From an uncultured Clostridia bacterium (GTDB lineage Bacteria; Bacillota; Clostridia; Christensenellales; CAMQZB01), in contig CAYOSU010000004.1 of NCBI GenBank assembly GCA_964406735.1, positions 1,782-65,781 of the forward strand: a DNA stretch of 64,000 nt, written 5' to 3'. The notes below the pieces were generated by a model. That model searched no databases. It was not told where the DNA came from and saw only the letters and a program-made list of their open reading frames with translations. This document shows positions 1-64,000 of the stretch, piece after piece. The first letter of the stretch is position 1. Each line of letters begins with the position of its first letter. Made by a program: the position numbers and the translations under genes.

Positions 1-107
1 TGATTAAAGCAATCTTTTTTTGTTTTGGCGTAAGTATATACTCGTTTGCCTTTGTAGAGAAAAGAACCCTCGTACTGATTGCCTTTCAGGCGGATATTGC
101 AAAACAT
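1..107 (-). CDS. N-terminal fragment of a probable tyrosine integrase (arm-type DNA-binding N-terminus); gene runs off the left edge
   Basis: Minus-strand ATG at 105-107, 3 nt after the stop of the upstream ORF. Translation MFCNIRLKGNQYEGSFLYKGKRVYTYAKTKKDCFN resembles the G.Y.G.F...GKR...Y.KTKKE arm-binding N-terminus of phage/ICE integrases. Only 35 codons are visible. Confidence 0.4.
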   Translation of the reverse strand, partial: MFCNIRLKGNQYEGSFLYKGKRVYTYAKTKKDCFN

Positions 108-110
108 AGG

Positions 111-566
111 CTATAAGTCCAAGTCCTCGATAGACGTATACACGGTATTCCACTCTTCGGCGGAGTAGTTGTGAGTAAGCATTTGCGGACTTTCTTTTTT
201 ATAATTTTTTCTTTTATTTATTATATTTATATTATTCTCTGCGACATTTTTGTCACGGGGTGGTGACATTTTTGTCACGAGGGGGTATGACACGATACGA
301 CGAGATAAAATCTCTTTTGAGTTCTCTTTATAGATGACCTCGATAGTTATATATTTTTTATCCGAAAGCGAAGCGAGCCAACGTTGAATAGTCCTGTTAT
401 CTACGTTAAAAAGTTCTGCGAAATATTTGTTGCTTGCAAAGCAATAGCCTTTGGCGTTGGATAAAGCGGTAATCTCCGCAAAAAGAAGTTTAGCGTTAGC
501 GTGCAGCTCTTTATCGTAACGAACGTTTGCAGGAATAACGGCATAGAAATTACATTGCATATCCAT
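111..566 (-). CDS. Helix-turn-helix protein of the DnaD / replication-initiator-like type found on phages and plasmids
   Basis: 151-aa ORF. N-terminal YAVIPANVRYD...AKLLFAEITALSN.KGYCFASN.YFAELFNV..RTIQRWLASL is the typical winged-HTH module of mobile-element replication/primosome proteins. Its start overlaps the upstream stop (TAATG coupling). Confidence 0.6.
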   Translation of the reverse strand: MDMQCNFYAVIPANVRYDKELHANAKLLFAEITALSNAKGYCFASNKYFAELFNVDNRTIQRWLASLSDKKYITIEVIYKENSKEILSRRIVSYPLVTKMSPPRDKNVAENNINIINKRKNYKKESPQMLTHNYSAEEWNTVYTSIEDLDL

Positions 567-805
567 TACAGCACCTCGTCAAGCCAATAGGCGAAGAAAT
601 CACAGCTGCAAGGTATAACGCTCTCTAAAACGTCTATCTCGTCAAAAGTAAGTCTACCGTCTTGCTGTAAAAGAGCTATAAGCTCATTAAAGCGACATAA
701 AGCACCGCCGTTGAGTTTATCATAAGCAATGCTATCTTCGAAAGTGGTATCACTTTCAAAAGCAAGGCGTAGTACGCTACCGACCTTTAACCGAAAATTT
801 TTCAT
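566..805 (-). CDS. Hypothetical small protein (mobile-element context)
   Basis: ORF in the track is 566-841. I prefer the internal ATG at 803-805 (MKNFRLKV...), which has GGAG about 10 nt upstream. Its stop overlaps the start of the downstream gene. Confidence 0.45.
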   Translation of the reverse strand: MKNFRLKVGSVLRLAFESDTTFEDSIAYDKLNGGALCRFNELIALLQQDGRLTFDEIDVLESVIPCSCDFFAYWLDEVL

Positions 806-952
806 TTTTTTACTCTCCTGTGGGTATTTGGCATACACCATTATGGCGTATATATTGAGAATATCACGCCAAAGTGGAGTATGTCAAGGAAATAACACCA
901 CAAAGGAGTAAAATACGATATATGAGGCGATTTTGACGTCTGAGGAGGGTTT

Positions 953-1156
953 ATGAATAAGTTTGCAGAAAGATTGACCGAAGAACTCAAAGTAAAAGAG
1001 ATTAGTCAGAATAAATTTGCGAAAGTGATACAAGTAAATCAGCAAACCGTCAATAGATGGTGCAATGGTGATAGAGAGCCTAATTTTGATATGCTCGTAA
1101 CGATATGCAAGGAGTTGGATATATCTGCGGATTATCTACTCGGGATAGAAGACTAA
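953..1156 (+). CDS. XRE-family (Cro/CI-type) HTH transcriptional regulator
   Basis: 67 aa. ISQNKFAKVIQVNQQTVNRWCNGDREPNFDMLVTICKELDISADYLLG is a canonical HTH_3 domain. RGGAGG RBS; divergent from the replication-type genes. Confidence 0.85.
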   Translation: MNKFAERLTEELKVKEISQNKFAKVIQVNQQTVNRWCNGDREPNFDMLVTICKELDISADYLLGIED

Positions 1157-1190
1157 AACGGTAACAGGGGAAATAAAGCTGTTAACCGAA

Positions 1191-1223
1191 GGGTCGTCTG
1201 TTCAAACCAGACAGGGGGAGCCA
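1191..1223 (+). other. Orphan 3' fragment of a tRNA (T-arm, acceptor 3' strand, GCCA); putative att scar
   Basis: GTCTG-TTCAAAC-CAGAC (T stem/loop), then AGGGGGA, discriminator G and CCA. No matching 5' acceptor strand, D-arm or anticodon arm upstream, so this is not a complete tRNA. Confidence 0.6.
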
Positions 1224-1224
1224 A

Positions 1225-1250
1225 AAGCCTAGGTATTTCCTAGGCTTTTT
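1225..1250 (+). terminator. Rho-independent terminator
   Basis: AAGCCTAGG / CCTAGGCTT stem followed by a T-run, directly after the tRNA-like 3' end. Confidence 0.7.
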
Positions 1251-1497
1251 CTTTACGCAAAAACGGGTAAAAAGGCATAAAAAATACTCAATTGTGGAAA
1301 ACGACCGACGAGAAAACGTAGATAAAACCTAACAAAAACGGCACAACAAAAAATCTAATTGTGGAAAAAATACAAAAAGGTGCCATAAAAAGCGTATGAA
1401 ATAGCGTAAGAAAATACTCCTTTCTGCTGTTTATCGGATTTGTCGGGGCATTTAAAGCTATTGCAGTTGCAAATATGGTTTTGAGACTGTACATTTT

Positions 1498-1544
1498 TGT
1501 CGAATAATGTCGAAAATTGTCAAATTTCAGAAGATTTTGTCAAA
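1498..1544 (+). promoter_or_regulatory. Array of Spo0A-box heptamers (2x TGTCGAA, 2x TGTCAAA) with 10-bp phasing
   Basis: TGTCGAA at 1498-1504 and 1508-1514; TGTCAAA at 1518-1524 and 1538-1544. The array abuts the -35 of the downstream promoter. Confidence 0.55.
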
Positions 1545-1545
1545 A

Positions 1546-1576
1546 TTGACAAAAACCGAAAGAAATATGCTATAAT
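1546..1576 (+). promoter_or_regulatory. Sigma-A type promoter of the Spo0A_C gene
   Basis: TTGACA 1546-1551 and TATAAT 1571-1576. The spacer is 19 nt, which is long. TG lies 1 nt upstream of the -10. Confidence 0.45.
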
Positions 1577-1616
1577 ACATTCGTTTATAAATTATTTTAC
1601 AAAGGAGTGTATTTGT

Positions 1617-1979
1617 ATGGAAACATATATTTCAAATTTTTTACTGCAATGTGGTTTTTCTAAAAAGCATTGCGGATACCAATATTTGCATAATGCGATA
1701 ATGATCTATATCATAAACGGACTTGACGTGCGTATATTGGGAAGTCCTCTGTACGAGATATTGAGTGTGATTGCAAATGACAAATCGCCCAAGACCATTG
1801 AAAAGAACATCACGACTGCAATAGAGTGGGCGTATCTCAAAGGAGATATGGACTTTTTGGAGAAGAACGACATGTACGGGTTTAACGAGCGTGGCAGACC
1901 GACGAACGGTGAATTTATTGCGCTTGCCGCAACGAAGATCGCATATAAGATGTTACATAAGAGAATAGATAACAGATAG
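1617..1979 (+). CDS. Stand-alone Spo0A C-terminal (DNA-binding) domain protein, no receiver domain
   Basis: ATG 1617 with AAGGAG RBS. GYQYLHNAI, IEKNITTAIEWAY and RPTNGEFIA align with the GYLYLREAI / VERAIRHAIEVAW / KPTNSEFIA blocks of B. subtilis Spo0A residues ~150-260. Confidence 0.8.
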   Translation: METYISNFLLQCGFSKKHCGYQYLHNAIMIYIINGLDVRILGSPLYEILSVIANDKSPKTIEKNITTAIEWAYLKGDMDFLEKNDMYGFNERGRPTNGEFIALAATKIAYKMLHKRIDNR

Positions 1980-2033
1980 CGTTGTGGCTTATGAAAAACC
2001 CGCTTGATTTCAAATTGAAAATACCATTTTCGT

Positions 2034-2492
2034 ATGATACAATATTTATACGATAAGAAATCAGGAGGAATCAGAAAGTACAACTTAAAAGACTTATCAA
2101 TGATCTGCGGATTGACCGACAGAACGTTGAGAAACTATCTTAAAATGTGAATATTGGTCGGCGAAAAGGAAGATATTACGTGGAATTTCACAGACGAGCA
2201 AGTGTTGGCATTTTTAGAAAACGAATATGTAAGACCTGCGATAAAGGCCAAGCACAATGCGGCGTTATTCGATTATCTAAAATTTGAACCGTCAAAGGAA
2301 AACACGGTGTGTATCGTTCTTCGCTTGCAAAAAGAAGAGCCGAAGGCTGTAGCGGAGTTCTTCTGTAACGCCGTAACTAAGCGCAACGGACTGACGATGA
2401 CTTTTGACGAAAACAAAGTCATTCTCGTAGGCGATTTAGAGACCGTTTATAGCGTAATGGATGAATACCGTGCACTTAAAACCGTTGATTAA
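2034..2492 (+). pseudogene. MerR/excisionase-type HTH protein gene interrupted by an in-frame TGA (2148-2150)
   Basis: ATG 2034 gives MIQYLYDKKSGGIRKYNLKDLSMICGLTDRTLRNYLKM, then TGA, then in the same frame ILVGEKEDITWNFTDEQ... (track ORF 2154-2492). The HTH is split exactly at the usual YLK.G.L junction. Confidence 0.55.
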
Positions 2493-2521
2493 AAATAATT
2501 GGCATCAATAAAAATAGTCTG

Positions 2522-2555
2522 ATGGCAATTTTGCCAGCAGACTATTCTATTTATG
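2522..2555 (+). terminator. Hairpin / weak terminator
   Basis: AATAGTCTGaTGGCA...TGCCAgCAGACTATT long stem, but a poor T-tract. Confidence 0.45.
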
Positions 2556-2736
2556 AAAAGAATTCAGCGAATGAAAGATTTTCACAAGTATATAGCATCC
2601 TTTGTCCTTAAATTAAGTCAATATATATGATAAATTTTATCAATAAATGTTGCCTTTTTGTTTTGTATAATATCAATAAAGAAGTAATGTGCGGATTTTT
2701 TTACAACAAACCGTTACTATAAAGGAGCGACTCACT

Positions 2737-5277
2737 ATGAAAGCGATAAACTTAAAAACAGCTCATTTAGACAAGCCTCTTGGAATTGATGTGATTCATC
2801 CGTTATTAACGTGGAATGTAATAAACGGGGAAAGTCAAACTGCATATCAAATTATTGCGACTTGCGACGGTAAAGTGGTTTGGGATACAGATAAGGTAGC
2901 AAGCAATTCTATGCAAGCCGAGTATAAGGGACTTGCAGAAAGTCGCAAGTGCATTGAATGGCGCATTAGGGTATGGGATGAAAACGACGTGGTAAGCGAG
3001 TGGAGCGATACGACGCATTTTGAGTATGCTTTTTTAGACAAGAATGAGTGGAAAGCAAAATGGATAACCCCCGAAACGTTTGCGTTTAACTCCGATGAAA
3101 ATCAACCTGCGTCTGTTATTAAGAAGAGTTTTAGCCTTGAAAAACTTGGTAAAGCACGAGCATATGTTACTTCGCACGGAATATATGCATTGTATATAAA
3201 CGGTATGCGAATCAAGGACAATTTATTAACGCCCGGGACAAGCGAATATTGGTATAGATTGCCATATCAGACGTATGACGTTTCAAAATATTTGGCACTT
3301 GAAGAAAACGAGATAAAGGTCGTCTTAGGCGATGGATGGTACCGAGGCTGTAACGGCAATATGGGTACTCGTAACGTATTTGGAACGGACGTTGCGTTAT
3401 TGTTGCAGCTTGAGATTGACGAAAAACCCGTTTTGGTGACCGACGAGAGCTGGATCGCGGCACAGGACGGAGAGATATACTTCAACGATATTCAGCTTGG
3501 CGAAAAGATCGACGCAAGAAAAACGCCGACAGCTTTTCACGGTGTGAAGGTACAAGATTTTGGTTGCGATAATTTGATATGCACTAATACTTTGCCTATT
3601 TGCGAAAGAGAGACGTTTAAGGCAAAGCTAATAAATACTCCCGACGGGAGTATCGTCCTTGATTTCGGGCAGAATATATCGGGGTACGTTTCGTTTAAGT
3701 TAAATGCAAAAGACGGTCAGCGTATAAAAATGACCCACGGTGAGTATTTGGATTCAAACGGAAATTTTTCAGACTCGAATTTTGAAACTATCGGTAGAAA
3801 GCAACAGCTTCACCAGGTTGTAGATTATATATGTAAGGACGGCGTTAACGAGTATTGTCCAACGCTTTGCATATTCGGTTTCCAAATGGTTAAGATAGAG
3901 ACCGACGTCGCAATTACAGGCGAAGAGTTTATTGCTCACGCAGTTTATTCCGATATGGCTGAGACTGCCGAATTTGAATGTGATAAGCCACTAGTGAATA
4001 AACTGTTTAAAAACACCGTATGGAGTCAGAAGTCAAACTTCGTAGACGTGCCAACGGACTGCCCTCAGAGAGAACGGAGCGGATGGACGGGCGATGCAGG
4101 AGTATTCGTTTCGACGGGATTAATGCTTATGGACTCGTATCCTGTTTTTGAAAGATGGCTTGGCGAATGCCGTGTGGATCAATATGAGGACGGCAGGGTA
4201 TATAATATGTCTCCTAGACGACAGTCTAAGCCAAGTAAGCTCGATGAGATGTACGACGGATCTTGCGGTTGGGGAGATGCAACGGTAATAGTACCGTATG
4301 CGATGTACAAGCTGTACGGCGATAAGAAGATACTGGAAGAAAACTACGATATGATGTGTCGTTGGCTTGGCTATTGCGAAAAGAAAGCCGGGAAGCACAG
4401 ATTGAAAAATCTTTTCAAAAAGAATCCGTATAAAAAATATATTATTGATACAGGTATACACTGGGGTGAGTGGCTTGAAGCAGGTGTTTCGACAAACGAA
4501 GCGATGAAAAATGTAATACTCAATGGCGTTCCTGAAATAGCAACGGCGTATTTTTCCTATAGCAGTCGTATAATGAGCGAGGTTGCAAAGATTTTAGGAA
4601 AACCCGAAGACGCAAAGAAGTTCTCCGAGCTTGCGGAAATAACAAAGCAAGCGTATAATTATCTAGAAGTCAAAAACGGCAGGATCTCGTCGGATAGACA
4701 GTGTCGTTTCGTTAGACCTTTATATATGGGGTTGCTTAATGAAGAAGGCAAAGCGAACGCCGCAAAAGATCTGAACGAACTCGTTGTTTCTAATGGCTAT
4801 CATTTGAATACGGGATTTTTAACGACACCGTATATTTGCAAAGTCTTAGCGGATAACGGTTATGTCGAAACGGCGTATAAGTTACTCCTGCAAGAGGACG
4901 CCCCCGGTTGGCTTTTTGCCGTCAAGAACGGAGCGACGACCATTTGGGAATCTTGGGAGGGAAATCTCGGAGCAACGGGCTTTGCGTCTCTTAATCATTA
5001 CTCAAAAGGTGCCGTCGTATCGTGGCTTATAGAAGGCATTTGCGGCATTTGCGTAAAGCAACAAGAGATAACAATCAAACCGCAGGTCTGTCCGCTTATG
5101 AAATTTGCAAGAGCAAGCTTTGATTCTCCTGTTGGCAGAATTGAGAGCAAGTGGGAGTATGAAGGCGAAGAAGTTCGATATGAAATAACCATTCCATCTA
5201 ATACTACTGCCCGTTTTGTCAGCCCTGACGGCGAGGTGGTAAAGCTACATCACGGAGTGAATGTTTTCACTTATTAA
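2737..5277 (+). CDS. Alpha-L-rhamnosidase, GH78
   Basis: ATG 2737 (MKAINLK) after AAGGAG. Typical GH78 blocks: PLLTWNV, ARAYVTSHGIYALYINGMRI, VPTDCPQRERSGWTGDAGVF, GATTIWESWEG. Confidence 0.9.
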   Translation: MKAINLKTAHLDKPLGIDVIHPLLTWNVINGESQTAYQIIATCDGKVVWDTDKVASNSMQAEYKGLAESRKCIEWRIRVWDENDVVSEWSDTTHFEYAFLDKNEWKAKWITPETFAFNSDENQPASVIKKSFSLEKLGKARAYVTSHGIYALYINGMRIKDNLLTPGTSEYWYRLPYQTYDVSKYLALEENEIKVVLGDGWYRGCNGNMGTRNVFGTDVALLLQLEIDEKPVLVTDESWIAAQDGEIYFNDIQLGEKIDARKTPTAFHGVKVQDFGCDNLICTNTLPICERETFKAKLINTPDGSIVLDFGQNISGYVSFKLNAKDGQRIKMTHGEYLDSNGNFSDSNFETIGRKQQLHQVVDYICKDGVNEYCPTLCIFGFQMVKIETDVAITGEEFIAHAVYSDMAETAEFECDKPLVNKLFKNTVWSQKSNFVDVPTDCPQRERSGWTGDAGVFVSTGLMLMDSYPVFERWLGECRVDQYEDGRVYNMSPRRQSKPSKLDEMYDGSCGWGDATVIVPYAMYKLYGDKKILEENYDMMCRWLGYCEKKAGKHRLKNLFKKNPYKKYIIDTGIHWGEWLEAGVSTNEAMKNVILNGVPEIATAYFSYSSRIMSEVAKILGKPEDAKKFSELAEITKQAYNYLEVKNGRISSDRQCRFVRPLYMGLLNEEGKANAAKDLNELVVSNGYHLNTGFLTTPYICKVLADNGYVETAYKLLLQEDAPGWLFAVKNGATTIWESWEGNLGATGFASLNHYSKGAVVSWLIEGICGICVKQQEITIKPQVCPLMKFARASFDSPVGRIESKWEYEGEEVRYEITIPSNTTARFVSPDGEVVKLHHGVNVFTY

Positions 5278-5288
5278 GGAGAAAAATT

Positions 5289-6170
5289 ATGAAGAAAATA
5301 GCGGTAATAGGCTCATTAAATATGGATTTAACGGCGAAAGCACAGCGTATTCCATGCAAAGGAGAGACTGTTTCGGGCTGGGATCTAAAATACCTTCCCG
5401 GCGGTAAGGGCGCAAATCAAGCGGTGGCGGCAGCTCGTTTGGGTGGAAAAGTTGCGATGTACGGTTGCGTTGGCGATGACGCTTTTGCGGATAAGCTTAT
5501 AGAAAATTTAGTTCAAAACGGGGTTGACGCTTCTCATGTTAAAAGGGTTGCCGATACGTCAAGTGGAATCGCAATGATAACCGTAGCTGAAAACGATAAT
5601 TCAATAGTGGTCATTCCCGGCGCAAATAACTATGTAACGAAAGAATATCTGCATTCTGTAAAAGATTGCCTACTTGAGGCGGATATAGTAATTATGCAAA
5701 ACGAGATACCTCTTGAAAGTGTAATAGAGGCTATCGAAATGTTGGATGGCAAGGGCAAGGCGATAATATATAATCCTGCTCCCGTAGCTCCTCTTTTTGA
5801 CGGAGCGATGGTAAGGATAAGTTACCTTACACCAAACGAACACGAAGCGGCATTGCTTTTTCCGAAAAATGATGATTTAAGCAAGCTTTTGGAAAGCCAA
5901 AACGGAAAACTCATAGTAACGCTTGGTAAAGACGGCGTTGCGGCATGTGAGAACGGCAAAGTTATACATATTCCCGCAAGACCGGCAAAGGTGGTAGATA
6001 CTACTGGCGCAGGAGATACTTTCAACGGAGCATTTGCATATGCGTTGGCAAATGACTATAACTTGGAAAAAGCATTGTGCTTTGCTAACGTTGCGGCAAG
6101 CATTTCGACCGAAAGAGCAGGCGCTCAAGGCGGTATGCCAACGCTTGATGAAGTGATTGCAGAATTGTAA
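5289..6170 (+). CDS. rbsK: Ribokinase (PfkB family)
   Basis: GSLNMDL, GGKGANQAVAAARLG, and DTTGAGDTFNGAFAYAL (PfkB signature 2). Confidence 0.85.
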   Translation: MKKIAVIGSLNMDLTAKAQRIPCKGETVSGWDLKYLPGGKGANQAVAAARLGGKVAMYGCVGDDAFADKLIENLVQNGVDASHVKRVADTSSGIAMITVAENDNSIVVIPGANNYVTKEYLHSVKDCLLEADIVIMQNEIPLESVIEAIEMLDGKGKAIIYNPAPVAPLFDGAMVRISYLTPNEHEAALLFPKNDDLSKLLESQNGKLIVTLGKDGVAACENGKVIHIPARPAKVVDTTGAGDTFNGAFAYALANDYNLEKALCFANVAASISTERAGAQGGMPTLDEVIAEL

Positions 6171-6254
6171 AAAGGGAAGCCATTTAATAAAATCGCTTGA
6201 TATTCTTTTCCCGTAGGGGTATTATATAGATAATAAAACGACGGAGCGAGTGAT

Positions 6255-6767
6255 ATGAAATATTTGGTAGTTGTCGATATGCAAAACGACTTTATAAGCG
6301 GAAGCTTGGGAAGCGAACAGGCAAAAGGGATAGTTCAGAACGTAAAGCAAAAGCTTCAGTCGTTCGACGGACGGGTCATCTTTACGAGAGATACTCACAG
6401 CGAAAAGTATTTAAGGACTCAGGAAGGGAAGAAACTTCCCGTCGAGCATTGCATAAAGGGAACGGACGGCTGGGAGATATGCGACGAGCTAAAGCCGCTC
6501 GTTGAGACCGTTGTCGATAAAGGCACGTTCGGCAGCTTAGAGCTTCCCGGCGAGATAAAAAAAGAGCGCTCGAGGGTCGAGGAGATCGAGCTTTGCGGTC
6601 TTTGTACGGATATTTGCGTCATTTCAAACGCAATGATATTAAAAGCCGCTTTCCCCGAAACGAGGATAGTCGTCGATGCTAAGTGCTGTGCAGGCGTAAC
6701 GCAAGAAAGCCATGAGACAGCGCTTAACGCTATGCGTGCCGTCCAAATAGACGTAATTGAAGAGTAA
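6255..6767 (+). CDS. pncA: Isochorismatase-family cysteine hydrolase, probably nicotinamidase
   Basis: VVVDMQNDF, DTH...LPVEHCIKGTDGWEI, and CGLCTDICV (catalytic Cys), as in Gram-positive PncA. Confidence 0.65.
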   Translation: MKYLVVVDMQNDFISGSLGSEQAKGIVQNVKQKLQSFDGRVIFTRDTHSEKYLRTQEGKKLPVEHCIKGTDGWEICDELKPLVETVVDKGTFGSLELPGEIKKERSRVEEIELCGLCTDICVISNAMILKAAFPETRIVVDAKCCAGVTQESHETALNAMRAVQIDVIEE

Positions 6768-6785
6768 AAAGCAATAAAAACACCA

Positions 6786-6819
6786 AAGGGACAAGCCAAA
6801 ACGGCTTAGTCCCTTTTTA
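6786..6819 (+). terminator. Rho-independent terminator
   Basis: AAGGGACAAGCC / GGCTTAGTCCCTT followed by TTTT. Confidence 0.7.
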
Positions 6820-6930
6820 TATCAAAAAATCGCCGAGTATAGGGGAACTTAGTGATTTTAATGCAGTAGAGAGTATATATATTGCGAGCTATGATTGACA
6901 ATCGAGGAAAGTAAAGATATAATTGATATA

Positions 6931-6944
6931 TGTAATCGAATACA
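6931..6944 (+). promoter_or_regulatory. Candidate catabolite-responsive element (cre)
   Basis: TGTAATCGAATACA versus consensus TGWAANCGNTNWCA (one mismatch), about 135 nt upstream of the GH3 gene. Confidence 0.35.
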
Positions 6945-7078
6945 CTTTTTGAAAGGCTCGTTAAAAGTGAAGAGGGAGAGAGAAAAAGGTGTTGACCTTT
7001 TTAAGTGTAAGTAACGCTTTTTGCAAGCTATATTAGTGCAAATCGAATACAAACGGCTTAATTTAAGGAGAAAAGACA

Positions 7079-9487
7079 ATGTACGACTACGAAAAGCACA
7101 ACCTTGAACGTATCAGGAGCGGACTTTCGGAATGTACCGTTCTTTTGAAAAGGGACGGCAGGTTTCCGCTCGACAAGCCTTGCAAAATAGCCGCATACGG
7201 CGGCGGTGTCCGCCGCACGATAAAGGGCGGCACGGGATCTGGCGAAGTTAACTCCCGCTTCTTCGTCTCGGTAGAGCAAGGGCTCAAAGATGCAGGCTTC
7301 ACACTCACAACGACAAAATGGCTCGACGATTACGATGTCATTATGGAAAAGGCGCACGACGAGTTTATCAAAGGAATCAAACGCCGCGCAAAGGAGCTCC
7401 ATATACCTGCGGCGCTTATAGGTATGGGCGCAGTTATGCCCGAACCAAACTACGACTTGCCGCTCGATGCTGACGGCGATGCTGCCGTATACGTATTGAG
7501 CCGTACTTCGGGTGAGGGTAACGACAGAACGGCGACTGACGGCGATTTTTGCCTTTCCAAGACCGAGATCCGCGATATTTTAGCGTTAAATAAGAAGTTT
7601 GATAAGTTCATGCTCGTCTTAAACGTCGGCGGACCTGTGGACTTAACGCCCGTAGAAGAGGTCGGCAATATTTTGTTGCTTTCACAGCTTGGCGTAGAGA
7701 CGGGAAAAACGCTTGCGGACATATTGCTTGACAACGCATATCCGTCAGGTAAGCTTGCGACGACTTGGTCTCGCCCCGAGGACTATCCCGATGTAGGTAC
7801 GTTCGCTCAGCCCGACGACACTCGCTACAACGAGGGAATTTACATCGGCTACCGCTGGTTCGACGCAAACGGCAAGAGGGCTATGTATCCGTTCGGCTTT
7901 GGACTTGGATATACCGATTTTGTTATAGAGAACGGCAGTGCTTCGGTAGATAAGACAACGGTAACGGTCTCGGCAAATGTAAAAAACATCGGCAACTACA
8001 GCGGCAAACAGACAGTTCAGTTATATGTTTCTTGCCCGCAAGGAAGACTTGATAAACCCTGCAAACAGCTTGCGGCTTTCGTAAAGACAAATGAGCTTAA
8101 AGCCGGTGAGAGCGAAAGGGTATCTTGCTCGTTCAATATGGAAGAAGTTGCGTCTTACGACACGGCTAATGCACGCTATGTTTTGGAAGCAGGCGATTAC
8201 GTCGTATATTGCGGCGATTCGAGCGTAAACGTTACGCCGACGGTCGTACTTCGCCTTGACAGAGATGTTACGACGAAACAGCTTAAAAACAAGCTCGGGG
8301 CTCCCGATTTTGAAGACTGGAAGCCCGAAATAAAGCGTGAAGCTATCGACTGCGCCGTAATAGAGATTAACGCAGACGATTTCGGAACGGAGACGGTATC
8401 TTACGACAATGAATACGAAATAGCCAACGAAGTTAAAGGCTTGACTAACGAAGAGCTTTGCTTTATGAATATCGGAAGCTTCGATCCAAAGGGCGGAGCG
8501 GCGAGCGTTATCGGTTCGGCAAGCAAGAACGTTGCAGGTGCAGCAGGAGAGTCATGCGGTCTTTTCAAGGATAAAGGTATCCCTGCAATGGTAATGGCGG
8601 ACGGCCCTGCAGGCGTTCGTATCACCCCTAAATATTATGAAGACAAAAACGGCGTACACGGTATCGGTGCGGCAATGCCTGCAACCATCCTCGACTTTAT
8701 GCCGGGCATCGTCCGCTGGATGATGAGCAGACAGCCTCGTATCCCTAAGGGTGCGACGGTAAAAGAGCAGTACGCGACGGCTATTCCTATCGGCACTGCG
8801 ATAGCACAGAGCTGGAACGTGGACTTCGCAAAGACTTGCGGAGACGTAGTTGGCGACGAACTCGATCGCTTCGGTGTTAATCTGTGGCTTGCTCCTGCAC
8901 TCAATATCCACCGTACTCCCTTCTGCGGAAGAAACTTTGAGTACTATTCCGAAGACCCGCTTATTTCAGGCGAGATGTCTGCGGCAATAACGAACGGCGT
9001 ACAGGCGCATAAAGGCTGCGGTGTTACGATCAAGCACTATGCGGCAAACAATCAGGAGACCAATAGGTATTTCTCCAACAGCATCGTATCCGAAAGAGCA
9101 ATGAGGGAGATATATCTCAAAGGCTTCGAGATATGCGTAAAGAAATCCGATCCTAAGGCGATAATGACATCATATAACCTCATAAACGGCACGCACGCAT
9201 CAGAAAGCCGCGACCTTTGTGAGGACGTATTGAGGAGCGAATTCGGCTTTACGGGCGTATGTATGACCGACTGGGTGGCAGAAGGCTTGTCATCGGGTGC
9301 GAAGTCAAAATACGCAGGTCCCGATCCGGCACTCGTTGCGGCGGCAGGCGGCGACCTCTATATGCCGGGCGGCAAGAACGACTACAAAAAAATGACCGAA
9401 GGCTTGACAGCGGGCAGAGTCTCGCAAGAACAACTCCGCATCAATGCCACAAGAGTATTCAATATGGCAAAACAATTAACTGAATAA
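7079..9487 (+). CDS. GH3 beta-glucosidase/xylosidase-type enzyme with permuted domain order
   Basis: The N-terminal part carries GH3 C-domain blocks (GGTGSGEV, SGEGNDR, YPSGKL, YPFGFGLGYT) and an Fn3-like segment. The C-terminal part carries GH3 N-domain blocks (DGPAGVR, KHYAANNQE, GFTGVCMTDW with the nucleophile Asp). Confidence 0.9.
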   Translation: MYDYEKHNLERIRSGLSECTVLLKRDGRFPLDKPCKIAAYGGGVRRTIKGGTGSGEVNSRFFVSVEQGLKDAGFTLTTTKWLDDYDVIMEKAHDEFIKGIKRRAKELHIPAALIGMGAVMPEPNYDLPLDADGDAAVYVLSRTSGEGNDRTATDGDFCLSKTEIRDILALNKKFDKFMLVLNVGGPVDLTPVEEVGNILLLSQLGVETGKTLADILLDNAYPSGKLATTWSRPEDYPDVGTFAQPDDTRYNEGIYIGYRWFDANGKRAMYPFGFGLGYTDFVIENGSASVDKTTVTVSANVKNIGNYSGKQTVQLYVSCPQGRLDKPCKQLAAFVKTNELKAGESERVSCSFNMEEVASYDTANARYVLEAGDYVVYCGDSSVNVTPTVVLRLDRDVTTKQLKNKLGAPDFEDWKPEIKREAIDCAVIEINADDFGTETVSYDNEYEIANEVKGLTNEELCFMNIGSFDPKGGAASVIGSASKNVAGAAGESCGLFKDKGIPAMVMADGPAGVRITPKYYEDKNGVHGIGAAMPATILDFMPGIVRWMMSRQPRIPKGATVKEQYATAIPIGTAIAQSWNVDFAKTCGDVVGDELDRFGVNLWLAPALNIHRTPFCGRNFEYYSEDPLISGEMSAAITNGVQAHKGCGVTIKHYAANNQETNRYFSNSIVSERAMREIYLKGFEICVKKSDPKAIMTSYNLINGTHASESRDLCEDVLRSEFGFTGVCMTDWVAEGLSSGAKSKYAGPDPALVAAAGGDLYMPGGKNDYKKMTEGLTAGRVSQEQLRINATRVFNMAKQLTE

Positions 9488-9500
9488 GAACAAAAAAACG

Positions 9501-9529
9501 TCGGGTGCTCATCAAAAAGGAGCACCCGA
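9501..9529. terminator. Bidirectional rho-independent terminator between convergent genes
   Basis: TCGGGTGCTC / GAGCACCCGA stem, with an A-run upstream and a T-rich tail downstream. Confidence 0.7.
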
Positions 9530-9541
9530 TCTTAATTTCAG

Positions 9542-10471
9542 CTAATAAGTGTGTTTATCGCTTAATGTCTTTTGCGGGCGTTGATTTTTATTCAAAAAAC
9601 GGTCTGCGTTTTTGAAAAGCAGCTTGTCGATAAAGCTCGGAGCAAAGCCAGAGCGCAAAAGCTCGCTTTCAAAGGCAATAATATCGCTTCTGTCTTTCAA
9701 AAGGTCGCAGTCGGAGTTATCGCCCAAAAGATTGCCGCAAACGTCAAGTCCTAACGCAACGACGCTTTCACCGCCAAGCTCGACGAGGCTTTTAACGTGC
9801 GAAATAAGCCTGAAAACGCTCGCTCTTTTGCCGATAAAGCCCTTGTAACCGTTGATTCCTATAACGCCGCCCTTATCTGCGATAGCGCGTATCTCGCAAG
9901 GCGTCAGGTTGCGCTTTGAATAAAACACTTCTCGTGAGTTTGAGTGTGAGGCAAATATAGGACACTTCATGTCGATAAGCTCTCGTATCCCTTTGTCGTT
10001 GAGGTGGCTGACGTCGATATAATTGCCTGTAGATCTGATAATTTCCGCAACGTAACGGCCCTCGCTTTTCAAACCTCCTTTACCGCTTTCTCCCTTTTCA
10101 CCGACGCCGTAAGCAAAAGCGTTTTCTCTTGCCCAAGTGAGCGATAAAAAGTCTGCTTTATTAAGACACTGTTCCACTTCGCTAGCGCTTTCAAACGAAT
10201 CCAGCCCTTCGAGAGATAAAAGCACACGCCGTTTATTGCGTACCGGTTTGAACCGCTCGTCCCTTAAAAGATTTGCGCTCACGAAATTCAGTGCTCTTTG
10301 CTGAAATCGCGGTATAGCCTTGAATTTCGTCGGGAGATATATCGCTCCGACCACTCTGTCGAAGGTCTCGTTCACCCAATCGAGCCGTTTTTCGCCGTTG
10401 CCCAAGCCGAAAAACCTGTCGCAAAAAAGCTCGACGGGGAAATCGTCGTGCATATTCACAATTTTGGTCAT
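9542..10471 (-). CDS. Membrane-dipeptidase (peptidase M19) family protein
   Basis: MHDDFP (HxD), LLSLEG, IDVSHLNDKG and IFASHSNSREV match the M19 metal-ligand blocks. Confidence 0.75.
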   Translation of the reverse strand: MTKIVNMHDDFPVELFCDRFFGLGNGEKRLDWVNETFDRVVGAIYLPTKFKAIPRFQQRALNFVSANLLRDERFKPVRNKRRVLLSLEGLDSFESASEVEQCLNKADFLSLTWARENAFAYGVGEKGESGKGGLKSEGRYVAEIIRSTGNYIDVSHLNDKGIRELIDMKCPIFASHSNSREVFYSKRNLTPCEIRAIADKGGVIGINGYKGFIGKRASVFRLISHVKSLVELGGESVVALGLDVCGNLLGDNSDCDLLKDRSDIIAFESELLRSGFAPSFIDKLLFKNADRFLNKNQRPQKTLSDKHTY

Positions 10472-10566
10472 AACGATTGCTTTACGCTCCTCATTTTGAT
10501 ATATTAGAAATAAGAAAATCAGCTTTTATAATAAAAGCGCCATTACGATAAAGGACACTACATAAT

Positions 10567-11676
10567 ATGTCTGCAAAAAACATAACGATACTGATAAAGC
10601 CTGCGTCTTCTGCGTGCAACTTAAAGTGCAGATACTGCTTTTATAATGATGTTTCCTCTCTTCGCGAGGTAAAGTCGTTCGGTCTTATGACGAAGAAGAC
10701 TTCGCATAATCTCATTGATAAGGCACTTGATTTTGCCGACGGCGGAAGCGTAAATTTCGCTTTTCAGGGCGGAGAACCGACGGTATGCCCTCTCGAGTTT
10801 TTCGAGGATTTCGTCGAGTATTGCGATAAAAACAACTCAAAGAAAGCCAAGATAACGTATTCTTTGCAAACCAACGGCACGATGATAACGGATGAAATGG
10901 CTGCGTTTTACGCAAAATACGACTTCCTTATAGGCGTATCGATAGACGGAAAGTCAGACCTACACAACGCAAACCGCTTAACGGGTACGGGCAAAGGCTC
11001 GTTCAATAAGGTAATGCAGGGCATAGATCTACTCAAAAAGCACGGTGTAAAATTCAACGCTCTCATCGTTGCAAATAAGCTGTCGGCAAAGCGTGGCAGA
11101 GAGACCTACCGCTTTTTCAAGTCGCAGGGCATAAATTACATGCAGTTTATCGACTGCTTGGAGCCGTTCGACGTAGAACCTTTTACGTCGGGCTTTGCGA
11201 TGGATAACGACGACTATTTCAATTACTATAAGAGTATCTTCGACGAGTACTTAAACGACGTTTTATCGGGCGAAAACGTCTACGTAAGGTCGTTTGAGAA
11301 CGTTTTAACTCTTATGTCGGGCGGAGCTCCGGAGATATGCGGTATGAAAGGCTACTGCACGGTAAACCTCGTAGTAGAGGGCAACGGTAACTGCTACCCG
11401 TGTGACTTTTACTGCGAGGACGAGTACTTGATGGGCAATATCAACGAGAATAGCTTAGAAGAGCTTGCGATGAGTGAAAACGCCGATAAGTTCGTCAAAC
11501 AGTCCTTCAAGGTAGAAGAAAAATGCAAGTCGTGCGAGGTGGCAAGCCTTTGCATGGGTGGTTGCAGACGTGAAAGAGACGTCCACGGCGAAATAACACT
11601 CAATAGGTACTGCGACGGCAAAAAGAGACTTTTTACCTATATGGTCGACTGCATTCGCGCCGCCAGAGGAAGATGA
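10567..11676 (+). CDS. Radical SAM / SPASM-domain maturase of the anaerobic sulfatase-maturating enzyme type
   Basis: CNLKCRYCFY (CxxxCxxC), GGEPT, and a C-terminal Cys-rich SPASM region (CPCDFYC...CKSCEVASLCMGGC). Confidence 0.8.
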   Translation: MSAKNITILIKPASSACNLKCRYCFYNDVSSLREVKSFGLMTKKTSHNLIDKALDFADGGSVNFAFQGGEPTVCPLEFFEDFVEYCDKNNSKKAKITYSLQTNGTMITDEMAAFYAKYDFLIGVSIDGKSDLHNANRLTGTGKGSFNKVMQGIDLLKKHGVKFNALIVANKLSAKRGRETYRFFKSQGINYMQFIDCLEPFDVEPFTSGFAMDNDDYFNYYKSIFDEYLNDVLSGENVYVRSFENVLTLMSGGAPEICGMKGYCTVNLVVEGNGNCYPCDFYCEDEYLMGNINENSLEELAMSENADKFVKQSFKVEEKCKSCEVASLCMGGCRRERDVHGEITLNRYCDGKKRLFTYMVDCIRAARGR

Positions 11677-11709
11677 ACGCATAAAAAATTAAAATATAAT
11701 TAGATCGAT

Positions 11710-11743
11710 CTCCCGATACGGAATCTCTGTATCGGGAGTTTTT
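11710..11743 (+). terminator. Rho-independent terminator
   Basis: CTCCCGATAC / GTATCGGGAG followed by TTTTT. Confidence 0.75.
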
Positions 11744-11781
11744 AGTATTAAAAATCGTGTGATAGATGTAATAATTTCCCG

Positions 11782-11835
11782 TATCGGCAAAAATCAGAAT
11801 ATATCAAGCACAATAAGTTGATGTTTTTGCCGATA
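11782..11835. promoter_or_regulatory. 12-bp perfect inverted repeat flanking the putative fic promoter -35
   Basis: TATCGGCAAAAA (11782-11793) and TTTTTGCCGATA (11824-11835), with a 30-nt spacer that contains TTGATG. A TATACT -10 follows. Confidence 0.3.
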
Positions 11836-11893
11836 ATATGCTATACTATAAAAAAGTCGACGTAGTTATTTAATTTATGACGGAGGATGATAG

Positions 11894-12784
11894 ATGCGAT
11901 ACCTTTCGGTTGCCGAAATAGCAAAAAAATGGGATATTTCTGAACGAAGCGTAAGAAATTACTGTGCAAATGGGCGCGTGAACGGTGCGTTCCTTACGGG
12001 GAAAACTTGGAATATTCCCGAAAACGCAGAAAAACCCGAGCGAACTAACAAGAGGCACGAGAGCTTAGATAGGCTGTCAGACGTTCTGAGAATTCAGAAA
12101 GAAAGCAAATATTTCGGCGGCATTTACCACAAAACGCAGATAGAGCTTACGTATAACTCAAATCATATCGAAGGCAGCCGTTTAACGCACGATCAGACCA
12201 GATATATTTTTGAGACCAATACGGTCGGTGTTGAAAACGAAGTTCTCAACGTAGACGACGTAATTGAGACGGCAAATCATTTTCGTTGTATCGATATAAC
12301 AATCGAGAACGCTAAAACGGCACTGACTGAGAAATTCGTAAAGGAGCTTCATCTGACCTTAAAGAACGGTACGAGCGATTCACGAAAAAATTGGTTTGCC
12401 GTTGGTGCTTATAAAAAACTTCCGAACGAGGTCGGTGGAGTAAAGACTACTCTTCCTAAAGAAGTAGATTCACAAATGAAAGCGTTGATATCTCAATACA
12501 ACGAAAAAAAAGAAAAAACGCTTGAAGATATTTTAGACTTCCACGTGAAATTTGAACGTATACACCCCTTTCAGGACGGCAACGGCAGAGTTGGCAGGCT
12601 AATAATGTTCAAGGAATGTCTGAAACACGATATCGTACCGTTCATTATATACGATGACTTAAAGCTATTCTACTATCGCGGCTTGAAAGAGTGGGATAAT
12701 GAAAAAGGCTATTTGCTCGATACCTGCTTGACTGCGCAGGATAAATATAAAGCGTATCTTGACTATTTCAGGATAATTTATTAA
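11894..12784 (+). CDS. Fic-family protein (AMPylase type) with N-terminal HTH
   Basis: HPFQDGNGRVGR Fic motif; SNHIEG matches the inhibitory-helix motif (S/T)xxxE(G/N). N-terminus LSVAEIAKKWDISERSVRNYC is a MerR-like HTH. Confidence 0.9.
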   Translation: MRYLSVAEIAKKWDISERSVRNYCANGRVNGAFLTGKTWNIPENAEKPERTNKRHESLDRLSDVLRIQKESKYFGGIYHKTQIELTYNSNHIEGSRLTHDQTRYIFETNTVGVENEVLNVDDVIETANHFRCIDITIENAKTALTEKFVKELHLTLKNGTSDSRKNWFAVGAYKKLPNEVGGVKTTLPKEVDSQMKALISQYNEKKEKTLEDILDFHVKFERIHPFQDGNGRVGRLIMFKECLKHDIVPFIIYDDLKLFYYRGLKEWDNEKGYLLDTCLTAQDKYKAYLDYFRIIY

Positions 12785-12816
12785 GACACTTCATACTTCA
12801 AAGGAAGATAAAGCCA

Positions 12817-13272
12817 ATGAAAAAAGTACTTTTTGTGTGCCACGGGAATATATGCAGATCCCCGATGGCGGAATTTATGTTTAAAGCGCTCGTAAAAGAA
12901 AAAGGCGTTGAGGACGAGTTTGAGATAGCATCTGCCGCAACGAGCCGTGAGGAGATAGGAAACCCCGTTTATCCTCCTGCAAGGAGAGAGCTTGCAAGGC
13001 ACGGTATAGATCCGACGGGCAAGACTGCAAGACAGATGACGAGGGAAGATCTTGCGTATTTCGACGAAATAGTCTGCATGGACGGCAACAATCTCAGGAA
13101 TATTGAGCGTATGTTCGGCGAAGACGGAAAACGCAAGGTAAAAAAGCTGATGAGCTTTGCAGGAATTGACGCAGACGTCGCAGATCCTTGGTATACGGGC
13201 GATTTCGAGAGGACGTATCGGGACGTTTTGCTTGGCATAGAGGGACTATATAGCTACTTTTCAAAGCTGTGA
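12817..13272 (+). CDS. Low-molecular-weight protein tyrosine phosphatase
   Basis: VCHGNICRSPMAE P-loop (CX5R) and a DPWY... Asp loop. Confidence 0.9.
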   Translation: MKKVLFVCHGNICRSPMAEFMFKALVKEKGVEDEFEIASAATSREEIGNPVYPPARRELARHGIDPTGKTARQMTREDLAYFDEIVCMDGNNLRNIERMFGEDGKRKVKKLMSFAGIDADVADPWYTGDFERTYRDVLLGIEGLYSYFSKL

Positions 13273-13370
13273 GTAACTAATAGCGCAACTATCCTTGCAA
13301 AATAATTAAAATTGTGATAGACTTATTACGAAATAGATGCTAAAAAGATCTATCGATCTTGGAGGGTATT

Positions 13371-13718
13371 ATGGAAAAAAGAGATTCCAAAGGCAGAACG
13401 ACATATAACAACAATATTCTCACGAATATCGTAACGTTTGCCGTATCGGAAGTCGACGGTGTTGCGCCGAGCGTCAGAGAAGAGAACGCTCAGGTCCGCC
13501 CGGAGGACTATTTGCAGAAGATAAAGCTCGATTTCGACGGAGATAAGGTCTACGTCGACCTTTCGATCTATATTTACGAAGGCCACAACGTTCCCGACGT
13601 TGCGTTCAAGGTACAGGAGGCTGCGAAAGACGGCATAGAAAATATGACGTCATTTACGGCGAGCTCCGTTGACGTAAGAGTTTTGGGCGTAGTATTGAAG
13701 ACGGACAAAGCAAGATGA
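13371..13718 (+). CDS. Asp23/Gls24-family (alkaline shock) protein
   Basis: ATG 13371 after GGAGGG. ILTNIVTFAVSEVDGV and the later beta-rich pattern are typical of Asp23. Confidence 0.8.
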   Translation: MEKRDSKGRTTYNNNILTNIVTFAVSEVDGVAPSVREENAQVRPEDYLQKIKLDFDGDKVYVDLSIYIYEGHNVPDVAFKVQEAAKDGIENMTSFTASSVDVRVLGVVLKTDKAR

Positions 13719-14119
13719 GGAAAGACGCAAGAGAAACAGCTTTCAGGCTGATATACGGCTATCTTTTCGACGAGTCGAAGACCGATAGCTTAGAGGAGAG
13801 ATTGACGTCCTTTGACGACGTAACGCTCGACGAAGAGGACAAAGTTTACGTCAAGGACGTATTCGAGGGCGTAGAAGAAAATCAGGCAACGCTCAAGGAG
13901 CTGGTCGAGAAGAATGCGATCGGCTATAAGCTCGACAGAGTCTACATGGTAGATCTGGCGATCCTTTTGGTTGCCCTTTATGAGATAAAATACCGTGATG
14001 ATATTCCCGAAAAGGTCTCGTGCAACGAAGCGGTCGAGCTTGCGAAAAAGTACAGCACCGAGAAGAGCCCGAGCTTTATCAACGGAATTTTGGCAAGCGT
14101 ATTAAAGGAAAGCAAATGA
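13715..14119 (+). CDS. nusB: Transcription antitermination factor NusB
   Basis: ARE.AF..IY start, AILLVALYEI, VSCNEAVELAKKYS and FINGIL. ATGA overlap with the asp23-like gene. Confidence 0.85.
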   Translation: MRKDARETAFRLIYGYLFDESKTDSLEERLTSFDDVTLDEEDKVYVKDVFEGVEENQATLKELVEKNAIGYKLDRVYMVDLAILLVALYEIKYRDDIPEKVSCNEAVELAKKYSTEKSPSFINGILASVLKESK

Positions 14120-14952
14120 TAATAGACGGAAAGCAGATCGCAGATAATATCAAAGATAACGTAAGGAAGGAAGTCGCCGCGCTGAACGAGCAGGGCGTGT
14201 TTCCTTCCCTTTCTGTAATTGTAGTAGGCAACGACCCCGCGAGCGAGGTATATGTCAGGAACAAGGCCCGTGCGTGCGAAAAGGCAGGGATAGTATCCAA
14301 CACCTACAAGCTTCCCGAGGATTCTACGACGGACGACGTTGTGGAGCTTGTGGAGGCGTTGAACGATGATGACAAGGTGCACGGAATTTTAGTGCAGCTT
14401 CCCCTTCCGAAAGGTATCGACGAAGAAAGAGTCATCGCCGCAGTATCTCCCGAAAAGGATGTAGACGGATTTTCCGTGGCTTCGTCTGGTAGCCTGTATT
14501 TAGGCAAAAAAGCGGGATTTACGCCTTGCACGGCGGCAGGCGTGATAGACCTTATCAAGTCGACCGGCGTTGATATATCGGGCAAGAATGCCGTTGTAAT
14601 AGGCCGCTCCGACATAGTCGGCAAGCCCGTTGCCATGCTTTTGATGAGAGAGAATGCGACCGTAACCGTATGCCATTCGAGGACGAAGGATATAGCCGAG
14701 CACACAAGACGTGCAGATATTATAGTCGCTGCCGTCGGAAGAAAGCATTTCGTGACCGACGATATGGTAAAAGACGGCGCAATAGTCATCGACGTAGGCA
14801 TAAACCGCGTTGACGGCAAGCTTTACGGCGACGTAGACTACGAGAACGTCTCGAAGAAAGCGTCCTATATAACCCCCGTTCCGGGAGGCGTAGGACCGAT
14901 GACGATAGCAAAGCTTCTTGAAAACACGGTAAAGGCGGCCAAGGAGAGATAA
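14116..14952 (+). CDS. folD: Bifunctional methylenetetrahydrofolate dehydrogenase/cyclohydrolase
   Basis: MIIDGKQIA start (ATGA overlap with nusB), VVGNDPASEVYVRNK, GILVQLPLP, PCTAAGV, VIGRSDIVGKP, PVPGGVGPMT. Confidence 0.9.
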   Translation: MIIDGKQIADNIKDNVRKEVAALNEQGVFPSLSVIVVGNDPASEVYVRNKARACEKAGIVSNTYKLPEDSTTDDVVELVEALNDDDKVHGILVQLPLPKGIDEERVIAAVSPEKDVDGFSVASSGSLYLGKKAGFTPCTAAGVIDLIKSTGVDISGKNAVVIGRSDIVGKPVAMLLMRENATVTVCHSRTKDIAEHTRRADIIVAAVGRKHFVTDDMVKDGAIVIDVGINRVDGKLYGDVDYENVSKKASYITPVPGGVGPMTIAKLLENTVKAAKER

Positions 14953-16154
14953 TGGAGGAAAAGGTATTTTCCGTTGTAGAACTCAACACGATAATCAAGC
15001 GCATCTTTGATGCCGAGGAATTTCTTCACGGCATATTGATGACGGGCGAGGTCAGCAACTTCAAGATCTCCGGGAATCATGCGTATTTCAACCTGAAAGA
15101 CAGTGACGCACAGATCTTCTGCACGTTTTTCAACATAAAATATGCAGATAATACCGTCGTACCCAAAAACGGCGACAAGGTTATAGTCAGAGGCACTCCC
15201 GATTTTTACGTCAAAGGCGGCTCGCTGTCGTTCAAGGTAACGAAGATACAACCTGAGGGCAAGGGTGCGCTGTACCTGAAGTTTCTAGAGCTCAAAGAGA
15301 AGCTCGAAAAAGAGGGACTTTTTGACGAAAAGAAGAAAAAACCGATACCAAAAAGCCCGAAGAGAGTCGGCGTCGTAACGAGCAGAACGGGTGCGGTAAT
15401 AAGGGATATAATAAACGTTACAAGACGTCGTAATCCCTTCACCGACATAGTTTTATACCCCGTCAAGGTTCAGGGCGAGGGGGCGGAATACGACGTAGCC
15501 AAGGGCGTAAAAGCGCTCGACGAGTCTGGGCTTGTAGAGTGTATAATAGTCGGACGAGGCGGCGGCTCGATGGAAGACCTCATGGCGTTCAATACCGAGG
15601 TCGTCGCAAGAGCGGTCTACGAGTGTAAAACGCCGATAATCTCGGCGGTAGGGCACGAAACAGACTTTTCGCTTTGCGACTTTGCATCGGACTTGCGTGC
15701 GCCGACGCCGTCTGCGGCGGCTGAGCTTTCGACGGTGGATCTCATGAAAGAGGCGAGGGATTTTGCCGAGCTTTCAAGGGATTTGGAACGTAAATTCATG
15801 CGTCAACAAACCTTGCGCAAAACAACGCTCGATCATAGCGTAGACAAGCTCAAAATACTCGGACAAAGTGCGATAACAAAGGGCGAGAATAAGGTAAAGA
15901 GCGATCTTAACAAGACGCTCAACCTACTTAGAATAAGGTTTATGGAAAAGCAAAACGCCTTGAAGATGAGTATTGGAACGATAGATAATCTTAATCCCTT
16001 AAAGATGCTCGACAAAGGCTTTGCAAAGGTATCCGTCGGCGGAAAAGCCGTCAAGACGGTCAAAGACATAAAAACGGACGACGTAATGACGACTTACCTT
16101 CTCGGCGGAGAGGTGAAGTCGAGAGTAACGGAGATTTTGGAGGATAAAAAATGA
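14952..16154 (+). CDS. xseA: Exodeoxyribonuclease VII large subunit
   Basis: SVVELN..IK, GEVSNF..SGHAYF.LKD, VGVVTS..GA, IIVGRGGGS.EDL.AFN. Confidence 0.9.
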   Translation: MEEKVFSVVELNTIIKRIFDAEEFLHGILMTGEVSNFKISGNHAYFNLKDSDAQIFCTFFNIKYADNTVVPKNGDKVIVRGTPDFYVKGGSLSFKVTKIQPEGKGALYLKFLELKEKLEKEGLFDEKKKKPIPKSPKRVGVVTSRTGAVIRDIINVTRRRNPFTDIVLYPVKVQGEGAEYDVAKGVKALDESGLVECIIVGRGGGSMEDLMAFNTEVVARAVYECKTPIISAVGHETDFSLCDFASDLRAPTPSAAAELSTVDLMKEARDFAELSRDLERKFMRQQTLRKTTLDHSVDKLKILGQSAITKGENKVKSDLNKTLNLLRIRFMEKQNALKMSIGTIDNLNPLKMLDKGFAKVSVGGKAVKTVKDIKTDDVMTTYLLGGEVKSRVTEILEDKK

Positions 16155-16366
16155 CGTTTGAAGAGGGTACGAAAAGGCTCGAAGAGATAATCAAGGAGCT
16201 TGACGACGAAAAAGTAAGCCTTGAAAGGTCGATAGCGCTGTTTGAAGAGGGCGTAAAGGTCTCAAAAGAGTGCATGGAGATATTAAACGGCGCAAAGGGC
16301 AAGATAACGGTAATAAAAGAGGAGTTCGACAAGCTAATCGAGACTCCGCTCGACGAAAATGTTTAA
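16151..16366 (+). CDS. xseB: Exodeoxyribonuclease VII small subunit
   Basis: 71 aa; FEEG.KRLEEII..L......LE.S..LFEEG; overlaps xseA. Confidence 0.85.
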   Translation: MTFEEGTKRLEEIIKELDDEKVSLERSIALFEEGVKVSKECMEILNGAKGKITVIKEEFDKLIETPLDENV

Positions 16367-17219
16367 GCAAAGATACGACGAACTTAAAATAAAAGCCGAG
16401 GCGTGCATAAAAGAGCACTTCGTGGGCGGCGGCTTTGAACGCCTTGAAAAGGGTATGGAATACTCGCTTTTCGCAGGCGGGAAGAGACTTCGCCCGATAA
16501 TAATGCTCTATATGTCAGAGTACTTCGGCGTAGACGAGAAAAAAGCGTCTGCGTTTTGTGCGGCGGTGGAGATGATACACACTTATTCGTTGATACACGA
16601 CGATCTGCCGGCGCTTGATAACGACGATTTCAGAAGAGGTAAGCCTACCAATCATAAGGTGTTCGGAGAGGATTTTGCCGTCGTAAACGGCGATGCGCTT
16701 CTCAATTTGGCGTACGAAACGGTGCTTAACGTCGTTGAAAATAAAGACGATATTGAAGCGGCAAAGCTGCTTGCTTTGAGCGCAGGACATAAGGGTATGT
16801 GCTCGGGACAGGCGGCGGACTTATATTATTCAGATAAAGAGTGCGACGCAAAGACCGTAGATTATATCAACGCTAACAAGACGGGTGCGCTTTTAGAAGC
16901 GTGCTTCGTGTGCCCGGCGGCTCTTGCAGGAAGAGCGGATGTGATCCCCCAGCTTTCAAAGATAGGCACGCTTTTCGGCGAGGTGTTTCAGATAAAGGAC
17001 GACCTTCTCGACAGATACGGCGAGAGCGAAAAGCTCGGCAAGAGCGTAGGAAAAGACGACAAAGACAATAAGTCGACTACCTTGAATATACTCGGCGAGG
17101 AGAAGACGTACGAGCTTATCGAGGAAAAGAAGAACCAGATACTTTATATGACGGACTCCATCGGCGGACTTACATTCCTTCACGAGCTTACCGAATATAT
17201 CGTCGAAAGAGATCGCTGA
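16359..17219 (+). CDS. ispA: Polyprenyl (farnesyl/geranylgeranyl) diphosphate synthase
   Basis: GGKRLRP, IHTYSLIHDDLPALDNDDFRRGKPT (first DDxxD) and FQIKDDLLD (second). Confidence 0.85.
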   Translation: MFKQRYDELKIKAEACIKEHFVGGGFERLEKGMEYSLFAGGKRLRPIIMLYMSEYFGVDEKKASAFCAAVEMIHTYSLIHDDLPALDNDDFRRGKPTNHKVFGEDFAVVNGDALLNLAYETVLNVVENKDDIEAAKLLALSAGHKGMCSGQAADLYYSDKECDAKTVDYINANKTGALLEACFVCPAALAGRADVIPQLSKIGTLFGEVFQIKDDLLDRYGESEKLGKSVGKDDKDNKSTTLNILGEEKTYELIEEKKNQILYMTDSIGGLTFLHELTEYIVERDR

Positions 17220-17237
17220 ACAAAAAAGAAATTATGA

Positions 17238-17264
17238 GCGCACCTTGCAATAAGGTGCGTTTTA
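17238..17264 (+). terminator. Rho-independent terminator after ispA
   Basis: GCGCACCTT / AAGGTGCG followed by a T-run. Confidence 0.7.
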
Positions 17265-17315
17265 TTTATAAAAATGTGATTTTTGTGTGCAAAAAGGCAA
17301 TATTATAAAAATTGC

Positions 17316-17344
17316 TTGATATTTGAAAATAAATATGCTATTAT
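17316..17344 (+). promoter_or_regulatory. Sigma-A type promoter of the large ncRNA
   Basis: TTGATA (17316-17321), 17-nt spacer, TGcTATTAT (-10 at 17339-17344). Confidence 0.55.
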
Positions 17345-17349
17345 TACAT

Positions 17350-17992
17350 TCCATAGGTGGTGCAGTATTCTAGTCGGATTTCCGCATTCTGAAAACGGGG
17401 TTAAAAGACCGTAGCGGGCATATCGATGAAGTTTCTGGTGCATGCTTCCGTTGCCCAAACGGGGGTGTGTGCTGGAAGATAAGGTCTATGGGCGTTCCGT
17501 AACGGCATACGGAGAGCGACCCATTTACCGCGGAGGCTCAAATACGTGGAGAAGATTAAGTTCACGCTCTACGGTTTGAGATTAAACCTGCAATGTGGCA
17601 ACAAAACGCTATGTGCAGTGTAGCCTGCCTTGAGTGGACGGTGTGGATCAGGGAACAACGAATAAGTTAAGGCCATTAACGAAAGCGATCGCTCTGTGAA
17701 ACACACATCTGCAAAAGAGGCTGGGAATGTGGGGATCTGTCAATGAAAGATTCTAGGCTGTGCGGAGAACCGCTTATGCGTATCTGGGATTAAAGTGTGG
17801 TCTTAGTGGCGATTCAGTTGTGCGTTTGGCGACAGCGCACCGCCCTGTTTGAACGGAAACGGCTCCTGCGGTGACGGGGAGTACAGCGTGCGGAGAAACT
17901 CTACTGAACCTTATGCCGCAAAGTTTACTGGATGCGCAACCACCTCAATCGAAATTATCAAGGCGATGGGTCAGCCCACCGCCTTGTTTTTT
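17350..17992 (+). ncRNA. Large structured non-coding RNA, OLE (ornate large extremophilic) RNA candidate
   Basis: No credible ORF. Own promoter and terminator (17962-17992). Closing helix 17356-17363 / 17936-17944 and many internal hairpins. Diagnostic synteny: ispA upstream; a 4-TM protein, tlyA, nadK, argR and recN downstream. Confidence 0.7.
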
Positions 17993-18030
17993 AAGAAAAT
18001 ATCAAGAAAGAGTAAAGGAGTAAAAGAAAA

Positions 18031-18738
18031 ATGGAAGAAATTCCCCGAAGTAGCGAGCAATACGATTACGAGTTCCCCGACGATTATACGCTCGGGCAAG
18101 AAGAGATCGTGATGATCACCCCTAAGGAGAAAAAGCAAGAGGAAGAAAAGTCCGAAAAGCCTCGCAAAACGCAAAAAAAGCCTGAAAAAAAGAACGCAGA
18201 GGAGAAAAAAGCGCTCGAAAAGCGCAAAAACGTCCGTTGGGTAATAAGGACGTTCCTTTTAACTCTTGTCCTGTCGTCGATATTTTTGATCATAACCGAG
18301 CAGGTGTCCGAGAAAGGCAACTTAGTACTGTCTCTCGTTTTGCTGGTGCTTCTCATTATGATAGGTATACTTTTCGATATGGTCGGAACTGCAACGGCGT
18401 CGGCAGACATTGAACCCTTCGTATCTAAGGCGGCGAGAAAGGACAAGTCTGCTATGATGGCGATAAAGATACTCCAGAACGCAGAAAAGGTATCGAGCTT
18501 TTGCAACGACATCGTCGGCGACATCTGCGGCGTAGTGTCGGGCGGATGCGCCTCGTCGATAGTAATAATCCTCTTAAACAACTTCACGTTGAACAATTTC
18601 GTAGTGTCCGTTGCGCTTTCTGCGTGCGTTTCCGCAATGACCGTAGGCGGCAAGGCGATAGGCAAGACGTTCAGCATGAAGAACAGCCACGAGATAATAG
18701 CGTTGGTCGGAAAAGTAGCTTCCGTTTTCAAGAAATAA
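18031..18738 (+). CDS. oapA: Four-TM membrane protein in the OapA (OLE-associated protein A) position, with a K/E-rich N-terminal tail
   Basis: AAAGGAG RBS. About 70 aa of low-complexity charged N-terminus, then hydrophobic segments WVIRTFLLTLVLSSIFLII, LVLSLVLLVLLIMIGILFDMVG, ICGVVSGGCASSIVIILL and FVVSVALSACVSAMTVGG. The assignment rests mainly on position next to the RNA. Confidence 0.55.
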   Translation: MEEIPRSSEQYDYEFPDDYTLGQEEIVMITPKEKKQEEEKSEKPRKTQKKPEKKNAEEKKALEKRKNVRWVIRTFLLTLVLSSIFLIITEQVSEKGNLVLSLVLLVLLIMIGILFDMVGTATASADIEPFVSKAARKDKSAMMAIKILQNAEKVSSFCNDIVGDICGVVSGGCASSIVIILLNNFTLNNFVVSVALSACVSAMTVGGKAIGKTFSMKNSHEIIALVGKVASVFKK

Positions 18739-18741
18739 GCC

Positions 18742-19500
18742 ATGCGCCTTGATGTATATTTAGCAAACGACCCTTCCGTCAGATCGAGGACGAAGGCCAA
18801 AGAGATGATAGAAAAAGGTCTCGTAACGGTCAACGGCAAAACGGCAACCAAGCCGTCAGAGGATGTGACCGAACGGGATGAAGTCGTCATAACGGAAAAA
18901 CTCAAGTACGTTTCAAAGGGCGGCGATAAGCTCGAAAGGGCGATCACCGCTTTTTCTTACGACCCGACGGGCAAGGTGTTTATCGACGTAGGCGCAAGCA
19001 ACGGCGGCTTTACCGATTGCCTTCTTCAATACGGCGCAAGCAAGGTGTATTGCGTAGACGTCGGCGAGGGACAGCTCGACGAGAGAATAAAAAGCGATAG
19101 CCGCATAGTCGTTATGGATAACACCAACGGCAGGGACTTGAAAAAAGAGATGTTTGCGGAAAGCCCGATATACGCCGTTTCCGACGTTTCGTTCATTTCC
19201 GTAGAATTGATAATACCGCCGCTTTCCGAGATAGTAGAGGAGATGCTGCTCCTTATCAAGCCGCAATTTATCTGCGGCAGAAAGGCGCTTAACAAAAGCG
19301 GCATAGTAACGAGCGAAAAGGATAGATTAACTGCAGTTTTGAAAGTCAACGCCGCTCTTTCCCAAAACGGATTTCACACAAACGGCTTGACGGTCGGAGC
19401 GAGCGGAAAGAATAAGAACACCGAATACGTCTGCCTTGCGACCAAAAAAGAGGGCTACAGCGAGGAAGAAATTACTGCGATATTTGAGAAATTGCAATAA
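18742..19500 (+). CDS. tlyA: TlyA-family rRNA 2'-O-methyltransferase (S4 domain + FtsJ-like)
   Basis: MRLDVYL....S.RSR.KA..MI..G.V.VNG (S4 domain) and DVGASNGGFTDCLLQ.GA..VY.VDVG (SAM site). Confidence 0.85.
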   Translation: MRLDVYLANDPSVRSRTKAKEMIEKGLVTVNGKTATKPSEDVTERDEVVITEKLKYVSKGGDKLERAITAFSYDPTGKVFIDVGASNGGFTDCLLQYGASKVYCVDVGEGQLDERIKSDSRIVVMDNTNGRDLKKEMFAESPIYAVSDVSFISVELIIPPLSEIVEEMLLLIKPQFICGRKALNKSGIVTSEKDRLTAVLKVNAALSQNGFHTNGLTVGASGKNKNTEYVCLATKKEGYSEEEITAIFEKLQ

Positions 19501-19559
19501 TTTTATGCAAGACGCTTGAATATTTATGCATTTTGATGTAAACTAATACCGAGGACAAT

Positions 19560-20390
19560 ATGAAAGCGATCATACATTACAATATGACCCGTGACGTAAG
19601 CGGAATAAAGAGCACGCTTTTTGCCGAAAAGATGGCAAGCGCAGGCGTCGAGGTATATTTTGACAGCGACGTATACGGCTTCGAGAGAGCAACTGAAGCG
19701 GACTTTGAAAACGCCGATGTTCTAGTTACCCTTGGCGGCGACGGAACGGTTCTCGGCGTATCGTCAATAGCTACGAAGTATAACCTTCCCGTTTTAGGCA
19801 TAAACATCGGCAATTTAGGCTATTTGACTGCGTTTGAGTATTCCGAAACCGACGAAGCGATAGCCCTGCTTACGGGCAGAAAACTGGTGCAAGAGGAACG
19901 ATCCATGCTCGAAACGGTGGTTGACGGCAAAACGCATACTGCGCTCAACGAGATAGGCGTTCTTGCAAGCAGCGACGGCGAACTTCCCGCAAAGGTAGCC
20001 ACCCTTTCTGCGTATTCTGACGGCGTAAAGGTAGATACCTTCCGTGCGGACGGACTTATAGTCGCAACGCCTACGGGCTCGACTGCGTATTCGCTTGCGG
20101 CAGGAGGTCCTATCATGGAGCCTTGCGTTTCGGCGATACTTCTGACTGCGATATGCTCCCATTCGCTCCACAATAGGCCGATACTCGTCAAAGAGTCGGC
20201 AAAGGTGGTCGTAGAGGTAGAAAAGTGCGCCTCGAGCTGCCACTTGGTAGCTGACGGCAAGCTTCTTTGCAAGCTGTCTGTCGGCGATAAAATAACGGTA
20301 AACGCCTCTTCAAAAAAGCTTACGCTTTTGAAAAGAGCAGACGAGAGCTTCTACGAGAAGCTGTATAAAAAAATGATAAGAGGAAACTAA
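19560..20390 (+). CDS. nadK: NAD kinase
   Basis: GGDGTVLG, GINIGNLGYLT, ADGLIVATPTGSTAYSLAAGGPI. Confidence 0.9.
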   Translation: MKAIIHYNMTRDVSGIKSTLFAEKMASAGVEVYFDSDVYGFERATEADFENADVLVTLGGDGTVLGVSSIATKYNLPVLGINIGNLGYLTAFEYSETDEAIALLTGRKLVQEERSMLETVVDGKTHTALNEIGVLASSDGELPAKVATLSAYSDGVKVDTFRADGLIVATPTGSTAYSLAAGGPIMEPCVSAILLTAICSHSLHNRPILVKESAKVVVEVEKCASSCHLVADGKLLCKLSVGDKITVNASSKKLTLLKRADESFYEKLYKKMIRGN

Positions 20391-20392
20391 CA

Positions 20393-20845
20393 ATGGAAAG
20401 AACTTCAAGACAAAGCAAGATACTCGAGATAATAGCGGCTTACGAGATAGAGACTCAGGAAGAGCTCGTAGCAAAGCTCCGTGAAGACGGCTGTCACGTA
20501 ACGCAAGCCACCGTTTCGAGAGACATAAAGGAGCTTGGACTCATCAAGGCTCAGACGAAGTCTGGCAAGTATGCGTATTCCCACGTAGACAATCAGACGC
20601 ATAAAATATCGGGCAAGATAGTCAATATGTTCCGTGAATCCGTAATATCCGTTGCGTCTTCGGGAAATCTCATCGTAATAAAGACTCTCAACGGCTCGGC
20701 GAACGCCGCCGCACTTTTAGTGGACAAGCTCGGCATGGACGAGATACTCGGATCGGTCGCAGGCGACGATACGTTGCTTGTAGTAGCGGCAAGCGAAAAA
20801 GCGGTAACGCTCATCAAAAAGAGGATAGAAGAAGAGATCGGATAA
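20393..20845 (+). CDS. argR: Arginine repressor
   Basis: RQ..I.EII....I.TQEELV..L...G..VTQATVSRDIKEL, and C-terminal GSVAGDDT. Confidence 0.9.
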   Translation: MERTSRQSKILEIIAAYEIETQEELVAKLREDGCHVTQATVSRDIKELGLIKAQTKSGKYAYSHVDNQTHKISGKIVNMFRESVISVASSGNLIVIKTLNGSANAAALLVDKLGMDEILGSVAGDDTLLVVAASEKAVTLIKKRIEEEIG

Positions 20846-22537
20846 ATGCTGAAAAGTCTTTTCATAAAAAACGTCGCACTGATAAAAGAGCTGTCGGTCT
20901 GTTTTGACGAAAGGATAAACGTCTTTTCGGGCGAAACGGGCGCAGGCAAGTCGATAATCATCGACGCACTCGAATTTATGCTCGGTGCGAAAGCGGATAA
21001 GAGCCTCATCAGACACGGCGAGGAGACTGCGCTTGTCGAGGGCGTGTTCGACATATCGGGAAGCGCACTTGCAAAATCGACGCTTCAAGGCTTTGGCTTT
21101 GACGATGACGACGAAGTGATGATAACTCGCTCGATGACGGTATCAGGTCGCAATGAGATAAGGATAAACGGCAGAGCTTCGACCCTTGCGATGCTGCGAG
21201 AGCTTACGTCAAAGCTCGTGGACGTGCACGGTCAAAGCGAGCATTTTGCCCTTTCAAAGGTAAGCACTCACTTGGAGCTTTTGGATAAGTTCGGCAAGGA
21301 CGAGCTAAGCGGCAAAAAAGAGGAATTTGCGGCTGAATACGGCAAATTTACGGCGTTAAAGAGGGAGCTTGGCACTTTTGGCGGAAGCGAGGGCGAGCGA
21401 GCAAGACTTATCGACCTATACGGCTTCCAGATAGAAGAGATAGAGGAAGCGAACCTGAAAGAGGGCGAGGAAGAGGAACTCAACGCACGCTTTTCCGTAG
21501 TTACCCACGCCGAGAAGATAGCGACTGCGCTTTCAGCGGCGCACGAGGCTATGACGGGCGAGATGGGCGGCATGACGGCGTTTTCCGCCGCAAGAGAGGA
21601 GCTTTCGTCGATAGAGTCGTTAAGCGACAAGATATCGCCCTTGAAAGAGCGTTTAACGAGCTGTTTAATAGAGCTTGAAGATATAACCGAAACGGTCAGC
21701 GACCTTGCGGAAGAACTCAATTTCGACGAGAGAGAGGCTGATATAATAGCCGATAGGCTTGAACGCATAAAGTCGTTGAAGCGTAAATACGGCAACGGCT
21801 ACGAGGAGATACAGGAGTACTTAAAAAAGACCCGTGCAGAGTACGACAAGCTCACGAACGCCGCTGACGAGATAGCGAGGATCTCTGCCGAAATATCGAG
21901 GCAAGAAGGAGTGCTTAGGCGTTTGGGCAAGGAGCTTTCAAACGCAAGACGAGACGTTGCGAAAAAGTTCTCTTCACGGATCGTAACGGAGCTTAAAGAG
22001 CTCGGCATGGAGAACGCAAGCTTTGAGGTAGAGTTCAAGGACGGAACATTCGAGGAGCTTTTGACAAAGGCCGGAATAGACAGCGTCGAGTTTATGTTCA
22101 GTGCCAATATGGGCGAACCCTTGATGCCCCTTGTAAAGGTAATTTCGGGCGGCGAGATGTCTAGATTCATGCTGGGCTTAAAGTCAATTACCGCAGGAAT
22201 AGACAACATCGGAACGCTTGTATTCGACGAGATAGATACGGGAATTTCCGGTAAAATAGCGCACGTCGTTGCTGAAAAGTTCATCAAGCTTTCAAAAAGC
22301 TGCCAGCTTCTCGTAATAACCCACCTGCCGCAGATAGCTGCGTGCGGCGATGAGAACCTGCTCATCGCAAAGGGAGTTAAGGACGGCCATACCGAAACGA
22401 GCGTAAGGCTTCTTTCAAATAGCGAGAGAGTTTCCGAGATAATAAGGCTTTCGGGCGCAAAGGAAGAGTCGGATGCGGCTTGCGAGAATGCGAGAGAACT
22501 CATTTCTCATTACCAAAACCTAAAAGAGAAAAGATAA
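20846..22537 (+). CDS. recN: DNA repair protein RecN
   Basis: Walker A GETGAGKSIIIDAL, long coiled coil, signature SGGEMSRFML, Walker B LVFDEIDTGISG. Confidence 0.95.
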   Translation: MLKSLFIKNVALIKELSVCFDERINVFSGETGAGKSIIIDALEFMLGAKADKSLIRHGEETALVEGVFDISGSALAKSTLQGFGFDDDDEVMITRSMTVSGRNEIRINGRASTLAMLRELTSKLVDVHGQSEHFALSKVSTHLELLDKFGKDELSGKKEEFAAEYGKFTALKRELGTFGGSEGERARLIDLYGFQIEEIEEANLKEGEEEELNARFSVVTHAEKIATALSAAHEAMTGEMGGMTAFSAAREELSSIESLSDKISPLKERLTSCLIELEDITETVSDLAEELNFDEREADIIADRLERIKSLKRKYGNGYEEIQEYLKKTRAEYDKLTNAADEIARISAEISRQEGVLRRLGKELSNARRDVAKKFSSRIVTELKELGMENASFEVEFKDGTFEELLTKAGIDSVEFMFSANMGEPLMPLVKVISGGEMSRFMLGLKSITAGIDNIGTLVFDEIDTGISGKIAHVVAEKFIKLSKSCQLLVITHLPQIAACGDENLLIAKGVKDGHTETSVRLLSNSERVSEIIRLSGAKEESDAACENARELISHYQNLKEKR

Positions 22538-22543
22538 AAAAAA

Positions 22544-22578
22544 GAGCCGTTTTCCGAAAAGGAAGCGGCTTTCATTTT
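22544..22578 (+). terminator. Rho-independent terminator after recN
   Basis: GAGCCGTTTTCC / GGAAGCGGCTT stem followed by a T-rich tail. Confidence 0.6.
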
Positions 22579-22653
22579 GCCCGTCCTTTGCTTTACAACT
22601 AAGGCGGCGGTATTGTATAATAATAAAGACGAAATAAAAACAAGGAGATAAGT

Positions 22654-23436
22654 ATGGAAAAACTCAGAAACAAAAGGGGCTTTATCTGCGATATGGACGG
22701 TGTCATCTACCATGGCAATAATCTTCTCCCTGGCGTAAAAGAATTTGTGGACTGGCTATATAAAAACGATAAGCAGTTTTTATTCTTGACCAACAGCAGC
22801 CAGAAAACGCCAAAAGAACTGTCGCAAAAGCTCAAAAGAATGGGGCTTGACGTAGACGAGTCGCATTTTTACACCTCCGCATTGGCAACGGCATCGTTCT
22901 TGGCCTCTCAAAAGGAGAACTGCTCGGCGTTCGTATTGGGCGATGCAGGGCTCACAAACGCATTGTACGAAAAGAACATCTCGTTCAACGACGTCGATCC
23001 CGACTACGTAGTCATCGGCGAGACGAATAATTACAGCTTTGAGAACATCTGCAAGGCGACGAACTTAGTGCTCAAAGGCGCAAGACTCATTGCGACGAAC
23101 AGCGACGTAACAGGACCTGTCGAAAACGGCATAGTGCCTGCGTGCAAGGCGTTAGTTGCTCCGATAGAGCTTGCGACCGAACGCAAGGCGTACTTTGTCG
23201 GCAAGCCCAACCCCTTGATGATGCGTGCGGCACTCGAACGCTTCCACGACGTAGAGATACACAGCAAGGACGTAGCAATGATAGGGGACAGAATGGATAC
23301 CGACATAGTCATCGGCATCGAGTCCGGTATAGATCCCATATTGGTGCTTTCGGGCGTAACGGACGAGGAAGAAGTCAAGAAATATCCGTATAGACCGAGA
23401 CTTATCTTAAACGGTGTCGGCGATATAGCGAAATAA
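22654..23436 (+). CDS. HAD-IIA family sugar-phosphate phosphatase (NagD-like)
   Basis: FICDMDGVIYHG (DxDG), FLTNSS, GKPNP, MIGDRMDTDI. Confidence 0.8.
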   Translation: MEKLRNKRGFICDMDGVIYHGNNLLPGVKEFVDWLYKNDKQFLFLTNSSQKTPKELSQKLKRMGLDVDESHFYTSALATASFLASQKENCSAFVLGDAGLTNALYEKNISFNDVDPDYVVIGETNNYSFENICKATNLVLKGARLIATNSDVTGPVENGIVPACKALVAPIELATERKAYFVGKPNPLMMRAALERFHDVEIHSKDVAMIGDRMDTDIVIGIESGIDPILVLSGVTDEEEVKKYPYRPRLILNGVGDIAK

Positions 23437-23476
23437 CGGCAATATCAAGGTAAATTCATGCGTTCAGGAGTTAGAT

Positions 23477-23929
23477 ATGACGAAAGCAGAAAGAGCAAGA
23501 GAACTGTTTTTAGAGGGCTATAACTGCTCGCAGAGTATCGCAGGTGCGTTTTGCGACGAGTTGGGACTTGACTTTGAAAGTGCCGTAACGTTGTCGGCTG
23601 GCTTTGGCGGCGGTATGGGCAGACTAAGAGAGGTATGTGGTGCTTTTTCGGGAATAACTCTCGTTTTATCGTCTGTTTGCGGCTACAAAGAGCCCGACGA
23701 TACAAAAAAGAAGGCGCTATACGAAAAAGTTCAGACGCTTGGGAAAGAGTTTAGAAAGCGCAACGGAGCGCTCCTTTGCAGGGATATACTCTCCCTTCAG
23801 GCAAACGAAAAGACCGACCCGACGCCCGAAAAAAGAACAGAAAAATACTACGCGTCACGCCCGTGTGCGACCGTAGTATATAATGCGGCGGCTGTGCTTG
23901 AAGAATTTTTATCATCGCAGGCTGAATAA
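23477..23929 (+). CDS. C_GCAxxG_C_C family protein
   Basis: GYNCSQSIAGAF, GGGMG....VCGAFSG and C-terminal cysteines typical of the family. Confidence 0.8.
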   Translation: MTKAERARELFLEGYNCSQSIAGAFCDELGLDFESAVTLSAGFGGGMGRLREVCGAFSGITLVLSSVCGYKEPDDTKKKALYEKVQTLGKEFRKRNGALLCRDILSLQANEKTDPTPEKRTEKYYASRPCATVVYNAAAVLEEFLSSQAE

Positions 23930-24082
23930 AAAACAACGCAAAAAATACCGAAAGCTTGGCAAAACGCCGAGCTTTTTTAATTTTCAGGAAATTTTTTTTC
24001 TAAAACCACCGTTTTATATCAAAAAACGCTTGACAATAACAATACTTCGTGATACGATGTATTACGCAAAGGGAGGTATGCG

Positions 24083-24403
24083 ATGGACGTACAGTTAAAA
24101 AGAGGACTGCTTGACGTTTGCGTATTGGCGGCGATAAAAAACGAGGACTCCTACGGCTACAAGATGATCAAGGACATGAAGCCGTACTTAGAGCTTTCCG
24201 AATCAACGCTGTATACGATATTAAAGCGGCTCGAGCTATCAAAGATGCTGACGGTGCGAACTGCCGAGCACGAGGGAAGACTGAGGAAGTATTACCACAT
24301 AACGCCGCTCGGCTTACAGCGTATCGAGGAATTTAAGGACGATTGGCAGGAGATAATGTCGATATACAGGTTCGTAACGAAGGAGGATAACGCCGATGAC
24401 TAA
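24083..24403 (+). CDS. PadR-family transcriptional regulator
   Basis: LKRGLLDVCVLAAIKNEDSYGYKMIKDM....LSESTLYTILKRLE. Confidence 0.9.
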   Translation: MDVQLKRGLLDVCVLAAIKNEDSYGYKMIKDMKPYLELSESTLYTILKRLELSKMLTVRTAEHEGRLRKYYHITPLGLQRIEEFKDDWQEIMSIYRFVTKEDNADD

Positions 24404-24992
24404 AAAGGAATTTTTACAAAGGCTTGAAAAGGGCTTAAAGGGCGTGCCGAAAGAGGATATAGAGGAAAGAGTTGCCTTTTACGGCGAGATGATAGACGAC
24501 CGCATAGAGGACGGACTCAGCGAGGAAGAGGCGGTAGCAAACGTCGGAGACGTCGATGGAATTATATCGCAGATAATTGCAGACGTGCCGCTGACAAAGC
24601 TCGTCAAAGAGAAGATACGCCCCAAGCGTACGCTCAGCGTCTGGGAGATAGTTCTGATAGTGCTCGGCTTTCCCATCTGGTTCCCGCTCGGAATTGCGAT
24701 ATGTGCGATAGTGTTATCTGCGTACATAGTCCTTTGGGCTTTGGTGCTTTCGCTTTGGGTGATAGATCTTGCATTTGCCGTTACTGCGATAGGCTTAGTA
24801 GCGGCAGGCGTTGTATCGCTTGTAGGCGGCGGAGTACGAGGCACGGTAGTCATCGGCACGGGAATCATCTTTGCGGGGCTTTCGATACTTCTGTTCTTCG
24901 GCTGTAAATACGCAACCAAGGGAGCGGCATTGCTCACAAAGAGAATAACGCTTTGGATAAAGAGTTTGTTCATCAAAAAGGAGGAAATATAA
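24396..24992 (+). CDS. DUF1700-type membrane protein (PadR-associated)
   Basis: MTKKEFLQRLEKGLKGVPKEDIEERVAFYGEMIDD N-terminus typical of DUF1700, followed by 3-4 TM segments. Overlaps the padR stop. Confidence 0.7.
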   Translation: MTKKEFLQRLEKGLKGVPKEDIEERVAFYGEMIDDRIEDGLSEEEAVANVGDVDGIISQIIADVPLTKLVKEKIRPKRTLSVWEIVLIVLGFPIWFPLGIAICAIVLSAYIVLWALVLSLWVIDLAFAVTAIGLVAAGVVSLVGGGVRGTVVIGTGIIFAGLSILLFFGCKYATKGAALLTKRITLWIKSLFIKKEEI

Positions 24993-25951
24993 TGAAAAAG
25001 GCATTAAAGTGGTGCATAGCGGCGGTCGTACTGATAGTAATTGGCATTGCGGTATGCGTTATCGCAATAGCTGTAGACGGCGGATATGAAGGAGGTATGG
25101 GAACTGTGAGATACGAAGAAAACACGCATGAAGTAAATGAAAGCTTCAGGAACATAAGCATAGATACGGAAACAGCAGATGTTGAGCTCGTATTGAGCTT
25201 AGGCGGAACGACGAGAGTCGAATGCGTAGAAGACAGCAAGGCAAAGCATATCGTAACGGTCGATGGTGATACGCTGACGATAAAAGTAGACGACAAGAGG
25301 TCGTGGTTCGACCACTTCGGCATAAATATCGGCACGGCAAAGATAACGGTATATTTACCTGCGAGCAAGTACGAGGAGCTTACGATAACCGACGTCTCGG
25401 GCTCAGTAGATATTCCAAAGGAGTTTTGTTTTGATAACTTAAGCGTTGAAGTGATCACGGGAGATATAAATTGCTACGCTTCGGCAAAAGGCTCGGAAAG
25501 CTTCACCGTAACGACGGGCGACGTAACGATTGCTGGGATTACGGCTGAAAATATCGACGTAAAGGTAACTACGGGCGGTGTTGATATAGAAAACGTTGCG
25601 GCATCAAAAGACATTTACGTCAAGACGACGACGGGACGAGTAGATCTTAAAAATATCACTTGCGAGAATATTACGTCGAAAGGCACGACTGGAAGATTAG
25701 TCCTTAAAAACGTAATAGCAAATGGCAAAATGAACGTCGAGAGAACGACTGCAACGATAACGTTTGATGCTTGCGATGCAAAAGATATACATGTCAGCAA
25801 CACGACGGGCGACGTCGAAGGAACGCTCCTTACGGGCAAAAACTTCTCCGTAAAGACGACGACTGGCGATATAAGCGTACCGCAAAACAGCGACGGCGGC
25901 AAATGCGAGATAACGACGACCACGGGAGATATTTCTATAACGGTAAAATAA
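24992..25951 (+). CDS. DUF4097-type beta-repeat protein with N-terminal TM anchor
   Basis: ATG 24992 (TAATG overlap). Repeated TTGDV/TTGRV/TTGDI beta-strand units (V.TTTG.VDL.N...). Confidence 0.7.
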   Translation: MKKALKWCIAAVVLIVIGIAVCVIAIAVDGGYEGGMGTVRYEENTHEVNESFRNISIDTETADVELVLSLGGTTRVECVEDSKAKHIVTVDGDTLTIKVDDKRSWFDHFGINIGTAKITVYLPASKYEELTITDVSGSVDIPKEFCFDNLSVEVITGDINCYASAKGSESFTVTTGDVTIAGITAENIDVKVTTGGVDIENVAASKDIYVKTTTGRVDLKNITCENITSKGTTGRLVLKNVIANGKMNVERTTATITFDACDAKDIHVSNTTGDVEGTLLTGKNFSVKTTTGDISVPQNSDGGKCEITTTTGDISITVK

Positions 25952-25974
25952 CGACTATCGCAAGAACTGCGGCA

Positions 25975-26000
25975 AAAGAGCCTGAATTTCAGGCTCTTTT
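25975..26000 (+). terminator. Rho-independent terminator
   Basis: AAAGAGCCTGA / TCAGGCTCTTT followed by T. Confidence 0.75.
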
Positions 26001-26134
26001 GATATTTTAACGGGCTTTTTGCTCGAAAAGTAGCCAAATTACGCATTTAGCGACAAAAATCGGCTTCGATATTGACAAAGCGATATAAAAGGTATAAAAT
26101 CTAAATGAACGAATTCAAAAAAAGAGGTATTGAT

Positions 26135-26791
26135 ATGTTATCTCAAGAAATAGTAAAGCTCGTCGAGACGAGATTCAAAGTAACCGACGTTACCGAAAAG
26201 TCCTATGAAAGCCTGAAATACCCCAAGCTTTTGCCTATGATGAGGTTTTCGTTGAAAAAATACATTGTTGAGGGCTTTGGTAGCTTGTTTACCATGGATA
26301 CGACTGCGATGGGCGGTATGATGACCCTTTCCACCGTCGTATTGACGCCCAATTCAGGAAAGAACGTACCCTTCCTTCTCATCGATACGATGGATATGAA
26401 AAAGAAGAGCCTTTCCTACGTAGAGTTTTACGACAAGACGGAAAAGGGTGCGTTGTGTAATACGCTTGATCCTCTTGCCGAAGAATACAAGGACATCCCC
26501 GATTACGCCGAAAAAGAGGGCTGGTATATCGCAGAGAGGACTCCGTATTCGCTGATAAAAGGCGGAGAGGGCGTAGATAAAGAGACTCTTTCCAAGATGA
26601 CGCTTGACGCCGCAAAAAGATATATAGACGAGGCGGCTGCCGCTGAAACAAAGGAAGAAAATCTCAACACCCTCCGCACATTCCAAAACGATATGTGCGA
26701 AAAGGGCAATCCTTCTACCACAACGCTCGAAAAGCTGTTTGGCAAAGAGGGCGCAAAGGAGTTTTTCAAAACTGTAATAATGCCCGTATAA
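26135..26791 (+). CDS. Hypothetical cytoplasmic protein
   Basis: ATG 26135 (MLSQEIV) after AGAGG. Good codon periodicity, own promoter (TTGACA-17-TAAAAT). No family recognised with confidence. Confidence 0.6.
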   Translation: MLSQEIVKLVETRFKVTDVTEKSYESLKYPKLLPMMRFSLKKYIVEGFGSLFTMDTTAMGGMMTLSTVVLTPNSGKNVPFLLIDTMDMKKKSLSYVEFYDKTEKGALCNTLDPLAEEYKDIPDYAEKEGWYIAERTPYSLIKGGEGVDKETLSKMTLDAAKRYIDEAAAAETKEENLNTLRTFQNDMCEKGNPSTTTLEKLFGKEGAKEFFKTVIMPV

Positions 26792-26796
26792 GAGAT

Positions 26797-27459
26797 TTAC
26801 GGATCAACTAACCGACGGAATAATTGCAAAAAGCGTTCGTCGGTATCAAGCAATAGCTCGGGGTGGAACTGAACGAAGATAAAAAATCGTTTGGTTTTAT
26901 CTTCTATGCCTTCAACGACTCCGTCGCTTGAAATAAGAGTAGCCGAAAGACCCTTTGCAAGCGTTTTTACCGCTTGGTGATGTATGGAATTGACTGATAC
27001 GCTTTCGCCGAAAATATCGGGCAATATACCGCCTGAAACGCTGCTTACAAAGTGCGTCTGCACGAGCTTTTTCTCGGGCAAAAAGTGGTTTTGAAAGCCG
27101 TTTTTTTCAAGGTCCTGCCAAAGCGTACCGCCAAACGCCACGTTGGCAAGCTGTATCCCTCGGCAAATGCCGAGAGTTGGCAGATCTGATTTTTTTGCGG
27201 CACGAAGAAGAGCTATCTCCGTATCGTCCCGAACGGGGTCAACGTCGCTCGAAAAGGCGTTTTCTTCGCCGTAAAGCCTCGGGTCGACGTCTCCGCCGCC
27301 CGTCAGAACGAGAGCGTCATAGCCTGAAAGTGCGTTTAGCGCATCGCTGTCACTTATTTTGCGAGGAAGCTCGCTTGCAAGAGCTCCTACTCTCTCTATC
27401 GCACTGATATAATTTGAAAGCCTGCTGCGAGAGCCGTTAGCAATAGCTACCTTTCGCAT
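26797..27459 (-). CDS. Class-I glutamine amidotransferase / peptidase C26 (gamma-glutamyl-GABA hydrolase-like)
   Basis: Start trimmed to MRKVAIANG (27459). LVLTGGGDVDP, GICRGIQLANVAFGGTL (nucleophile Cys), IHHQAV, QFHPE. Confidence 0.8.
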   Translation of the reverse strand: MRKVAIANGSRSRLSNYISAIERVGALASELPRKISDSDALNALSGYDALVLTGGGDVDPRLYGEENAFSSDVDPVRDDTEIALLRAAKKSDLPTLGICRGIQLANVAFGGTLWQDLEKNGFQNHFLPEKKLVQTHFVSSVSGGILPDIFGESVSVNSIHHQAVKTLAKGLSATLISSDGVVEGIEDKTKRFFIFVQFHPELLLDTDERFLQLFRRLVDP

Positions 27460-27571
27460 AAGATCACCCCGATAACAAATATATTGCGACGGGTTAAAAA
27501 ATGTTAACAATAGCTTGCGAAAAAAGCCTTGAAACGCCGTGCGTTTTATGATAAGATAAAATGGAGGAGTA

Positions 27572-27928
27572 ATGGAAGACAAAAGGTTAACGCCGTTTGG
27601 CATTGCATTGCGCTATATTCGTGGAAAATATAATATCTCTGCGTGTGAGATGTCAAATGCGCTTGGAATATCGAGAGCGTATCTGTCTGCGATAGAGCTC
27701 GGCAAACGCCCCATTCCGCCGAAATTCGAGTCGGCGATAATGCAAAATCTCGTGCTAAAAAAGGAAGACGAGCGCATGCTCCGTAAAGCTATCGTCGATA
27801 CCTACGAGCAGATAAGCATAGATGCGTCTCGGCTCAACGACAAGCAGAAACGGATATTATGCCACATCGCAGAGAATCGCTTGACGAAGGAGCAAACGAA
27901 CAGAATTCTTAAGATAATAGAGGAGTAA
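27572..27928 (+). CDS. XRE-family HTH regulator
   Basis: FGIALRYIRGKYNISACEMSNALGISRAYLSAIELGKR. Confidence 0.8.
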   Translation: MEDKRLTPFGIALRYIRGKYNISACEMSNALGISRAYLSAIELGKRPIPPKFESAIMQNLVLKKEDERMLRKAIVDTYEQISIDASRLNDKQKRILCHIAENRLTKEQTNRILKIIEE

Positions 27929-27931
27929 AAC

Positions 27932-28252
27932 ATGCTGCTTACAATAAATACTTTAACGCCCTTTGCAAAGATATTGATAGTGATATTCGCCGTAATGACG
28001 GTCGTTGGAATACTTGTAATGGGTATAGATAAAAGTCGGGCTAAAAAAGGCGATTGGCGCATAAAAGAGAGCACTCTTTTTCTCGTTGCCTTGCTTTTCG
28101 GCGGCGTAGGTACGACATTTGGCATGATAATATTCAGACACAAGACCAAGCACTGGTACTTCGTAGTTTTCATGCCACTTCTTGCCGTGCTTAACGTCCT
28201 TGCGATAATGTTTTTGTCGTCCTTAAATTACGGCATAACGCCGCTTGTATAA
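27932..28252 (+). CDS. DUF1294 membrane protein
   Basis: DKSRAKKGDWRIKESTLFLVALLFGGVGTTFGMIIFRHKTKH is the DUF1294 signature. Confidence 0.8.
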   Translation: MLLTINTLTPFAKILIVIFAVMTVVGILVMGIDKSRAKKGDWRIKESTLFLVALLFGGVGTTFGMIIFRHKTKHWYFVVFMPLLAVLNVLAIMFLSSLNYGITPLV

Positions 28253-28265
28253 AATGGAGGGAAAT

Positions 28266-29009
28266 ATGACCAATCAAGATTATTTTGACATGCTGAAAAT
28301 TCGCCGTTCTTATCATAAGTTTGATGAAATGAACGGCAGCTTGACTAAAGGCGAGCTTTCAGAGATAGAAGCTTTTCTCAAAACGACGAAGCCCCTCGAT
28401 CCGACGATAAAGGTCGAAACGAAGATAGTCAAGAAAGAGGAGACGACCTTGCAGGTCGGCGAATACGCTATTTTGTATTATAGCGAGCAAAAAGAGGGCT
28501 GGCTTGAAAACGTAGGCTATATCGGCGAGCAAGCAGATCTTTTTTTGGAAAGTAAAGGCATAGGCTCTTGCTGGTACGGCATTGCCAAAGTCGAGGAAAC
28601 GGAGAGGAACGGACTTTCGTTTGCGATAATGATAGCGATAGGCAAAGTCCCGAAAGAAACTCTCAGATGCTCGGACAGCGAGTTTAAGCGCAAACCCCTT
28701 GCGGATGTATGGCACGGCGAAAACTTCCGTGAAATAGGCGATATCGTCCGTTTTGCGCCCTCTGCCGTCAATTCGCAGGTATGGCTCGTCGAGGAAGAGG
28801 AGAGCGGTCTGAAGCTATACCGCAACCGTGTAAACGTCGGGCTCATACCCGTTGAGAAGATAGAGTACTTCAACAAGGTTGATATGGGCATATTTATGTT
28901 CTTCTTAGACACCGTCTTAGAAAAATTCGGCAAAAAGTTTGAAAGAACGCTCGAATATAAGCCTCTTTCCGAAACTAGAGTACTCACATCGACGTACGAA
29001 ATAAAATAA
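28266..29009 (+). CDS. Nitroreductase-family protein
   Basis: ATG 28266 after GGAGGG; IRRSYHKF N-terminal nitroreductase motif; SAVNSQ.W. Confidence 0.65.
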   Translation: MTNQDYFDMLKIRRSYHKFDEMNGSLTKGELSEIEAFLKTTKPLDPTIKVETKIVKKEETTLQVGEYAILYYSEQKEGWLENVGYIGEQADLFLESKGIGSCWYGIAKVEETERNGLSFAIMIAIGKVPKETLRCSDSEFKRKPLADVWHGENFREIGDIVRFAPSAVNSQVWLVEEEESGLKLYRNRVNVGLIPVEKIEYFNKVDMGIFMFFLDTVLEKFGKKFERTLEYKPLSETRVLTSTYEIK

Positions 29010-29021
29010 TAGAGTAAAAAC

Positions 29022-29052
29022 AAAGCGTCCGCTTGAAACAAGCGGACGCTTT
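29022..29052 (+). terminator. Terminator hairpin
   Basis: AAAGCGTCCGCTT / AAGCGGACGCTTT; short T-tract. Confidence 0.6.
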
Positions 29053-29303
29053 GCTAAAAGGAAATATATAGGTAGGAAAAAATATGATTAACAAAATGAA
29101 ATAAGTATTTGACCTATCGTTCATTTGTTTTATGGCTATATAATATCATTTGATTATAGTTAAAATACAAAAAAGTTGTGGTAAACCTGTGTGAAAAGGC
29201 AAAAATTGCGAATAAGTATTCCTTTTTCAAACATTGTGTGATAAAATATTATTACAAAAAGCATAGCGATATGCTTTTTGCTGAATAATGGAGAGTATTT
29301 AGT

Positions 29304-29957
29304 ATGTATAAGATTTTTCTCGTCGAAGACGATAGGAACATCAGCTCGCTTTTGAAGTCGTATCTTGAAAACGAGGGCTACGAGGTAACGCATTATTCCT
29401 CCGAAGCCGAGGCGATAAAGCATATAACCGATCCTGCCGACCTATATATCCTCGACATCATGCTCGAATCTGACATGAGCGGCTACAACATCCTTCGTGA
29501 AATAAGGAAGCACAACAACACCCCTGCGATATTTATCTCTGCAAGGGATAAAGACTACGACAAGATATTGGGCTTCGAGATGGGCGCAGACGATTACGTC
29601 GCCAAGCCCTTTTCACCTCGTGAAGTCGTTTTGAGGGTAAATAACATCATTCGCAGAACGTACATGAAGGCCGATATGAAGCCGCAATATAAAAACTACA
29701 CGGTAGACGTCGAATCCCGCTTGGTCAAGGACGGCGACAAGCCGATAGACTTAACGACCAAGGAGTTTGAGCTTTTCATCTACCTTTTGAAGAACAAAAA
29801 CGTTGCGCTTTCCCGTGATAAGATACTCAGCAACGTATGGGAAGAAAACTACTTCGGGAGCGACCGAGTAGTAGACGACCTCATGAGGAGACTCAGAGGC
29901 AAACTGCCCGATGCGGACATAGAAACGATATACGGATACGGATATAAGCTTCAATGA
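29304..29957 (+). CDS. OmpR/PhoB-family response regulator
   Basis: Receiver domain (LVEDD, ILDIML, ISARD, KPF) plus a winged-helix C-terminus (LT.KEFELF.YL, GYGYKL). Confidence 0.9.
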   Translation: MYKIFLVEDDRNISSLLKSYLENEGYEVTHYSSEAEAIKHITDPADLYILDIMLESDMSGYNILREIRKHNNTPAIFISARDKDYDKILGFEMGADDYVAKPFSPREVVLRVNNIIRRTYMKADMKPQYKNYTVDVESRLVKDGDKPIDLTTKEFELFIYLLKNKNVALSRDKILSNVWEENYFGSDRVVDDLMRRLRGKLPDADIETIYGYGYKLQ

Positions 29958-31225
29958 ACAGACTAAAACTTTCAACGCAAATATTGGTCATAGTCATGTG
30001 CTGCGTTGTAGCGATACCAGTCATAGTCTTTGCTTTCATAACGCCCATCATGCGACTTGCGGTATCGAATAATATTTACAGCACCTTGGACTACCAGCTC
30101 GACCTCACTTTTTCGGACTCCAACAAGCTCCTTAACTCGCTTATGATAATAACTCCGGGCGGAGAGATATCTCACATCAACTTAAAGGAGTCGGAGAATG
30201 TCATAACGCTTGACGACGTAGACTCGCTGATAGAGGAAGTGCAAAAAAAGCCCGCAGGGGACAGCAGAGGCAATATAAGGATGCGTGCAGGCGGATTTAT
30301 CTACTACGTTTGCAGAGTGTACGAAGATAAGAGTGCGAAGATAGCCTTCACGGCGTCGGGTAACATCTCGACGAGCGAAACGCTGATGAAATATGTTGCG
30401 CTTTCGATGCTGTTTATGTTGCTCCCCGTAATATTCCTGCTTGTCTGGTTCTCCTACTTTTCACGGTCGATACATTCGATTGAGCGTGCGGTAACGGACG
30501 ACACGGTGAAGAAAAAGTGTATGTCAAAGGAGCTTCAATCGCTTTCCGACACGATAGACGTATATAAAGAGGAGATAAAGGAAGCGACCGAGCAAAAGCA
30601 ACGTCTTTTGCAGAACATCTCGCACGAGCTGAAAACGCCGATAACGACGATAAAGATGTATGCAGAGGGCATAGAGGACGGAATATATAAGGACGGCGAC
30701 ATCAAAAAGTCCACCTCGATAATAAAAGAGGAGACCGACGTACTTCTTGACCGTGTTACCAAGATAATGAACATCAACAAGCTCTATCATATCGAGACGA
30801 GCGAAGTGCCGCAAAGGTACGAAAAGATAGTGCTTGCCGAGGTAATGTTCGAGATGCTTGAAAAGTATGAAAAGCGTGCTCCTTACGTTCATTTCGAGGC
30901 AGAGCTTGAACGCTCCGAGTGGAGGGGCAGCAACGACATCTGGCGCACGATAATAGAGAACGTGTTCGACAACAATATCAAGCACGGCGCAAAGAATATA
31001 AAGATAACGATGAATAAAGGCGTTCTCATAATAGAGAACGACGGCGACAAGATAGAGGAGGAGATATTCGACCGCATCTTCGAGCCGTTCATGAAAGGGC
31101 AAAACGGCAACTTCGGACTCGGACTTAACATAATCCAGCGTGCGTTGAAGCTATTAAATTACAAGGTAGAGATCAAAAACGCTGACGGCGACCACGGCGT
31201 CATATATAAGATCTCCGAAAAATAA
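29954..31225 (+). CDS. Sensor histidine kinase
   Basis: Two TM segments, H-box ISHELKTPIT, N-box DNNIKH, G-box FGLGLNI. Overlaps the regulator gene. Confidence 0.85.
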   Translation: MNRLKLSTQILVIVMCCVVAIPVIVFAFITPIMRLAVSNNIYSTLDYQLDLTFSDSNKLLNSLMIITPGGEISHINLKESENVITLDDVDSLIEEVQKKPAGDSRGNIRMRAGGFIYYVCRVYEDKSAKIAFTASGNISTSETLMKYVALSMLFMLLPVIFLLVWFSYFSRSIHSIERAVTDDTVKKKCMSKELQSLSDTIDVYKEEIKEATEQKQRLLQNISHELKTPITTIKMYAEGIEDGIYKDGDIKKSTSIIKEETDVLLDRVTKIMNINKLYHIETSEVPQRYEKIVLAEVMFEMLEKYEKRAPYVHFEAELERSEWRGSNDIWRTIIENVFDNNIKHGAKNIKITMNKGVLIIENDGDKIEEEIFDRIFEPFMKGQNGNFGLGLNIIQRALKLLNYKVEIKNADGDHGVIYKISEK

Positions 31226-31248
31226 AATTCTTTTCCTCTAAAAAAGAG

Positions 31249-31272
31249 AAGCTCCTAAAAAGGAGCTTTTCT
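31249..31272. terminator. Bidirectional terminator between the kinase gene and sigF
   Basis: AAGCTCCT / AGGAGCTT, flanked by an A-run and a T-run. Confidence 0.7.
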
Positions 31273-31351
31273 TGGTTTTACAAGCGACTTCGTTGTTTTT
31301 TTGGATCATTTTGTAGAAAGGAGAATAAATATTATAGCGTATGTCGCTTTG

Positions 31352-32062
31352 TTAAAACTCTTTTTTGAGCTTTTCGTAGATCTTGCTCTCGATACGAGAG
31401 ATCTGCACCTGCGATAAGCCGAAATATCCTGCGATCTGGCTTTGCGTCATATCTCTGAAATAGCGCAAAAGTATGATCTTTTTCTCTCTGTTGTCAAGCT
31501 TGGAAATACCCTCCTTCAATATGAGCATCTCGTCTATCTTGTCTGTCTTGTCTCCGCATTTAAGCCTGTCAAGAAGGGGCGTATCGTCATCTTCGGAGCG
31601 TTCAAAGACTGATATGGGCATTTTCGAGGAGTCGAGTGCATAAACTACGTCCTCTTCAGAAACTGCAAAATGAGCGGCTATCTCAGAGATCTTCGGGTCG
31701 TCGTCGTGCGATAGCTTATATTCTTCAGAAAATCTCGCTATCTTGAAGGACAAGACCTTGATGCTCCTTGACACCTTGATATATCCGTCGTCCCGAAGGT
31801 ATCGCTTTATCTCTCCCATCACCATCGGCACGACGTAGGTAGAGAACCTGACGTTAAAGCTCGTGTCGAAGTTGTTGATAGCCTTGACAAGGCCTAACGA
31901 CGCAAGGGAGAAAAGGTCGTCATATTCGATGCCTTTATTGAGAAACCTCTTGATTATGCTTTTGAGAAGAGGTGTGTTTTCCGTAATAAGTATCTCTTTT
32001 GCGTTTTCATCGCCCTTTTTCGCCTTAGTAAGAAGCTCCATCGTCTCCGAATGCTCCAGCAT
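31352..32062 (-). CDS. sigF: Sporulation sigma factor sigma-F
   Basis: Region 2 (LV..I..RF...G.EYDDLF...SLGL.KA...FD....V.FSTY.VP...GEI..YLRD) and region 4 (MTQSQIAGYFGLSQVQISR). Follows spoIIAA/AB. Confidence 0.9.
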   Translation of the reverse strand: MLEHSETMELLTKAKKGDENAKEILITENTPLLKSIIKRFLNKGIEYDDLFSLASLGLVKAINNFDTSFNVRFSTYVVPMVMGEIKRYLRDDGYIKVSRSIKVLSFKIARFSEEYKLSHDDDPKISEIAAHFAVSEEDVVYALDSSKMPISVFERSEDDDTPLLDRLKCGDKTDKIDEMLILKEGISKLDNREKKIILLRYFRDMTQSQIAGYFGLSQVQISRIESKIYEKLKKEF

Positions 32063-32112
32063 AAGTCCACCTCGCCCATATAGTATGTAAGAAAACGCAT
32101 TGCAAGGCTTTT

Positions 32113-32526
32113 TCAGCCGATAGTCTTAGTAAGCCTCACGATAAGCCCGCTCGGCTCGTTTTTGGCGACTTCTACCTTGTCGCAAAGAGCTTGCATAACG
32201 GCAAACCCGAGCCCTGCCCTTTCCTCGTCGGGCTTTGTGGTATAAAACGGCTTCATAGCGGCGTGTATGTCGCTTATGCCGACTCCCTTGTCGCTTATCT
32301 CGATAACGGCGGTCTTGCCGAAGACCTTGACGCTCACCTCGACCTCTCCGCCGTCTGTGTAAGCGTGTACGACCGAGTTTGTAACTGCTTCCGATACGGC
32401 GGTCTTGACGTCGTTTATCTCCTCGACGGTCGGGTCGAGCGACAGCACGAACGAGGCGACTGCGCTTCGTGCGAAAGCCTCGTTTTCAGATACGGCGTCG
32501 AATTTCATATATAATTTCTTGTCCAT
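32113..32526 (-). CDS. spoIIAB: Anti-sigma-F factor (serine kinase)
   Basis: VSEAVTNSVVHAY, I.DKGVGI.D, RAGLGF (GHKL ATPase motifs). Confidence 0.9.
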   Translation of the reverse strand: MDKKLYMKFDAVSENEAFARSAVASFVLSLDPTVEEINDVKTAVSEAVTNSVVHAYTDGGEVEVSVKVFGKTAVIEISDKGVGISDIHAAMKPFYTTKPDEERAGLGFAVMQALCDKVEVAKNEPSGLIVRLTKTIG

Positions 32527-32554
32527 GATAGCACTCCTTTTTTTTGTAATACGG

Positions 32555-32863
32555 TCAGCTTATTTTCGGCATGACCTGATAAAGCCCCGACGTAACGAGT
32601 ACCTTCTCGACATTGGGCTTTGGGTTTTTGATATAGACCGTTGCGCCTTTACCTTTAAGCCTTTTGTACCGTCCGAGCATAAGCCCAATGCCGGTAGAGT
32701 CGGTAAAATCAAGCGCAGACAGCTCGTAGATCGCACTCTCGATATACAGCGAGTCGATAAGCTCATCGAGCTTTTCCCGTGCAGGCTTTGCCGAATGCTC
32801 GTCAAGCTCTCCCGAAAAATATAAAACGAGCGTGCATTTTGAATAGGAATATTTGATCTCCAT
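32555..32863 (-). CDS. spoIIAA: Anti-anti-sigma factor (STAS)
   Basis: 102-aa STAS domain with the phosphorylatable Ser context DFTDSTGIG. Confidence 0.9.
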   Translation of the reverse strand: MEIKYSYSKCTLVLYFSGELDEHSAKPAREKLDELIDSLYIESAIYELSALDFTDSTGIGLMLGRYKRLKGKGATVYIKNPKPNVEKVLVTSGLYQVMPKIS

Positions 32864-32956
32864 ATATCACCTCAGATTGTTTTCCCTCATCAGAAATGAT
32901 GATACTACGTTATTTCCTTCGGTGCGTAGGAGAAAACTTGCGTATGAGTCTACTAT

Positions 32957-32963
32957 TGTCGAA
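32957..32963. promoter_or_regulatory. Consensus 0A box upstream of the spoIIA operon
   Basis: TGTCGAA about 95 nt upstream of the spoIIAA start. A single heptamer, so it could be chance. Confidence 0.3.
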
Positions 32964-33060
32964 AACACAGAAGAAGCCTTTTCCAACGCATAAAAATTGT
33001 ATAAACGGAGAATTTAAGTATAAAAATTCAAAAAAATTACCGAATCGGACTAAAAATCCG

Positions 33061-33089
33061 TTGACAAATGGCTTCGATGCGAGTATTAT
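33061..33089 (+). promoter_or_regulatory. Sigma-A type promoter of the ABC importer operon
   Basis: TTGACA (33061-33066), 17 nt, TATTAT (33084-33089). Confidence 0.55.
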
Positions 33090-33132
33090 AATAACAAGTT
33101 AGCGTACTAAAGTGCGCAAAAAGGACGACGCA

Positions 33133-33189
33133 ATGAGAAACGTATCGAGCATTTATTATTATTACTTTTACTTTACGGAGATCGAGTAA
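33133..33189 (+). CDS. Candidate leader peptide MRNVSSIYYYYFYFTEIE (Tyr/Phe-rich)
   Basis: 18-codon ORF in the 5' leader, with AAGGA 7-8 nt upstream of the ATG. Seven consecutive aromatic codons (33154-33174). An intrinsic terminator lies 42 nt downstream. Confidence 0.45.
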   Translation: MRNVSSIYYYYFYFTEIE

Positions 33190-33231
33190 ATATTTGCTGC
33201 GATAATTTTTGCGTTACAAAAAACGAAACAC

Positions 33232-33266
33232 AAGGACTTATCGTGAGGTAAGTCCTTATTTTTTTA
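33232..33266 (+). terminator. Leader (attenuator) terminator upstream of the ABC importer
   Basis: AAGGACTTA / TAAGTCCTT stem, 8-nt loop, T-run. Ends 27 nt before the ATG of the binding-protein gene. Confidence 0.75.
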
Positions 33267-33293
33267 GGATAAATTTTTTTAAGGAGTATATAT

Positions 33294-34280
33294 ATGAAAA
33301 AGCTTGGAAAGATCACGAAATTAGCAGCTATATGCTTATCACTCGTACTTTTAGTCTCGATGACCGCTTGCGGCAACGAAACGAAAAACAAAGACCACTT
33401 CGTCGTAGGCATCTGTCAGTTGGTAACGCACGATGCACTCGATGCGGCAACGCAGGGCTTCAAGGATGCTTTGACCGAGGAGCTTGCAAAAGAGGGCAAG
33501 ACGGTAGAGTTCAAAGAGGGCAACGCCGCAGGCGACTCCAACACTTGCGTAACTATAGCCAACGGCTTCGTATCGGCAAAAGTCGACCTTATCATGGCAA
33601 ACGCAACTCCGGCATTTCAGGCGGCAGCGAACGCTACGCTCGACATCCCTGTATTGGGAACTTCGATAACGGCGTACGGCGTTGCGCTTGAAATGGACGA
33701 TTTCGATGGCACGATAGGTGGCAACCTTTCGGGAACGAGCGACCTTGCTCCTATTGACGAACAGGTAAATATGATGCTTTCCTTAGTCCCCGACGCTCAG
33801 ACGGTAGGAATCTTGTACTGCTCTGCCGAGCCTAACTCCAAATACCAGTCGGACGTTGCCGAGGAGCTTTTGAAAAAAGCAGGCAAGACCGTAGTAGTCA
33901 AGACGTTCAGCGACTCGAACGACATCTCGGCGGCATTGAACGCAATTTGCGACAGCGTAGACCTCATCTTCGTTCCGACGGACAACACCGTAGCGTCTAA
34001 CACCGGTATCATCGACCAGATCTGCAGTCTCAAAGGCGTTCCCGTATTTGCAGGCGAAGAGGGCATCTGCAAGGGTTGCGGCTTCGCAACGCTTTCGATA
34101 AGCTACTACAACATCGGCGTCAAGACGGGCAAGATGGCGGCTGAGATACTTCTCGGCAAGGCAGATATTTCCAAAATGGCTGTTCAGTACGACGAAACCC
34201 CCGTCAAGAAGTTTGTCAAGGATCGTTGCGAGGCGTTGGGAATAACGGTACCGTCTGATTACGAAGAGATAGAAAGATAA
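33294..34280 (+). CDS. ABC transporter substrate-binding lipoprotein (COG2984 / TrpX-like family)
   Basis: Lipobox LLVSMTAC, then VGICQLVTHDALD, ANATPA, GTSDL and VPTDNTV blocks typical of ABC_sub_bind. Confidence 0.85.
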   Translation: MKKLGKITKLAAICLSLVLLVSMTACGNETKNKDHFVVGICQLVTHDALDAATQGFKDALTEELAKEGKTVEFKEGNAAGDSNTCVTIANGFVSAKVDLIMANATPAFQAAANATLDIPVLGTSITAYGVALEMDDFDGTIGGNLSGTSDLAPIDEQVNMMLSLVPDAQTVGILYCSAEPNSKYQSDVAEELLKKAGKTVVVKTFSDSNDISAALNAICDSVDLIFVPTDNTVASNTGIIDQICSLKGVPVFAGEEGICKGCGFATLSISYYNIGVKTGKMAAEILLGKADISKMAVQYDETPVKKFVKDRCEALGITVPSDYEEIER

Positions 34281-34290
34281 GGAGAAAAAC

Positions 34291-35181
34291 ATGGGTATAC
34301 TAAACGCAATACCGGGCGCAGTAGCGCAAGGACTAATATGGGGAATAGCGGCGATAGGGCTGTATATCAGCTACCGGGTGCTCGACTTTTCCGATCTTAC
34401 GGTTGACGGCTCGATATGCACAGGCGCATGCGTTGCGGCGATGCTGTTACTTGGCGGCGTAAACGTCTGGATAGCTATGCTTGCGGCGTTTGTTGCAGGA
34501 ATGCTGTGCGGACTTATCACGGGACTTTTCCACACCAAGATGGGCATACCCCCGATATTGGCAGGAATTCTAACTCAGCTCATTCTGTGGTCGGTAAACC
34601 TCAAAATATTGGGACAGGCTAACAGGGCGTTGAACCCGAGACAGTTAGACCTCATAATAACCCAGCTCAAAATAGGTCCGTCGTTGCTCGTTTTGGTAGC
34701 GTTCGTCGCAGTCATCATCGCAATACTATATTGGTTCTTCGGAACGGAGCTCGGCTCTGCGATAAGAGCAACGGGCTCTAACGAGAAAATGGCTCGTGCT
34801 CAGGGCATAAATACGAGCTTTTGCAAGGTATTTGCGCTTATGATATCCAACGGCTTAGTATCCCTTTCGGGTGCGCTTCTGGCGCAATATCAGGGCTTTG
34901 CCGACATAAATATGGGACGAGGTGCAATAGTCATCGCGCTTGCGGCGATAATAATCGGCACGACCCTCGTCAAGATGATAAGCCACAATTTCGCAGTCAA
35001 ACTGTTCGGTGCGGCGCTCGGCGGAGTAATTTATTACATCGTATATCAGGTAATAATCGCGCTTGGCTTCGATACCGACCTTCTCAAGATGCTGTCTGCG
35101 ATAGTCGTTGCGATATTCTTGGCAATACCGTACTGGAAGAAAAAAATGAGCGAGAGACCGAAAGGAGAGAAAAATGCTTGA
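34291..35181 (+). CDS. ABC transporter permease (COG4120)
   Basis: Multi-TM; AQGLIWGIAAIGLYISYRVL.F.DLTVDGS. Confidence 0.85.
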   Translation: MGILNAIPGAVAQGLIWGIAAIGLYISYRVLDFSDLTVDGSICTGACVAAMLLLGGVNVWIAMLAAFVAGMLCGLITGLFHTKMGIPPILAGILTQLILWSVNLKILGQANRALNPRQLDLIITQLKIGPSLLVLVAFVAVIIAILYWFFGTELGSAIRATGSNEKMARAQGINTSFCKVFALMISNGLVSLSGALLAQYQGFADINMGRGAIVIALAAIIIGTTLVKMISHNFAVKLFGAALGGVIYYIVYQVIIALGFDTDLLKMLSAIVVAIFLAIPYWKKKMSERPKGEKNA

Positions 35182-35968
35182 ACTTAAAGGAATAAAAAAG
35201 ACCTTCCACAAAGGCACGTTGAACGAAAAGGTAGCTCTCGACTTAGAGGATTTCAAGATAAACGACGGCGATTTCGTCAGCGTCATCGGTGGTAACGGCG
35301 CAGGCAAGTCGACGCTTATGAACATAATAAGCGGCACCCTTCTCCCCGACGAGGGAAAGATAACTCTCGACGGCGTAGACGTCACCATGCTTTCCGAGCA
35401 CAAGAGAGCAAAGTTCTTGGGAAGAGTTTTCCAGGACCCCATCATGGGCACTGCCGCTAACATGCAGATAGAGGAAAACCTTGCGCTCGCAAAAAGACGA
35501 GGCGAGAAAAGAGGCTTCGGCTGGGGCATAACCAAAGCCGAAAGAGAGGAATACAAGAAGCTTTTGAAGGACTTTGACTTAGGACTCGAGGACAGACTGA
35601 CGTCGAAAGTAGGGCTGTTATCGGGCGGACAGAGACAGGCGTTGACTCTTATCATGGCAACGCTCAAAAAGCCCAAGGTATTGCTCCTTGACGAGCACAC
35701 GGCGGCACTCGATCCCAAGACGTCTGCAAAGGTCATGGGTCTTACCGAAAAGCTTGTCAAAGAGAACGAGCTGACGACGCTCATGATAACGCACAACATG
35801 GCAAACGCCATCGAGTACGGCAACAGGCTGATCTTAATGCAGAGCGGCAAGATAATATACGACGTTTCGGGCGAGGAAAAGGCAAAGCTCACCGTCAAGG
35901 ACCTGCTCGACAAGTTCAGCGACACGGCAAAGGAGCTCGTCAATTCCGACAAAGTAATGCTTGGCTAA
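35174..35968 (+). CDS. ABC transporter ATP-binding protein (COG1101)
   Basis: Walker A GGNGAGKST, signature LSGGQRQ, Walker B LLLDEHTAALD. Confidence 0.9.
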   Translation: MLELKGIKKTFHKGTLNEKVALDLEDFKINDGDFVSVIGGNGAGKSTLMNIISGTLLPDEGKITLDGVDVTMLSEHKRAKFLGRVFQDPIMGTAANMQIEENLALAKRRGEKRGFGWGITKAEREEYKKLLKDFDLGLEDRLTSKVGLLSGGQRQALTLIMATLKKPKVLLLDEHTAALDPKTSAKVMGLTEKLVKENELTTLMITHNMANAIEYGNRLILMQSGKIIYDVSGEEKAKLTVKDLLDKFSDTAKELVNSDKVMLG

Positions 35969-36016
35969 AAAGAATACACCAACACTTTATATCATATACC
36001 TTCATAAAAAATAAAA

Positions 36017-36041
36017 ATGCACGAGAAATTCGTGCATTTTT
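36017..36041 (+). terminator. Rho-independent terminator
   Basis: ATGCACGA / TCGTGCAT followed by TTTT. Confidence 0.75.
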
Positions 36042-36106
36042 GCGTATACGCAAAAGTTTTTGCCATATAGAGAAATATTTGCCGCAAAATAAGGCACAAT
36101 AAGCGT

Positions 36107-36921
36107 ATGGAGAAAAAAGACAGAGTAGATCCGTGGCTGCTTATTCTCGGCGGCACGCTGACGGGGCTTGCGAACGGGCTTTTTGGCGGTGGCGGCGGTA
36201 TGATAGTCGTGCCCTTTTTGATATATTTTGCGGGTCTCGAACCCAAAAAAGCGCACGCAACGGCGATAGCGGTTATCCTCCCCGTAACGATCGTCTCGGG
36301 GCTAATATACCTCAATAGCTTCGATATATCCTTAAAAAAGCTGTTGCCGTCAACGATAGGAGTAATAGTCGGCGGAGTGTTAGGCGCATACGTTTTGCCG
36401 AAGCTTCAGAATAGCTTCGTCATGCTTCTTTTTGCCGCAATAATGATATTGGCAGGAGTGAGACTTATCATGGGGTAGATTTCATTGCGTTTATGGTGGC
36501 AGGCTTTTTCGGAGGAGTGTTAGGCGGTATGGGCATGGGCGGCGGTACTCTCCTGATACCCATTCTGACAGTTATCTTAACGGTATTTCAGCACGAGGCG
36601 CAGGGCATAAATCTGCTGTCCTTTATCCCGATGGCGATAATAACCGTCGTCATGCACGCCAAAAATAAAATGATAACGTGGCGTTACGCACTGTTAGTAA
36701 TGCTCCCTGCGATAGCCTCGTCCGTGATTTCCTCTCTTTTCTCGGCAAAGCTTTCGCAAAGCGTGCTTTCGACCTCGTTTGGCATATTTTTAATAGCGCT
36801 GGGAGTGTTTCAGATGATAAGCGAGCTAATAAAGCTTTTCAAAAACGGAAGCGGAACGGAAAAAGAAGAGGAAAAGGGAACGTCCGAAGCCCCTTGCGAA
36901 AAAGCCACGGATAACGAGTAG
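36107..36921 (+). pseudogene. TauE/SafE (TSUP, DUF81) anion-exporter gene split by a frameshift at a G-run (or two half-size genes)
   Basis: ORF 36107-36478 (4 TM, GGGGGMIVVP) and ORF 36493-36921 (4 TM, GMGGGTLLIP) are the two internal repeats of one TSUP protein. The second frame is open back to about 36430. The frames meet at GGGG 36472-36475, and there is no RBS before 36493. Confidence 0.55.
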
Positions 36922-37128
36922 AAGATAGTTGCCTTTAACGAGCTTTTTGACAAAAATCGAAGAGTCGACGGCTCAAAAAGCAATTTTTTTTGAAAAAAAA
37001 GTTGAAAATAGTGCAAAAATTTTCAATTTGGGTCTATACAAACCGAAAAATGTGTGATACAATAAGTTAGACTAAGGTAACAATATCTTTTTTTAACGAC
37101 ATAATTTTTTTAGAGAGGATAGATAATT

Positions 37129-38643
37129 TTGGAAAAGATTGCAGTAATCGATCTCGGATCAAATTCCGCAAGACTGGTCATCGCCAACGTATTGGAGGGT
37201 GGATACTTCTTCGTTGCCGATGAATGGAAAGAAGCGGTCAGATTAGGTCAAGACATGGAAAGAGACGGCTTTTTGAAGCCGCAGAGGATCCAGCACACGA
37301 TCAGAACGTTAAAGATGTTCAAGCAGCTATGCGATGCTGAGGGCGTAAGCAAAATAGTCGCCGTAGCGACAGCAGCCGTTCGTCGTGCAAAGAATCAGAA
37401 GAGCTTCCTCGACGAGGTATATTCCTCGACGGGGCTTATGTTCCGCGTGCTCACAGCTCAGGAAGAGGCTGCGTACGTATATCAGGGCGTAATAAATTCG
37501 ATGGAGATCCCGAAAGGAATAATCCTTGAGATAGGCGGCGGCTCCACGAAGATTGTATATTACAACCGCAGGAACATTCTTGCGTACGAGACCTTGCCGT
37601 TCGGCAGCGTATCGCTCACAGAGAAATTTGCGATAGACGGACTGTCCCCAAAGGAGCAGACGCAGAAGATAGAGGAGTTCTTCACCGAAGAGCTTTCGAG
37701 GATACCGTGGCTCAAAAACGTTGACCCCGACGCACAGCTTATCGGCGTAGGCGGCTCGTTCAGGAACCTTGCCAAGATGTCGCAAAAGGTCAGGAGATAC
37801 CCCCTCGATATGGTCCACAACTACCGCATTCAGAAGCACGATTTCATCACGATATACGAGCTTATCCGCGGACTCGACCTTGACAGAAAGATGAACATAA
37901 AGGGTATGAGCAGCGGCAGAGCGGACATTTTGCCCTCTGCGTTTGCGGCAATGAAAGCGTTCTCCGATTATATCAACAACGAGGAGTTCGTAATATCGTC
38001 GGCAGGACTCAGAGAGGGAATATTCTTCAACAATGTCTGCCCGCAGACGCTCGAAAAGCCCATTTCCGACGTATTGGGACATTCCCTTATGACGTATATT
38101 CAGGGCTACCAGCTCGATTATAACCACACCGAGCACGTGATCAATCTCTCGTTGCAGCTTTTCAAACAGCTCCGTGTATTGCACAAGTTCCCGAGAAGCT
38201 ACATAAAGATCTTGCGTGTTGCGGCGGCACTACACGATAGCGGCATGAGAGTGAAGTTCTACGACCACCAGAAGCATTCGACCTACGTAATATTGAACTC
38301 CAACCTTTACGGAATCAACCACCGTGACTTAGTCATGGCGGCGTTCGTCGCAGGTTGCCACCACAAAGAGAACGTTCAGATGCAGAACTGGGTACGCTAC
38401 AAGGAGCTCGTTTCGGACGAAGATCTCGATGCAGTCAAGAAGCTCGGCGTAATAATCCGCCTTGCAGAAAGCTTGGACAAGTCCTCGAGAGGGCTCGTTA
38501 AGTCGATAAACTGCGACGTGTTGGGTGATTCCGTCATCATGAAGACGGAAGTCGAGGGCGACGCTACAATGGAGCTTAAGGACGCTATGAACGCCCTGCC
38601 CGAATTTAAGCGTGCGTTCAAGAAGAACCTCAACATTTTATAA
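37129..38643 (+). CDS. ppx: Exopolyphosphatase / guanosine pentaphosphate phosphohydrolase (Ppx/GppA) with HD domain
   Basis: TTG start after GAGAGGA. AVIDLGSNSARLVI, ATAAVR, EIGGGS, and C-terminal LHDSG (HD). Confidence 0.85.
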   Translation: MEKIAVIDLGSNSARLVIANVLEGGYFFVADEWKEAVRLGQDMERDGFLKPQRIQHTIRTLKMFKQLCDAEGVSKIVAVATAAVRRAKNQKSFLDEVYSSTGLMFRVLTAQEEAAYVYQGVINSMEIPKGIILEIGGGSTKIVYYNRRNILAYETLPFGSVSLTEKFAIDGLSPKEQTQKIEEFFTEELSRIPWLKNVDPDAQLIGVGGSFRNLAKMSQKVRRYPLDMVHNYRIQKHDFITIYELIRGLDLDRKMNIKGMSSGRADILPSAFAAMKAFSDYINNEEFVISSAGLREGIFFNNVCPQTLEKPISDVLGHSLMTYIQGYQLDYNHTEHVINLSLQLFKQLRVLHKFPRSYIKILRVAAALHDSGMRVKFYDHQKHSTYVILNSNLYGINHRDLVMAAFVAGCHHKENVQMQNWVRYKELVSDEDLDAVKKLGVIIRLAESLDKSSRGLVKSINCDVLGDSVIMKTEVEGDATMELKDAMNALPEFKRAFKKNLNIL

Positions 38644-38654
38644 GAAAAAAATAT

Positions 38655-38690
38655 AAAGCCTCTTTGACTTGAAGTCAAGGAGGCTTTTTT
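38655..38690. terminator. Bidirectional terminator between ppx and lacI-type gene
   Basis: AAAGCCTCtTTGACTT / AAGTCAAGGAGGCTTT followed by TTT. Confidence 0.75.
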
Positions 38691-38704
38691 AATGCTTAAA
38701 GAAT

Positions 38705-39682
38705 TTAGTTGCTCGACGAATTGCGAAGCACGAGTGTGGTCATGACCTCCGTCTTCGTAGAGAATTTTTCTCCGCTTGCCAGGCAAAACAGCTTTTCGAC
38801 GGCAGTCTCTCCCATAAATCGCTTCGGCACGTCCACGGTAGAAAGGGTAGGTGATAGGTACTCGCAGATAGGCATATTGTCAAATCCGACGATAGCGACG
38901 TCATTCGGGACGTTATAGCAAAACTCCGCAAAAGCCCTCATTGCGCCCTGTGCGATAAGGTCGTTGTCGGCAAAGTAACAGCGAGAGAGCTTCTCACCGC
39001 TTGCAAGAAGTGCTTTCATGTCGGCGTATGCCCCGTCTGCAGAGGGGGTAAGCTCGTGTACGGTACAGCTCGACGAGGAAAGCCCGTTTTTACGCACCGC
39101 CTTATAAAACCCGTCCGCCCTCGACTCAAAGTTAGGGATGCTGAACGAGGAGTGCAGGTATCCTGGTGTCGTTCTGAATTTTTTGATGAGATGATCGGTT
39201 GCGGCGAACGCTCCCTGCACGTTGTTGATAACGACCGAGCTTACGGGCAAGCACTCGAAATAGCCGTCGAGAAATACGATGGGGAGATCCGTTTTAGAAA
39301 CGCTTTTCGCAGTCTGCTCGTCCATTTCGGTCGCAAGTAGGATGATGCCTTTTGAGTTAAAGGAGTGCGACAGACTTTCTCCCTCATAAAGATACGAGAT
39401 GTTGAGTTTAAATCCACGCTTTCTGCACCCTGCCGCAACGCCTTGCGATAGCTCGGAGAAGAATGGCGTGTCAGAAACGACCGCACCGCTTTTGACGTAT
39501 AAAATAAAGTCAATAACGCCCGATGACAGGTCTTTTTTAAGCTCCAACCCCTGCTTTTCCGCTTCTTCGAGCACTGCCGCACGTGTCTTGTCGGACACTC
39601 CGTACTTGTTGTTGAGTGCCATTGATACCGCAGCTTCCGATAAGCCTAAGCTCTTTGCTATAGATTTTGCCGTCGGCTTCAT
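38705..39682 (-). CDS. LacI-family transcriptional repressor
   Basis: N-terminal HTH KSIAKSLGLSEAAVSMALNN plus a periplasmic-binding-protein-like sugar domain. Confidence 0.9.
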   Translation of the reverse strand: MKPTAKSIAKSLGLSEAAVSMALNNKYGVSDKTRAAVLEEAEKQGLELKKDLSSGVIDFILYVKSGAVVSDTPFFSELSQGVAAGCRKRGFKLNISYLYEGESLSHSFNSKGIILLATEMDEQTAKSVSKTDLPIVFLDGYFECLPVSSVVINNVQGAFAATDHLIKKFRTTPGYLHSSFSIPNFESRADGFYKAVRKNGLSSSSCTVHELTPSADGAYADMKALLASGEKLSRCYFADNDLIAQGAMRAFAEFCYNVPNDVAIVGFDNMPICEYLSPTLSTVDVPKRFMGETAVEKLFCLASGEKFSTKTEVMTTLVLRNSSSN

Positions 39683-39781
39683 AACGTTCTCCTTTCATGT
39701 TTTTTTTCTTTAAGTATATTGGAATTAAGTAATTTAGTCAATGATTTACTTAAGATTTTGCAAATATTAAGTATTTTGGTC

Positions 39782-39810
39782 TTGAAATAGGGAAAAAGCC
39801 GATATATAAT
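39782..39810 (+). promoter_or_regulatory. Sigma-A type promoter of the glycosidase/transketolase operon
   Basis: TTGAAA (39782-39787), 17 nt, TATAAT (39805-39810). Confidence 0.5.
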
Positions 39811-39825
39811 TTAAGTATAAGATAG

Positions 39826-39843
39826 TGAAAGCGTATGCTTTCA
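39826..39843. promoter_or_regulatory. Perfect palindrome TGAAAGC-gtat-GCTTTCA, candidate LacI-family operator
   Basis: 7+7 bp inverted repeat, 16 nt downstream of the -10 and adjacent to a divergent LacI gene. The half-site resembles LacI/CcpA-type TGAAAGC. Confidence 0.55.
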
Positions 39844-39866
39844 AAAATGGCTATCAGGAGAACGGT

Positions 39867-41618
39867 ATGGAAGTCAAGAGATTTGAACGCTTTGAAACAA
39901 GTTTGACGGCAAAGGTATCGGGGAATCCCTTTGATACGGACTTTTACGCAATGGTAACGATGCCCGACGGGGCAAAACAGAAAATAAACGGCTTTTACGA
40001 CGGAGACGATGCGTTCAAGCTCCGTGTAATGCCCGAAAAGATAGGCAGATACACCTACGAAACGGTATCGAGCGTTTCGGAGCTGAACGGCAAGACGGGC
40101 GAATTTACCTGCGTAGAGGCAAGGGATGGCGTTCACGGCAAGGTCAAGGTAAAGGACAAGTATTGGTTTGAATACGAGGACGGCACGCCCTACTTAGAGG
40201 TAGGAACGACGTGCTACGCTTGGATATACCAGTCGGACGAGCTTATACAAAAGACTCTTGACACGCTGTCAAAGGGCTACTTCAACAAGATAAGGATGTG
40301 CGTCTTCCCGAAGTGGTACGAGCATAACAGGCATGAGCCGTCTATGTACCCGTTCGAGGGAACGCTCAAAAATTTTGATTACACCCGCCCCAACGTAAAG
40401 CTTTTCAGACACTTAGAGGGCTTAGTAGACAAATTGGCGGATATGGGTATAGAGGCAGATATAATAATCTTCCACCCTTACGATAAGGCTGAATGGGGCT
40501 TTTCGGAGATGACTAAGGCGCAGGACAGAGCGTATATGAAGTACCTGACCGCAAGACTTTCATCTTTCCGCAACGTCTGGTGGAGCTTAGCCAACGAGTA
40601 CGACCTCATGCGCAAGGGCTACAAGAAAAAATACAACGAGTGGAAGGGTATAGCAAAGTGTATACACGACAACGACCCATACGGGCATTTGATAGGCATT
40701 CACCAGTGCTTCAATATGTTCGACCACAGGTATAAATACATAACCCACTGCTCGGTACAGAAAGAGGACTTATATAAGACTGTCGAATACACCGACGAAT
40801 ACAGAGAGAAATACGGCAAGCCCGTCGTATGGGACGAGTGCTCGTACGAGGGCAATATAAACCTCACTTGGGGCAACGTAACGGCGCAGGAGTTCGTCCG
40901 CAGATTTTGGGAAGCTACCGCTCGTGGCGGCTATATGGGGCACGGAGAGACCTACGTCGACAACGAGAACGACATACTTTGGTGGTCTCACGGCGGAGAA
41001 TTACACGGCGAGAGTCAGGAGAGGATAAAGTTCTATAAAGACGTAATGAGCGAATGCAAGAACTTAGAGCTTACTTACGGCTCGAGTGGCAGCGATATAG
41101 CAGAGGGCTACGCAGGTCTTGACACCTTCTTGACGTATACGGGGCTTTATCAGCCGACGACCGTTTCGATGGCGCTCCCCAAAATTACGACCTACAAGGT
41201 ATATGCGATAGACACTTGGAACATGGAAAAGACCCTTGTTTCGGACAGCGCAAGCGGCACGATAACGGTAGAGCTTCCCGGGAGACCCTATATGGCAGTT
41301 CTTGCGATAGCGAATGCCGACGGCGTAATAGACCCGACAAAGACGCAATTCGACGCCGACACGGCGTTCAGGAGTGCAATATACTACAAGGGCGGCAAGA
41401 AGTTCTTGAAAGCGCTCAAATTACTTATGACGGTAGCAGGCTTGAAAAAGATGTACCCTATGGCGATAAGAATGAGCATCAATCAAGGCGCTGTGCTTGG
41501 CGGAATGTCTCCCGATAAGACTAAGGCAATGGAGAAGGGTGCGTCGATAATAATCAACGACGGCAAGCTTTTCAAGGGTATCAAGTATATCATCAAAGGC
41601 ATGAAAGGTGCGTACTGA
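39867..41618 (+). CDS. Putative glycoside hydrolase with DUF5060 / DUF4038 (GH140-like) / DUF5605 architecture and an extra basic C-terminal tail
   Basis: ATG 39867 after AGGAG. GNPFDTDFYAMVT.PDG....INGFYDGDDAFKLRVMPEKIGRYTYET (DUF5060-like), then FEYEDGTPYLEVGTTCYAW and WWSLANEYD (TIM-barrel GH-like), then IDTWNMEKT (DUF5605-like). Recognised from memory only. Confidence 0.6.
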   Translation: MEVKRFERFETSLTAKVSGNPFDTDFYAMVTMPDGAKQKINGFYDGDDAFKLRVMPEKIGRYTYETVSSVSELNGKTGEFTCVEARDGVHGKVKVKDKYWFEYEDGTPYLEVGTTCYAWIYQSDELIQKTLDTLSKGYFNKIRMCVFPKWYEHNRHEPSMYPFEGTLKNFDYTRPNVKLFRHLEGLVDKLADMGIEADIIIFHPYDKAEWGFSEMTKAQDRAYMKYLTARLSSFRNVWWSLANEYDLMRKGYKKKYNEWKGIAKCIHDNDPYGHLIGIHQCFNMFDHRYKYITHCSVQKEDLYKTVEYTDEYREKYGKPVVWDECSYEGNINLTWGNVTAQEFVRRFWEATARGGYMGHGETYVDNENDILWWSHGGELHGESQERIKFYKDVMSECKNLELTYGSSGSDIAEGYAGLDTFLTYTGLYQPTTVSMALPKITTYKVYAIDTWNMEKTLVSDSASGTITVELPGRPYMAVLAIANADGVIDPTKTQFDADTAFRSAIYYKGGKKFLKALKLLMTVAGLKKMYPMAIRMSINQGAVLGGMSPDKTKAMEKGASIIINDGKLFKGIKYIIKGMKGAY

Positions 41619-41619
41619 T

Positions 41620-42456
41620 ATGGACGGTAAATATAAAAGCCTCGAGCGGCTTGCGATGGAAAACCGCATCGACACTGTGGAGCTTATATATCACGCAAAG
41701 ACGGGGCATATTGGCGGAAGCATGTCGGCGATGGACATCTTGACCACGCTGTACTTCGAGGTTCTTGACGTAGAAAAAATAAAGCGAGGCGCTCCCGACA
41801 GGGATCGCTTCGTTCTTTCAAAGGGTCATAACGCAGAGGGCTTATACGTAGTCCTCGCAAAGTGCGGCTTTTTTTCGAAAAGCGAGCTGAAAAAATACGC
41901 CGCTTTGGGCACTGCGTACGCCGCACATCCGACAAAGCACGTTGAGGGCGTAGAGTTTGCAACGGGATCGCTTGGACACGGCTTGTCGGTAGGTGCAGGC
42001 ATGGCGTTAGGCTTAAAAAGCTCGGGCTGCGACTCGCACGTTTACGTATTAATGGGGGACGGCGAGCAAGCGGAAGGCTCTCTTTGGGAAGCTGCAATGG
42101 CGTGCGCCAAATATAAGCTTGATAACCTGACCGCAATAGTAGACAGAAACAGGCTTCAGATCTCGGGAAATACCGAATACGTCATGCCTCTTGACGACTT
42201 AAAGAAAAAATACGAGGCTTTCGGCTTCAATGCGATCGAGGTGGACGGACATAACGCCGAGGAGCTTGCAAAGGCTTTGAGAACGAGGGAAAAAGATAAG
42301 CCCACCGTAGTCATCGCAAACACTGTTAAGGGCTACGGAAGCGTTATAACGGAGAATAAAGCCGTATGGCACCACAAAGTGCCGACGGGCGATGAGTATT
42401 ACGAGATAGTGAGAGAGCTGAAAGAGCGCATAGCGAAGACGGAGGAAAGAGTATGA
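41620..42456 (+). CDS. Transketolase, N-terminal (TPP-binding) subunit
   Basis: TGHIGGSMSAMDIL, SKGH, GSLGHGLSVGAGMA, LMGDGEQAEGSLWEAA, DRN.LQISG. Confidence 0.9.
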   Translation: MDGKYKSLERLAMENRIDTVELIYHAKTGHIGGSMSAMDILTTLYFEVLDVEKIKRGAPDRDRFVLSKGHNAEGLYVVLAKCGFFSKSELKKYAALGTAYAAHPTKHVEGVEFATGSLGHGLSVGAGMALGLKSSGCDSHVYVLMGDGEQAEGSLWEAAMACAKYKLDNLTAIVDRNRLQISGNTEYVMPLDDLKKKYEAFGFNAIEVDGHNAEELAKALRTREKDKPTVVIANTVKGYGSVITENKAVWHHKVPTGDEYYEIVRELKERIAKTEERV

Positions 42457-43388
42457 AGGTCTCGGCAAGAAGAGCGATAACGGACGCAATAGCCGACGTT
42501 GCGGCGACGGATAAAGACGTTTTCCTCGTATGCACCGATTCGAGGGGCAGCGTAACTGCGGAACGCTTTTTCGACAGCTTCCCCGAAAGAGGTATAGAGT
42601 GCGGCATAGCAGAGCAAAACGCAATATCGCTCGGAGCAGGGCTTGCGACGACGGGCAAGACCGTTTTCGTTGCAGGACCGGCGTGCTTCATGTCAACTCG
42701 TGCGTATGAGCAGATAAAGGTAGACGTTGCGTATAATTTCACTGACGTCAAGGTGCTCGGAGTGTCGGGCGGAGTAAGCTACGGACCGTTGGGCGCTACC
42801 CACCTTGCGATCAACGATATAGCGGCGATGCGCTCGCTGTTTAATATGGAGATATTTTTGCCTGCCGACGATATAGAGGCAAGGTTTGTAGCAAATTACG
42901 CCGCAAGCTCAAAAAAGCCGACCTATATAAGGGTTGGCAGAGGAGACGTCGAACGGGTATATGGCGAGAACGAGACGTTCGAGATAGGCAAGGCAAAGGT
43001 AGTGAGAGATGGCTCTGACATAACGCTCGTTGCGGCAGGAGAAACGGTCGCAATAGCCAAAAAGGCGGCGGAAGAGCTGGAAAAGAGCGGCGTTTCTGCG
43101 GCAGTGCTCGATTATTTCACAATAAAGCCGTTTGACGAAATAACGCTCCAAAAATACGCTCATAATTGCGGTTGCGTGCTGAGCGTAGAGGAGCATAGCA
43201 TCATCGGCGGCTTGGGTGAAGCGTGTGCGCATGCGTTGGCAGAGAGTGGCGTTCCCTTAAAGATATTAGGCTTCCCTGACGAGGAACTCATTGTCGGAAA
43301 GCCCGACGAGCTGTTTGAACATTACGGCTTAACGACAAGCGGAGTCGCAAAGGCGGCAACAGAGCTTATCGGGAGGGTAAAAAAATGA
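42453..43388 (+). CDS. Transketolase, C-terminal (pyrimidine-binding) subunit
   Basis: ERGIECGIAEQNAISLGAGLA, GPLGATHLAINDIAAMR, VEEHSIIGGLG. Overlaps the N-subunit gene. Confidence 0.9.
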   Translation: MKVSARRAITDAIADVAATDKDVFLVCTDSRGSVTAERFFDSFPERGIECGIAEQNAISLGAGLATTGKTVFVAGPACFMSTRAYEQIKVDVAYNFTDVKVLGVSGGVSYGPLGATHLAINDIAAMRSLFNMEIFLPADDIEARFVANYAASSKKPTYIRVGRGDVERVYGENETFEIGKAKVVRDGSDITLVAAGETVAIAKKAAEELEKSGVSAAVLDYFTIKPFDEITLQKYAHNCGCVLSVEEHSIIGGLGEACAHALAESGVPLKILGFPDEELIVGKPDELFEHYGLTTSGVAKAATELIGRVKK

Positions 43389-44845
43389 ACGCAGACGGCG
43401 AGAAAAAATATATCCTTGCGATAGACCAAAGCACGTCCAACACAAAGGCAGTGCTGTTTTCGCAAAGCGGCAAGCTCGTCGATAGAGTGGACGTTCCGCA
43501 TAGACAGATAGTCGTCGGGAGCTTAGTCGAGCACGACGCCGAGGAGATATATCAAAACACCCTTTTGGCTGTAAAGAGGCTTATCGACAAGGATGGAGAG
43601 AGAAGAACGCAGATAAAAGCGTGCGGCATCACTAACCAGCGTGAGACTGCGATCTGCTTTGATATAAAAAGCGGCAAGCCCGTATATAACGCAATAGTAT
43701 GGCAAGACGGCAGGGCAACGGAGCAGACCGATAGAGTGGAAACGGAGCGTTCTTACGTCAAAAAAGTGACAGGGCTCAACCTCTCGCCCTACTTTTCCGC
43801 CCCGAAATACGCTTGGATAATAGAGAATATCAAGGAAGCGCAAGAGTGCGCAAAAAAGGGCGATATAAGGTGCTGTAACGTCGATGCCTGGCTTGTTTTT
43901 AAGCTGACGGGGAATTTTAAGACCGATGTTACCAATGCGTCGAGAACGCTTATTCTTGACCTTGAAACGCTGTCCTACGATGAAAAAATGCTGTCGCTTT
44001 TCGGCTTAAAGCGAGAGTTTTTGCCAAAAATAGCCTGCTCCGACGAGCTTTTCGGCTACACAGACTTCGAGGGCTTACTCCCCGAAAAAGTGCCGATAAA
44101 GGGCGTTATGGGGGATTCCCACGCCGCACTTTTCGCAAATACCGAGAAAGTCGGCGGCATAAAGGCAACGTTCGGCACTGGCACGTCCTTGATGCTCAAC
44201 GTAGGCGATAAGCGAATATCGAACTGCCCGACATCAGTCGTCGAGAGCGTAGCCTACTCAAAGAACGGTAAGGCGTATTATGCGATAGAGGGCAATATCA
44301 ACTACTCGGGAGCGGTCATGAACAAGGTGATAGACTTAGGTCTTGCGCAGAGCGTCAGGGAGATAGCGACTGCGGCAACGAGCGTAGAAGATAGCGGCGG
44401 CGTATACTTAGTCCCTGCCTTTTCGGGTCTTTCGGCGCCGTACTGGGACGAAAACGCCCGAGCCGTCATCTGCGGAATGTCTGCGTCCACAAAAAAAGAG
44501 CATATATTGCGTGCGGCTGAAGAAGCTGTCGCATATCAGATAAAGGACGTTTTCGAGGAGATAAAGCGTTGCGATATAGCGATAAACGGCATATACGCCG
44601 ACGGCGGCGCAACGAGGGACGACTTTTTGATGGGCTTTGTATCGGATATTTTAGACGTTACGGTGTCCGTATCGAGCGTAGAAGAGCTGTCTGCGTTCGG
44701 CGTTGCGGCGATAGCTGCGGCAAGCGAGGAGTTTTACGGTAGCAAGACGTATAAAACGGTACAGCCGAAAATGAGCGAAGAAAAAAGGCAAACGCTTTAC
44801 GGCGGCTGGAAAGATGCGGTCGCAAAGGCGATAACCAACAAATAA
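43385..44845 (+). CDS. FGGY-family carbohydrate kinase (glycerol-kinase-like branch)
   Basis: LAIDQSTSNTKAVLF, ITNQRETA, WQD.R, GDSHAALF, DGGATRDDFLMGF. Confidence 0.85.
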   Translation: MNADGEKKYILAIDQSTSNTKAVLFSQSGKLVDRVDVPHRQIVVGSLVEHDAEEIYQNTLLAVKRLIDKDGERRTQIKACGITNQRETAICFDIKSGKPVYNAIVWQDGRATEQTDRVETERSYVKKVTGLNLSPYFSAPKYAWIIENIKEAQECAKKGDIRCCNVDAWLVFKLTGNFKTDVTNASRTLILDLETLSYDEKMLSLFGLKREFLPKIACSDELFGYTDFEGLLPEKVPIKGVMGDSHAALFANTEKVGGIKATFGTGTSLMLNVGDKRISNCPTSVVESVAYSKNGKAYYAIEGNINYSGAVMNKVIDLGLAQSVREIATAATSVEDSGGVYLVPAFSGLSAPYWDENARAVICGMSASTKKEHILRAAEEAVAYQIKDVFEEIKRCDIAINGIYADGGATRDDFLMGFVSDILDVTVSVSSVEELSAFGVAAIAAASEEFYGSKTYKTVQPKMSEEKRQTLYGGWKDAVAKAITNK

Positions 44846-44856
44846 AGGAGAGAACC

Positions 44857-46269
44857 ATGAAGGACAATAAACAGACTTTCGGACTTATAATATCGACGAG
44901 GAGCTTTTTCCCCTCGCATTTAGTAAAGACCGCAAGGGAACAGATAACGCAAAAATTAGACGAGCTTGGCTACGGTTATATCACCGTCGACGAGAATATG
45001 ACGAAATACGGCGCAGTAATGACCTTTGACGAGGCGCTTACTTGCGCAAAGCTCTTCGAGGAGAACCGCAAGGAGATATCCGGTATCATCGTCGTACTTC
45101 CAAACTTCGGCGAGGAGCTTGGCATCGCAGAGGCGATAGATAGAGCAGACCTCAACGTACCCGTATTGGTGTCTGCGATAGACGACGACTTTGACAAGCT
45201 CGATATGGCAAACAGAAGAGACGCCTTTTGCGGTAAAATATCCCTCTGCAACAACCTCTATTACAGGGATATAAAATACACTCTCACCACCCTTCACACC
45301 TGCAAGATAGAAAGCCCTGATTTTACCAAGGACTTAAAGGACTTTGCGGCGGTATGCAACGTCGTAAACGGCACTCGCGGGAGCCGCATAGCGATGCTCG
45401 GCGCAAGACCAGTTGCGTTCAACACCGTACGCTTTTCGGAGAAAATTTTGCAAGCTCACGGCATTTCCGTTCAGACCGTCGATATGTCGGAGATAATTTT
45501 CGAGGCGGAAAAGCTTGACGATAAGGCAAGAATAAGCGAAAAGGTAGAGGAGATCCGTAATTACGGTAAAATCCCCTCCTTTATCGGCGAAGAGCTTCTC
45601 GAAAAACAGGCTCGCCTTTGCCTTACGATAGAGGACTTTGTCAAAAGATATAAAGCAAACGCCTCGACTGTGCAGTGCTGGGACAGCGTAGAGAACAACT
45701 ACGGCTGTGCTACCTGCCTTGCGATGAGTATGCTCGGCGAAAAGGGCTTGCCCTCTGCGTGCGAGAGCGACGTAACGGGCGCAGTCTCGATGCTGATGGC
45801 GCACTTGGCAAGCGGTAAGGCGGCGGCTTTAATGGACTGGAACAACAATATAAGGGATGACAGAGACAACTGCATATGCATCCATTGCAGTAACTTCCCC
45901 AAGAGCTTTTTCGATACCGATGTTGAGATAGAGTGCCTTGACGTGCTCGGTTCGACGCTTGGCAAAGAAAACTGCTTCGGAGCGGTCAAGGGACAGGTGA
46001 AAGAGGGCGGTATGACCTTCTTCAGGGTAACGACTGACGACCGCAAGGGCGTTATGAAAGCGTATGTCGGCGAGGGTACGTTTGAGAGCGAGGAGATACC
46101 CACAAAGGGCGGTATCGCAAATTGCCGTGTAAACGATTTGCAAGGGCTGATGAAATACGTTTGCGAGAACGGCTTCGAGCACCACGTATGCTTCGTAAGA
46201 GGAAGATACGCAGGCGTTTTAGAGGAAGCGTGCAAATATCTCGGGATAGAGGTCTATAGGCATAATTAA
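44857..46269 (+). CDS. L-fucose-isomerase-family sugar isomerase (COG2407-like)
   Basis: 470 aa. N-terminal FGLIISTRSFFPSHL, central ACESDV.GA and C-terminal EHH motifs resemble the FucI/AraA-like superfamily. Confidence 0.65.
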   Translation: MKDNKQTFGLIISTRSFFPSHLVKTAREQITQKLDELGYGYITVDENMTKYGAVMTFDEALTCAKLFEENRKEISGIIVVLPNFGEELGIAEAIDRADLNVPVLVSAIDDDFDKLDMANRRDAFCGKISLCNNLYYRDIKYTLTTLHTCKIESPDFTKDLKDFAAVCNVVNGTRGSRIAMLGARPVAFNTVRFSEKILQAHGISVQTVDMSEIIFEAEKLDDKARISEKVEEIRNYGKIPSFIGEELLEKQARLCLTIEDFVKRYKANASTVQCWDSVENNYGCATCLAMSMLGEKGLPSACESDVTGAVSMLMAHLASGKAAALMDWNNNIRDDRDNCICIHCSNFPKSFFDTDVEIECLDVLGSTLGKENCFGAVKGQVKEGGMTFFRVTTDDRKGVMKAYVGEGTFESEEIPTKGGIANCRVNDLQGLMKYVCENGFEHHVCFVRGRYAGVLEEACKYLGIEVYRHN

Positions 46270-46302
46270 GGAATTTTGCCACTCGGAATAGCATAAAAAT
46301 AA

Positions 46303-46345
46303 GGCGTTGTTTACCAAAATTAAAGGTAAACGACGCCGTTTTTTT
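46303..46345. terminator. Bidirectional terminator
   Basis: GGCGTTGTTTACC / GGTAAACGACGCC followed by GTTTTTTT. Confidence 0.75.
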
Positions 46346-46354
46346 GTTATAAAG

Positions 46355-47209
46355 TTATTTTTTACCGCTTGTAATAAAGGAATTTGCGTATTTTCTCGGC
46401 GAAAGCCCGAAAGCGTTTCTAAAGTTTGCGATAAAATAATTGTAGTCAAAAAATCCACAGCTTTCGGCGACCGTGCTTATCTTCGTCTCGGGGTCGTTTT
46501 CAAGCAAAAGCCTTGCCTTGTGTAGCCGTAGCTTTTTGACGTATTCCGCAAGTCCGCAGCCTGCGTTGTCCTTGATAACGTGATAAAGCTTAGTCCTGCC
46601 GACGTTGAATTTACTGCAAAGGATCTCTGGCGAGATGTCTTTTGAGATGTTTTGCTTGATATACTCGTCGACACGCTCCCAAAGCTCGCTTTTTTCCGAT
46701 ACGGCGATATTTTTAAGGCAAAGATACGTCGCAATGGCGTTAAGAAGATTTGCGGCGGAGTTGAGGTATTCGTTGGATTTCAATGGCATTTTTTCGCAAA
46801 GGCTTCTTATATCGTCAACGTCGAAGCCGTATTTAGCGATATGCGAATAAATTGCGTTGACACCCTCCTCGAAGTCCTTGAACGAGAATATGTGCGCAAA
46901 GAATAAATAGCCTCTCACCTCGTCGTTGACTATAAGCGGGAATATTATCTCCGTAAGCCCCAGATGGCACTTATAAATATACGGAGTTTTCGCCTTAGAT
47001 GCCACCTTGCAGGCGTTTTTGTCGCACTCACGGCATTTGGTGTCGATGTCGGGATTTAGCCTTGCCCGTTCGCAAAGCGCCGCCCTCTTTTTGGGGTACG
47101 CCGTCAGCTCGTTAAAATTTTCGTCGAAGACGGTTATGCGGATCTCCGTAACGGTGTAATAGTCTTTTAACAGCTCATCGAGCTTTTGTAGGTCGAAAAT
47201 GGGTTTCAT
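46355..47209 (-). CDS. AraC-family regulator with N-terminal PocR-type sensory domain
   Basis: PocR-like Cys cluster (CERAR....KCRECDK.AC, YKCHLGL) and a C-terminal AraC HTH (GCGLAEYVKKLRL.KA..LL, GFFDYNYF...F). Confidence 0.85.
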   Translation of the reverse strand: MKPIFDLQKLDELLKDYYTVTEIRITVFDENFNELTAYPKKRAALCERARLNPDIDTKCRECDKNACKVASKAKTPYIYKCHLGLTEIIFPLIVNDEVRGYLFFAHIFSFKDFEEGVNAIYSHIAKYGFDVDDIRSLCEKMPLKSNEYLNSAANLLNAIATYLCLKNIAVSEKSELWERVDEYIKQNISKDISPEILCSKFNVGRTKLYHVIKDNAGCGLAEYVKKLRLHKARLLLENDPETKISTVAESCGFFDYNYFIANFRNAFGLSPRKYANSFITSGKK

Positions 47210-47334
47210 ATATCGATTATAACCGCAAAAGCGTACAAAATCAATACTTTTTGAATAGATTTCTATATACTTGCCGCAAAAAATGATATATAATGTTCTT
47301 GGAAAAGAAATATAGAGAAAAACGGGAGAAAAAT

Positions 47335-49293
47335 ATGACGACGGTAAGACTCGGAAAAGGAAGTAAAAAAATATCAGATAGGCTATACGGAATATTCCTC
47401 GAAGACATAAACTTTGCCGTTGACGGCGGCTTGAACGCCAATATGGTCAATAACTACTCCTTTGACGGCGTATATATGAACGCTGATCTTACGCCCTGTC
47501 ACGACCCATTCCGCTATTGGAAAGAGACGGGATTAACGTTTGAATTTTCAAAGGTAGGCGGAATATCTGACAAAACGGGCTACGCAAAAATTTTTGTTGA
47601 CGGCGAGGGTAAAATAGAAAATCTCGGCTACAACGGCAACAAAGAGAACGCAACAAGGTGCGCTATGAGCATCGTAGAGAGAGAAGAATACGAGTTTTCC
47701 GCATACGTCAAAGGCGGCGACGGTGTCAAGGCGACGGTAACGGTTCTTTCAGACGACGGAAAGCCTTTAACGGACGAAAAAGAGATAGAGATAACGGAAT
47801 CGTGGCAAAAGGTAGAGCTGACCTTGACGGGTAAAGCCACCTCTTACGGCAAGCTCTCGCTGAAATTTACAGGTAACGGCACGGTATGCCTTGACTTAGT
47901 AACTCTTCTTGGCGAGCATATAGGCAAAAACGACGCAAAATGGAGCGGCGGCAAGTTCAGAAAAGACTTGGTCGAGTCATTAAGAGCGTTAAAGCCGTCC
48001 TTTATGCGCTTCCCGGGCGGTTGCATCGTCGAGGGAACTATCCCCGGCAACGAATACGACTGGAAGAAAACAGTCGGCAGGTTGGAAAACAGGATTCCAA
48101 CCTACAATCTCTGGAGCGAAAAGCTGTCCGACGGCGGATATAGCCAGAGCTTCCAGATAGGCTTTTACGAATACTTCTGCCTGTGCGAGGAGATAGGAGC
48201 AAAGCCGTTGCCCATACTTTCTGCGGGCTTGAACTGCCAGATAAGGGCATTACAGCGAAAAGAAAAGGAATGCCCCAACGTTCCGCTCGGAACGAGGGAG
48301 TTCGACGAATATATCGTAGCAAACTACCTTGACCTTATCGACTTTGCCAACGGCGAAAAGGGAACGTCTTATTGGGCTGATCTCAGATGCGAGATGGGAC
48401 ACGAAAAGCCGTTCAACTTAACGATGATAGGCATCGGCAACGAAAACTACGGAAAGGACTACCTCGAACGCTTTCGTGTCATCAAAGAGGCGATAGCCAA
48501 AAAAGACGATAAAATCGAATGCGTTCATTGCTCTGGACTTGGATTTTTCGAGCCGTCGGTAACGAAAGTCAGAAAGCATGTAGCGAAAAACTACCACGGC
48601 GTGCTAATAGACGAGCATAGGTATCAACGCCCCGAATGGTTCTTGAAGTCATATAACTACTTCGATAAGGCGAAAAAGCAGCTTGGCGACAACAAGATAT
48701 ATTACGGCGAATACGCCGCAAATATAGTGATCAAAAATGGCGCAATGATAAAGGACTATAACAAGTGGAAAACTGCGCTTTCGGAGAGCGTGTTCTTGCT
48801 CGGCATGGAGAAGAACGGCGACGTTGTAGATATGAGCTCGTACGCACCGCTGTTCAACCTCGTAACGTGCTTGCAGTGGACTCACAACCTCATCGATTTC
48901 AACCCAAAGACTTACATAGAAAACGCTAACTACAAGATCCAGAAGCTGTTTTCCAATAATACGGGCAACGAATATATCGGGTGCGAGGGAAAGCTCCCAA
49001 GGAACGTATACGTTTCTGCGACGAAAAGGGACGGCGAGTATTATATCAAAATAGTCAACGTCGGCAAAAAGGACGAAGCGATATGCGTCGAGACCGGGAT
49101 CAACGCAAAAGAGTGCGAGATGATATCGGTCGGCGGCAACGGCGAGCTCAGGAACGACCTTGAATTTGACGGAATGCCCGATATGGAGATAGAGGAAAGA
49201 GTAGAGAAAAAAGCCTTCAACGGAAGCGTAACGCTTTTAGCTGAAAGCGGCAAGGTATATATAATAAAGCTAAAGGAGGATATTCATGGCTGA
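47335..49293 (+). CDS. Alpha-L-arabinofuranosidase, GH51
   Basis: ATG 47335 (MTTVRL). ISDRLYGIFLEDINFA, LKPSFMRFPGGC, IGIGNENYG (acid/base Glu), YGEYA (nucleophile region). Confidence 0.8.
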   Translation: MTTVRLGKGSKKISDRLYGIFLEDINFAVDGGLNANMVNNYSFDGVYMNADLTPCHDPFRYWKETGLTFEFSKVGGISDKTGYAKIFVDGEGKIENLGYNGNKENATRCAMSIVEREEYEFSAYVKGGDGVKATVTVLSDDGKPLTDEKEIEITESWQKVELTLTGKATSYGKLSLKFTGNGTVCLDLVTLLGEHIGKNDAKWSGGKFRKDLVESLRALKPSFMRFPGGCIVEGTIPGNEYDWKKTVGRLENRIPTYNLWSEKLSDGGYSQSFQIGFYEYFCLCEEIGAKPLPILSAGLNCQIRALQRKEKECPNVPLGTREFDEYIVANYLDLIDFANGEKGTSYWADLRCEMGHEKPFNLTMIGIGNENYGKDYLERFRVIKEAIAKKDDKIECVHCSGLGFFEPSVTKVRKHVAKNYHGVLIDEHRYQRPEWFLKSYNYFDKAKKQLGDNKIYYGEYAANIVIKNGAMIKDYNKWKTALSESVFLLGMEKNGDVVDMSSYAPLFNLVTCLQWTHNLIDFNPKTYIENANYKIQKLFSNNTGNEYIGCEGKLPRNVYVSATKRDGEYYIKIVNVGKKDEAICVETGINAKECEMISVGGNGELRNDLEFDGMPDMEIEERVEKKAFNGSVTLLAESGKVYIIKLKEDIHG

Positions 49294-50869
49294 AATCAAA
49301 AGACTTATAGAAAGCGGCAAGGTCTATCTCGGCATAGAGTTCGGCTCGACGAGGATCAAGGGAGTATTGATCGACGGCGAGCATACGCCGATAGCGCAAG
49401 GCTCGTTCACCTGGGAGAACTCTCTCGTAGACGGCGTTTGGACGTACTCGCAAGAGGAGATACTTTGCGGCTTAAAGGCGTGCTACAAGGCGCTCAAAGA
49501 AGACGTAAAAGCGAAATACGGCGTAACGTTGAAAAAAATAGGCGGCATGGGAATATCCGCAATGATGCACGGCTATATGCCCTTTGACGAAGAAGAAAAC
49601 CTTCTCGTTCCGTTCAGGACTTGGAGAAATACGATAACGGCAGAGGCGGCGGAGAAGCTTTCGGAGAGCTTTAATTTCAATATTCCCGAGAGATGGTCGG
49701 TAGCCCACCTTTATCAGGCTGTGCTCAAAAAAGAGGCTCATATCAAAGATATTGCCACGATAAACACTCTTGCAGGCTATATTCACAACCTTTTGACGGG
49801 CGAGCGCATCGTAGGAGTAGGCGAGGGAAGCGGAATGTTCCCCGTCGACGAGAGCTTTTCCTACGACAAAAAAATGATGGAAAAATTCGGCGAGCTGTTG
49901 CGTAAAGAGGGCTTCGACAAAGAGCCTGAAAGGCTGTTCCCCGAAATAAGGCTTGCAGGCGAAAACGCAGGTTATCTAACGGAAAGCGGCGCAAGACTTC
50001 TCGACGAAGAGGGCGACTTAGAGGCAGGCGTTCCGTTCTGTCCTCCCGAGGGCGACGCAGGAACGGGCATGGTCGCAACAAACAGCATAAAGCGTACTAC
50101 GGGTAATGTGTCGGCAGGTACGAGTATATTTGCGATGATAGTGCTTGAAAAGGCGCTTAAAAACAGGTACAAAGAGATAGATGTAGTAACCACTCCCGAC
50201 GGATTCCCCGTCGCAATGGTGCACTGCAACAACTGCACGAACGAGATAAACGCATACGCAAGCCTTTTCCAGGAAGTGTCAACGGCGTTGGGCGGTAAGA
50301 CGGATATGAACGACGTATACGATATGATATTCTCTCTGTCCGAAAAAGCCGACGCCGATTGCGGCGGACTTACGGTATATAACTACCTCTCGGGCGAGAG
50401 CGTAACGGGCTTTTCGAGCGGCAGACCCTTGATGGTAAGGAGCGAAAACGCAAACTTCACGCTTGCAAATCTGCTTAGGGCAAACCTGTATTCCTCCGTT
50501 GCAACGCTTGCAGTCGGAATGAAGATATTAGACGGCGAGAACGTTGAGATAAGCTCCGTCTGCGGCCATGGCGGACTGTTCAAGACTGGCGACGAGGGTG
50601 CAAGAGTTCTCGCTTCGGCGATAAAAACGCCAATAACGGTCATGGAGACCGCAGGCGAGGGCGGACCTTGGGGTATGGCGATACTTGCGGCGTTCGCAGT
50701 AAACGCAAACGGCAAAAAGCTTCCCGAGTACCTTGACGATGTAGTTTTTTCATCGTCGAAGAAAAAGACTGTACAGCCCGACGGCGAATATTCAAAGGGC
50801 TTCGAGACCTACCTCGATCGCTTTGAAAGAGGTCTTGAAATAGAGAGAAAGGCGGTAGAGAGAGTATGA
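49286..50869 (+). CDS. FGGY-family kinase, probable L-ribulokinase of the clostridial (AraK) type
   Basis: [17 protein letters not shown] and [13 protein letters not shown]. Assigned by context directly upstream of araD-araA. Confidence 0.7.
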
Positions 50870-51567
50870 GCATGCAAGAATTAAAAGAAAGGGTGTTCAA
50901 GGCAAACCTTGACTTAGTAAAGCACGGGCTCGTAGTATTGACCTGGGGTAACGTCAGCGGCATAGACAGAGAAAAAGGACTCGTTGCGATAAAGCCAAGC
51001 GGAGTTTCCTACGATACGATGACGGTAGACGACATCGTCGTAGTAGACCTTGACGGCAACGTCGTAGAGGGCAATTTAAGACCGTCCTCCGATACGCCGA
51101 CGCACTTGGAGTTATATAAAGCCTTCCCCGATATCGGCGGAGTCGTCCATACCCACTCGATAAACGCCACCTCGTTTGCGCAGAGCGGCAAGCCGATAAT
51201 AGCATACGGCACGACGCACGCAGACTGCTTCTACGGCGACATCCCTTGCGCAAGGGCGCTCACGAAAGAGGAGATAGAGAGCGAATACGAGAAAAATACG
51301 GGCAAGGTGATAATAGAGACCTTCAAAGAGCTCGACGAAAATGCCATACCTGCGGTGCTGATAAAAAAACACGGCCCGTTTACTTGGGGCAAGACCCCCG
51401 AAAAAGCGGTCGAGGCGGCGGTAACGCTCGAAGCGGTCGCTGAGATGTGCCTTAAAACGAGGCAGATAAACCCTGACGTCGAAAGGGTTGACGGATACCT
51501 TCTCGACAAGCATTATTTAAGGAAACACGGCAGCAATGCCTATTACGGACAAGGAGATAAAAAATGA
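50866..51567 (+). CDS. araD: L-ribulose-5-phosphate 4-epimerase
   Basis: [39 protein letters not shown], class II aldolase fold. ATGA overlap with the kinase gene. Confidence 0.9.
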
Positions 51568-52958
51568 AAAAGATTTGTTTTTTGACAGGAAGCCAGTTTT
51601 TGTACGGTGAAGAGACCCTCAAACAGGTAGAAAAAGACTCGCTCGAGATGATAAGCTTCTTGAACGAGAAGGTCGGCGGCGTAGAGATCACGTTCGGCGG
51701 CGTAATGACCACCTCCGAGAAGATTGAAAGAGCCATCAAGGAGATAAATTACGACGACGAGACGATCGGCGTAATGGTATGGTGTCATACGTTCAGCCCT
51801 GCCAAGATGTGGATAAAGGGCTTGAAGATATTGACGAAGCCCATGCTCCACCTTCACACGCAGTTCAACGAGAAGCTCCCTTACGCAACCATTGACATGG
51901 ACTTCATGAACCTCAATCAGGCGGCTCACGGCGACAGAGAGTTTGCGTACATCTTGACCCGCATGGGAATAGTCAGAAAGAGCGTAGTAGGCTACTACAA
52001 GCATGAAAGCGTACTCAAAGAGATAAGATCGTGGGTAGCTGTCGTCAAGGGCGTAGATTTCTCGAGAAACCTCAAGATCTGCCGCTTCGGCGACAATATG
52101 AGAGAGGTTGCGGTAACGGACGGCGACAGAGTTCAGGCTCACATAGATTTTGGTTGGCAGACCGATTATTACGGCATCGGCGACATCGTAGAGGAGATAA
52201 ACAAGGTAACGGACGAAGAGGTAGACGCACTTTATGCGGAAATACTTGAAAAGTACGACTTAAATACCGATAATATCGCTGCGGTAAAGGAACAGGTCAA
52301 GTACGAGATCGCATTAAAGAGATTCTTTGCAGCGGGAAATTACAAAGCGTTCTCCACCAATTTCCAGGATCTTCACGGCTTAAAGCAGCTTTTCGGAATG
52401 TCCGCTCAAAGACTTATGGAACAGGGCTACGGCTTCGGTGCTGAGGGCGACTGGAAGATAGCGGCGTTCTGCGCTATCATGAAAAAGATGGCTGAGGGAA
52501 GAGAGGGCTCTACCGCATTCATGGAGGATTATACTTACGACCTTACCGAGGGCAATGAGCTCGTTTTGGAGTCCCACATGCTCGAGGTATGCCCCACCCT
52601 TGCAGGCAATAAGCCCAAGATAGAGGTACATCCTCTCGGCATCGGCGGCAAGGAAGACCCTGCAAGATTGGTATTCGACGGCACGACTGGCGACGGCATC
52701 GCAGTCTGCATGGTAGATATGGGCGAGTGGTACAGAATAATCTGCGCTCACGTCGAGCTCGTAAAACAGCCCGAACCCATGCCTAACCTCCCCGTTGCGA
52801 GAGTTATGTGGAAGTTGAAACCCGACTTCAAGAACGGCGCAAGAGAGTGGCTCGAAGCAGGCGGCGCACACCATACCGTAGTTTCGACTTCGATAACGGC
52901 AGACGAAATGAGACTGTTTGCCGAGATAAACGGCGCAGAGTTCGTCGAGATCGGCTGA
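51564..52958 (+). CDS. araA: L-arabinose isomerase
   Basis: [53 protein letters not shown]. Confidence 0.9.
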
Positions 52959-53087
52959 ACTTAATAGAAAAAATACGGCGCATACGCTTAAATCAACGCA
53001 AAAACGGTTAAAAATAACGCTTGATTTTGACTAAAGCCGTAATAACTAAAAAATTTGCAACGACTTGATGAAGATATTTGCAAACGA

Positions 53088-53116
53088 AAGACCCGAGGAA
53101 ATCCTCGGGCCTTTTG
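53088..53116. terminator. Bidirectional terminator
   Basis: GACCCGAGGA / TCCTCGGGCC, flanked by A- and T-rich runs. Confidence 0.7.
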
Positions 53117-53133
53117 CATTAAAAATTATTCTA

Positions 53134-53511
53134 TCACAAAGTTTCAAGGCCAAGCTCGAATAGCATCTCGTTGACCTTCATAATGTCGTAGATCTCGTTT
53201 TCGATAGCATATCTTATCACGAGATCGAACTTATTTGCGCTCGACAGGATATATCCTGCTTTTTTGACGAGTTTTTTGCACGTAGCGTTATCAAGCTCGA
53301 GTGCAAGCGCAATAGAGCAGACGACCTTCTTTTTTGGCTTATAGTGCGGATCGCTTCTCAGCTTAGAAAAATATTTGCGATCAAGCCCGGCTCTTTTATA
53401 GACCTCCGTATCAGTAAAGCCTTTTTGGTCTATCAAAGAGAACATCATTTCACAAAAGGTTTCGTTTCCGCTGTTTCTGTCGTCGATATATTCAATAAGC
53501 TTGTTATCCAT
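53134..53511 (-). CDS. XRE-like HTH domain protein
   Basis: ETFCEMMFSLIDQKGFTDTEVYKRAGLDRKYFSKLRSD....PKKKVVCSIALALELD: the HTH pattern common in clostridial small regulators. Confidence 0.6.
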   Translation of the reverse strand: MDNKLIEYIDDRNSGNETFCEMMFSLIDQKGFTDTEVYKRAGLDRKYFSKLRSDPHYKPKKKVVCSIALALELDNATCKKLVKKAGYILSSANKFDLVIRYAIENEIYDIMKVNEMLFELGLETL

Positions 53512-53640
53512 ATGAATATAATATCACACGGTCGAGCCTATCGCAAGACAAAAAGCGGACACCTCAAAAAATGTCGCATTTTTTGCGACCAAATAAGAGA
53601 GCGTATTTAGTATAATACAGTCGTGTTCTGGAGGTGTGAT

Positions 53641-54300
53641 ATGAGTTTCAGAGAAAAAGTACACGAACTGTTGAAAGAAGTTCTCGATTTAACGGAAGAA
53701 GAGGTCGTAACGTATGATTTTACTTCCGTAGGCGTTGCGCAGGAGATAGCCTTTTACGCTCATTACGGACAAAGACGGCTAAACAGCGATATGTATATCG
53801 TTCATCCCGACAACGTTTTGAAGTTGTATCGGAAGTTCGTCGGAATAATCGAGGACGATTATTTTTGCCTTGATAGCGACCTGCTTTGCAGAGAATGTAA
53901 CGTACCGTACGAGGGCGTACAAGAGGTCTGCCTTCTTCACGACGTCTTAGAGGACAGCTCTGTTACGATAGAGGAGATATCCGAGCTTTTTGAGGAAGTA
54001 GGCTTAAAAACTCACTTTGATCTATATATAAAAACGCCGCTTCTTTTAATAACACACGACAAGAGCGATGATTACGATAAATATATCGAAAAGCTGATAG
54101 AACATCCTACTTCTGCGCTTGTGAAAATGCTCGACATGACGGATAATATGAACCCGACGACGTTGCATTACTTTGGTGAAAAAGAGCTTGATAGAATAAT
54201 GATGTACTCAAAATATTGCAAAGCGATAAACGATAGGTATCATTTTACCGAAAATACCTATAAATACTTTGCGATAAGAAGAGAAAGAAACAGAAGATAA
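53641..54300 (+). CDS. Stand-alone RelA/SpoT-type HD hydrolase domain protein (small alarmone hydrolase-like)
   Basis: ATG 53641 after GGAGG. FYAHYGQRR, YIVHPDNV and LLHDVLEDS match the (p)ppGpp-hydrolase HD_4 blocks. No synthetase domain. Confidence 0.65.
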   Translation: MSFREKVHELLKEVLDLTEEEVVTYDFTSVGVAQEIAFYAHYGQRRLNSDMYIVHPDNVLKLYRKFVGIIEDDYFCLDSDLLCRECNVPYEGVQEVCLLHDVLEDSSVTIEEISELFEEVGLKTHFDLYIKTPLLLITHDKSDDYDKYIEKLIEHPTSALVKMLDMTDNMNPTTLHYFGEKELDRIMMYSKYCKAINDRYHFTENTYKYFAIRRERNRR

Positions 54301-54327
54301 GGCAAATAGAAATTTATTTCCAACAAT

Positions 54328-54363
54328 AAAAACTGCGGCTTTATTTCAAGCCGCAGTTTTTTT
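54328..54363. terminator. Bidirectional terminator
   Basis: AAAAACTGCGGCTT / AAGCCGCAGTTTTT. Confidence 0.8.
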
Positions 54364-54371
54364 ATCAGGTT

Positions 54372-54731
54372 TTATGCCAAAAGCTCGTCCTTTTTGGAGA
54401 GGATGTTTTCGCACGCTTTGCAAGCAGGACAGTCGCAATATTTTGCGCCCGACGCTTTAAGCTCCTTTGCGTGCTCCAAGAACTTCACTGCGCCCTCTTT
54501 TCCGAATACCTTTTCTGCAACGGGCGAGGAAGCGAACGCCAAAAGACCGTCGATAGGCTCGATGTCCTCTTCGACTTCGTTTAAGAAGCGAACGGTTTCT
54601 TCCTTTTCACGCTCCGTGCCGAGCGAAGAGAGCCAGCTTTGTGTGGCATCTTTTACTTCCTTGCACGCAGACGGTGCGGCAATAAGAGCGTTTGCCTCGT
54701 TTATGACGTAATCCAAAACTTCTTTGTTCAT
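54372..54731 (-). CDS. Hypothetical protein with C-terminal CDCPACKAC motif
   Basis: Start trimmed to MNKEVLDY (54731), with GGAGG RBS. Confidence 0.55.
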   Translation of the reverse strand: MNKEVLDYVINEANALIAAPSACKEVKDATQSWLSSLGTEREKEETVRFLNEVEEDIEPIDGLLAFASSPVAEKVFGKEGAVKFLEHAKELKASGAKYCDCPACKACENILSKKDELLA

Positions 54732-54877
54732 AACAATACCTCCGAGTGGGTTTTTCAAGAATAATTATACTCTTTCACTGTTATCCTTGTCAATATTTTT
54801 ATTTTTTCGTCCCTTTTGCCTTGTCATATTCGGACTCTTTTGCTACACTGTAGTTGAAAACAAAAGAGGTCGAAAAT

Positions 54878-55600
54878 ATGAAAAAGTCAACCAAACGCAT
54901 AGTTGCAATGATAATAGTAGTCTTAGTCGTGCTTTTCGTAGCGCAATATCTGTTCTCGTACTACAAGGCTGTGGACGTAGATGAATATTTGAAGTCAAGC
55001 GATGCCGTAACGGTCGAAAACAGAGATTACGGCTTGTTTTTCGACGGAGAGGGAACGGAAACGCTTTTGATATTTTACCCCGGCGCAAAGGTGGAATACA
55101 CCTCTTATGCGCCTGTTCTCCGCATCCTTTGCGAAAACGGCGTAGACGTCGCACTCGTCAAAATGCCATTTAATATGGCAATTTTCGGCATAAGCTCTGC
55201 CGACAGCGTAACGGAAGCCGATAATTACTCTTCGGTATTCGTCGGTGGACACTCGATGGGCGGTGCGATGGCGGCAAAATACGCAGAGATAACGGAAAAA
55301 GAGATCGACGGACTGATATTTTTTGCGGCGTACACGGCAAACGACCTCAAAGAAAAGGCTATCCCCGTGCTTTCGCTTTACGGCGAATTTGACGGCGTGC
55401 TTACGATGTCAAAGGTCGTCGAGGGTAGAGAACTCGTCGATAGCGCGAAATACGAAGAGGTGTGCATAGAGGGCGGTAATCACGCATATTTCGGCTCGTA
55501 CGGCGAGCAAAAGGACGACGGAACGGCGACGATAACGCCTCAGACGCAGTGGGACGTAACGGTTGCAAAGGTGCTTAGCTTCATTAAAAGTATAGCGTGA
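54878..55600 (+). CDS. Membrane-anchored alpha/beta hydrolase
   Basis: N-terminal TM (IVAMIIVVLVVLF) and GHSMGG nucleophile elbow. Confidence 0.75.
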   Translation: MKKSTKRIVAMIIVVLVVLFVAQYLFSYYKAVDVDEYLKSSDAVTVENRDYGLFFDGEGTETLLIFYPGAKVEYTSYAPVLRILCENGVDVALVKMPFNMAIFGISSADSVTEADNYSSVFVGGHSMGGAMAAKYAEITEKEIDGLIFFAAYTANDLKEKAIPVLSLYGEFDGVLTMSKVVEGRELVDSAKYEEVCIEGGNHAYFGSYGEQKDDGTATITPQTQWDVTVAKVLSFIKSIA

Positions 55601-55671
55601 GGCTTGCTATTTGGGTGAATTAGTGCTAAAATATTGTCGTAGATAGCAAAAAAGTCTTCAAAGGAGAAATT

Positions 55672-56625
55672 ATGCCAACAATTGATAGGGTAGCATTTAC
55701 GGTATTCGGCGTTGAAATATACTGGTACGCAATAATAATCGTCATCGGAATGATAGTGGGCGTATCGTCCATTTTGCTTCTTGCAAAGCACAAAAAGCTC
55801 AACCCCGACGACCTTCTCGACATAATCCTTTTCGCCCTTCCGCTTGGAATAGTAGGCGCAAGGCTATACTACGTCATAACGGACTGGGACGACAGTTGGA
55901 CTTTTGCGCAGATATTTGCGATCCGTGACGGCGGACTTGCGATATACGGCGGAATAATCGGCGGACTCATAACGGGTCTTGTCGTTGCGAAAATAAAAAA
56001 GATGACCTGGCAGGACATACTTGCCATGCTCGATATATTCGCAGTCGGCGTAATCATCGGTCAGTCTATCGGCCGCTGGGGCAACTTCGTAAATCAAGAG
56101 GCGTACGGCCAGTTGATAACCAACCCTGCGTTGCAGTTCTTTCCTCTTGCGGTATATGTTCACGGCAGCTGGTATCACGCAACCTTCTTCTACGAGTCGA
56201 TGTGGAATTTAGTGGGCTATATAGGCTTACTCATCCTCAACATCAAAAAGCCCGATTGGCGTGGAATAAGCTGCTTCTCGTATTTTGTATACTACGGCTT
56301 GGGCAGAGCTTGGATAGAGGGCTTGCGCTCTGATAGCCTTTACTTTTTGAAGAACATATTGGGTGAAACGATACGAATATCGCAGGCGCTCTCGATAATA
56401 TTGGTGATCGCAGGCATTGCCTGCATAATAGCAATAGTCAAGGTAGACAAGGCTCACCCCGAATTTAACCTGATGGGACACGCGCCAAAGGCTCAGCCCG
56501 TTTTGGCTGAGGCGTCGGAGACGACTTCCGCAGATGCTGAAGCTCCCGTTTTGGAAGAGATAAAAGAGGAAGAAGCTGTCGCTTTGACTGAAGAGCCTCA
56601 GGGAGAGGAAAAAGCGGAGGAATAA
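55672..56625 (+). CDS. lgt: Prolipoprotein diacylglyceryl transferase
   Basis: YWYAIIIVIGM, GARLYYV, GGLAIYGG and GRWGNF.NQEAYG signature. Acidic C-terminal tail. Confidence 0.9.
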   Translation: MPTIDRVAFTVFGVEIYWYAIIIVIGMIVGVSSILLLAKHKKLNPDDLLDIILFALPLGIVGARLYYVITDWDDSWTFAQIFAIRDGGLAIYGGIIGGLITGLVVAKIKKMTWQDILAMLDIFAVGVIIGQSIGRWGNFVNQEAYGQLITNPALQFFPLAVYVHGSWYHATFFYESMWNLVGYIGLLILNIKKPDWRGISCFSYFVYYGLGRAWIEGLRSDSLYFLKNILGETIRISQALSIILVIAGIACIIAIVKVDKAHPEFNLMGHAPKAQPVLAEASETTSADAEAPVLEEIKEEEAVALTEEPQGEEKAEE

Positions 56626-56626
56626 C

Positions 56627-56983
56627 ATGAAAAAGCGTTTATATGAGCTGTGCATTTCGGTCGTTACGTTGATAACGGCAATATTGTGGCTTGTCAGCAC
56701 CTTCGTCGAGGGCTTTGACTTCGGTGTTATGGGCTTTTTTGCGACGACGCTTTGCGCCGTAGGATTAATAAGCATAGTTTTCGGCATCATCGAGAAAAAG
56801 TATTGGCGCATAATACTCGGCGGCGTAGCGGTATTTTTCGGTGCGGTAGCGTTGCTTGCAAAGCTTGACCTTCTGAAAGGTGTAATGATAATATGCATAA
56901 TAATCATCGTCGGTGCGATAACGTCTATACTTTCGATAATAACAAGCAAAGGAAATAAATGGGATGCAGGAAAGAACGACTAA
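56627..56983 (+). CDS. Small multi-TM membrane protein, unknown function
   Basis: 118 aa, 4 hydrophobic segments, 2 nt after lgt. Confidence 0.55.
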   Translation: MKKRLYELCISVVTLITAILWLVSTFVEGFDFGVMGFFATTLCAVGLISIVFGIIEKKYWRIILGGVAVFFGAVALLAKLDLLKGVMIICIIIIVGAITSILSIITSKGNKWDAGKND

Positions 56984-58424
56984 GATAAAAAGAAACCTCT
57001 CGATGCTGACGGACTACTATCAGCTTACGATGGCAAACGGCTATTACCTCGAGGGGAGATCTGACAGAGAGGCGGTATTCGATATTTTTTACCGCCAGAA
57101 CGACTTTGACTATGCGATAGTCGCAGGACTCGAACAGGCGATAGATTACCTCAAAAATCTGCGCTTTGAGGATGACGATATAGAATATCTCCGCTCCTGC
57201 GGCGATTTCGACGAGGGCTTCCTCGAGCATTTGAGGAGCTTCCGCTTCACGGGCGACGTATACGCACTCCCCGAGGGCACGGTGGTCTTCCCGATGGAGC
57301 CTATTCTTACCGTCAAAGCACCCCTTGAGCAGGCGCAGATAATAGAGACCGCCCTTCTTACGATAATAAATCACCAAACGCTGATTGCGACAAAGGGCGC
57401 AAGAGTAAAGCAGGCGGCAGGAGATACCACCGTTTTGGAGTTCGGACTCAGACGTGCTCAAGGCCCTGACGCGGGCATTTACGGCGCAAGAGCGGCTGTT
57501 TTGGGCGGCTGTGACGCAACGAGCAACGTGCTTGCGGCAAAGGAATTCGGCATTCCGTGCAAGGGAACGCACTCCCATTCGTGGGTAATGTCCTTTCCCG
57601 ACGAGCTTACTGCGTTCAGAGAGTACGCAAGACTTTACCCGAATAACTGCTTGCTTTTGGTAGACACCTACGACACCTTAAAGAGCGGTGTTCCGAACGC
57701 AATAACGGTTTTCAAGGAGATGAGGGAAAAGGGCTTAGAACCGTCAGGCATAAGGCTTGACTCGGGCGACCTTTCCTACCTTTCCAAGAAAGCGAGGAAG
57801 ATGCTCGACGAGGCAGGCTTTGAGAACGCCAAGATATGCGTATCCTCGGACTTAGACGAAAACCTCATCCAGTCCCTCATACATCAGGGCGCAAAGATAG
57901 ACATCTGGGGCGTAGGAACCAAGCTCATCACCTCTTACGATATGCCATCTCTCGGCGGCGTATACAAGATGAGTGCGATATACGAAAACGGCGTCGAGAT
58001 CCCCAAGATCAAGCTTTCTGACAATGCGATAAAGATAACCAACCCCGGCTACAAGTCGGTGTACAGGATATATAACAAGGAAACAGGCAAGGCTATAGCC
58101 GACCTTATAGGTCTCAAAGGCGAAAAGTTCCCCGAGGACGAGCTTACGATATTCCACCCCGTCGAGACTTGGAAGCAGATGACGCTCACAAATTACTATA
58201 TAAAAGAGCTTCACGTCGAGATAATGAGACGAGGCGAGGTAGTATACGACTTCCCCACTCTTTCAAAGGCACGTGAATATTGCAAGGCGGACAAAGAGAC
58301 CTTCTGGGAGGAGTATAGGAGACTTACCAACCCCGAGACGTATAAGGTAGACCTTTCAAAGAACTTATACGACTTGAAGACAAAGATGATATCCGAACTT
58401 AGAGGAGTCAAAAAGAACGGCTGA
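56964..58424 (+). CDS. pncB: Nicotinate phosphoribosyltransferase
   Basis: LTDYYQLTM, GLRRAQG, KGTHSHSW and IRLDSGDL motifs. Confidence 0.9.
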   Translation: MQERTTKIKRNLSMLTDYYQLTMANGYYLEGRSDREAVFDIFYRQNDFDYAIVAGLEQAIDYLKNLRFEDDDIEYLRSCGDFDEGFLEHLRSFRFTGDVYALPEGTVVFPMEPILTVKAPLEQAQIIETALLTIINHQTLIATKGARVKQAAGDTTVLEFGLRRAQGPDAGIYGARAAVLGGCDATSNVLAAKEFGIPCKGTHSHSWVMSFPDELTAFREYARLYPNNCLLLVDTYDTLKSGVPNAITVFKEMREKGLEPSGIRLDSGDLSYLSKKARKMLDEAGFENAKICVSSDLDENLIQSLIHQGAKIDIWGVGTKLITSYDMPSLGGVYKMSAIYENGVEIPKIKLSDNAIKITNPGYKSVYRIYNKETGKAIADLIGLKGEKFPEDELTIFHPVETWKQMTLTNYYIKELHVEIMRRGEVVYDFPTLSKAREYCKADKETFWEEYRRLTNPETYKVDLSKNLYDLKTKMISELRGVKKNG

Positions 58425-58442
58425 GACGCCAAACGAGGGAAA

Positions 58443-59009
58443 ATGAAAGAATTGCAGGACAGAAAATACTCCGTGCAGGAAGTCAAAGAGCTTTTGCGCG
58501 AGGAGTCGTTTGAATACGAAAACACCCTATCCGACCAAAAGGAGAGGATATTTTCGCTTGTCAACGAGAACGAGACCTTGAAAGAGGAGATAAAAAAGTA
58601 CAAAGACAAGGAGTCTGCAATTTCCGAAGCGCTCGTGTCGGCGATATCCAAGTCAAAAGAGATAGAGCTTGCCTCCAAGAAAAAGTTCGAGGGCAACCTA
58701 ATCCGCTTAAAGGTCTTTGAGGGAAAGCTCGTTTCGTACTACAAACGACTGCTTGCGAAATACCCCCTCGACGACAACTTGCTCAGCACCGAAGAGTTCC
58801 TTCACAAAATGGACGAGATACTCGGAACGGACTACATGAAAGCGGACGTTTTCAACAGGATGTTCAAGGAGCAAAACCCCACGATGCAAAAGGGCGGAGC
58901 GGTCGATTACGGTATGTACGAGCCGTCGGAATCGGGCTTTGATATCAACGAAGCGCTCAATCCCTCCGAGGACTTAGAAGCCATCTGTAAGGAGCTTGGC
59001 TTGATATAA
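58443..59009 (+). CDS. DivIVA-domain-like coiled-coil protein
   Basis: Heptad-rich N-terminal part (LKEEIKKYKDKESAISEALVSA). Weak family call. Confidence 0.5.
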   Translation: MKELQDRKYSVQEVKELLREESFEYENTLSDQKERIFSLVNENETLKEEIKKYKDKESAISEALVSAISKSKEIELASKKKFEGNLIRLKVFEGKLVSYYKRLLAKYPLDDNLLSTEEFLHKMDEILGTDYMKADVFNRMFKEQNPTMQKGGAVDYGMYEPSESGFDINEALNPSEDLEAICKELGLI

Positions 59010-59058
59010 AAATATAGACCAAGCAATTAGCAATAAAAACAAGTATGATTATCTAAGA

Positions 59059-59089
59059 AGACCCAAGCATAACGCTCGGGTCTTTTTTA
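59059..59089 (+). terminator. Rho-independent terminator
   Basis: AGACCCaAGC / GCTcGGGTCT followed by TTTTT. Confidence 0.75.
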
Positions 59090-59247
59090 TACCCCGTAAA
59101 TACTTGCTTTATCTTAACTATTTTTATCGACAGGCGGCGGAGTGACCTTGCTTCCCGTATCGCAGTGTTCGTCCTTCGATATACTTCCGTTATACCGCTT
59201 TAACTTGAAGCTTATGCTTGACATAACGGAAAATTTCGCATTTGTTA

Positions 59248-59276
59248 TTGACAACAATCGTTTTAAGATGTATTAT
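59248..59276 (+). promoter_or_regulatory. Sigma-A type promoter upstream of the GNAT gene
   Basis: TTGACA (59248-59253), 17 nt, TATTAT (59271-59276). Confidence 0.5.
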
Positions 59277-59437
59277 ATATGTGGCGGAAGCCAAAATATT
59301 TTTTTAGGAGCGTGCTTTTTGAGAAAGTACTCACAAACGGAGTCGGTAGCGTAAGTCGAGAAGGCTTACCTCAACCGAAAGCCTCCTCGACGAAGAGTGT
59401 CGGTTGTAAGTCAACAACGATTCAGGAGGAATAAAAA

Positions 59438-60064
59438 ATGAACAAAAATGACGGCATAATTATCCGAAAGGAAAGAGAAGAAGACTACCGCAAGACGGAA
59501 AACTTAGTACGAGAGGCGTTTTGGGATGTTTACAGAGAGGGCGCAGTGGAGCACTACGTTCTGCATTGTATGCGCAAAGATCCCGATTTTGTCAACGAGC
59601 TTGACTTCGTAATGGAAAAAGACGGCGAAATAATAGGCCAGACCGTTGCGATGAAAGCGAAAGTCGAGACGAAAGAGGGTGCAATAGACGTTCTCACGAT
59701 AGGACCTATCTGCATAAGCAAACGCTTTCAAAAGAAAGGGTTAGGAAAGAAGCTTTTGGACTATACGCTACAAAAGGCTTCAGAGCAAGGCTTTGGCGCT
59801 GTGCTTTTCACGGGCGATATAGGCTTTTACGGCAAAAGCGGTTTCGTAGTCGCAAAAACGCTCGGAATAACCTATTTTGACGATCCTGCGGCTGATTACT
59901 TCCTTGCCAAGGAGCTTCAAAAGGGCTTTTTCGACGGCAAGAAAGGAACGTACAAAGATCCAAAGGTATACTTTGCGGCAAGCGAGAACGAAGAGGATTT
60001 TTCAGCGTTCGACAGCTCTTTTCCCAAAAAGGATAAGAATAAGAAAGATTGTCAGATATTCTGA
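59438..60064 (+). CDS. GNAT-family N-acetyltransferase
   Basis: IRKEREEDY and the acetyl-CoA site ISKRFQKKGLGKKLL (Q/RxxGxG/A). Confidence 0.85.
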   Translation: MNKNDGIIIRKEREEDYRKTENLVREAFWDVYREGAVEHYVLHCMRKDPDFVNELDFVMEKDGEIIGQTVAMKAKVETKEGAIDVLTIGPICISKRFQKKGLGKKLLDYTLQKASEQGFGAVLFTGDIGFYGKSGFVVAKTLGITYFDDPAADYFLAKELQKGFFDGKKGTYKDPKVYFAASENEEDFSAFDSSFPKKDKNKKDCQIF

Positions 60065-60134
60065 CAAAAAAGCGTAAATTTTGGCGTTTGTCGGGCTGAA
60101 AAGCCCGACTGAACGCAAAATTTCAGGAGATGTT

Positions 60135-60296
60135 ATGGCAACATCGCAAGAATATATCGAGTTCGTCTGCGGAATGATAGATACGAACTTTCCGAATATA
60201 TTGGACGTAGAGGACAGAGAGCTTACCGCAACGGTCGTTGAGATATTAGAAGCCGTTACGCCACTTCCCAAAAAGAAAGCGAGGATAAAAAAATGA
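60135..60296 (+). CDS. Truncated TfoX_N-like protein (internally deleted remnant?)
   Basis: ATG 60135 after CAGGAGA. MATSQEYIEFVCGMI resembles the TfoX_N start and ...LEAVTPLPKKKARIKK resembles its end, but the middle ~55 residues are missing. Confidence 0.4.
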   Translation: MATSQEYIEFVCGMIDTNFPNILDVEDRELTATVVEILEAVTPLPKKKARIKK

Positions 60297-60655
60297 AAAA
60301 GACTGCGATAATATTAGCCTTTCTGACTTTTTGCGTGTTTACGCTGAGCTCTTGCGGCGGAAGTATAGAGTTTTCGTCCGGCGATGGCGTAATGAGCTAT
60401 ACGCTCAAAAATTACAGCGGCGAGGATCAACGAGCGTTCGAGTGCGAAAAAGGCACGGAAATAAAAATAGAGATAGAAAGAACGAGCGGAAGACTTGACA
60501 TCTCTATAGAAACAGAAAGCGGTGAGCGTGAATACGTCTCAAATGATGCGTATACGGGAAGCTTCATAATAACGATGAGCGAAAGCGGCGTATACAAGAT
60601 AACGCTTTTGGCAAAGTTAGTTGACGGAACGATAACTCTTACTAAGGTAAACTGA
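60293..60655 (+). CDS. Small lipoprotein
   Basis: Signal peptide plus lipobox (FTLSSCGG). Confidence 0.65.
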   Translation: MKKTAIILAFLTFCVFTLSSCGGSIEFSSGDGVMSYTLKNYSGEDQRAFECEKGTEIKIEIERTSGRLDISIETESGEREYVSNDAYTGSFIITMSESGVYKITLLAKLVDGTITLTKVN

Positions 60656-60810
60656 CGCAAAAATAATACGAAAAGTGCGCTTAAATACGGCGCATTTTTT
60701 ATTTTCGTCAAAATAAGGTCAAAAAATCTGCAATAATCTCAAATTTTTTGCAATAATTGTTTCAAACATTGATATATAATTACCTTAATTAATGTGAAGG
60801 AGAATATAGC

Positions 60811-63381
60811 ATGAGAGCACTAAGGCTTAGGACGGAATATTTGAAAGACCCTATCGGTATTGGTGAGAGGTCTCCGAGATTATTGTGGAATGACGAGGGA
60901 GCAAAAGAACAGACGAGCTTTGAGCTTAAATACTCCGTCAACGGCAACGAAAAGATTGTAACGAGAAAGACAGCGGAGATGTTCTGCGACCTTCCCGAAA
61001 AGCTCAATAGCCGTGACGAGGTCGAATGGCAGTTGAGAATAACGGACGAAAATGGCGAGACCTCCGTTTGGAGCGAAAAAGCACGCTTTGAGATAGGACT
61101 TCTCGACAAAACTGACTTTGAAGGCAAGTGGATAAGCGGCGACTACAAGCCCCAAAAGAACGTAAGATACCCCGTAGATCACTTCAAAAAGGGATTTAAG
61201 CTAAGCGGCAAAGTCAAAAAAGCAAGGCTATATATGTCCGCTCAGGGAATATACGAAGCTTTTCTCAACGGCAAAAAGATAGGCGAGGACGTTTTAGCAC
61301 CAGGCTCTACCGATTACAGAAAGAGGGTACAGTATCAGACCTACGATATAACCTCGCTTCTTGGCGATAGCAACGAGTTCACCGTAGAGCTTGCCGACGG
61401 CTGGTATAGAGGAAGTGTCGGCGCATACGGAAAGACTGCGGTATACGGCAGAGTAACTGCGTTCATCTCGCAGATAGAGATATATTACGAGGACGGCAGG
61501 TGCGAAAAGGTACTCAGCGATAAAAGCTTTAGCTGGTCAAACGACGGAGCTATACGCTTTGCGGACCTCAAAGACGGCGAAGTCGTGGACGCAAACGCCG
61601 CTCCAAGCTATGCAGGAAAGGCAAAAGAGGTCAAAAAGAGCATCAATCTGTGCGCTTCCGACAACGTTTCTGTCAAGAAAAAAGAAAGCTTCACGCCAAC
61701 ACTCATAGTAACCCCGTCAGGCAAAAAGGTGCTCGATTTTTCGCAGAATATCGCAGGCTTCATAGGATTCAAGCTCAACGCCAAAAAGGGACAGAGGATA
61801 ACTCTTCTTGCGGGCGAGATAATGAAAGACGGCGAATTTACCCAAAGTAATTTCCAGATAGACAAGCTCGATTACGAGTGGAGCATGCTTGAAGAGTTCA
61901 CCAAAGTCGTCATGAGCAAGTACAGCGAAAAGGACAAAGCCCACGTCGTCAAAACGCCCCTTCAAAAGGTTGAGTATACCTGCAAGGACGGCGAGAATGC
62001 TTATGAGACGAGATTTGCGATCTTCGGTTTCAGATACGTATTGGTCGATGCCGACGTTGATTTCAAGCCCGAGGACTTTTACTCCGTAGCGGTATATTCC
62101 GACGTTGAGGAGACCTTGAGATTCGCAACCTCGAACGACAACGTAAATAAAATAGTAGAGAACACTCGCTGGAGCGTCAAGGGCAACTTTGCCGACGTTC
62201 CGACCGACTGCCCCACTCGTGAGAGAATGGGCTGGACGGGCGATGCGCAGATATTCTACAACGCAGCAAATTATTTCATCGACGGTGCGGCGTTCTACAA
62301 AAAGTTCATCCGTGATATGGTGGACGGCAGAACAAAGAACGGCATGGTCTCTGCGGTAGTTCCGATGAACGGCGTCGAGATGATGTACGTATCGACAGGC
62401 ACGTCCGCAGGCTGGCAGGACGCTCTCGTATTAGTCCCTTACCGTCAATACCTTCTCTATCGCGATGAAAGGGTGTTGAGAGACAACTACGAAGCGTTAA
62501 AGAAATTCGGCTTGTGGATGATAAAATGCGCAGGCGACAAGGATAAAGACAACCCGTACGCAGAATTCGTATACTCTCACGGCGTACAGCTCGGCGAGTG
62601 GTTAGAGCCCAAAGAGTACGAGGACTTCAACAGGAACGGTCCCGAGAAACGCAAAGAAGAGCCTACTGCGTACTTTGCGTATACCCTTGCTGCGCTTTCC
62701 GACATAGCGAAGATACTCGGAAAGGACGAGGACAGCAAGCTCTTCAAAAAGTATAGCGACGGCGCAAAGAACGCATACCGCCATATGTACCTCAAAGAAG
62801 TGCCCGACACGGACAGACAGGCAAAGCTCGTACGTCCGCTTGCGTTGGAACTTTACGGCGACGAGGTTACGAAAGCGGGCTTGGCGGCAAGACTTGCTAA
62901 GTCTGCAAAGAACAGAGATTACCACGTCGCAACGGGCTTCCTCTCGACGGTATTCCTGCTCGGATGCCTTTCAAAGAACGGCTATGTTGACGAGGCGTAT
63001 AAGATACTTCTCAACGAAGACTACCCCGGCTGGATAAACGAGATCAAAAACGGCGCAACGACTATATGGGAAGACTGGGAGGGCGGATCGTCCAACAATC
63101 ACTACTCCCCGGGCGCGGTCTGCGAGTGGATATTTACGGAGGTCGGCGGCATCAAGGTAGTCGGCGAAAGAGCGTTTGAAATATCTCCTAAGGTAGGCGG
63201 AGGCTTAACGTATTCCGATATGAGCTACGACAGCCCCTACGGAACGGTCGAGTGCCGTTGGAACGTAGTCGGCGATAAGACGGCTTACAAGATAAAAGTC
63301 CCCGGCAACTGCAAAGCGGAGTTTATCGTCGGAAGCGAGAGTAAAACGCTTTCCACGGGCGAATACGAAATAACGCTATAA
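60811..63381 (+). CDS. Alpha-L-rhamnosidase, GH78 (second, divergent copy)
   Basis: RLLWN, ARLYMSAQGIYEAFLNGKKIG, VPTDCPTRERMGWTGDAQIF, GATTIWEDWEG. Confidence 0.9.
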   Translation: MRALRLRTEYLKDPIGIGERSPRLLWNDEGAKEQTSFELKYSVNGNEKIVTRKTAEMFCDLPEKLNSRDEVEWQLRITDENGETSVWSEKARFEIGLLDKTDFEGKWISGDYKPQKNVRYPVDHFKKGFKLSGKVKKARLYMSAQGIYEAFLNGKKIGEDVLAPGSTDYRKRVQYQTYDITSLLGDSNEFTVELADGWYRGSVGAYGKTAVYGRVTAFISQIEIYYEDGRCEKVLSDKSFSWSNDGAIRFADLKDGEVVDANAAPSYAGKAKEVKKSINLCASDNVSVKKKESFTPTLIVTPSGKKVLDFSQNIAGFIGFKLNAKKGQRITLLAGEIMKDGEFTQSNFQIDKLDYEWSMLEEFTKVVMSKYSEKDKAHVVKTPLQKVEYTCKDGENAYETRFAIFGFRYVLVDADVDFKPEDFYSVAVYSDVEETLRFATSNDNVNKIVENTRWSVKGNFADVPTDCPTRERMGWTGDAQIFYNAANYFIDGAAFYKKFIRDMVDGRTKNGMVSAVVPMNGVEMMYVSTGTSAGWQDALVLVPYRQYLLYRDERVLRDNYEALKKFGLWMIKCAGDKDKDNPYAEFVYSHGVQLGEWLEPKEYEDFNRNGPEKRKEEPTAYFAYTLAALSDIAKILGKDEDSKLFKKYSDGAKNAYRHMYLKEVPDTDRQAKLVRPLALELYGDEVTKAGLAARLAKSAKNRDYHVATGFLSTVFLLGCLSKNGYVDEAYKILLNEDYPGWINEIKNGATTIWEDWEGGSSNNHYSPGAVCEWIFTEVGGIKVVGERAFEISPKVGGGLTYSDMSYDSPYGTVECRWNVVGDKTAYKIKVPGNCKAEFIVGSESKTLSTGEYEITL

Positions 63382-63397
63382 TTTTGAGAACCAAAGT

Positions 63398-63427
63398 AAA
63401 GCCTGCGCTATTAAACGCAGGCTTTTA
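63398..63427 (+). terminator. Rho-independent terminator
   Basis: AAAGCCTGCG / CGCAGGCTTT followed by T. Confidence 0.75.
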
Positions 63428-63587
63428 TATTGAAAAAGCGAAATTGAAAAAACAGCGTTTTTTCTTTTTCCAAGCTTTCAAGCTATCGCTGAAAATGCGT
63501 TTTCGCTCAAAAAATGATACTGAACGCAAGATATTGTGTCGGAAAAACTCTTAATTCAAAATCTTGCTTAAAACGACGTCTTTTTGG

Positions 63588-63616
63588 TTGACTTTTTCGG
63601 GGAAGTAGTATAGTAT
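63588..63616 (+). promoter_or_regulatory. Sigma-A type promoter of the xpt leader
   Basis: TTGACT (63588-63593), 17 nt, TAGTAT (63611-63616). Confidence 0.55.
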
Positions 63617-63638
63617 AAAGGTATCAATTGAATATTTG

Positions 63639-63704
63639 CCAATATATCTATAGATGATACGGTCTGTAAGTTTCTACCGCAACGCCATAAGTTGCGACTA
63701 TTGG
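63639..63704 (+). promoter_or_regulatory. Purine riboswitch aptamer, guanine/hypoxanthine-specific type (C at the specificity position)
   Basis: P1 CCAATA/TATTGG. P2 TATAGA-TGATACGG-TCTGTA. J2/3 AGTTTCTACC. P3 GCAAC-GCCATAA-GTTGC. J3/1 GACT. Near-identical core to B. subtilis xpt (GGAUAUGG...AAGUUUCUACC...CCGUAAAU...GACUAUGG). Confidence 0.85.
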
Positions 63705-63813
63705 GAAAATATCGTTTGTCCGACGAGGGCATTCATATTTATTTTCTTCGGAAGAGTGCTTTCCGCTTTTGGGAAATTGGGAAAGAGAGCTCTCCGTCAA
63801 GGTGTTTTGGCAG

Positions 63814-63840
63814 CAAGTTTAGTTATTAAACTTGTTTTTT
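63814..63840 (+). terminator. Expression-platform terminator of the purine riboswitch
   Basis: CAAGTTTA / TAAACTTG followed by TTTTTT, 42 nt before the xpt ATG. Confidence 0.7.
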
Positions 63841-63881
63841 TAATTGTTTTAAGAAAGAAATTTGTCAAGGAAGATATACCG

Positions 63882-64000
63882 ATGAAGATGCTCGAAGAGA
63901 AGATTTTAACAGAAGGAAAGGTGCTTGAGGGCGGCAAGATTCTGAAAGTAGACGGCTTTTTGAATCACCAGCTCGACGTAAAGCTCTTGTCCTGCCTTGG
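63882..64000 (+). CDS. xpt: Xanthine phosphoribosyltransferase (5' part; runs off the right edge)
   Basis: [36 protein letters not shown] compares with B. subtilis Xpt [31 protein letters not shown]. Confidence 0.85.

Follow-up and report, generated by a model that had tools for sequence, protein, structure and literature searches.

Gene organization of the locus

The window, i.e. the whole 64 kb stretch of DNA that was analysed, comes from a gut-type Clostridia bacterium. It contains five co-directional genes, encoding a glycosidase (GH), the two subunits of a split transketolase (TK-N and TK-C), an FGGY kinase and an isomerase, divergent from the gene of a LacI-family protein (Table 1). We refer to the TK-N, TK-C, GlpK-like kinase and isomerase genes as the module. 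Because the five genes follow a promoter, overlap or are tightly spaced and end at a strong terminator, they form a single transcription unit. The terminator has a G+C-rich 13 bp stem followed by U7, and none of 200 shuffled sequences folds equally well; it is flanked by convergent genes and might stop transcription from either side.

This layout is as described in the original prediction, of which the significance given to a palindrome and the DUF4038 domain of the glycosidase were not confirmed or need qualifying (see below). The operon indeed lacks a transporter gene, and none for the pathway is encoded in the 64 kb window. The two GH78 genes, GH51 and araDA listed earlier as pectin-type genes of the window are all found, together with GH3 and araB; the standard araA is 5 kb from the operon isomerase gene.

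Table 1. Positions of the genes and sequence elements in the window.
Feature	Position	Strand	Remarks
GH78 gene	2689-5277		
LacI-family regulator gene	38705-39682	−	325 aa; divergent from operon
TTAAGTA heptamer array	39710-39817		five copies: 39710+, 39725+, 39747−, 39767+, 39811+
LacI-gene promoter-like site TTGACT-17-TATACT	39713-39741	−	10/12 positions; consensus match only
27 bp palindrome TACTTAAGATTT-gca-AAATATTAAGTA	39747-39773		part of TTAAGTA array
Operon promoter TTGAAA-17-TATAAT	39782-39810	+	consensus scan, 11/12 positions; best in region
Palindrome TGAAAGC-GTAT-GCTTTCA	39826-39843	+	perfect 7-4-7; in 5′ leader
GH gene (4N0R family)	39867-41618	+	
TK-N gene	41620-42456	+	ATG of gene callers used, 1 nt past GH stop
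TK-C gene	42453-43388	+	4 nt overlap with TK-N
FGGY kinase gene	43385-44845	+	4 nt overlap with TK-C
Isomerase gene	44857-46269	+	11 nt gap after kinase
Operon terminator, intrinsic	46303-46343	+	−28.7 kcal/mol, z −4.7
GH78 gene	60811-63381		

Regulator and intergenic region

The LacI-family protein matches Peripla_BP_3 (91.9 bits) and also Peripla_BP_1 in Pfam, its LacI HTH scoring 23.2 bits, under the 27-bit cut-off. Its top NCBIfam matches, RbsR, GalS and PurR, are all far under their cut-offs. Next to the module, 23 related loci also have a LacI homologue (31–83% identity).

The position of the operon promoter is kept in L007, the closest orthologous locus. The TGAAAGC palindrome had been proposed as the operator. 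It is perfect, but this role is not supported, since such palindromes are no rarer than chance and this one is degraded in L007: perfect 7+7 palindromes with a 0–8 nt spacer number 89 in the window, against 34 in shuffles, with about 0.1–0.3 expected by chance in the 184 bp spacer between the LacI gene and the operon. Folded as RNA it gives a hairpin of modest stability (−11.4 kcal/mol, z −2.2); a leader hairpin or mere coincidence would explain it equally well. The TTAAGTA array (repeats D1–D3, I2 and I5) is a better candidate operator, to which the regulator may bind. Five of the eight TTAAGTA copies of the 64 kb lie inside the spacer, their arrangement is kept in L007, and three other loci (L018, L020 and L033) have ATTAAGT motifs.

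The glycosidase belongs to the orphan 4N0R family

The glycosidase consists of a DUF5060 domain, a clan GH-A barrel and a DUF5605 domain, with a C-terminal extension of about 95 residues. The two flanking domains of the original prediction are solid in Pfam (58 bits for DUF5060 and 57 bits for DUF5605), but the middle catalytic domain has no match to PF13204/DUF4038 in the current Pfam copy searched, even at E ≤ 10; a precomputed annotation made with another model version does list PF13204. The protein is very close to PDB entry 4n0r (E = 3.3e-96), the sole match of its family profile, and only remotely similar to the apiosidase 8t9w (E = 1.3e-4). We therefore rejected its proposed membership of GH140. 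It is, by sequence, a member of the orphan 4N0R family, remotely related to GH140 (hhalign probability of 99.3% with GH140-type proteins), with the conserved motifs ANE(Y/W)D and DE..YEG. No GH140-type gene was found anywhere in the 64 kb window. Its N-terminus, MEVKRFERFE, has no visible signal peptide and the enzyme is predicted to be cytoplasmic. From its gene neighbourhoods, we predict that it releases apiose or trims an apiose-containing oligosaccharide.

Kinase and transketolase share substitutions with the apiose enzymes

The kinase scores 465.9 bits against the GlpK model TIGR01311 (cut-off 590) and fails both GlpK cut-offs. It retains the R-E-Y-D glycerol-binding core of GlpK, and its motifs GDSHAAL and GTGTS resemble those of Escherichia coli AplK (GDSHAAL and GTGSS; 35% identity), whereas GlpK has GDQQAAL and GTGCF. 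On this basis it is not GlpK but a glycerol-kinase-like FGGY enzyme, predicted to phosphorylate a ketose, apulose.

TK-N (Transketolase_N, 158 bits) is the ThDP-binding subunit and TK-C (Transket_pyr and Transketolase_C domains) the pyrimidine-binding subunit of a transketolase of non-canonical type. TK-N is 40% identical to E. coli AptA and carries WHHKVP where AptA has WHHRVP and both the canonical 6yak and human transketolase have WHG. TK-C is 39% identical to AptB and carries SYGPLGATH, close to SYGPLASTH in AptB; the counterpart is TVGEDGASH in 6yaj, a biochemically canonical split transketolase, and SIGEDGPSQ in the human enzyme. In E. coli TktA numbering, Asp469 is thus replaced by Leu and His461 by Ser. 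Asp469 of E. coli transketolase reads the α-hydroxyl of the aldose, so its loss fits a ketone product such as dihydroxyacetone phosphate (DHAP). The YGxLG motif is also found in other, uncharacterized split-transketolase clades and is therefore not diagnostic of apulose-4-phosphate. At 35–40% identity to AptAB/AplK, the transketolase and the kinase are about equally close to canonical enzymes, and in a neighbour-joining tree the TK-Cs of the module group in a clade that excludes AptB. The orthology considered earlier was thus not borne out.

The isomerase has an AraA/FucI fold

The only Pfam match of the isomerase is Fucose_iso_C (102.5 bits), and no sequence match to the PDB was obtained, even by profile search. 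Its AlphaFold2 model (pLDDT 80) is best superposed by Foldseek on the L-arabinose isomerase 4r1q (TM 0.79), followed by FucI (1fui; TM 0.74). We predict an aldose–ketose isomerase of the AraA/FucI superfamily acting on D-apiose.

The module is conserved and linked to apiosidase homologues

We sampled 56 loci from Clostridia and Bacteroidales with an isomerase homologue at least 48% identical. The isomerase is linked to a transketolase and a kinase in 46 of them: 29 of 36 at an identity of at least 60% (Clostridia) and 17 of 20 at 48–60% (Bacteroidales PULs). Below 48%, the neighbours are instead AraD-like genes and other FGGY kinases. A 4N0R-type and/or true PF13204 ‘Apiosidase’ gene is present in 12 of 48 transketolase-linked loci, and in five independent loci a true GH140-type gene lies within the module or next to it. 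The gene order in L031 runs TK-C, kinase, isomerase, 4N0R-type glycosidase and GH140-type gene, the product of the latter matching PF13204 (331 bits), the solved apiosidase 8t9w (E = 4e-84) and 3kzs/5msy, which we take to be BT1012 (E = 4.5e-45). In L023, the 4N0R-type gene is inserted between TK-N and TK-C. Among cultured species, Clostridium saccharoperbutylacetonicum has a cluster of 4N0R-type glycosidase, GH67, TK-N, TK-C, FGGY kinase, isomerase-like and PF13204 genes; in Paenibacillus, a LacI gene is divergent from 4N0R-type glycosidase, isomerase-like, TK-N, TK-C and FGGY kinase genes. Thermoanaerobacterium thermosaccharolyticum shows the same module–glycosidase linkage. The solute-binding protein present in some modules is 24% identical to that of the E. 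coli apiose cluster and is not its orthologue.

A candidate D-apiose pathway and its alternatives

In the pathway that we propose, an apioside or apiose-bearing oligosaccharide, possibly derived from rhamnogalacturonan-II (RG-II), apiogalacturonan or plant apiosides, would be imported by a transporter encoded elsewhere. Hydrolysis by the cytoplasmic 4N0R-type glycosidase would release or expose D-apiose, a rare sugar of plant cell walls, which the isomerase would convert to apulose. The kinase would phosphorylate a hydroxymethyl arm to give apulose-4-phosphate, and the split transketolase would transfer the C1–C2 unit to glyceraldehyde-3-phosphate, yielding xylulose-5-phosphate and DHAP. The LacI-family protein would keep the operon repressed in the absence of the sugar or of a derivative. 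The isomerase, kinase and transketolase functions are exactly those needed for MetaCyc PWY-8089, as summarized in PMC13001218. E. coli already provides a precedent for replacing the isomerization step. Bacteroides thetaiotaomicron BT1012 frees D-apiose, which is found among secreted products, and Rha-α1,3′-Api is a fragment of RG-II (bioRxiv 10.64898/2026.03.13.711244).

The pairing of a sugar kinase with a split transketolase, central to the original prediction, is strengthened by the conserved module and by active-site substitutions common to AptB, AptA and AplK and absent from canonical enzymes. Its idea of release coupled to catabolism gains likewise from the module and the GH140-type neighbours, but loses the GH140 identity, the operator and the orthology to AptAB/AplK, so that the identity of the substrate is still something that we infer. 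The same chemistry might serve another rare sugar that forms a ketose (a tetrose, a different branched-chain sugar or a furanose from ribose-like glycosides), a less probable but serious alternative in which the linkage to apiosidase homologues would reflect common polysaccharide sources rather than the substrate of the module. The separation of the module TK-Cs from AptB, among many non-canonical split-transketolase clades with related motifs, and the lack of a known activity in the 4N0R family are compatible with this. So are the IU_nuc_hydro or Sde182_NH-like genes, nucleoside-hydrolase-like, that take the place of apiosidase homologues in 13 of 48 module loci and are unexplained by the apiose model; the RbsD/FucU and ribose-type ABC transporter genes of some loci; and the PDB entries most closely related to the binding protein encoded in the module, the unassigned sugar binder 5ulb and 4ry8. 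On the other hand, GH140-type genes recur at the module, and we know of no other natural sugar that would give only central metabolites through an isomerase, a kinase and a transketolase: tetruloses would leave glycolaldehyde phosphate and D-ribulose, by its configuration at C3, is unsuited as a transketolase donor. Apiose, furanose-only and with a cis-diol, is also compatible with ribose-type binders and mutarotases.

It is rather unlikely that the module serves apiose while the 4N0R-type enzyme cleaves a neighbouring bond of the imported oligosaccharide, for instance stripping a sugar attached to apiose or freeing an aglycone, in which case apiose would come from another enzyme or from free uptake. 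Loci with a true GH140-type gene usually have a 4N0R-type gene as well (L018, L031 and C. saccharoperbutylacetonicum), which suggests non-redundant specificities; roughly half of the 4N0R-family genes in the sample have no module next to them, which counts against the apiose reading, and homologues in module-free clusters lie beside GH78, GH43, GH3, GH2 and GH1; some module loci have only monosaccharide-type ABC systems; and a 2026 preprint that expressed and screened three homologues found them inactive, which also counts against the apiose reading. Yet the operons of the window, L007 and Paenibacillus encode no glycosidase besides the 4N0R-type enzyme, it shares a promoter with the catabolic genes, and the window offers no GH140-type gene in its stead. 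It is very unlikely that the genes encode a housekeeping split transketolase, a glycerol kinase and an L-fucose or L-arabinose isomerase, clustered to serve pentose and glycerol metabolism in general, even though homologues are publicly named ‘glycerol kinase’, ‘transketolase’ and ‘fucose isomerase’ and the summed NCBIfam NF004559 scores of the two transketolase subunits would exceed the cut-off: the kinase has altered pocket residues besides its low GlpK scores, two residues conserved in canonical bacterial, split and human enzymes, an Asp and a His, are missing from the transketolase, the isomerase matches no solved FucI or AraA by sequence and coexists with a standard araA, and the module recurs as a block in different phyla, under dedicated sugar regulators. 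Least credible of all is a pathway of the sulfo-transketolase kind, in which a FucI-family isomerase and a split transketolase are likewise used and the substrate would be sulfoquinovose or a 6-deoxy sugar related to it. In NCBIfam, the isomerase matches one model alone, that of the sulfoquinovose isomerase SftI, and its 87 bits fall below the cut-off of 700. The known sulfo-transketolase route works without a kinase but depends on a sulfoacetaldehyde reductase and a sulfonate exporter, neither of which is among the annotated neighbours in the window and related loci; a sulfoquinovosidase was not encountered either, and the glycosidases that accompany the module are related to GH140.

For neither the isomerase type nor the glycosidase family did the literature searched report a role in apiose metabolism. 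The locus probably encodes a variant non-oxidative D-apiose pathway of Firmicutes and Bacteroidales, with a new type of isomerase and a coupled cytoplasmic glycosidase, a reading favoured by the ecological setting that the GH78, GH51 and araBDA genes of the window suggest.

Organization of the operon and its surroundings

The five genes originally predicted to be tightly packed and divergent from a LacI-family gene were recovered: the layout is the same in the ORF listing and in independent gene calls made on identical metagenomic contigs, with overlaps of 4 nt and a largest gap of 11 nt. The genes encode a glycosidase, the N- and C-terminal subunits of a split transketolase (TK-N and TK-C), an FGGY kinase and an isomerase. 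As they are bracketed by a near-consensus promoter and a strong intrinsic terminator, they would form a single transcription unit. No riboswitch or leader RNA was found in the operon region with Rfam, which gave merely two sub-threshold chance hits. The pectin side-chain setting also stands: a PocR/AraC regulator gene, a GH51 gene and araB-araD-araA lie 3′ of the operon, and two GH78 rhamnosidase genes, one GH3 gene and one PfkB kinase gene are found elsewhere in the window. The nearest GTDB genome is an uncultured Clostridia MAG, with an isomerase that is 89% identical.

Two other features of the surroundings may be mentioned. The GH3 protein has a permuted Pfam order, with Glyco_hydro_3_C and an Fn3-like domain ahead of the Glyco_hydro_3 N-terminal domain. 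Two neighbouring short ORFs of the TauE/SafE family, 123 and 142 aa long, resemble the pieces of a single membrane transporter, split either naturally or by frameshift.

Features of the operon and its surroundings (positions in the window)
Feature	Position	Strand	Remark
GH3 gene	7079-9487		permuted domain order
ABC system (PF04392 ABC_sub_bind, BPD_transp_2, ABC_tran)	33294-35968		3 kb upstream of LacI gene
TauE/SafE-family ORF pair	36107-36921		123 and 142 aa
LacI-family gene	38705-39682	-	divergent from operon
27-bp palindrome	39747-39773		built from TTAAGTA copies
Near-consensus promoter TTGAAA-17-TATAAT	39782-39810	+	consensus scan
TGAAAGC-GTAT-GCTTTCA palindrome	39826-39843		perfect
Glycosidase	39867-41618	+	583 aa
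C-terminal extension of glycosidase	41340-41618		residues about 490-583
Transketolase N-subunit (TK-N)	41620-42456	+	starts 1 nt past preceding stop
Transketolase C-subunit (TK-C)	42453-43388	+	4-nt overlap
FGGY kinase	43385-44845	+	4-nt overlap
Fucose_iso_C-domain protein (isomerase)	44857-46269	+	11-nt gap
Strong intrinsic terminator	46303-46343	+	-28.7 kcal/mol, z -4.7

The glycosidase belongs to an orphan family related to GH140

HMM searches of the glycosidase gene return the DUF5060 (58 bits) and DUF5605 (57 bits) domains that had been expected, but not DUF4038/GH140: the local model PF13204.13 gives no match even at E ≤ 10, although the precomputed annotation, which uses another model version (PF13204.14), does list PF13204 for this protein. 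The protein shows full-length homology to PDB entry 4n0r (E = 3.3e-96, residues 3-426), with the same DUF5060-barrel-DUF5605 order. 4N0R, a ‘putative glycoside hydrolase’ without assigned function, is a structural-genomics entry without publication. By comparison, a single-sequence search matches PDB entry 8t9w, deposited as ‘Apiosidase’, with an E-value of 1.3e-4 only and over 146 residues, and it does not match 3kzs/5msy. The latter are presumably BT1012 of Bacteroides thetaiotaomicron, their database titles reading only DUF4038 protein or glycoside hydrolase. A profile built from nine family members retrieves 4n0r (E = 8e-155); its matches at E ≤ 1 include no GH140 structure. Given the match to 4n0r and the weak or absent GH140 matches, the glycosidase, as judged from sequence comparison, falls into an orphan family of clan GH-A (hereafter the 4N0R family) that is akin to GH140; it is not a GH140, contrary to the original prediction.

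The kinship itself is apparent from a profile-profile comparison of the 4N0R family with GH140-type proteins (probability 99.3%, E = 1e-20), which extends over the Ig-like domain and the barrel and in which the catalytic NE and E motifs align. The invariant N243-E244 and D323-E324/Y327-E328 (alignment A2) align with the invariant E335/Y338-E339 of the GH140-type proteins, and the glycosidase thus has, like GH140, a clan GH-A barrel with the conserved catalytic residues of that clan. A 2026 preprint gives the same catalytic-residue conservation in the 4N0R family, and reports that three expressed homologues had no detectable activity in screens. The two families differ in their C-terminal domain, which is DUF5605 in the window protein and Collagen_bind_2 in GH140. 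The window protein and BT1012 also differ in location: no signal peptide is visible in the glycosidase, which should therefore act inside the cell, whereas BT1012 is periplasmic according to the RG-II preprint (bioRxiv 10.64898/2026.03.13.711244).

Finally, the window protein is extended at its C-terminus by about 95 lysine-rich residues, which have no Pfam match and no counterpart in 4N0R. Full-length matches of 565-600 aa suggest that this extension is common to a subgroup of homologues.

The transketolase and the kinase have AptAB/AplK-like active-site motifs

The known non-oxidative route for D-apiose uses the isomerase ApsI, the kinase AplK and the transketolase subunits AptA and AptB; none of these, nor GH140, has a specific NCBIfam model. 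TK-N is 40% identical to E. coli AptA and TK-C 39% identical to E. coli AptB. The motifs of both subunits resemble those of AptAB and depart from those of canonical transketolases.

Active-site motifs of the transketolases compared
Transketolase	C-motif	N-motif
Window	SYGPLGATH	WHHKVP
E. coli AptB / AptA	SYGPLASTH	WHHRVP
Canonical split, C. hydrogenoformans (6yaj/6yak)	TVGEDGASH	WHG
Human	SIGEDGPSQ	WHG

In transketolases, Asp469 (E. coli TktA numbering) reads the α-hydroxyl of the aldose partner and His461 helps to bind phosphate. Both residues are lost in the window transketolase and in AptB, which would fit a substrate whose leaving fragment carries a ketone (DHAP), like apulose-4-phosphate. 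The YGxLG motif occurs in several clades among 150 representatives at 50% identity, and about 40 clusters at 50% identity score above the AptB level. In a neighbour-joining tree of 174 TK-C sequences, a quick tree whose deep nodes are not robust, the subunits that belong with this kinase and isomerase form their own clade, and E. coli AptB falls outside it in a neighbouring lineage. The window transketolase and AptAB would thus be alike, yet not orthologues.

The kinase scores 465.9 with TIGR01311 (cut-off 590.35) and 442.9 with NF000756 (cut-off 498), so that the predicted protein is glycerol-kinase-like yet below both GlpK cut-offs. With the AplK gene product of the E. coli SE15 apiose cluster it has 35% identity. 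The NQRET and PYFS motifs of GlpK are retained, whereas GDQQAAL and GTGCF of GlpK are replaced by GDSHAAL and GTG(T/S)S, as in AplK (QQ to SH, CF to TS); these AplK-type pocket motifs are conserved across the kinases of related loci. The logic of the apiose pathway, as first proposed for this operon, is hence supported by the AptAB/AplK-type motifs but does not extend to orthology, in view of the 40, 39 and 35% identities and the separate TK-C clade.

The isomerase has a predicted AraA/FucI fold

The only Pfam domain in the isomerase is Fucose_iso_C (PF02952, 102.5 bits). The protein has no PDB sequence match, even with a profile, and no NCBIfam FucI or AraA match; with the sulfoquinovose isomerase model SftI (NF048012) it scores 87.2 bits against a cut-off of 700. 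Its AlphaFold model (pLDDT 80, pTM 0.86) retrieves with Foldseek the L-arabinose isomerase 4r1q (TM 0.79; 0.75-0.79 to AraA entries) as the best match, followed by FucI 1fui (TM 0.74; about 0.7 to FucI), and the predicted structure has the three-domain fold of the AraA/FucI superfamily. The idea that a FucI-family protein takes the aldose-ketose step therefore stands as to predicted fold and Fucose_iso_C domain, but not as to FucI proper. The protein is only 12-16% identical to solved members of the superfamily, it is accompanied by a transketolase and a GlpK-like kinase instead of AraB/AraD or FucK/FucA, and a genuine araBDA set is present downstream in the same window. It belongs to a family of at least about 8000 matches, typically around 70% identical across Clostridia and publicly named ‘fucose isomerase’.

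A conserved module of transketolase, kinase and isomerase

TK-N, TK-C, the GlpK-like kinase and the isomerase recur together in related genomes, and we refer to them as the module. We fetched 80 genome loci (denoted L007, L018 and so on, L007 being the closest orthologous locus) around isomerase homologues and tallied the partners by isomerase identity.

Partners of isomerase homologues in 80 genome loci
Isomerase identity	Loci	With split transketolase	With AraD-like gene
At least 60% (Clostridia)	36	29	0
48-60% (Bacteroidales PULs with SusC/D, DeoR)	20	17	0
Below 48%	24	2	12

In the two upper groups the GlpK-like kinase goes with the transketolase, the exceptions being mostly short contigs. 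The homologues below 48% have another context, in which an AraD-like class II aldolase/epimerase is accompanied by an FGGY kinase not of the GlpK type (L045, L062, L066, L068, L071, L072, L077, L078, L080, L081, L083 and L086, from Planctomycetes, Acidobacteria, Thermotogae and Spirochaetes). Members of this class seem to be pentose isomerases of an alternative kind, taking the place of AraA, for example.

A 4N0R-type gene, a true PF13204 gene or both are found in 12 of the 48 transketolase-linked loci. The order in L031 is TK-C, kinase, isomerase, 4N0R-type gene and a gene for a protein with PF13204 (331 bits) and Collagen_bind_2, which matches the apiosidase 8t9w at E = 4e-84 and 3kzs/5msy at E = 4.5e-45. 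GH140-type genes also occur in L018, L035 and L082. Such recurrent co-localization is a further likeness to GH140, with which the 4N0R enzyme co-occurs and which it does not replace. Starting from 4N0R homologues, we found the transketolase-kinase module in three of seven sampled contexts: Clostridium saccharoperbutylacetonicum (CP016087, about 5.01-5.03 Mb; with GH140-type and GH67 genes), Thermoanaerobacterium thermosaccharolyticum (CP016893) and a Paenibacillus strain (CP150290; LacI divergent from GH, isomerase-like, TK-N, TK-C, FGGY and AP_endonuc_2 genes). Their transketolases and kinases all retain SYGALGM, WHHxVP, GDS(H/Q) and GTG(S/T)S. In C. saccharoperbutylacetonicum and Paenibacillus, the two loci compared, the isomerase-like gene represents a second subfamily, which has 25% identity with that of the window; the upstream gene of T. 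thermosaccharolyticum is truncated at the end of the locus. The AP_endonuc_2 gene that adjoins the module in Paenibacillus encodes a TIM barrel.

Several arrangements are worth recording. In L023 (5385-11401), the 4N0R gene sits inside the transketolase pair (TK-N, GH, TK-C, kinase, isomerase), an unusually tight operon coupling. GH3 genes adjoin the module or 4N0R genes in L018, L061, L089, L094 and L095. Nucleoside-hydrolase-like genes are present in 13 module loci; they are of a lipoprotein type, Sde182_NH-like with Sde0182_C, in Bacteroidales PULs (L042, L044, L047, L048, L050, L054, L057 and L076), and IU_nuc_hydro-like, often in tandem, in Clostridia (L009, L011, L033 and L039). These proteins might act on the same furanose sugar as another type of glycosidase. 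In L092 (Clostridium sp. SYSU_GA19001, JAMSKT010000003.1), a 4N0R-family gene lies between a bacterial-microcompartment locus (BMC shell proteins, aldehyde dehydrogenase, PTAC, RnfC-like) with an FGGY kinase gene on one side and a ribose-type ABC system with DeoR, AP_endonuc_2 and PfkB genes on the other; this locus has no transketolase and may process the same sugar further in another way.

Transport and regulation

As first noted, none of the five genes encodes a transporter, and a pathway transporter is missing from the window. The ABC system upstream of the LacI gene was not assigned to the operon, since it is unlinked to the module in L007 and other related loci. Elsewhere the transporters vary by locus (ribose-type ABC with RbsD/FucU, CUT1 ABC, MFS or ureide-permease-like), which suits a conserved catabolic core into which different substrates feed. 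In L012, L016, L022, L025 and L075 (Clostridia, Erysipelotrichaceae), a ribose-type ABC transporter is inserted within the module, followed by RbsD/FucU mutarotase and metallo-β-lactamase-fold genes, and suggests uptake of a free monosaccharide. The best PDB relative of its binding protein is 5ulb; orthology with the binding protein of the E. coli apiose cluster was considered, but the 24% identity is uninformative.

The regulator has the periplasmic-binding-protein fold of the LacI family by Pfam. The perfect TGAAAGC palindrome, put forward as its operator, is indeed present, but was not retained as an established operator: such palindromes are no rarer than chance would have it (the window contains 89 perfect 7+7 palindromes with 0-8-nt spacers, shuffles 34) and the corresponding stretch is degraded in L007, where the regulator is 83% identical. 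A search of the window for TGAAAGC-N4-GCTTTCA with up to three mismatches gave a single site with one mismatch, which is within a coding region (58837), and the exact motif is found in no related locus other than those of the same species. The palindrome may form a hairpin in the leader or have arisen by chance. The heptamer TTAAGTA, on the other hand, has eight copies in the 64 kb, of which five lie inside the 184-bp LacI/operon spacer, where they build the 27-bp palindrome TACTTAAGATTT-gca-AAATATTAAGTA. Given this enrichment, the palindrome and the conservation of the arrangement in L007, the TTAAGTA array appears to be the better candidate operator. ATTAAGT motifs also occur 5′ of the module in L018, L020 and L033. 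Sites 5′ of a GH78 gene (2611) and of the ABC system (33012) are single and weak, and do not make these genes convincing members of the regulon. The former is a AATTAAGTCA motif (2611-2620), about 70 bp 5′ of the first GH78 gene, which resembles the TTAAGTA repeats and may be a chance occurrence or a hint of a common regulon.

Relation to known pathways and significance

Two known pathways come close to the module. Like the sulfo-transketolase and sulfo-transaldolase pathways for sulfoquinovose in anaerobic Firmicutes, it combines a FucI-family isomerase (SftI-type) with a dedicated split transketolase (SqwGH). However, the SftI match is far under its cut-off, the module has a kinase, and no sulfonate-handling genes are found among the annotated neighbours. 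A cluster similar to the module is presumably present in Thermotoga maritima. The D-apiose pathway corresponds to the module in all three proposed tasks (aldose to ketose, phosphorylation and transketolase cleavage), in the two-subunit transketolase and GlpK-like FGGY kinase with the common substitutions SYGPL..TH, WHH(K/R)VP, GDSH and GTG(S/T)S, and in a dedicated sugar-responsive regulator. The differences concern above all the isomerase: ApsI is a TIM-barrel enzyme, and neither ApsI nor the two SDR oxidoreductases used as a pair in E. coli are found in the operon, which has the AraA/FucI-fold protein instead. Moreover, the identity to AptAB/AplK is only 35-40% and the transketolase falls into a clade of its own, the operon includes a glycosidase, a pathway ABC transporter and a DUF2291 gene are absent from the window, and the module occurs in anaerobic Firmicutes and Bacteroidales rather than in Proteobacteria.

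Apiose anchors the side chains of rhamnogalacturonan-II (RG-II). The three conserved enzymes are exactly those required by the known non-oxidative apiose route, and to our knowledge there is no other natural sugar that this trio would turn into two central metabolites. Since the module is linked in genomes with apiosidase homologues, has active sites like those of AptAB/AplK and lies in a plant-cell-wall setting, we consider apiose to be rather likely as the substrate of the module. BT1012 of B. thetaiotaomicron liberates D-apiose, apiose is among the secreted products, and Rha-α1,3′-Api is a fragment of RG-II, according to bioRxiv 10.64898/2026.03.13.711244. Release of this type is thus a plausible ecological source of apiose, and would give a reason for the frequent GH78/GH106 neighbours.

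The transketolase route for apiose is already known, with ApsI, AplK and AptA/AptB (MetaCyc PWY-8089; Carter et al., 2018, summarised in PMC13001218) and an example in E. coli ST131/SE15 (cluster ECSF_RS02670-02715), where the isomerase step has already been replaced, as told in PMC13001218. Since the same source credits Carter et al. (2018) with apiose degradation by Bacteroides and Clostridia, part of the present finding may have been anticipated there. In the literature that we searched, apiose use by other anaerobes is essentially undescribed and no link between the module and apiose was found. An AraA/FucI-fold isomerase in this role, the distinct transketolase and kinase clades of Firmicutes and Bacteroidales, and a pathway joined with an orphan glycosidase family all appear to be undescribed in that literature.

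A wider proposal, which we hold only tentatively, is that the 4N0R family is a new cytoplasmic family of apiose-releasing (or apiose-oligosaccharide-specific) glycosidases and the ‘fucose isomerase’ family the D-apiose isomerase of anaerobes, which together with the mis-annotated ‘glycerol kinase’ and ‘transketolase’ would be the principal means for gut and rumen Firmicutes and Bacteroidales to consume RG-II apiose freed by primary degraders. The nucleoside-hydrolase-like proteins of the Bacteroidales loci could be yet another apioside-cleaving enzyme type. These ideas are testable, the cluster being present in cultured C. saccharoperbutylacetonicum, T. thermosaccharolyticum and a Paenibacillus strain. 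They give a concrete substrate hypothesis for an orphan glycosidase family whose expressed members gave no detectable activity in screens. If they are true, several thousand genes of gut, rumen and digester genomes, with at least about 8000 isomerase homologues and at present named glycerol kinase, transketolase, fucose isomerase or DUF5605 protein, would be reassigned, and pectin degradation would gain an extra cross-feeding link, from primary degraders to apiose consumers.
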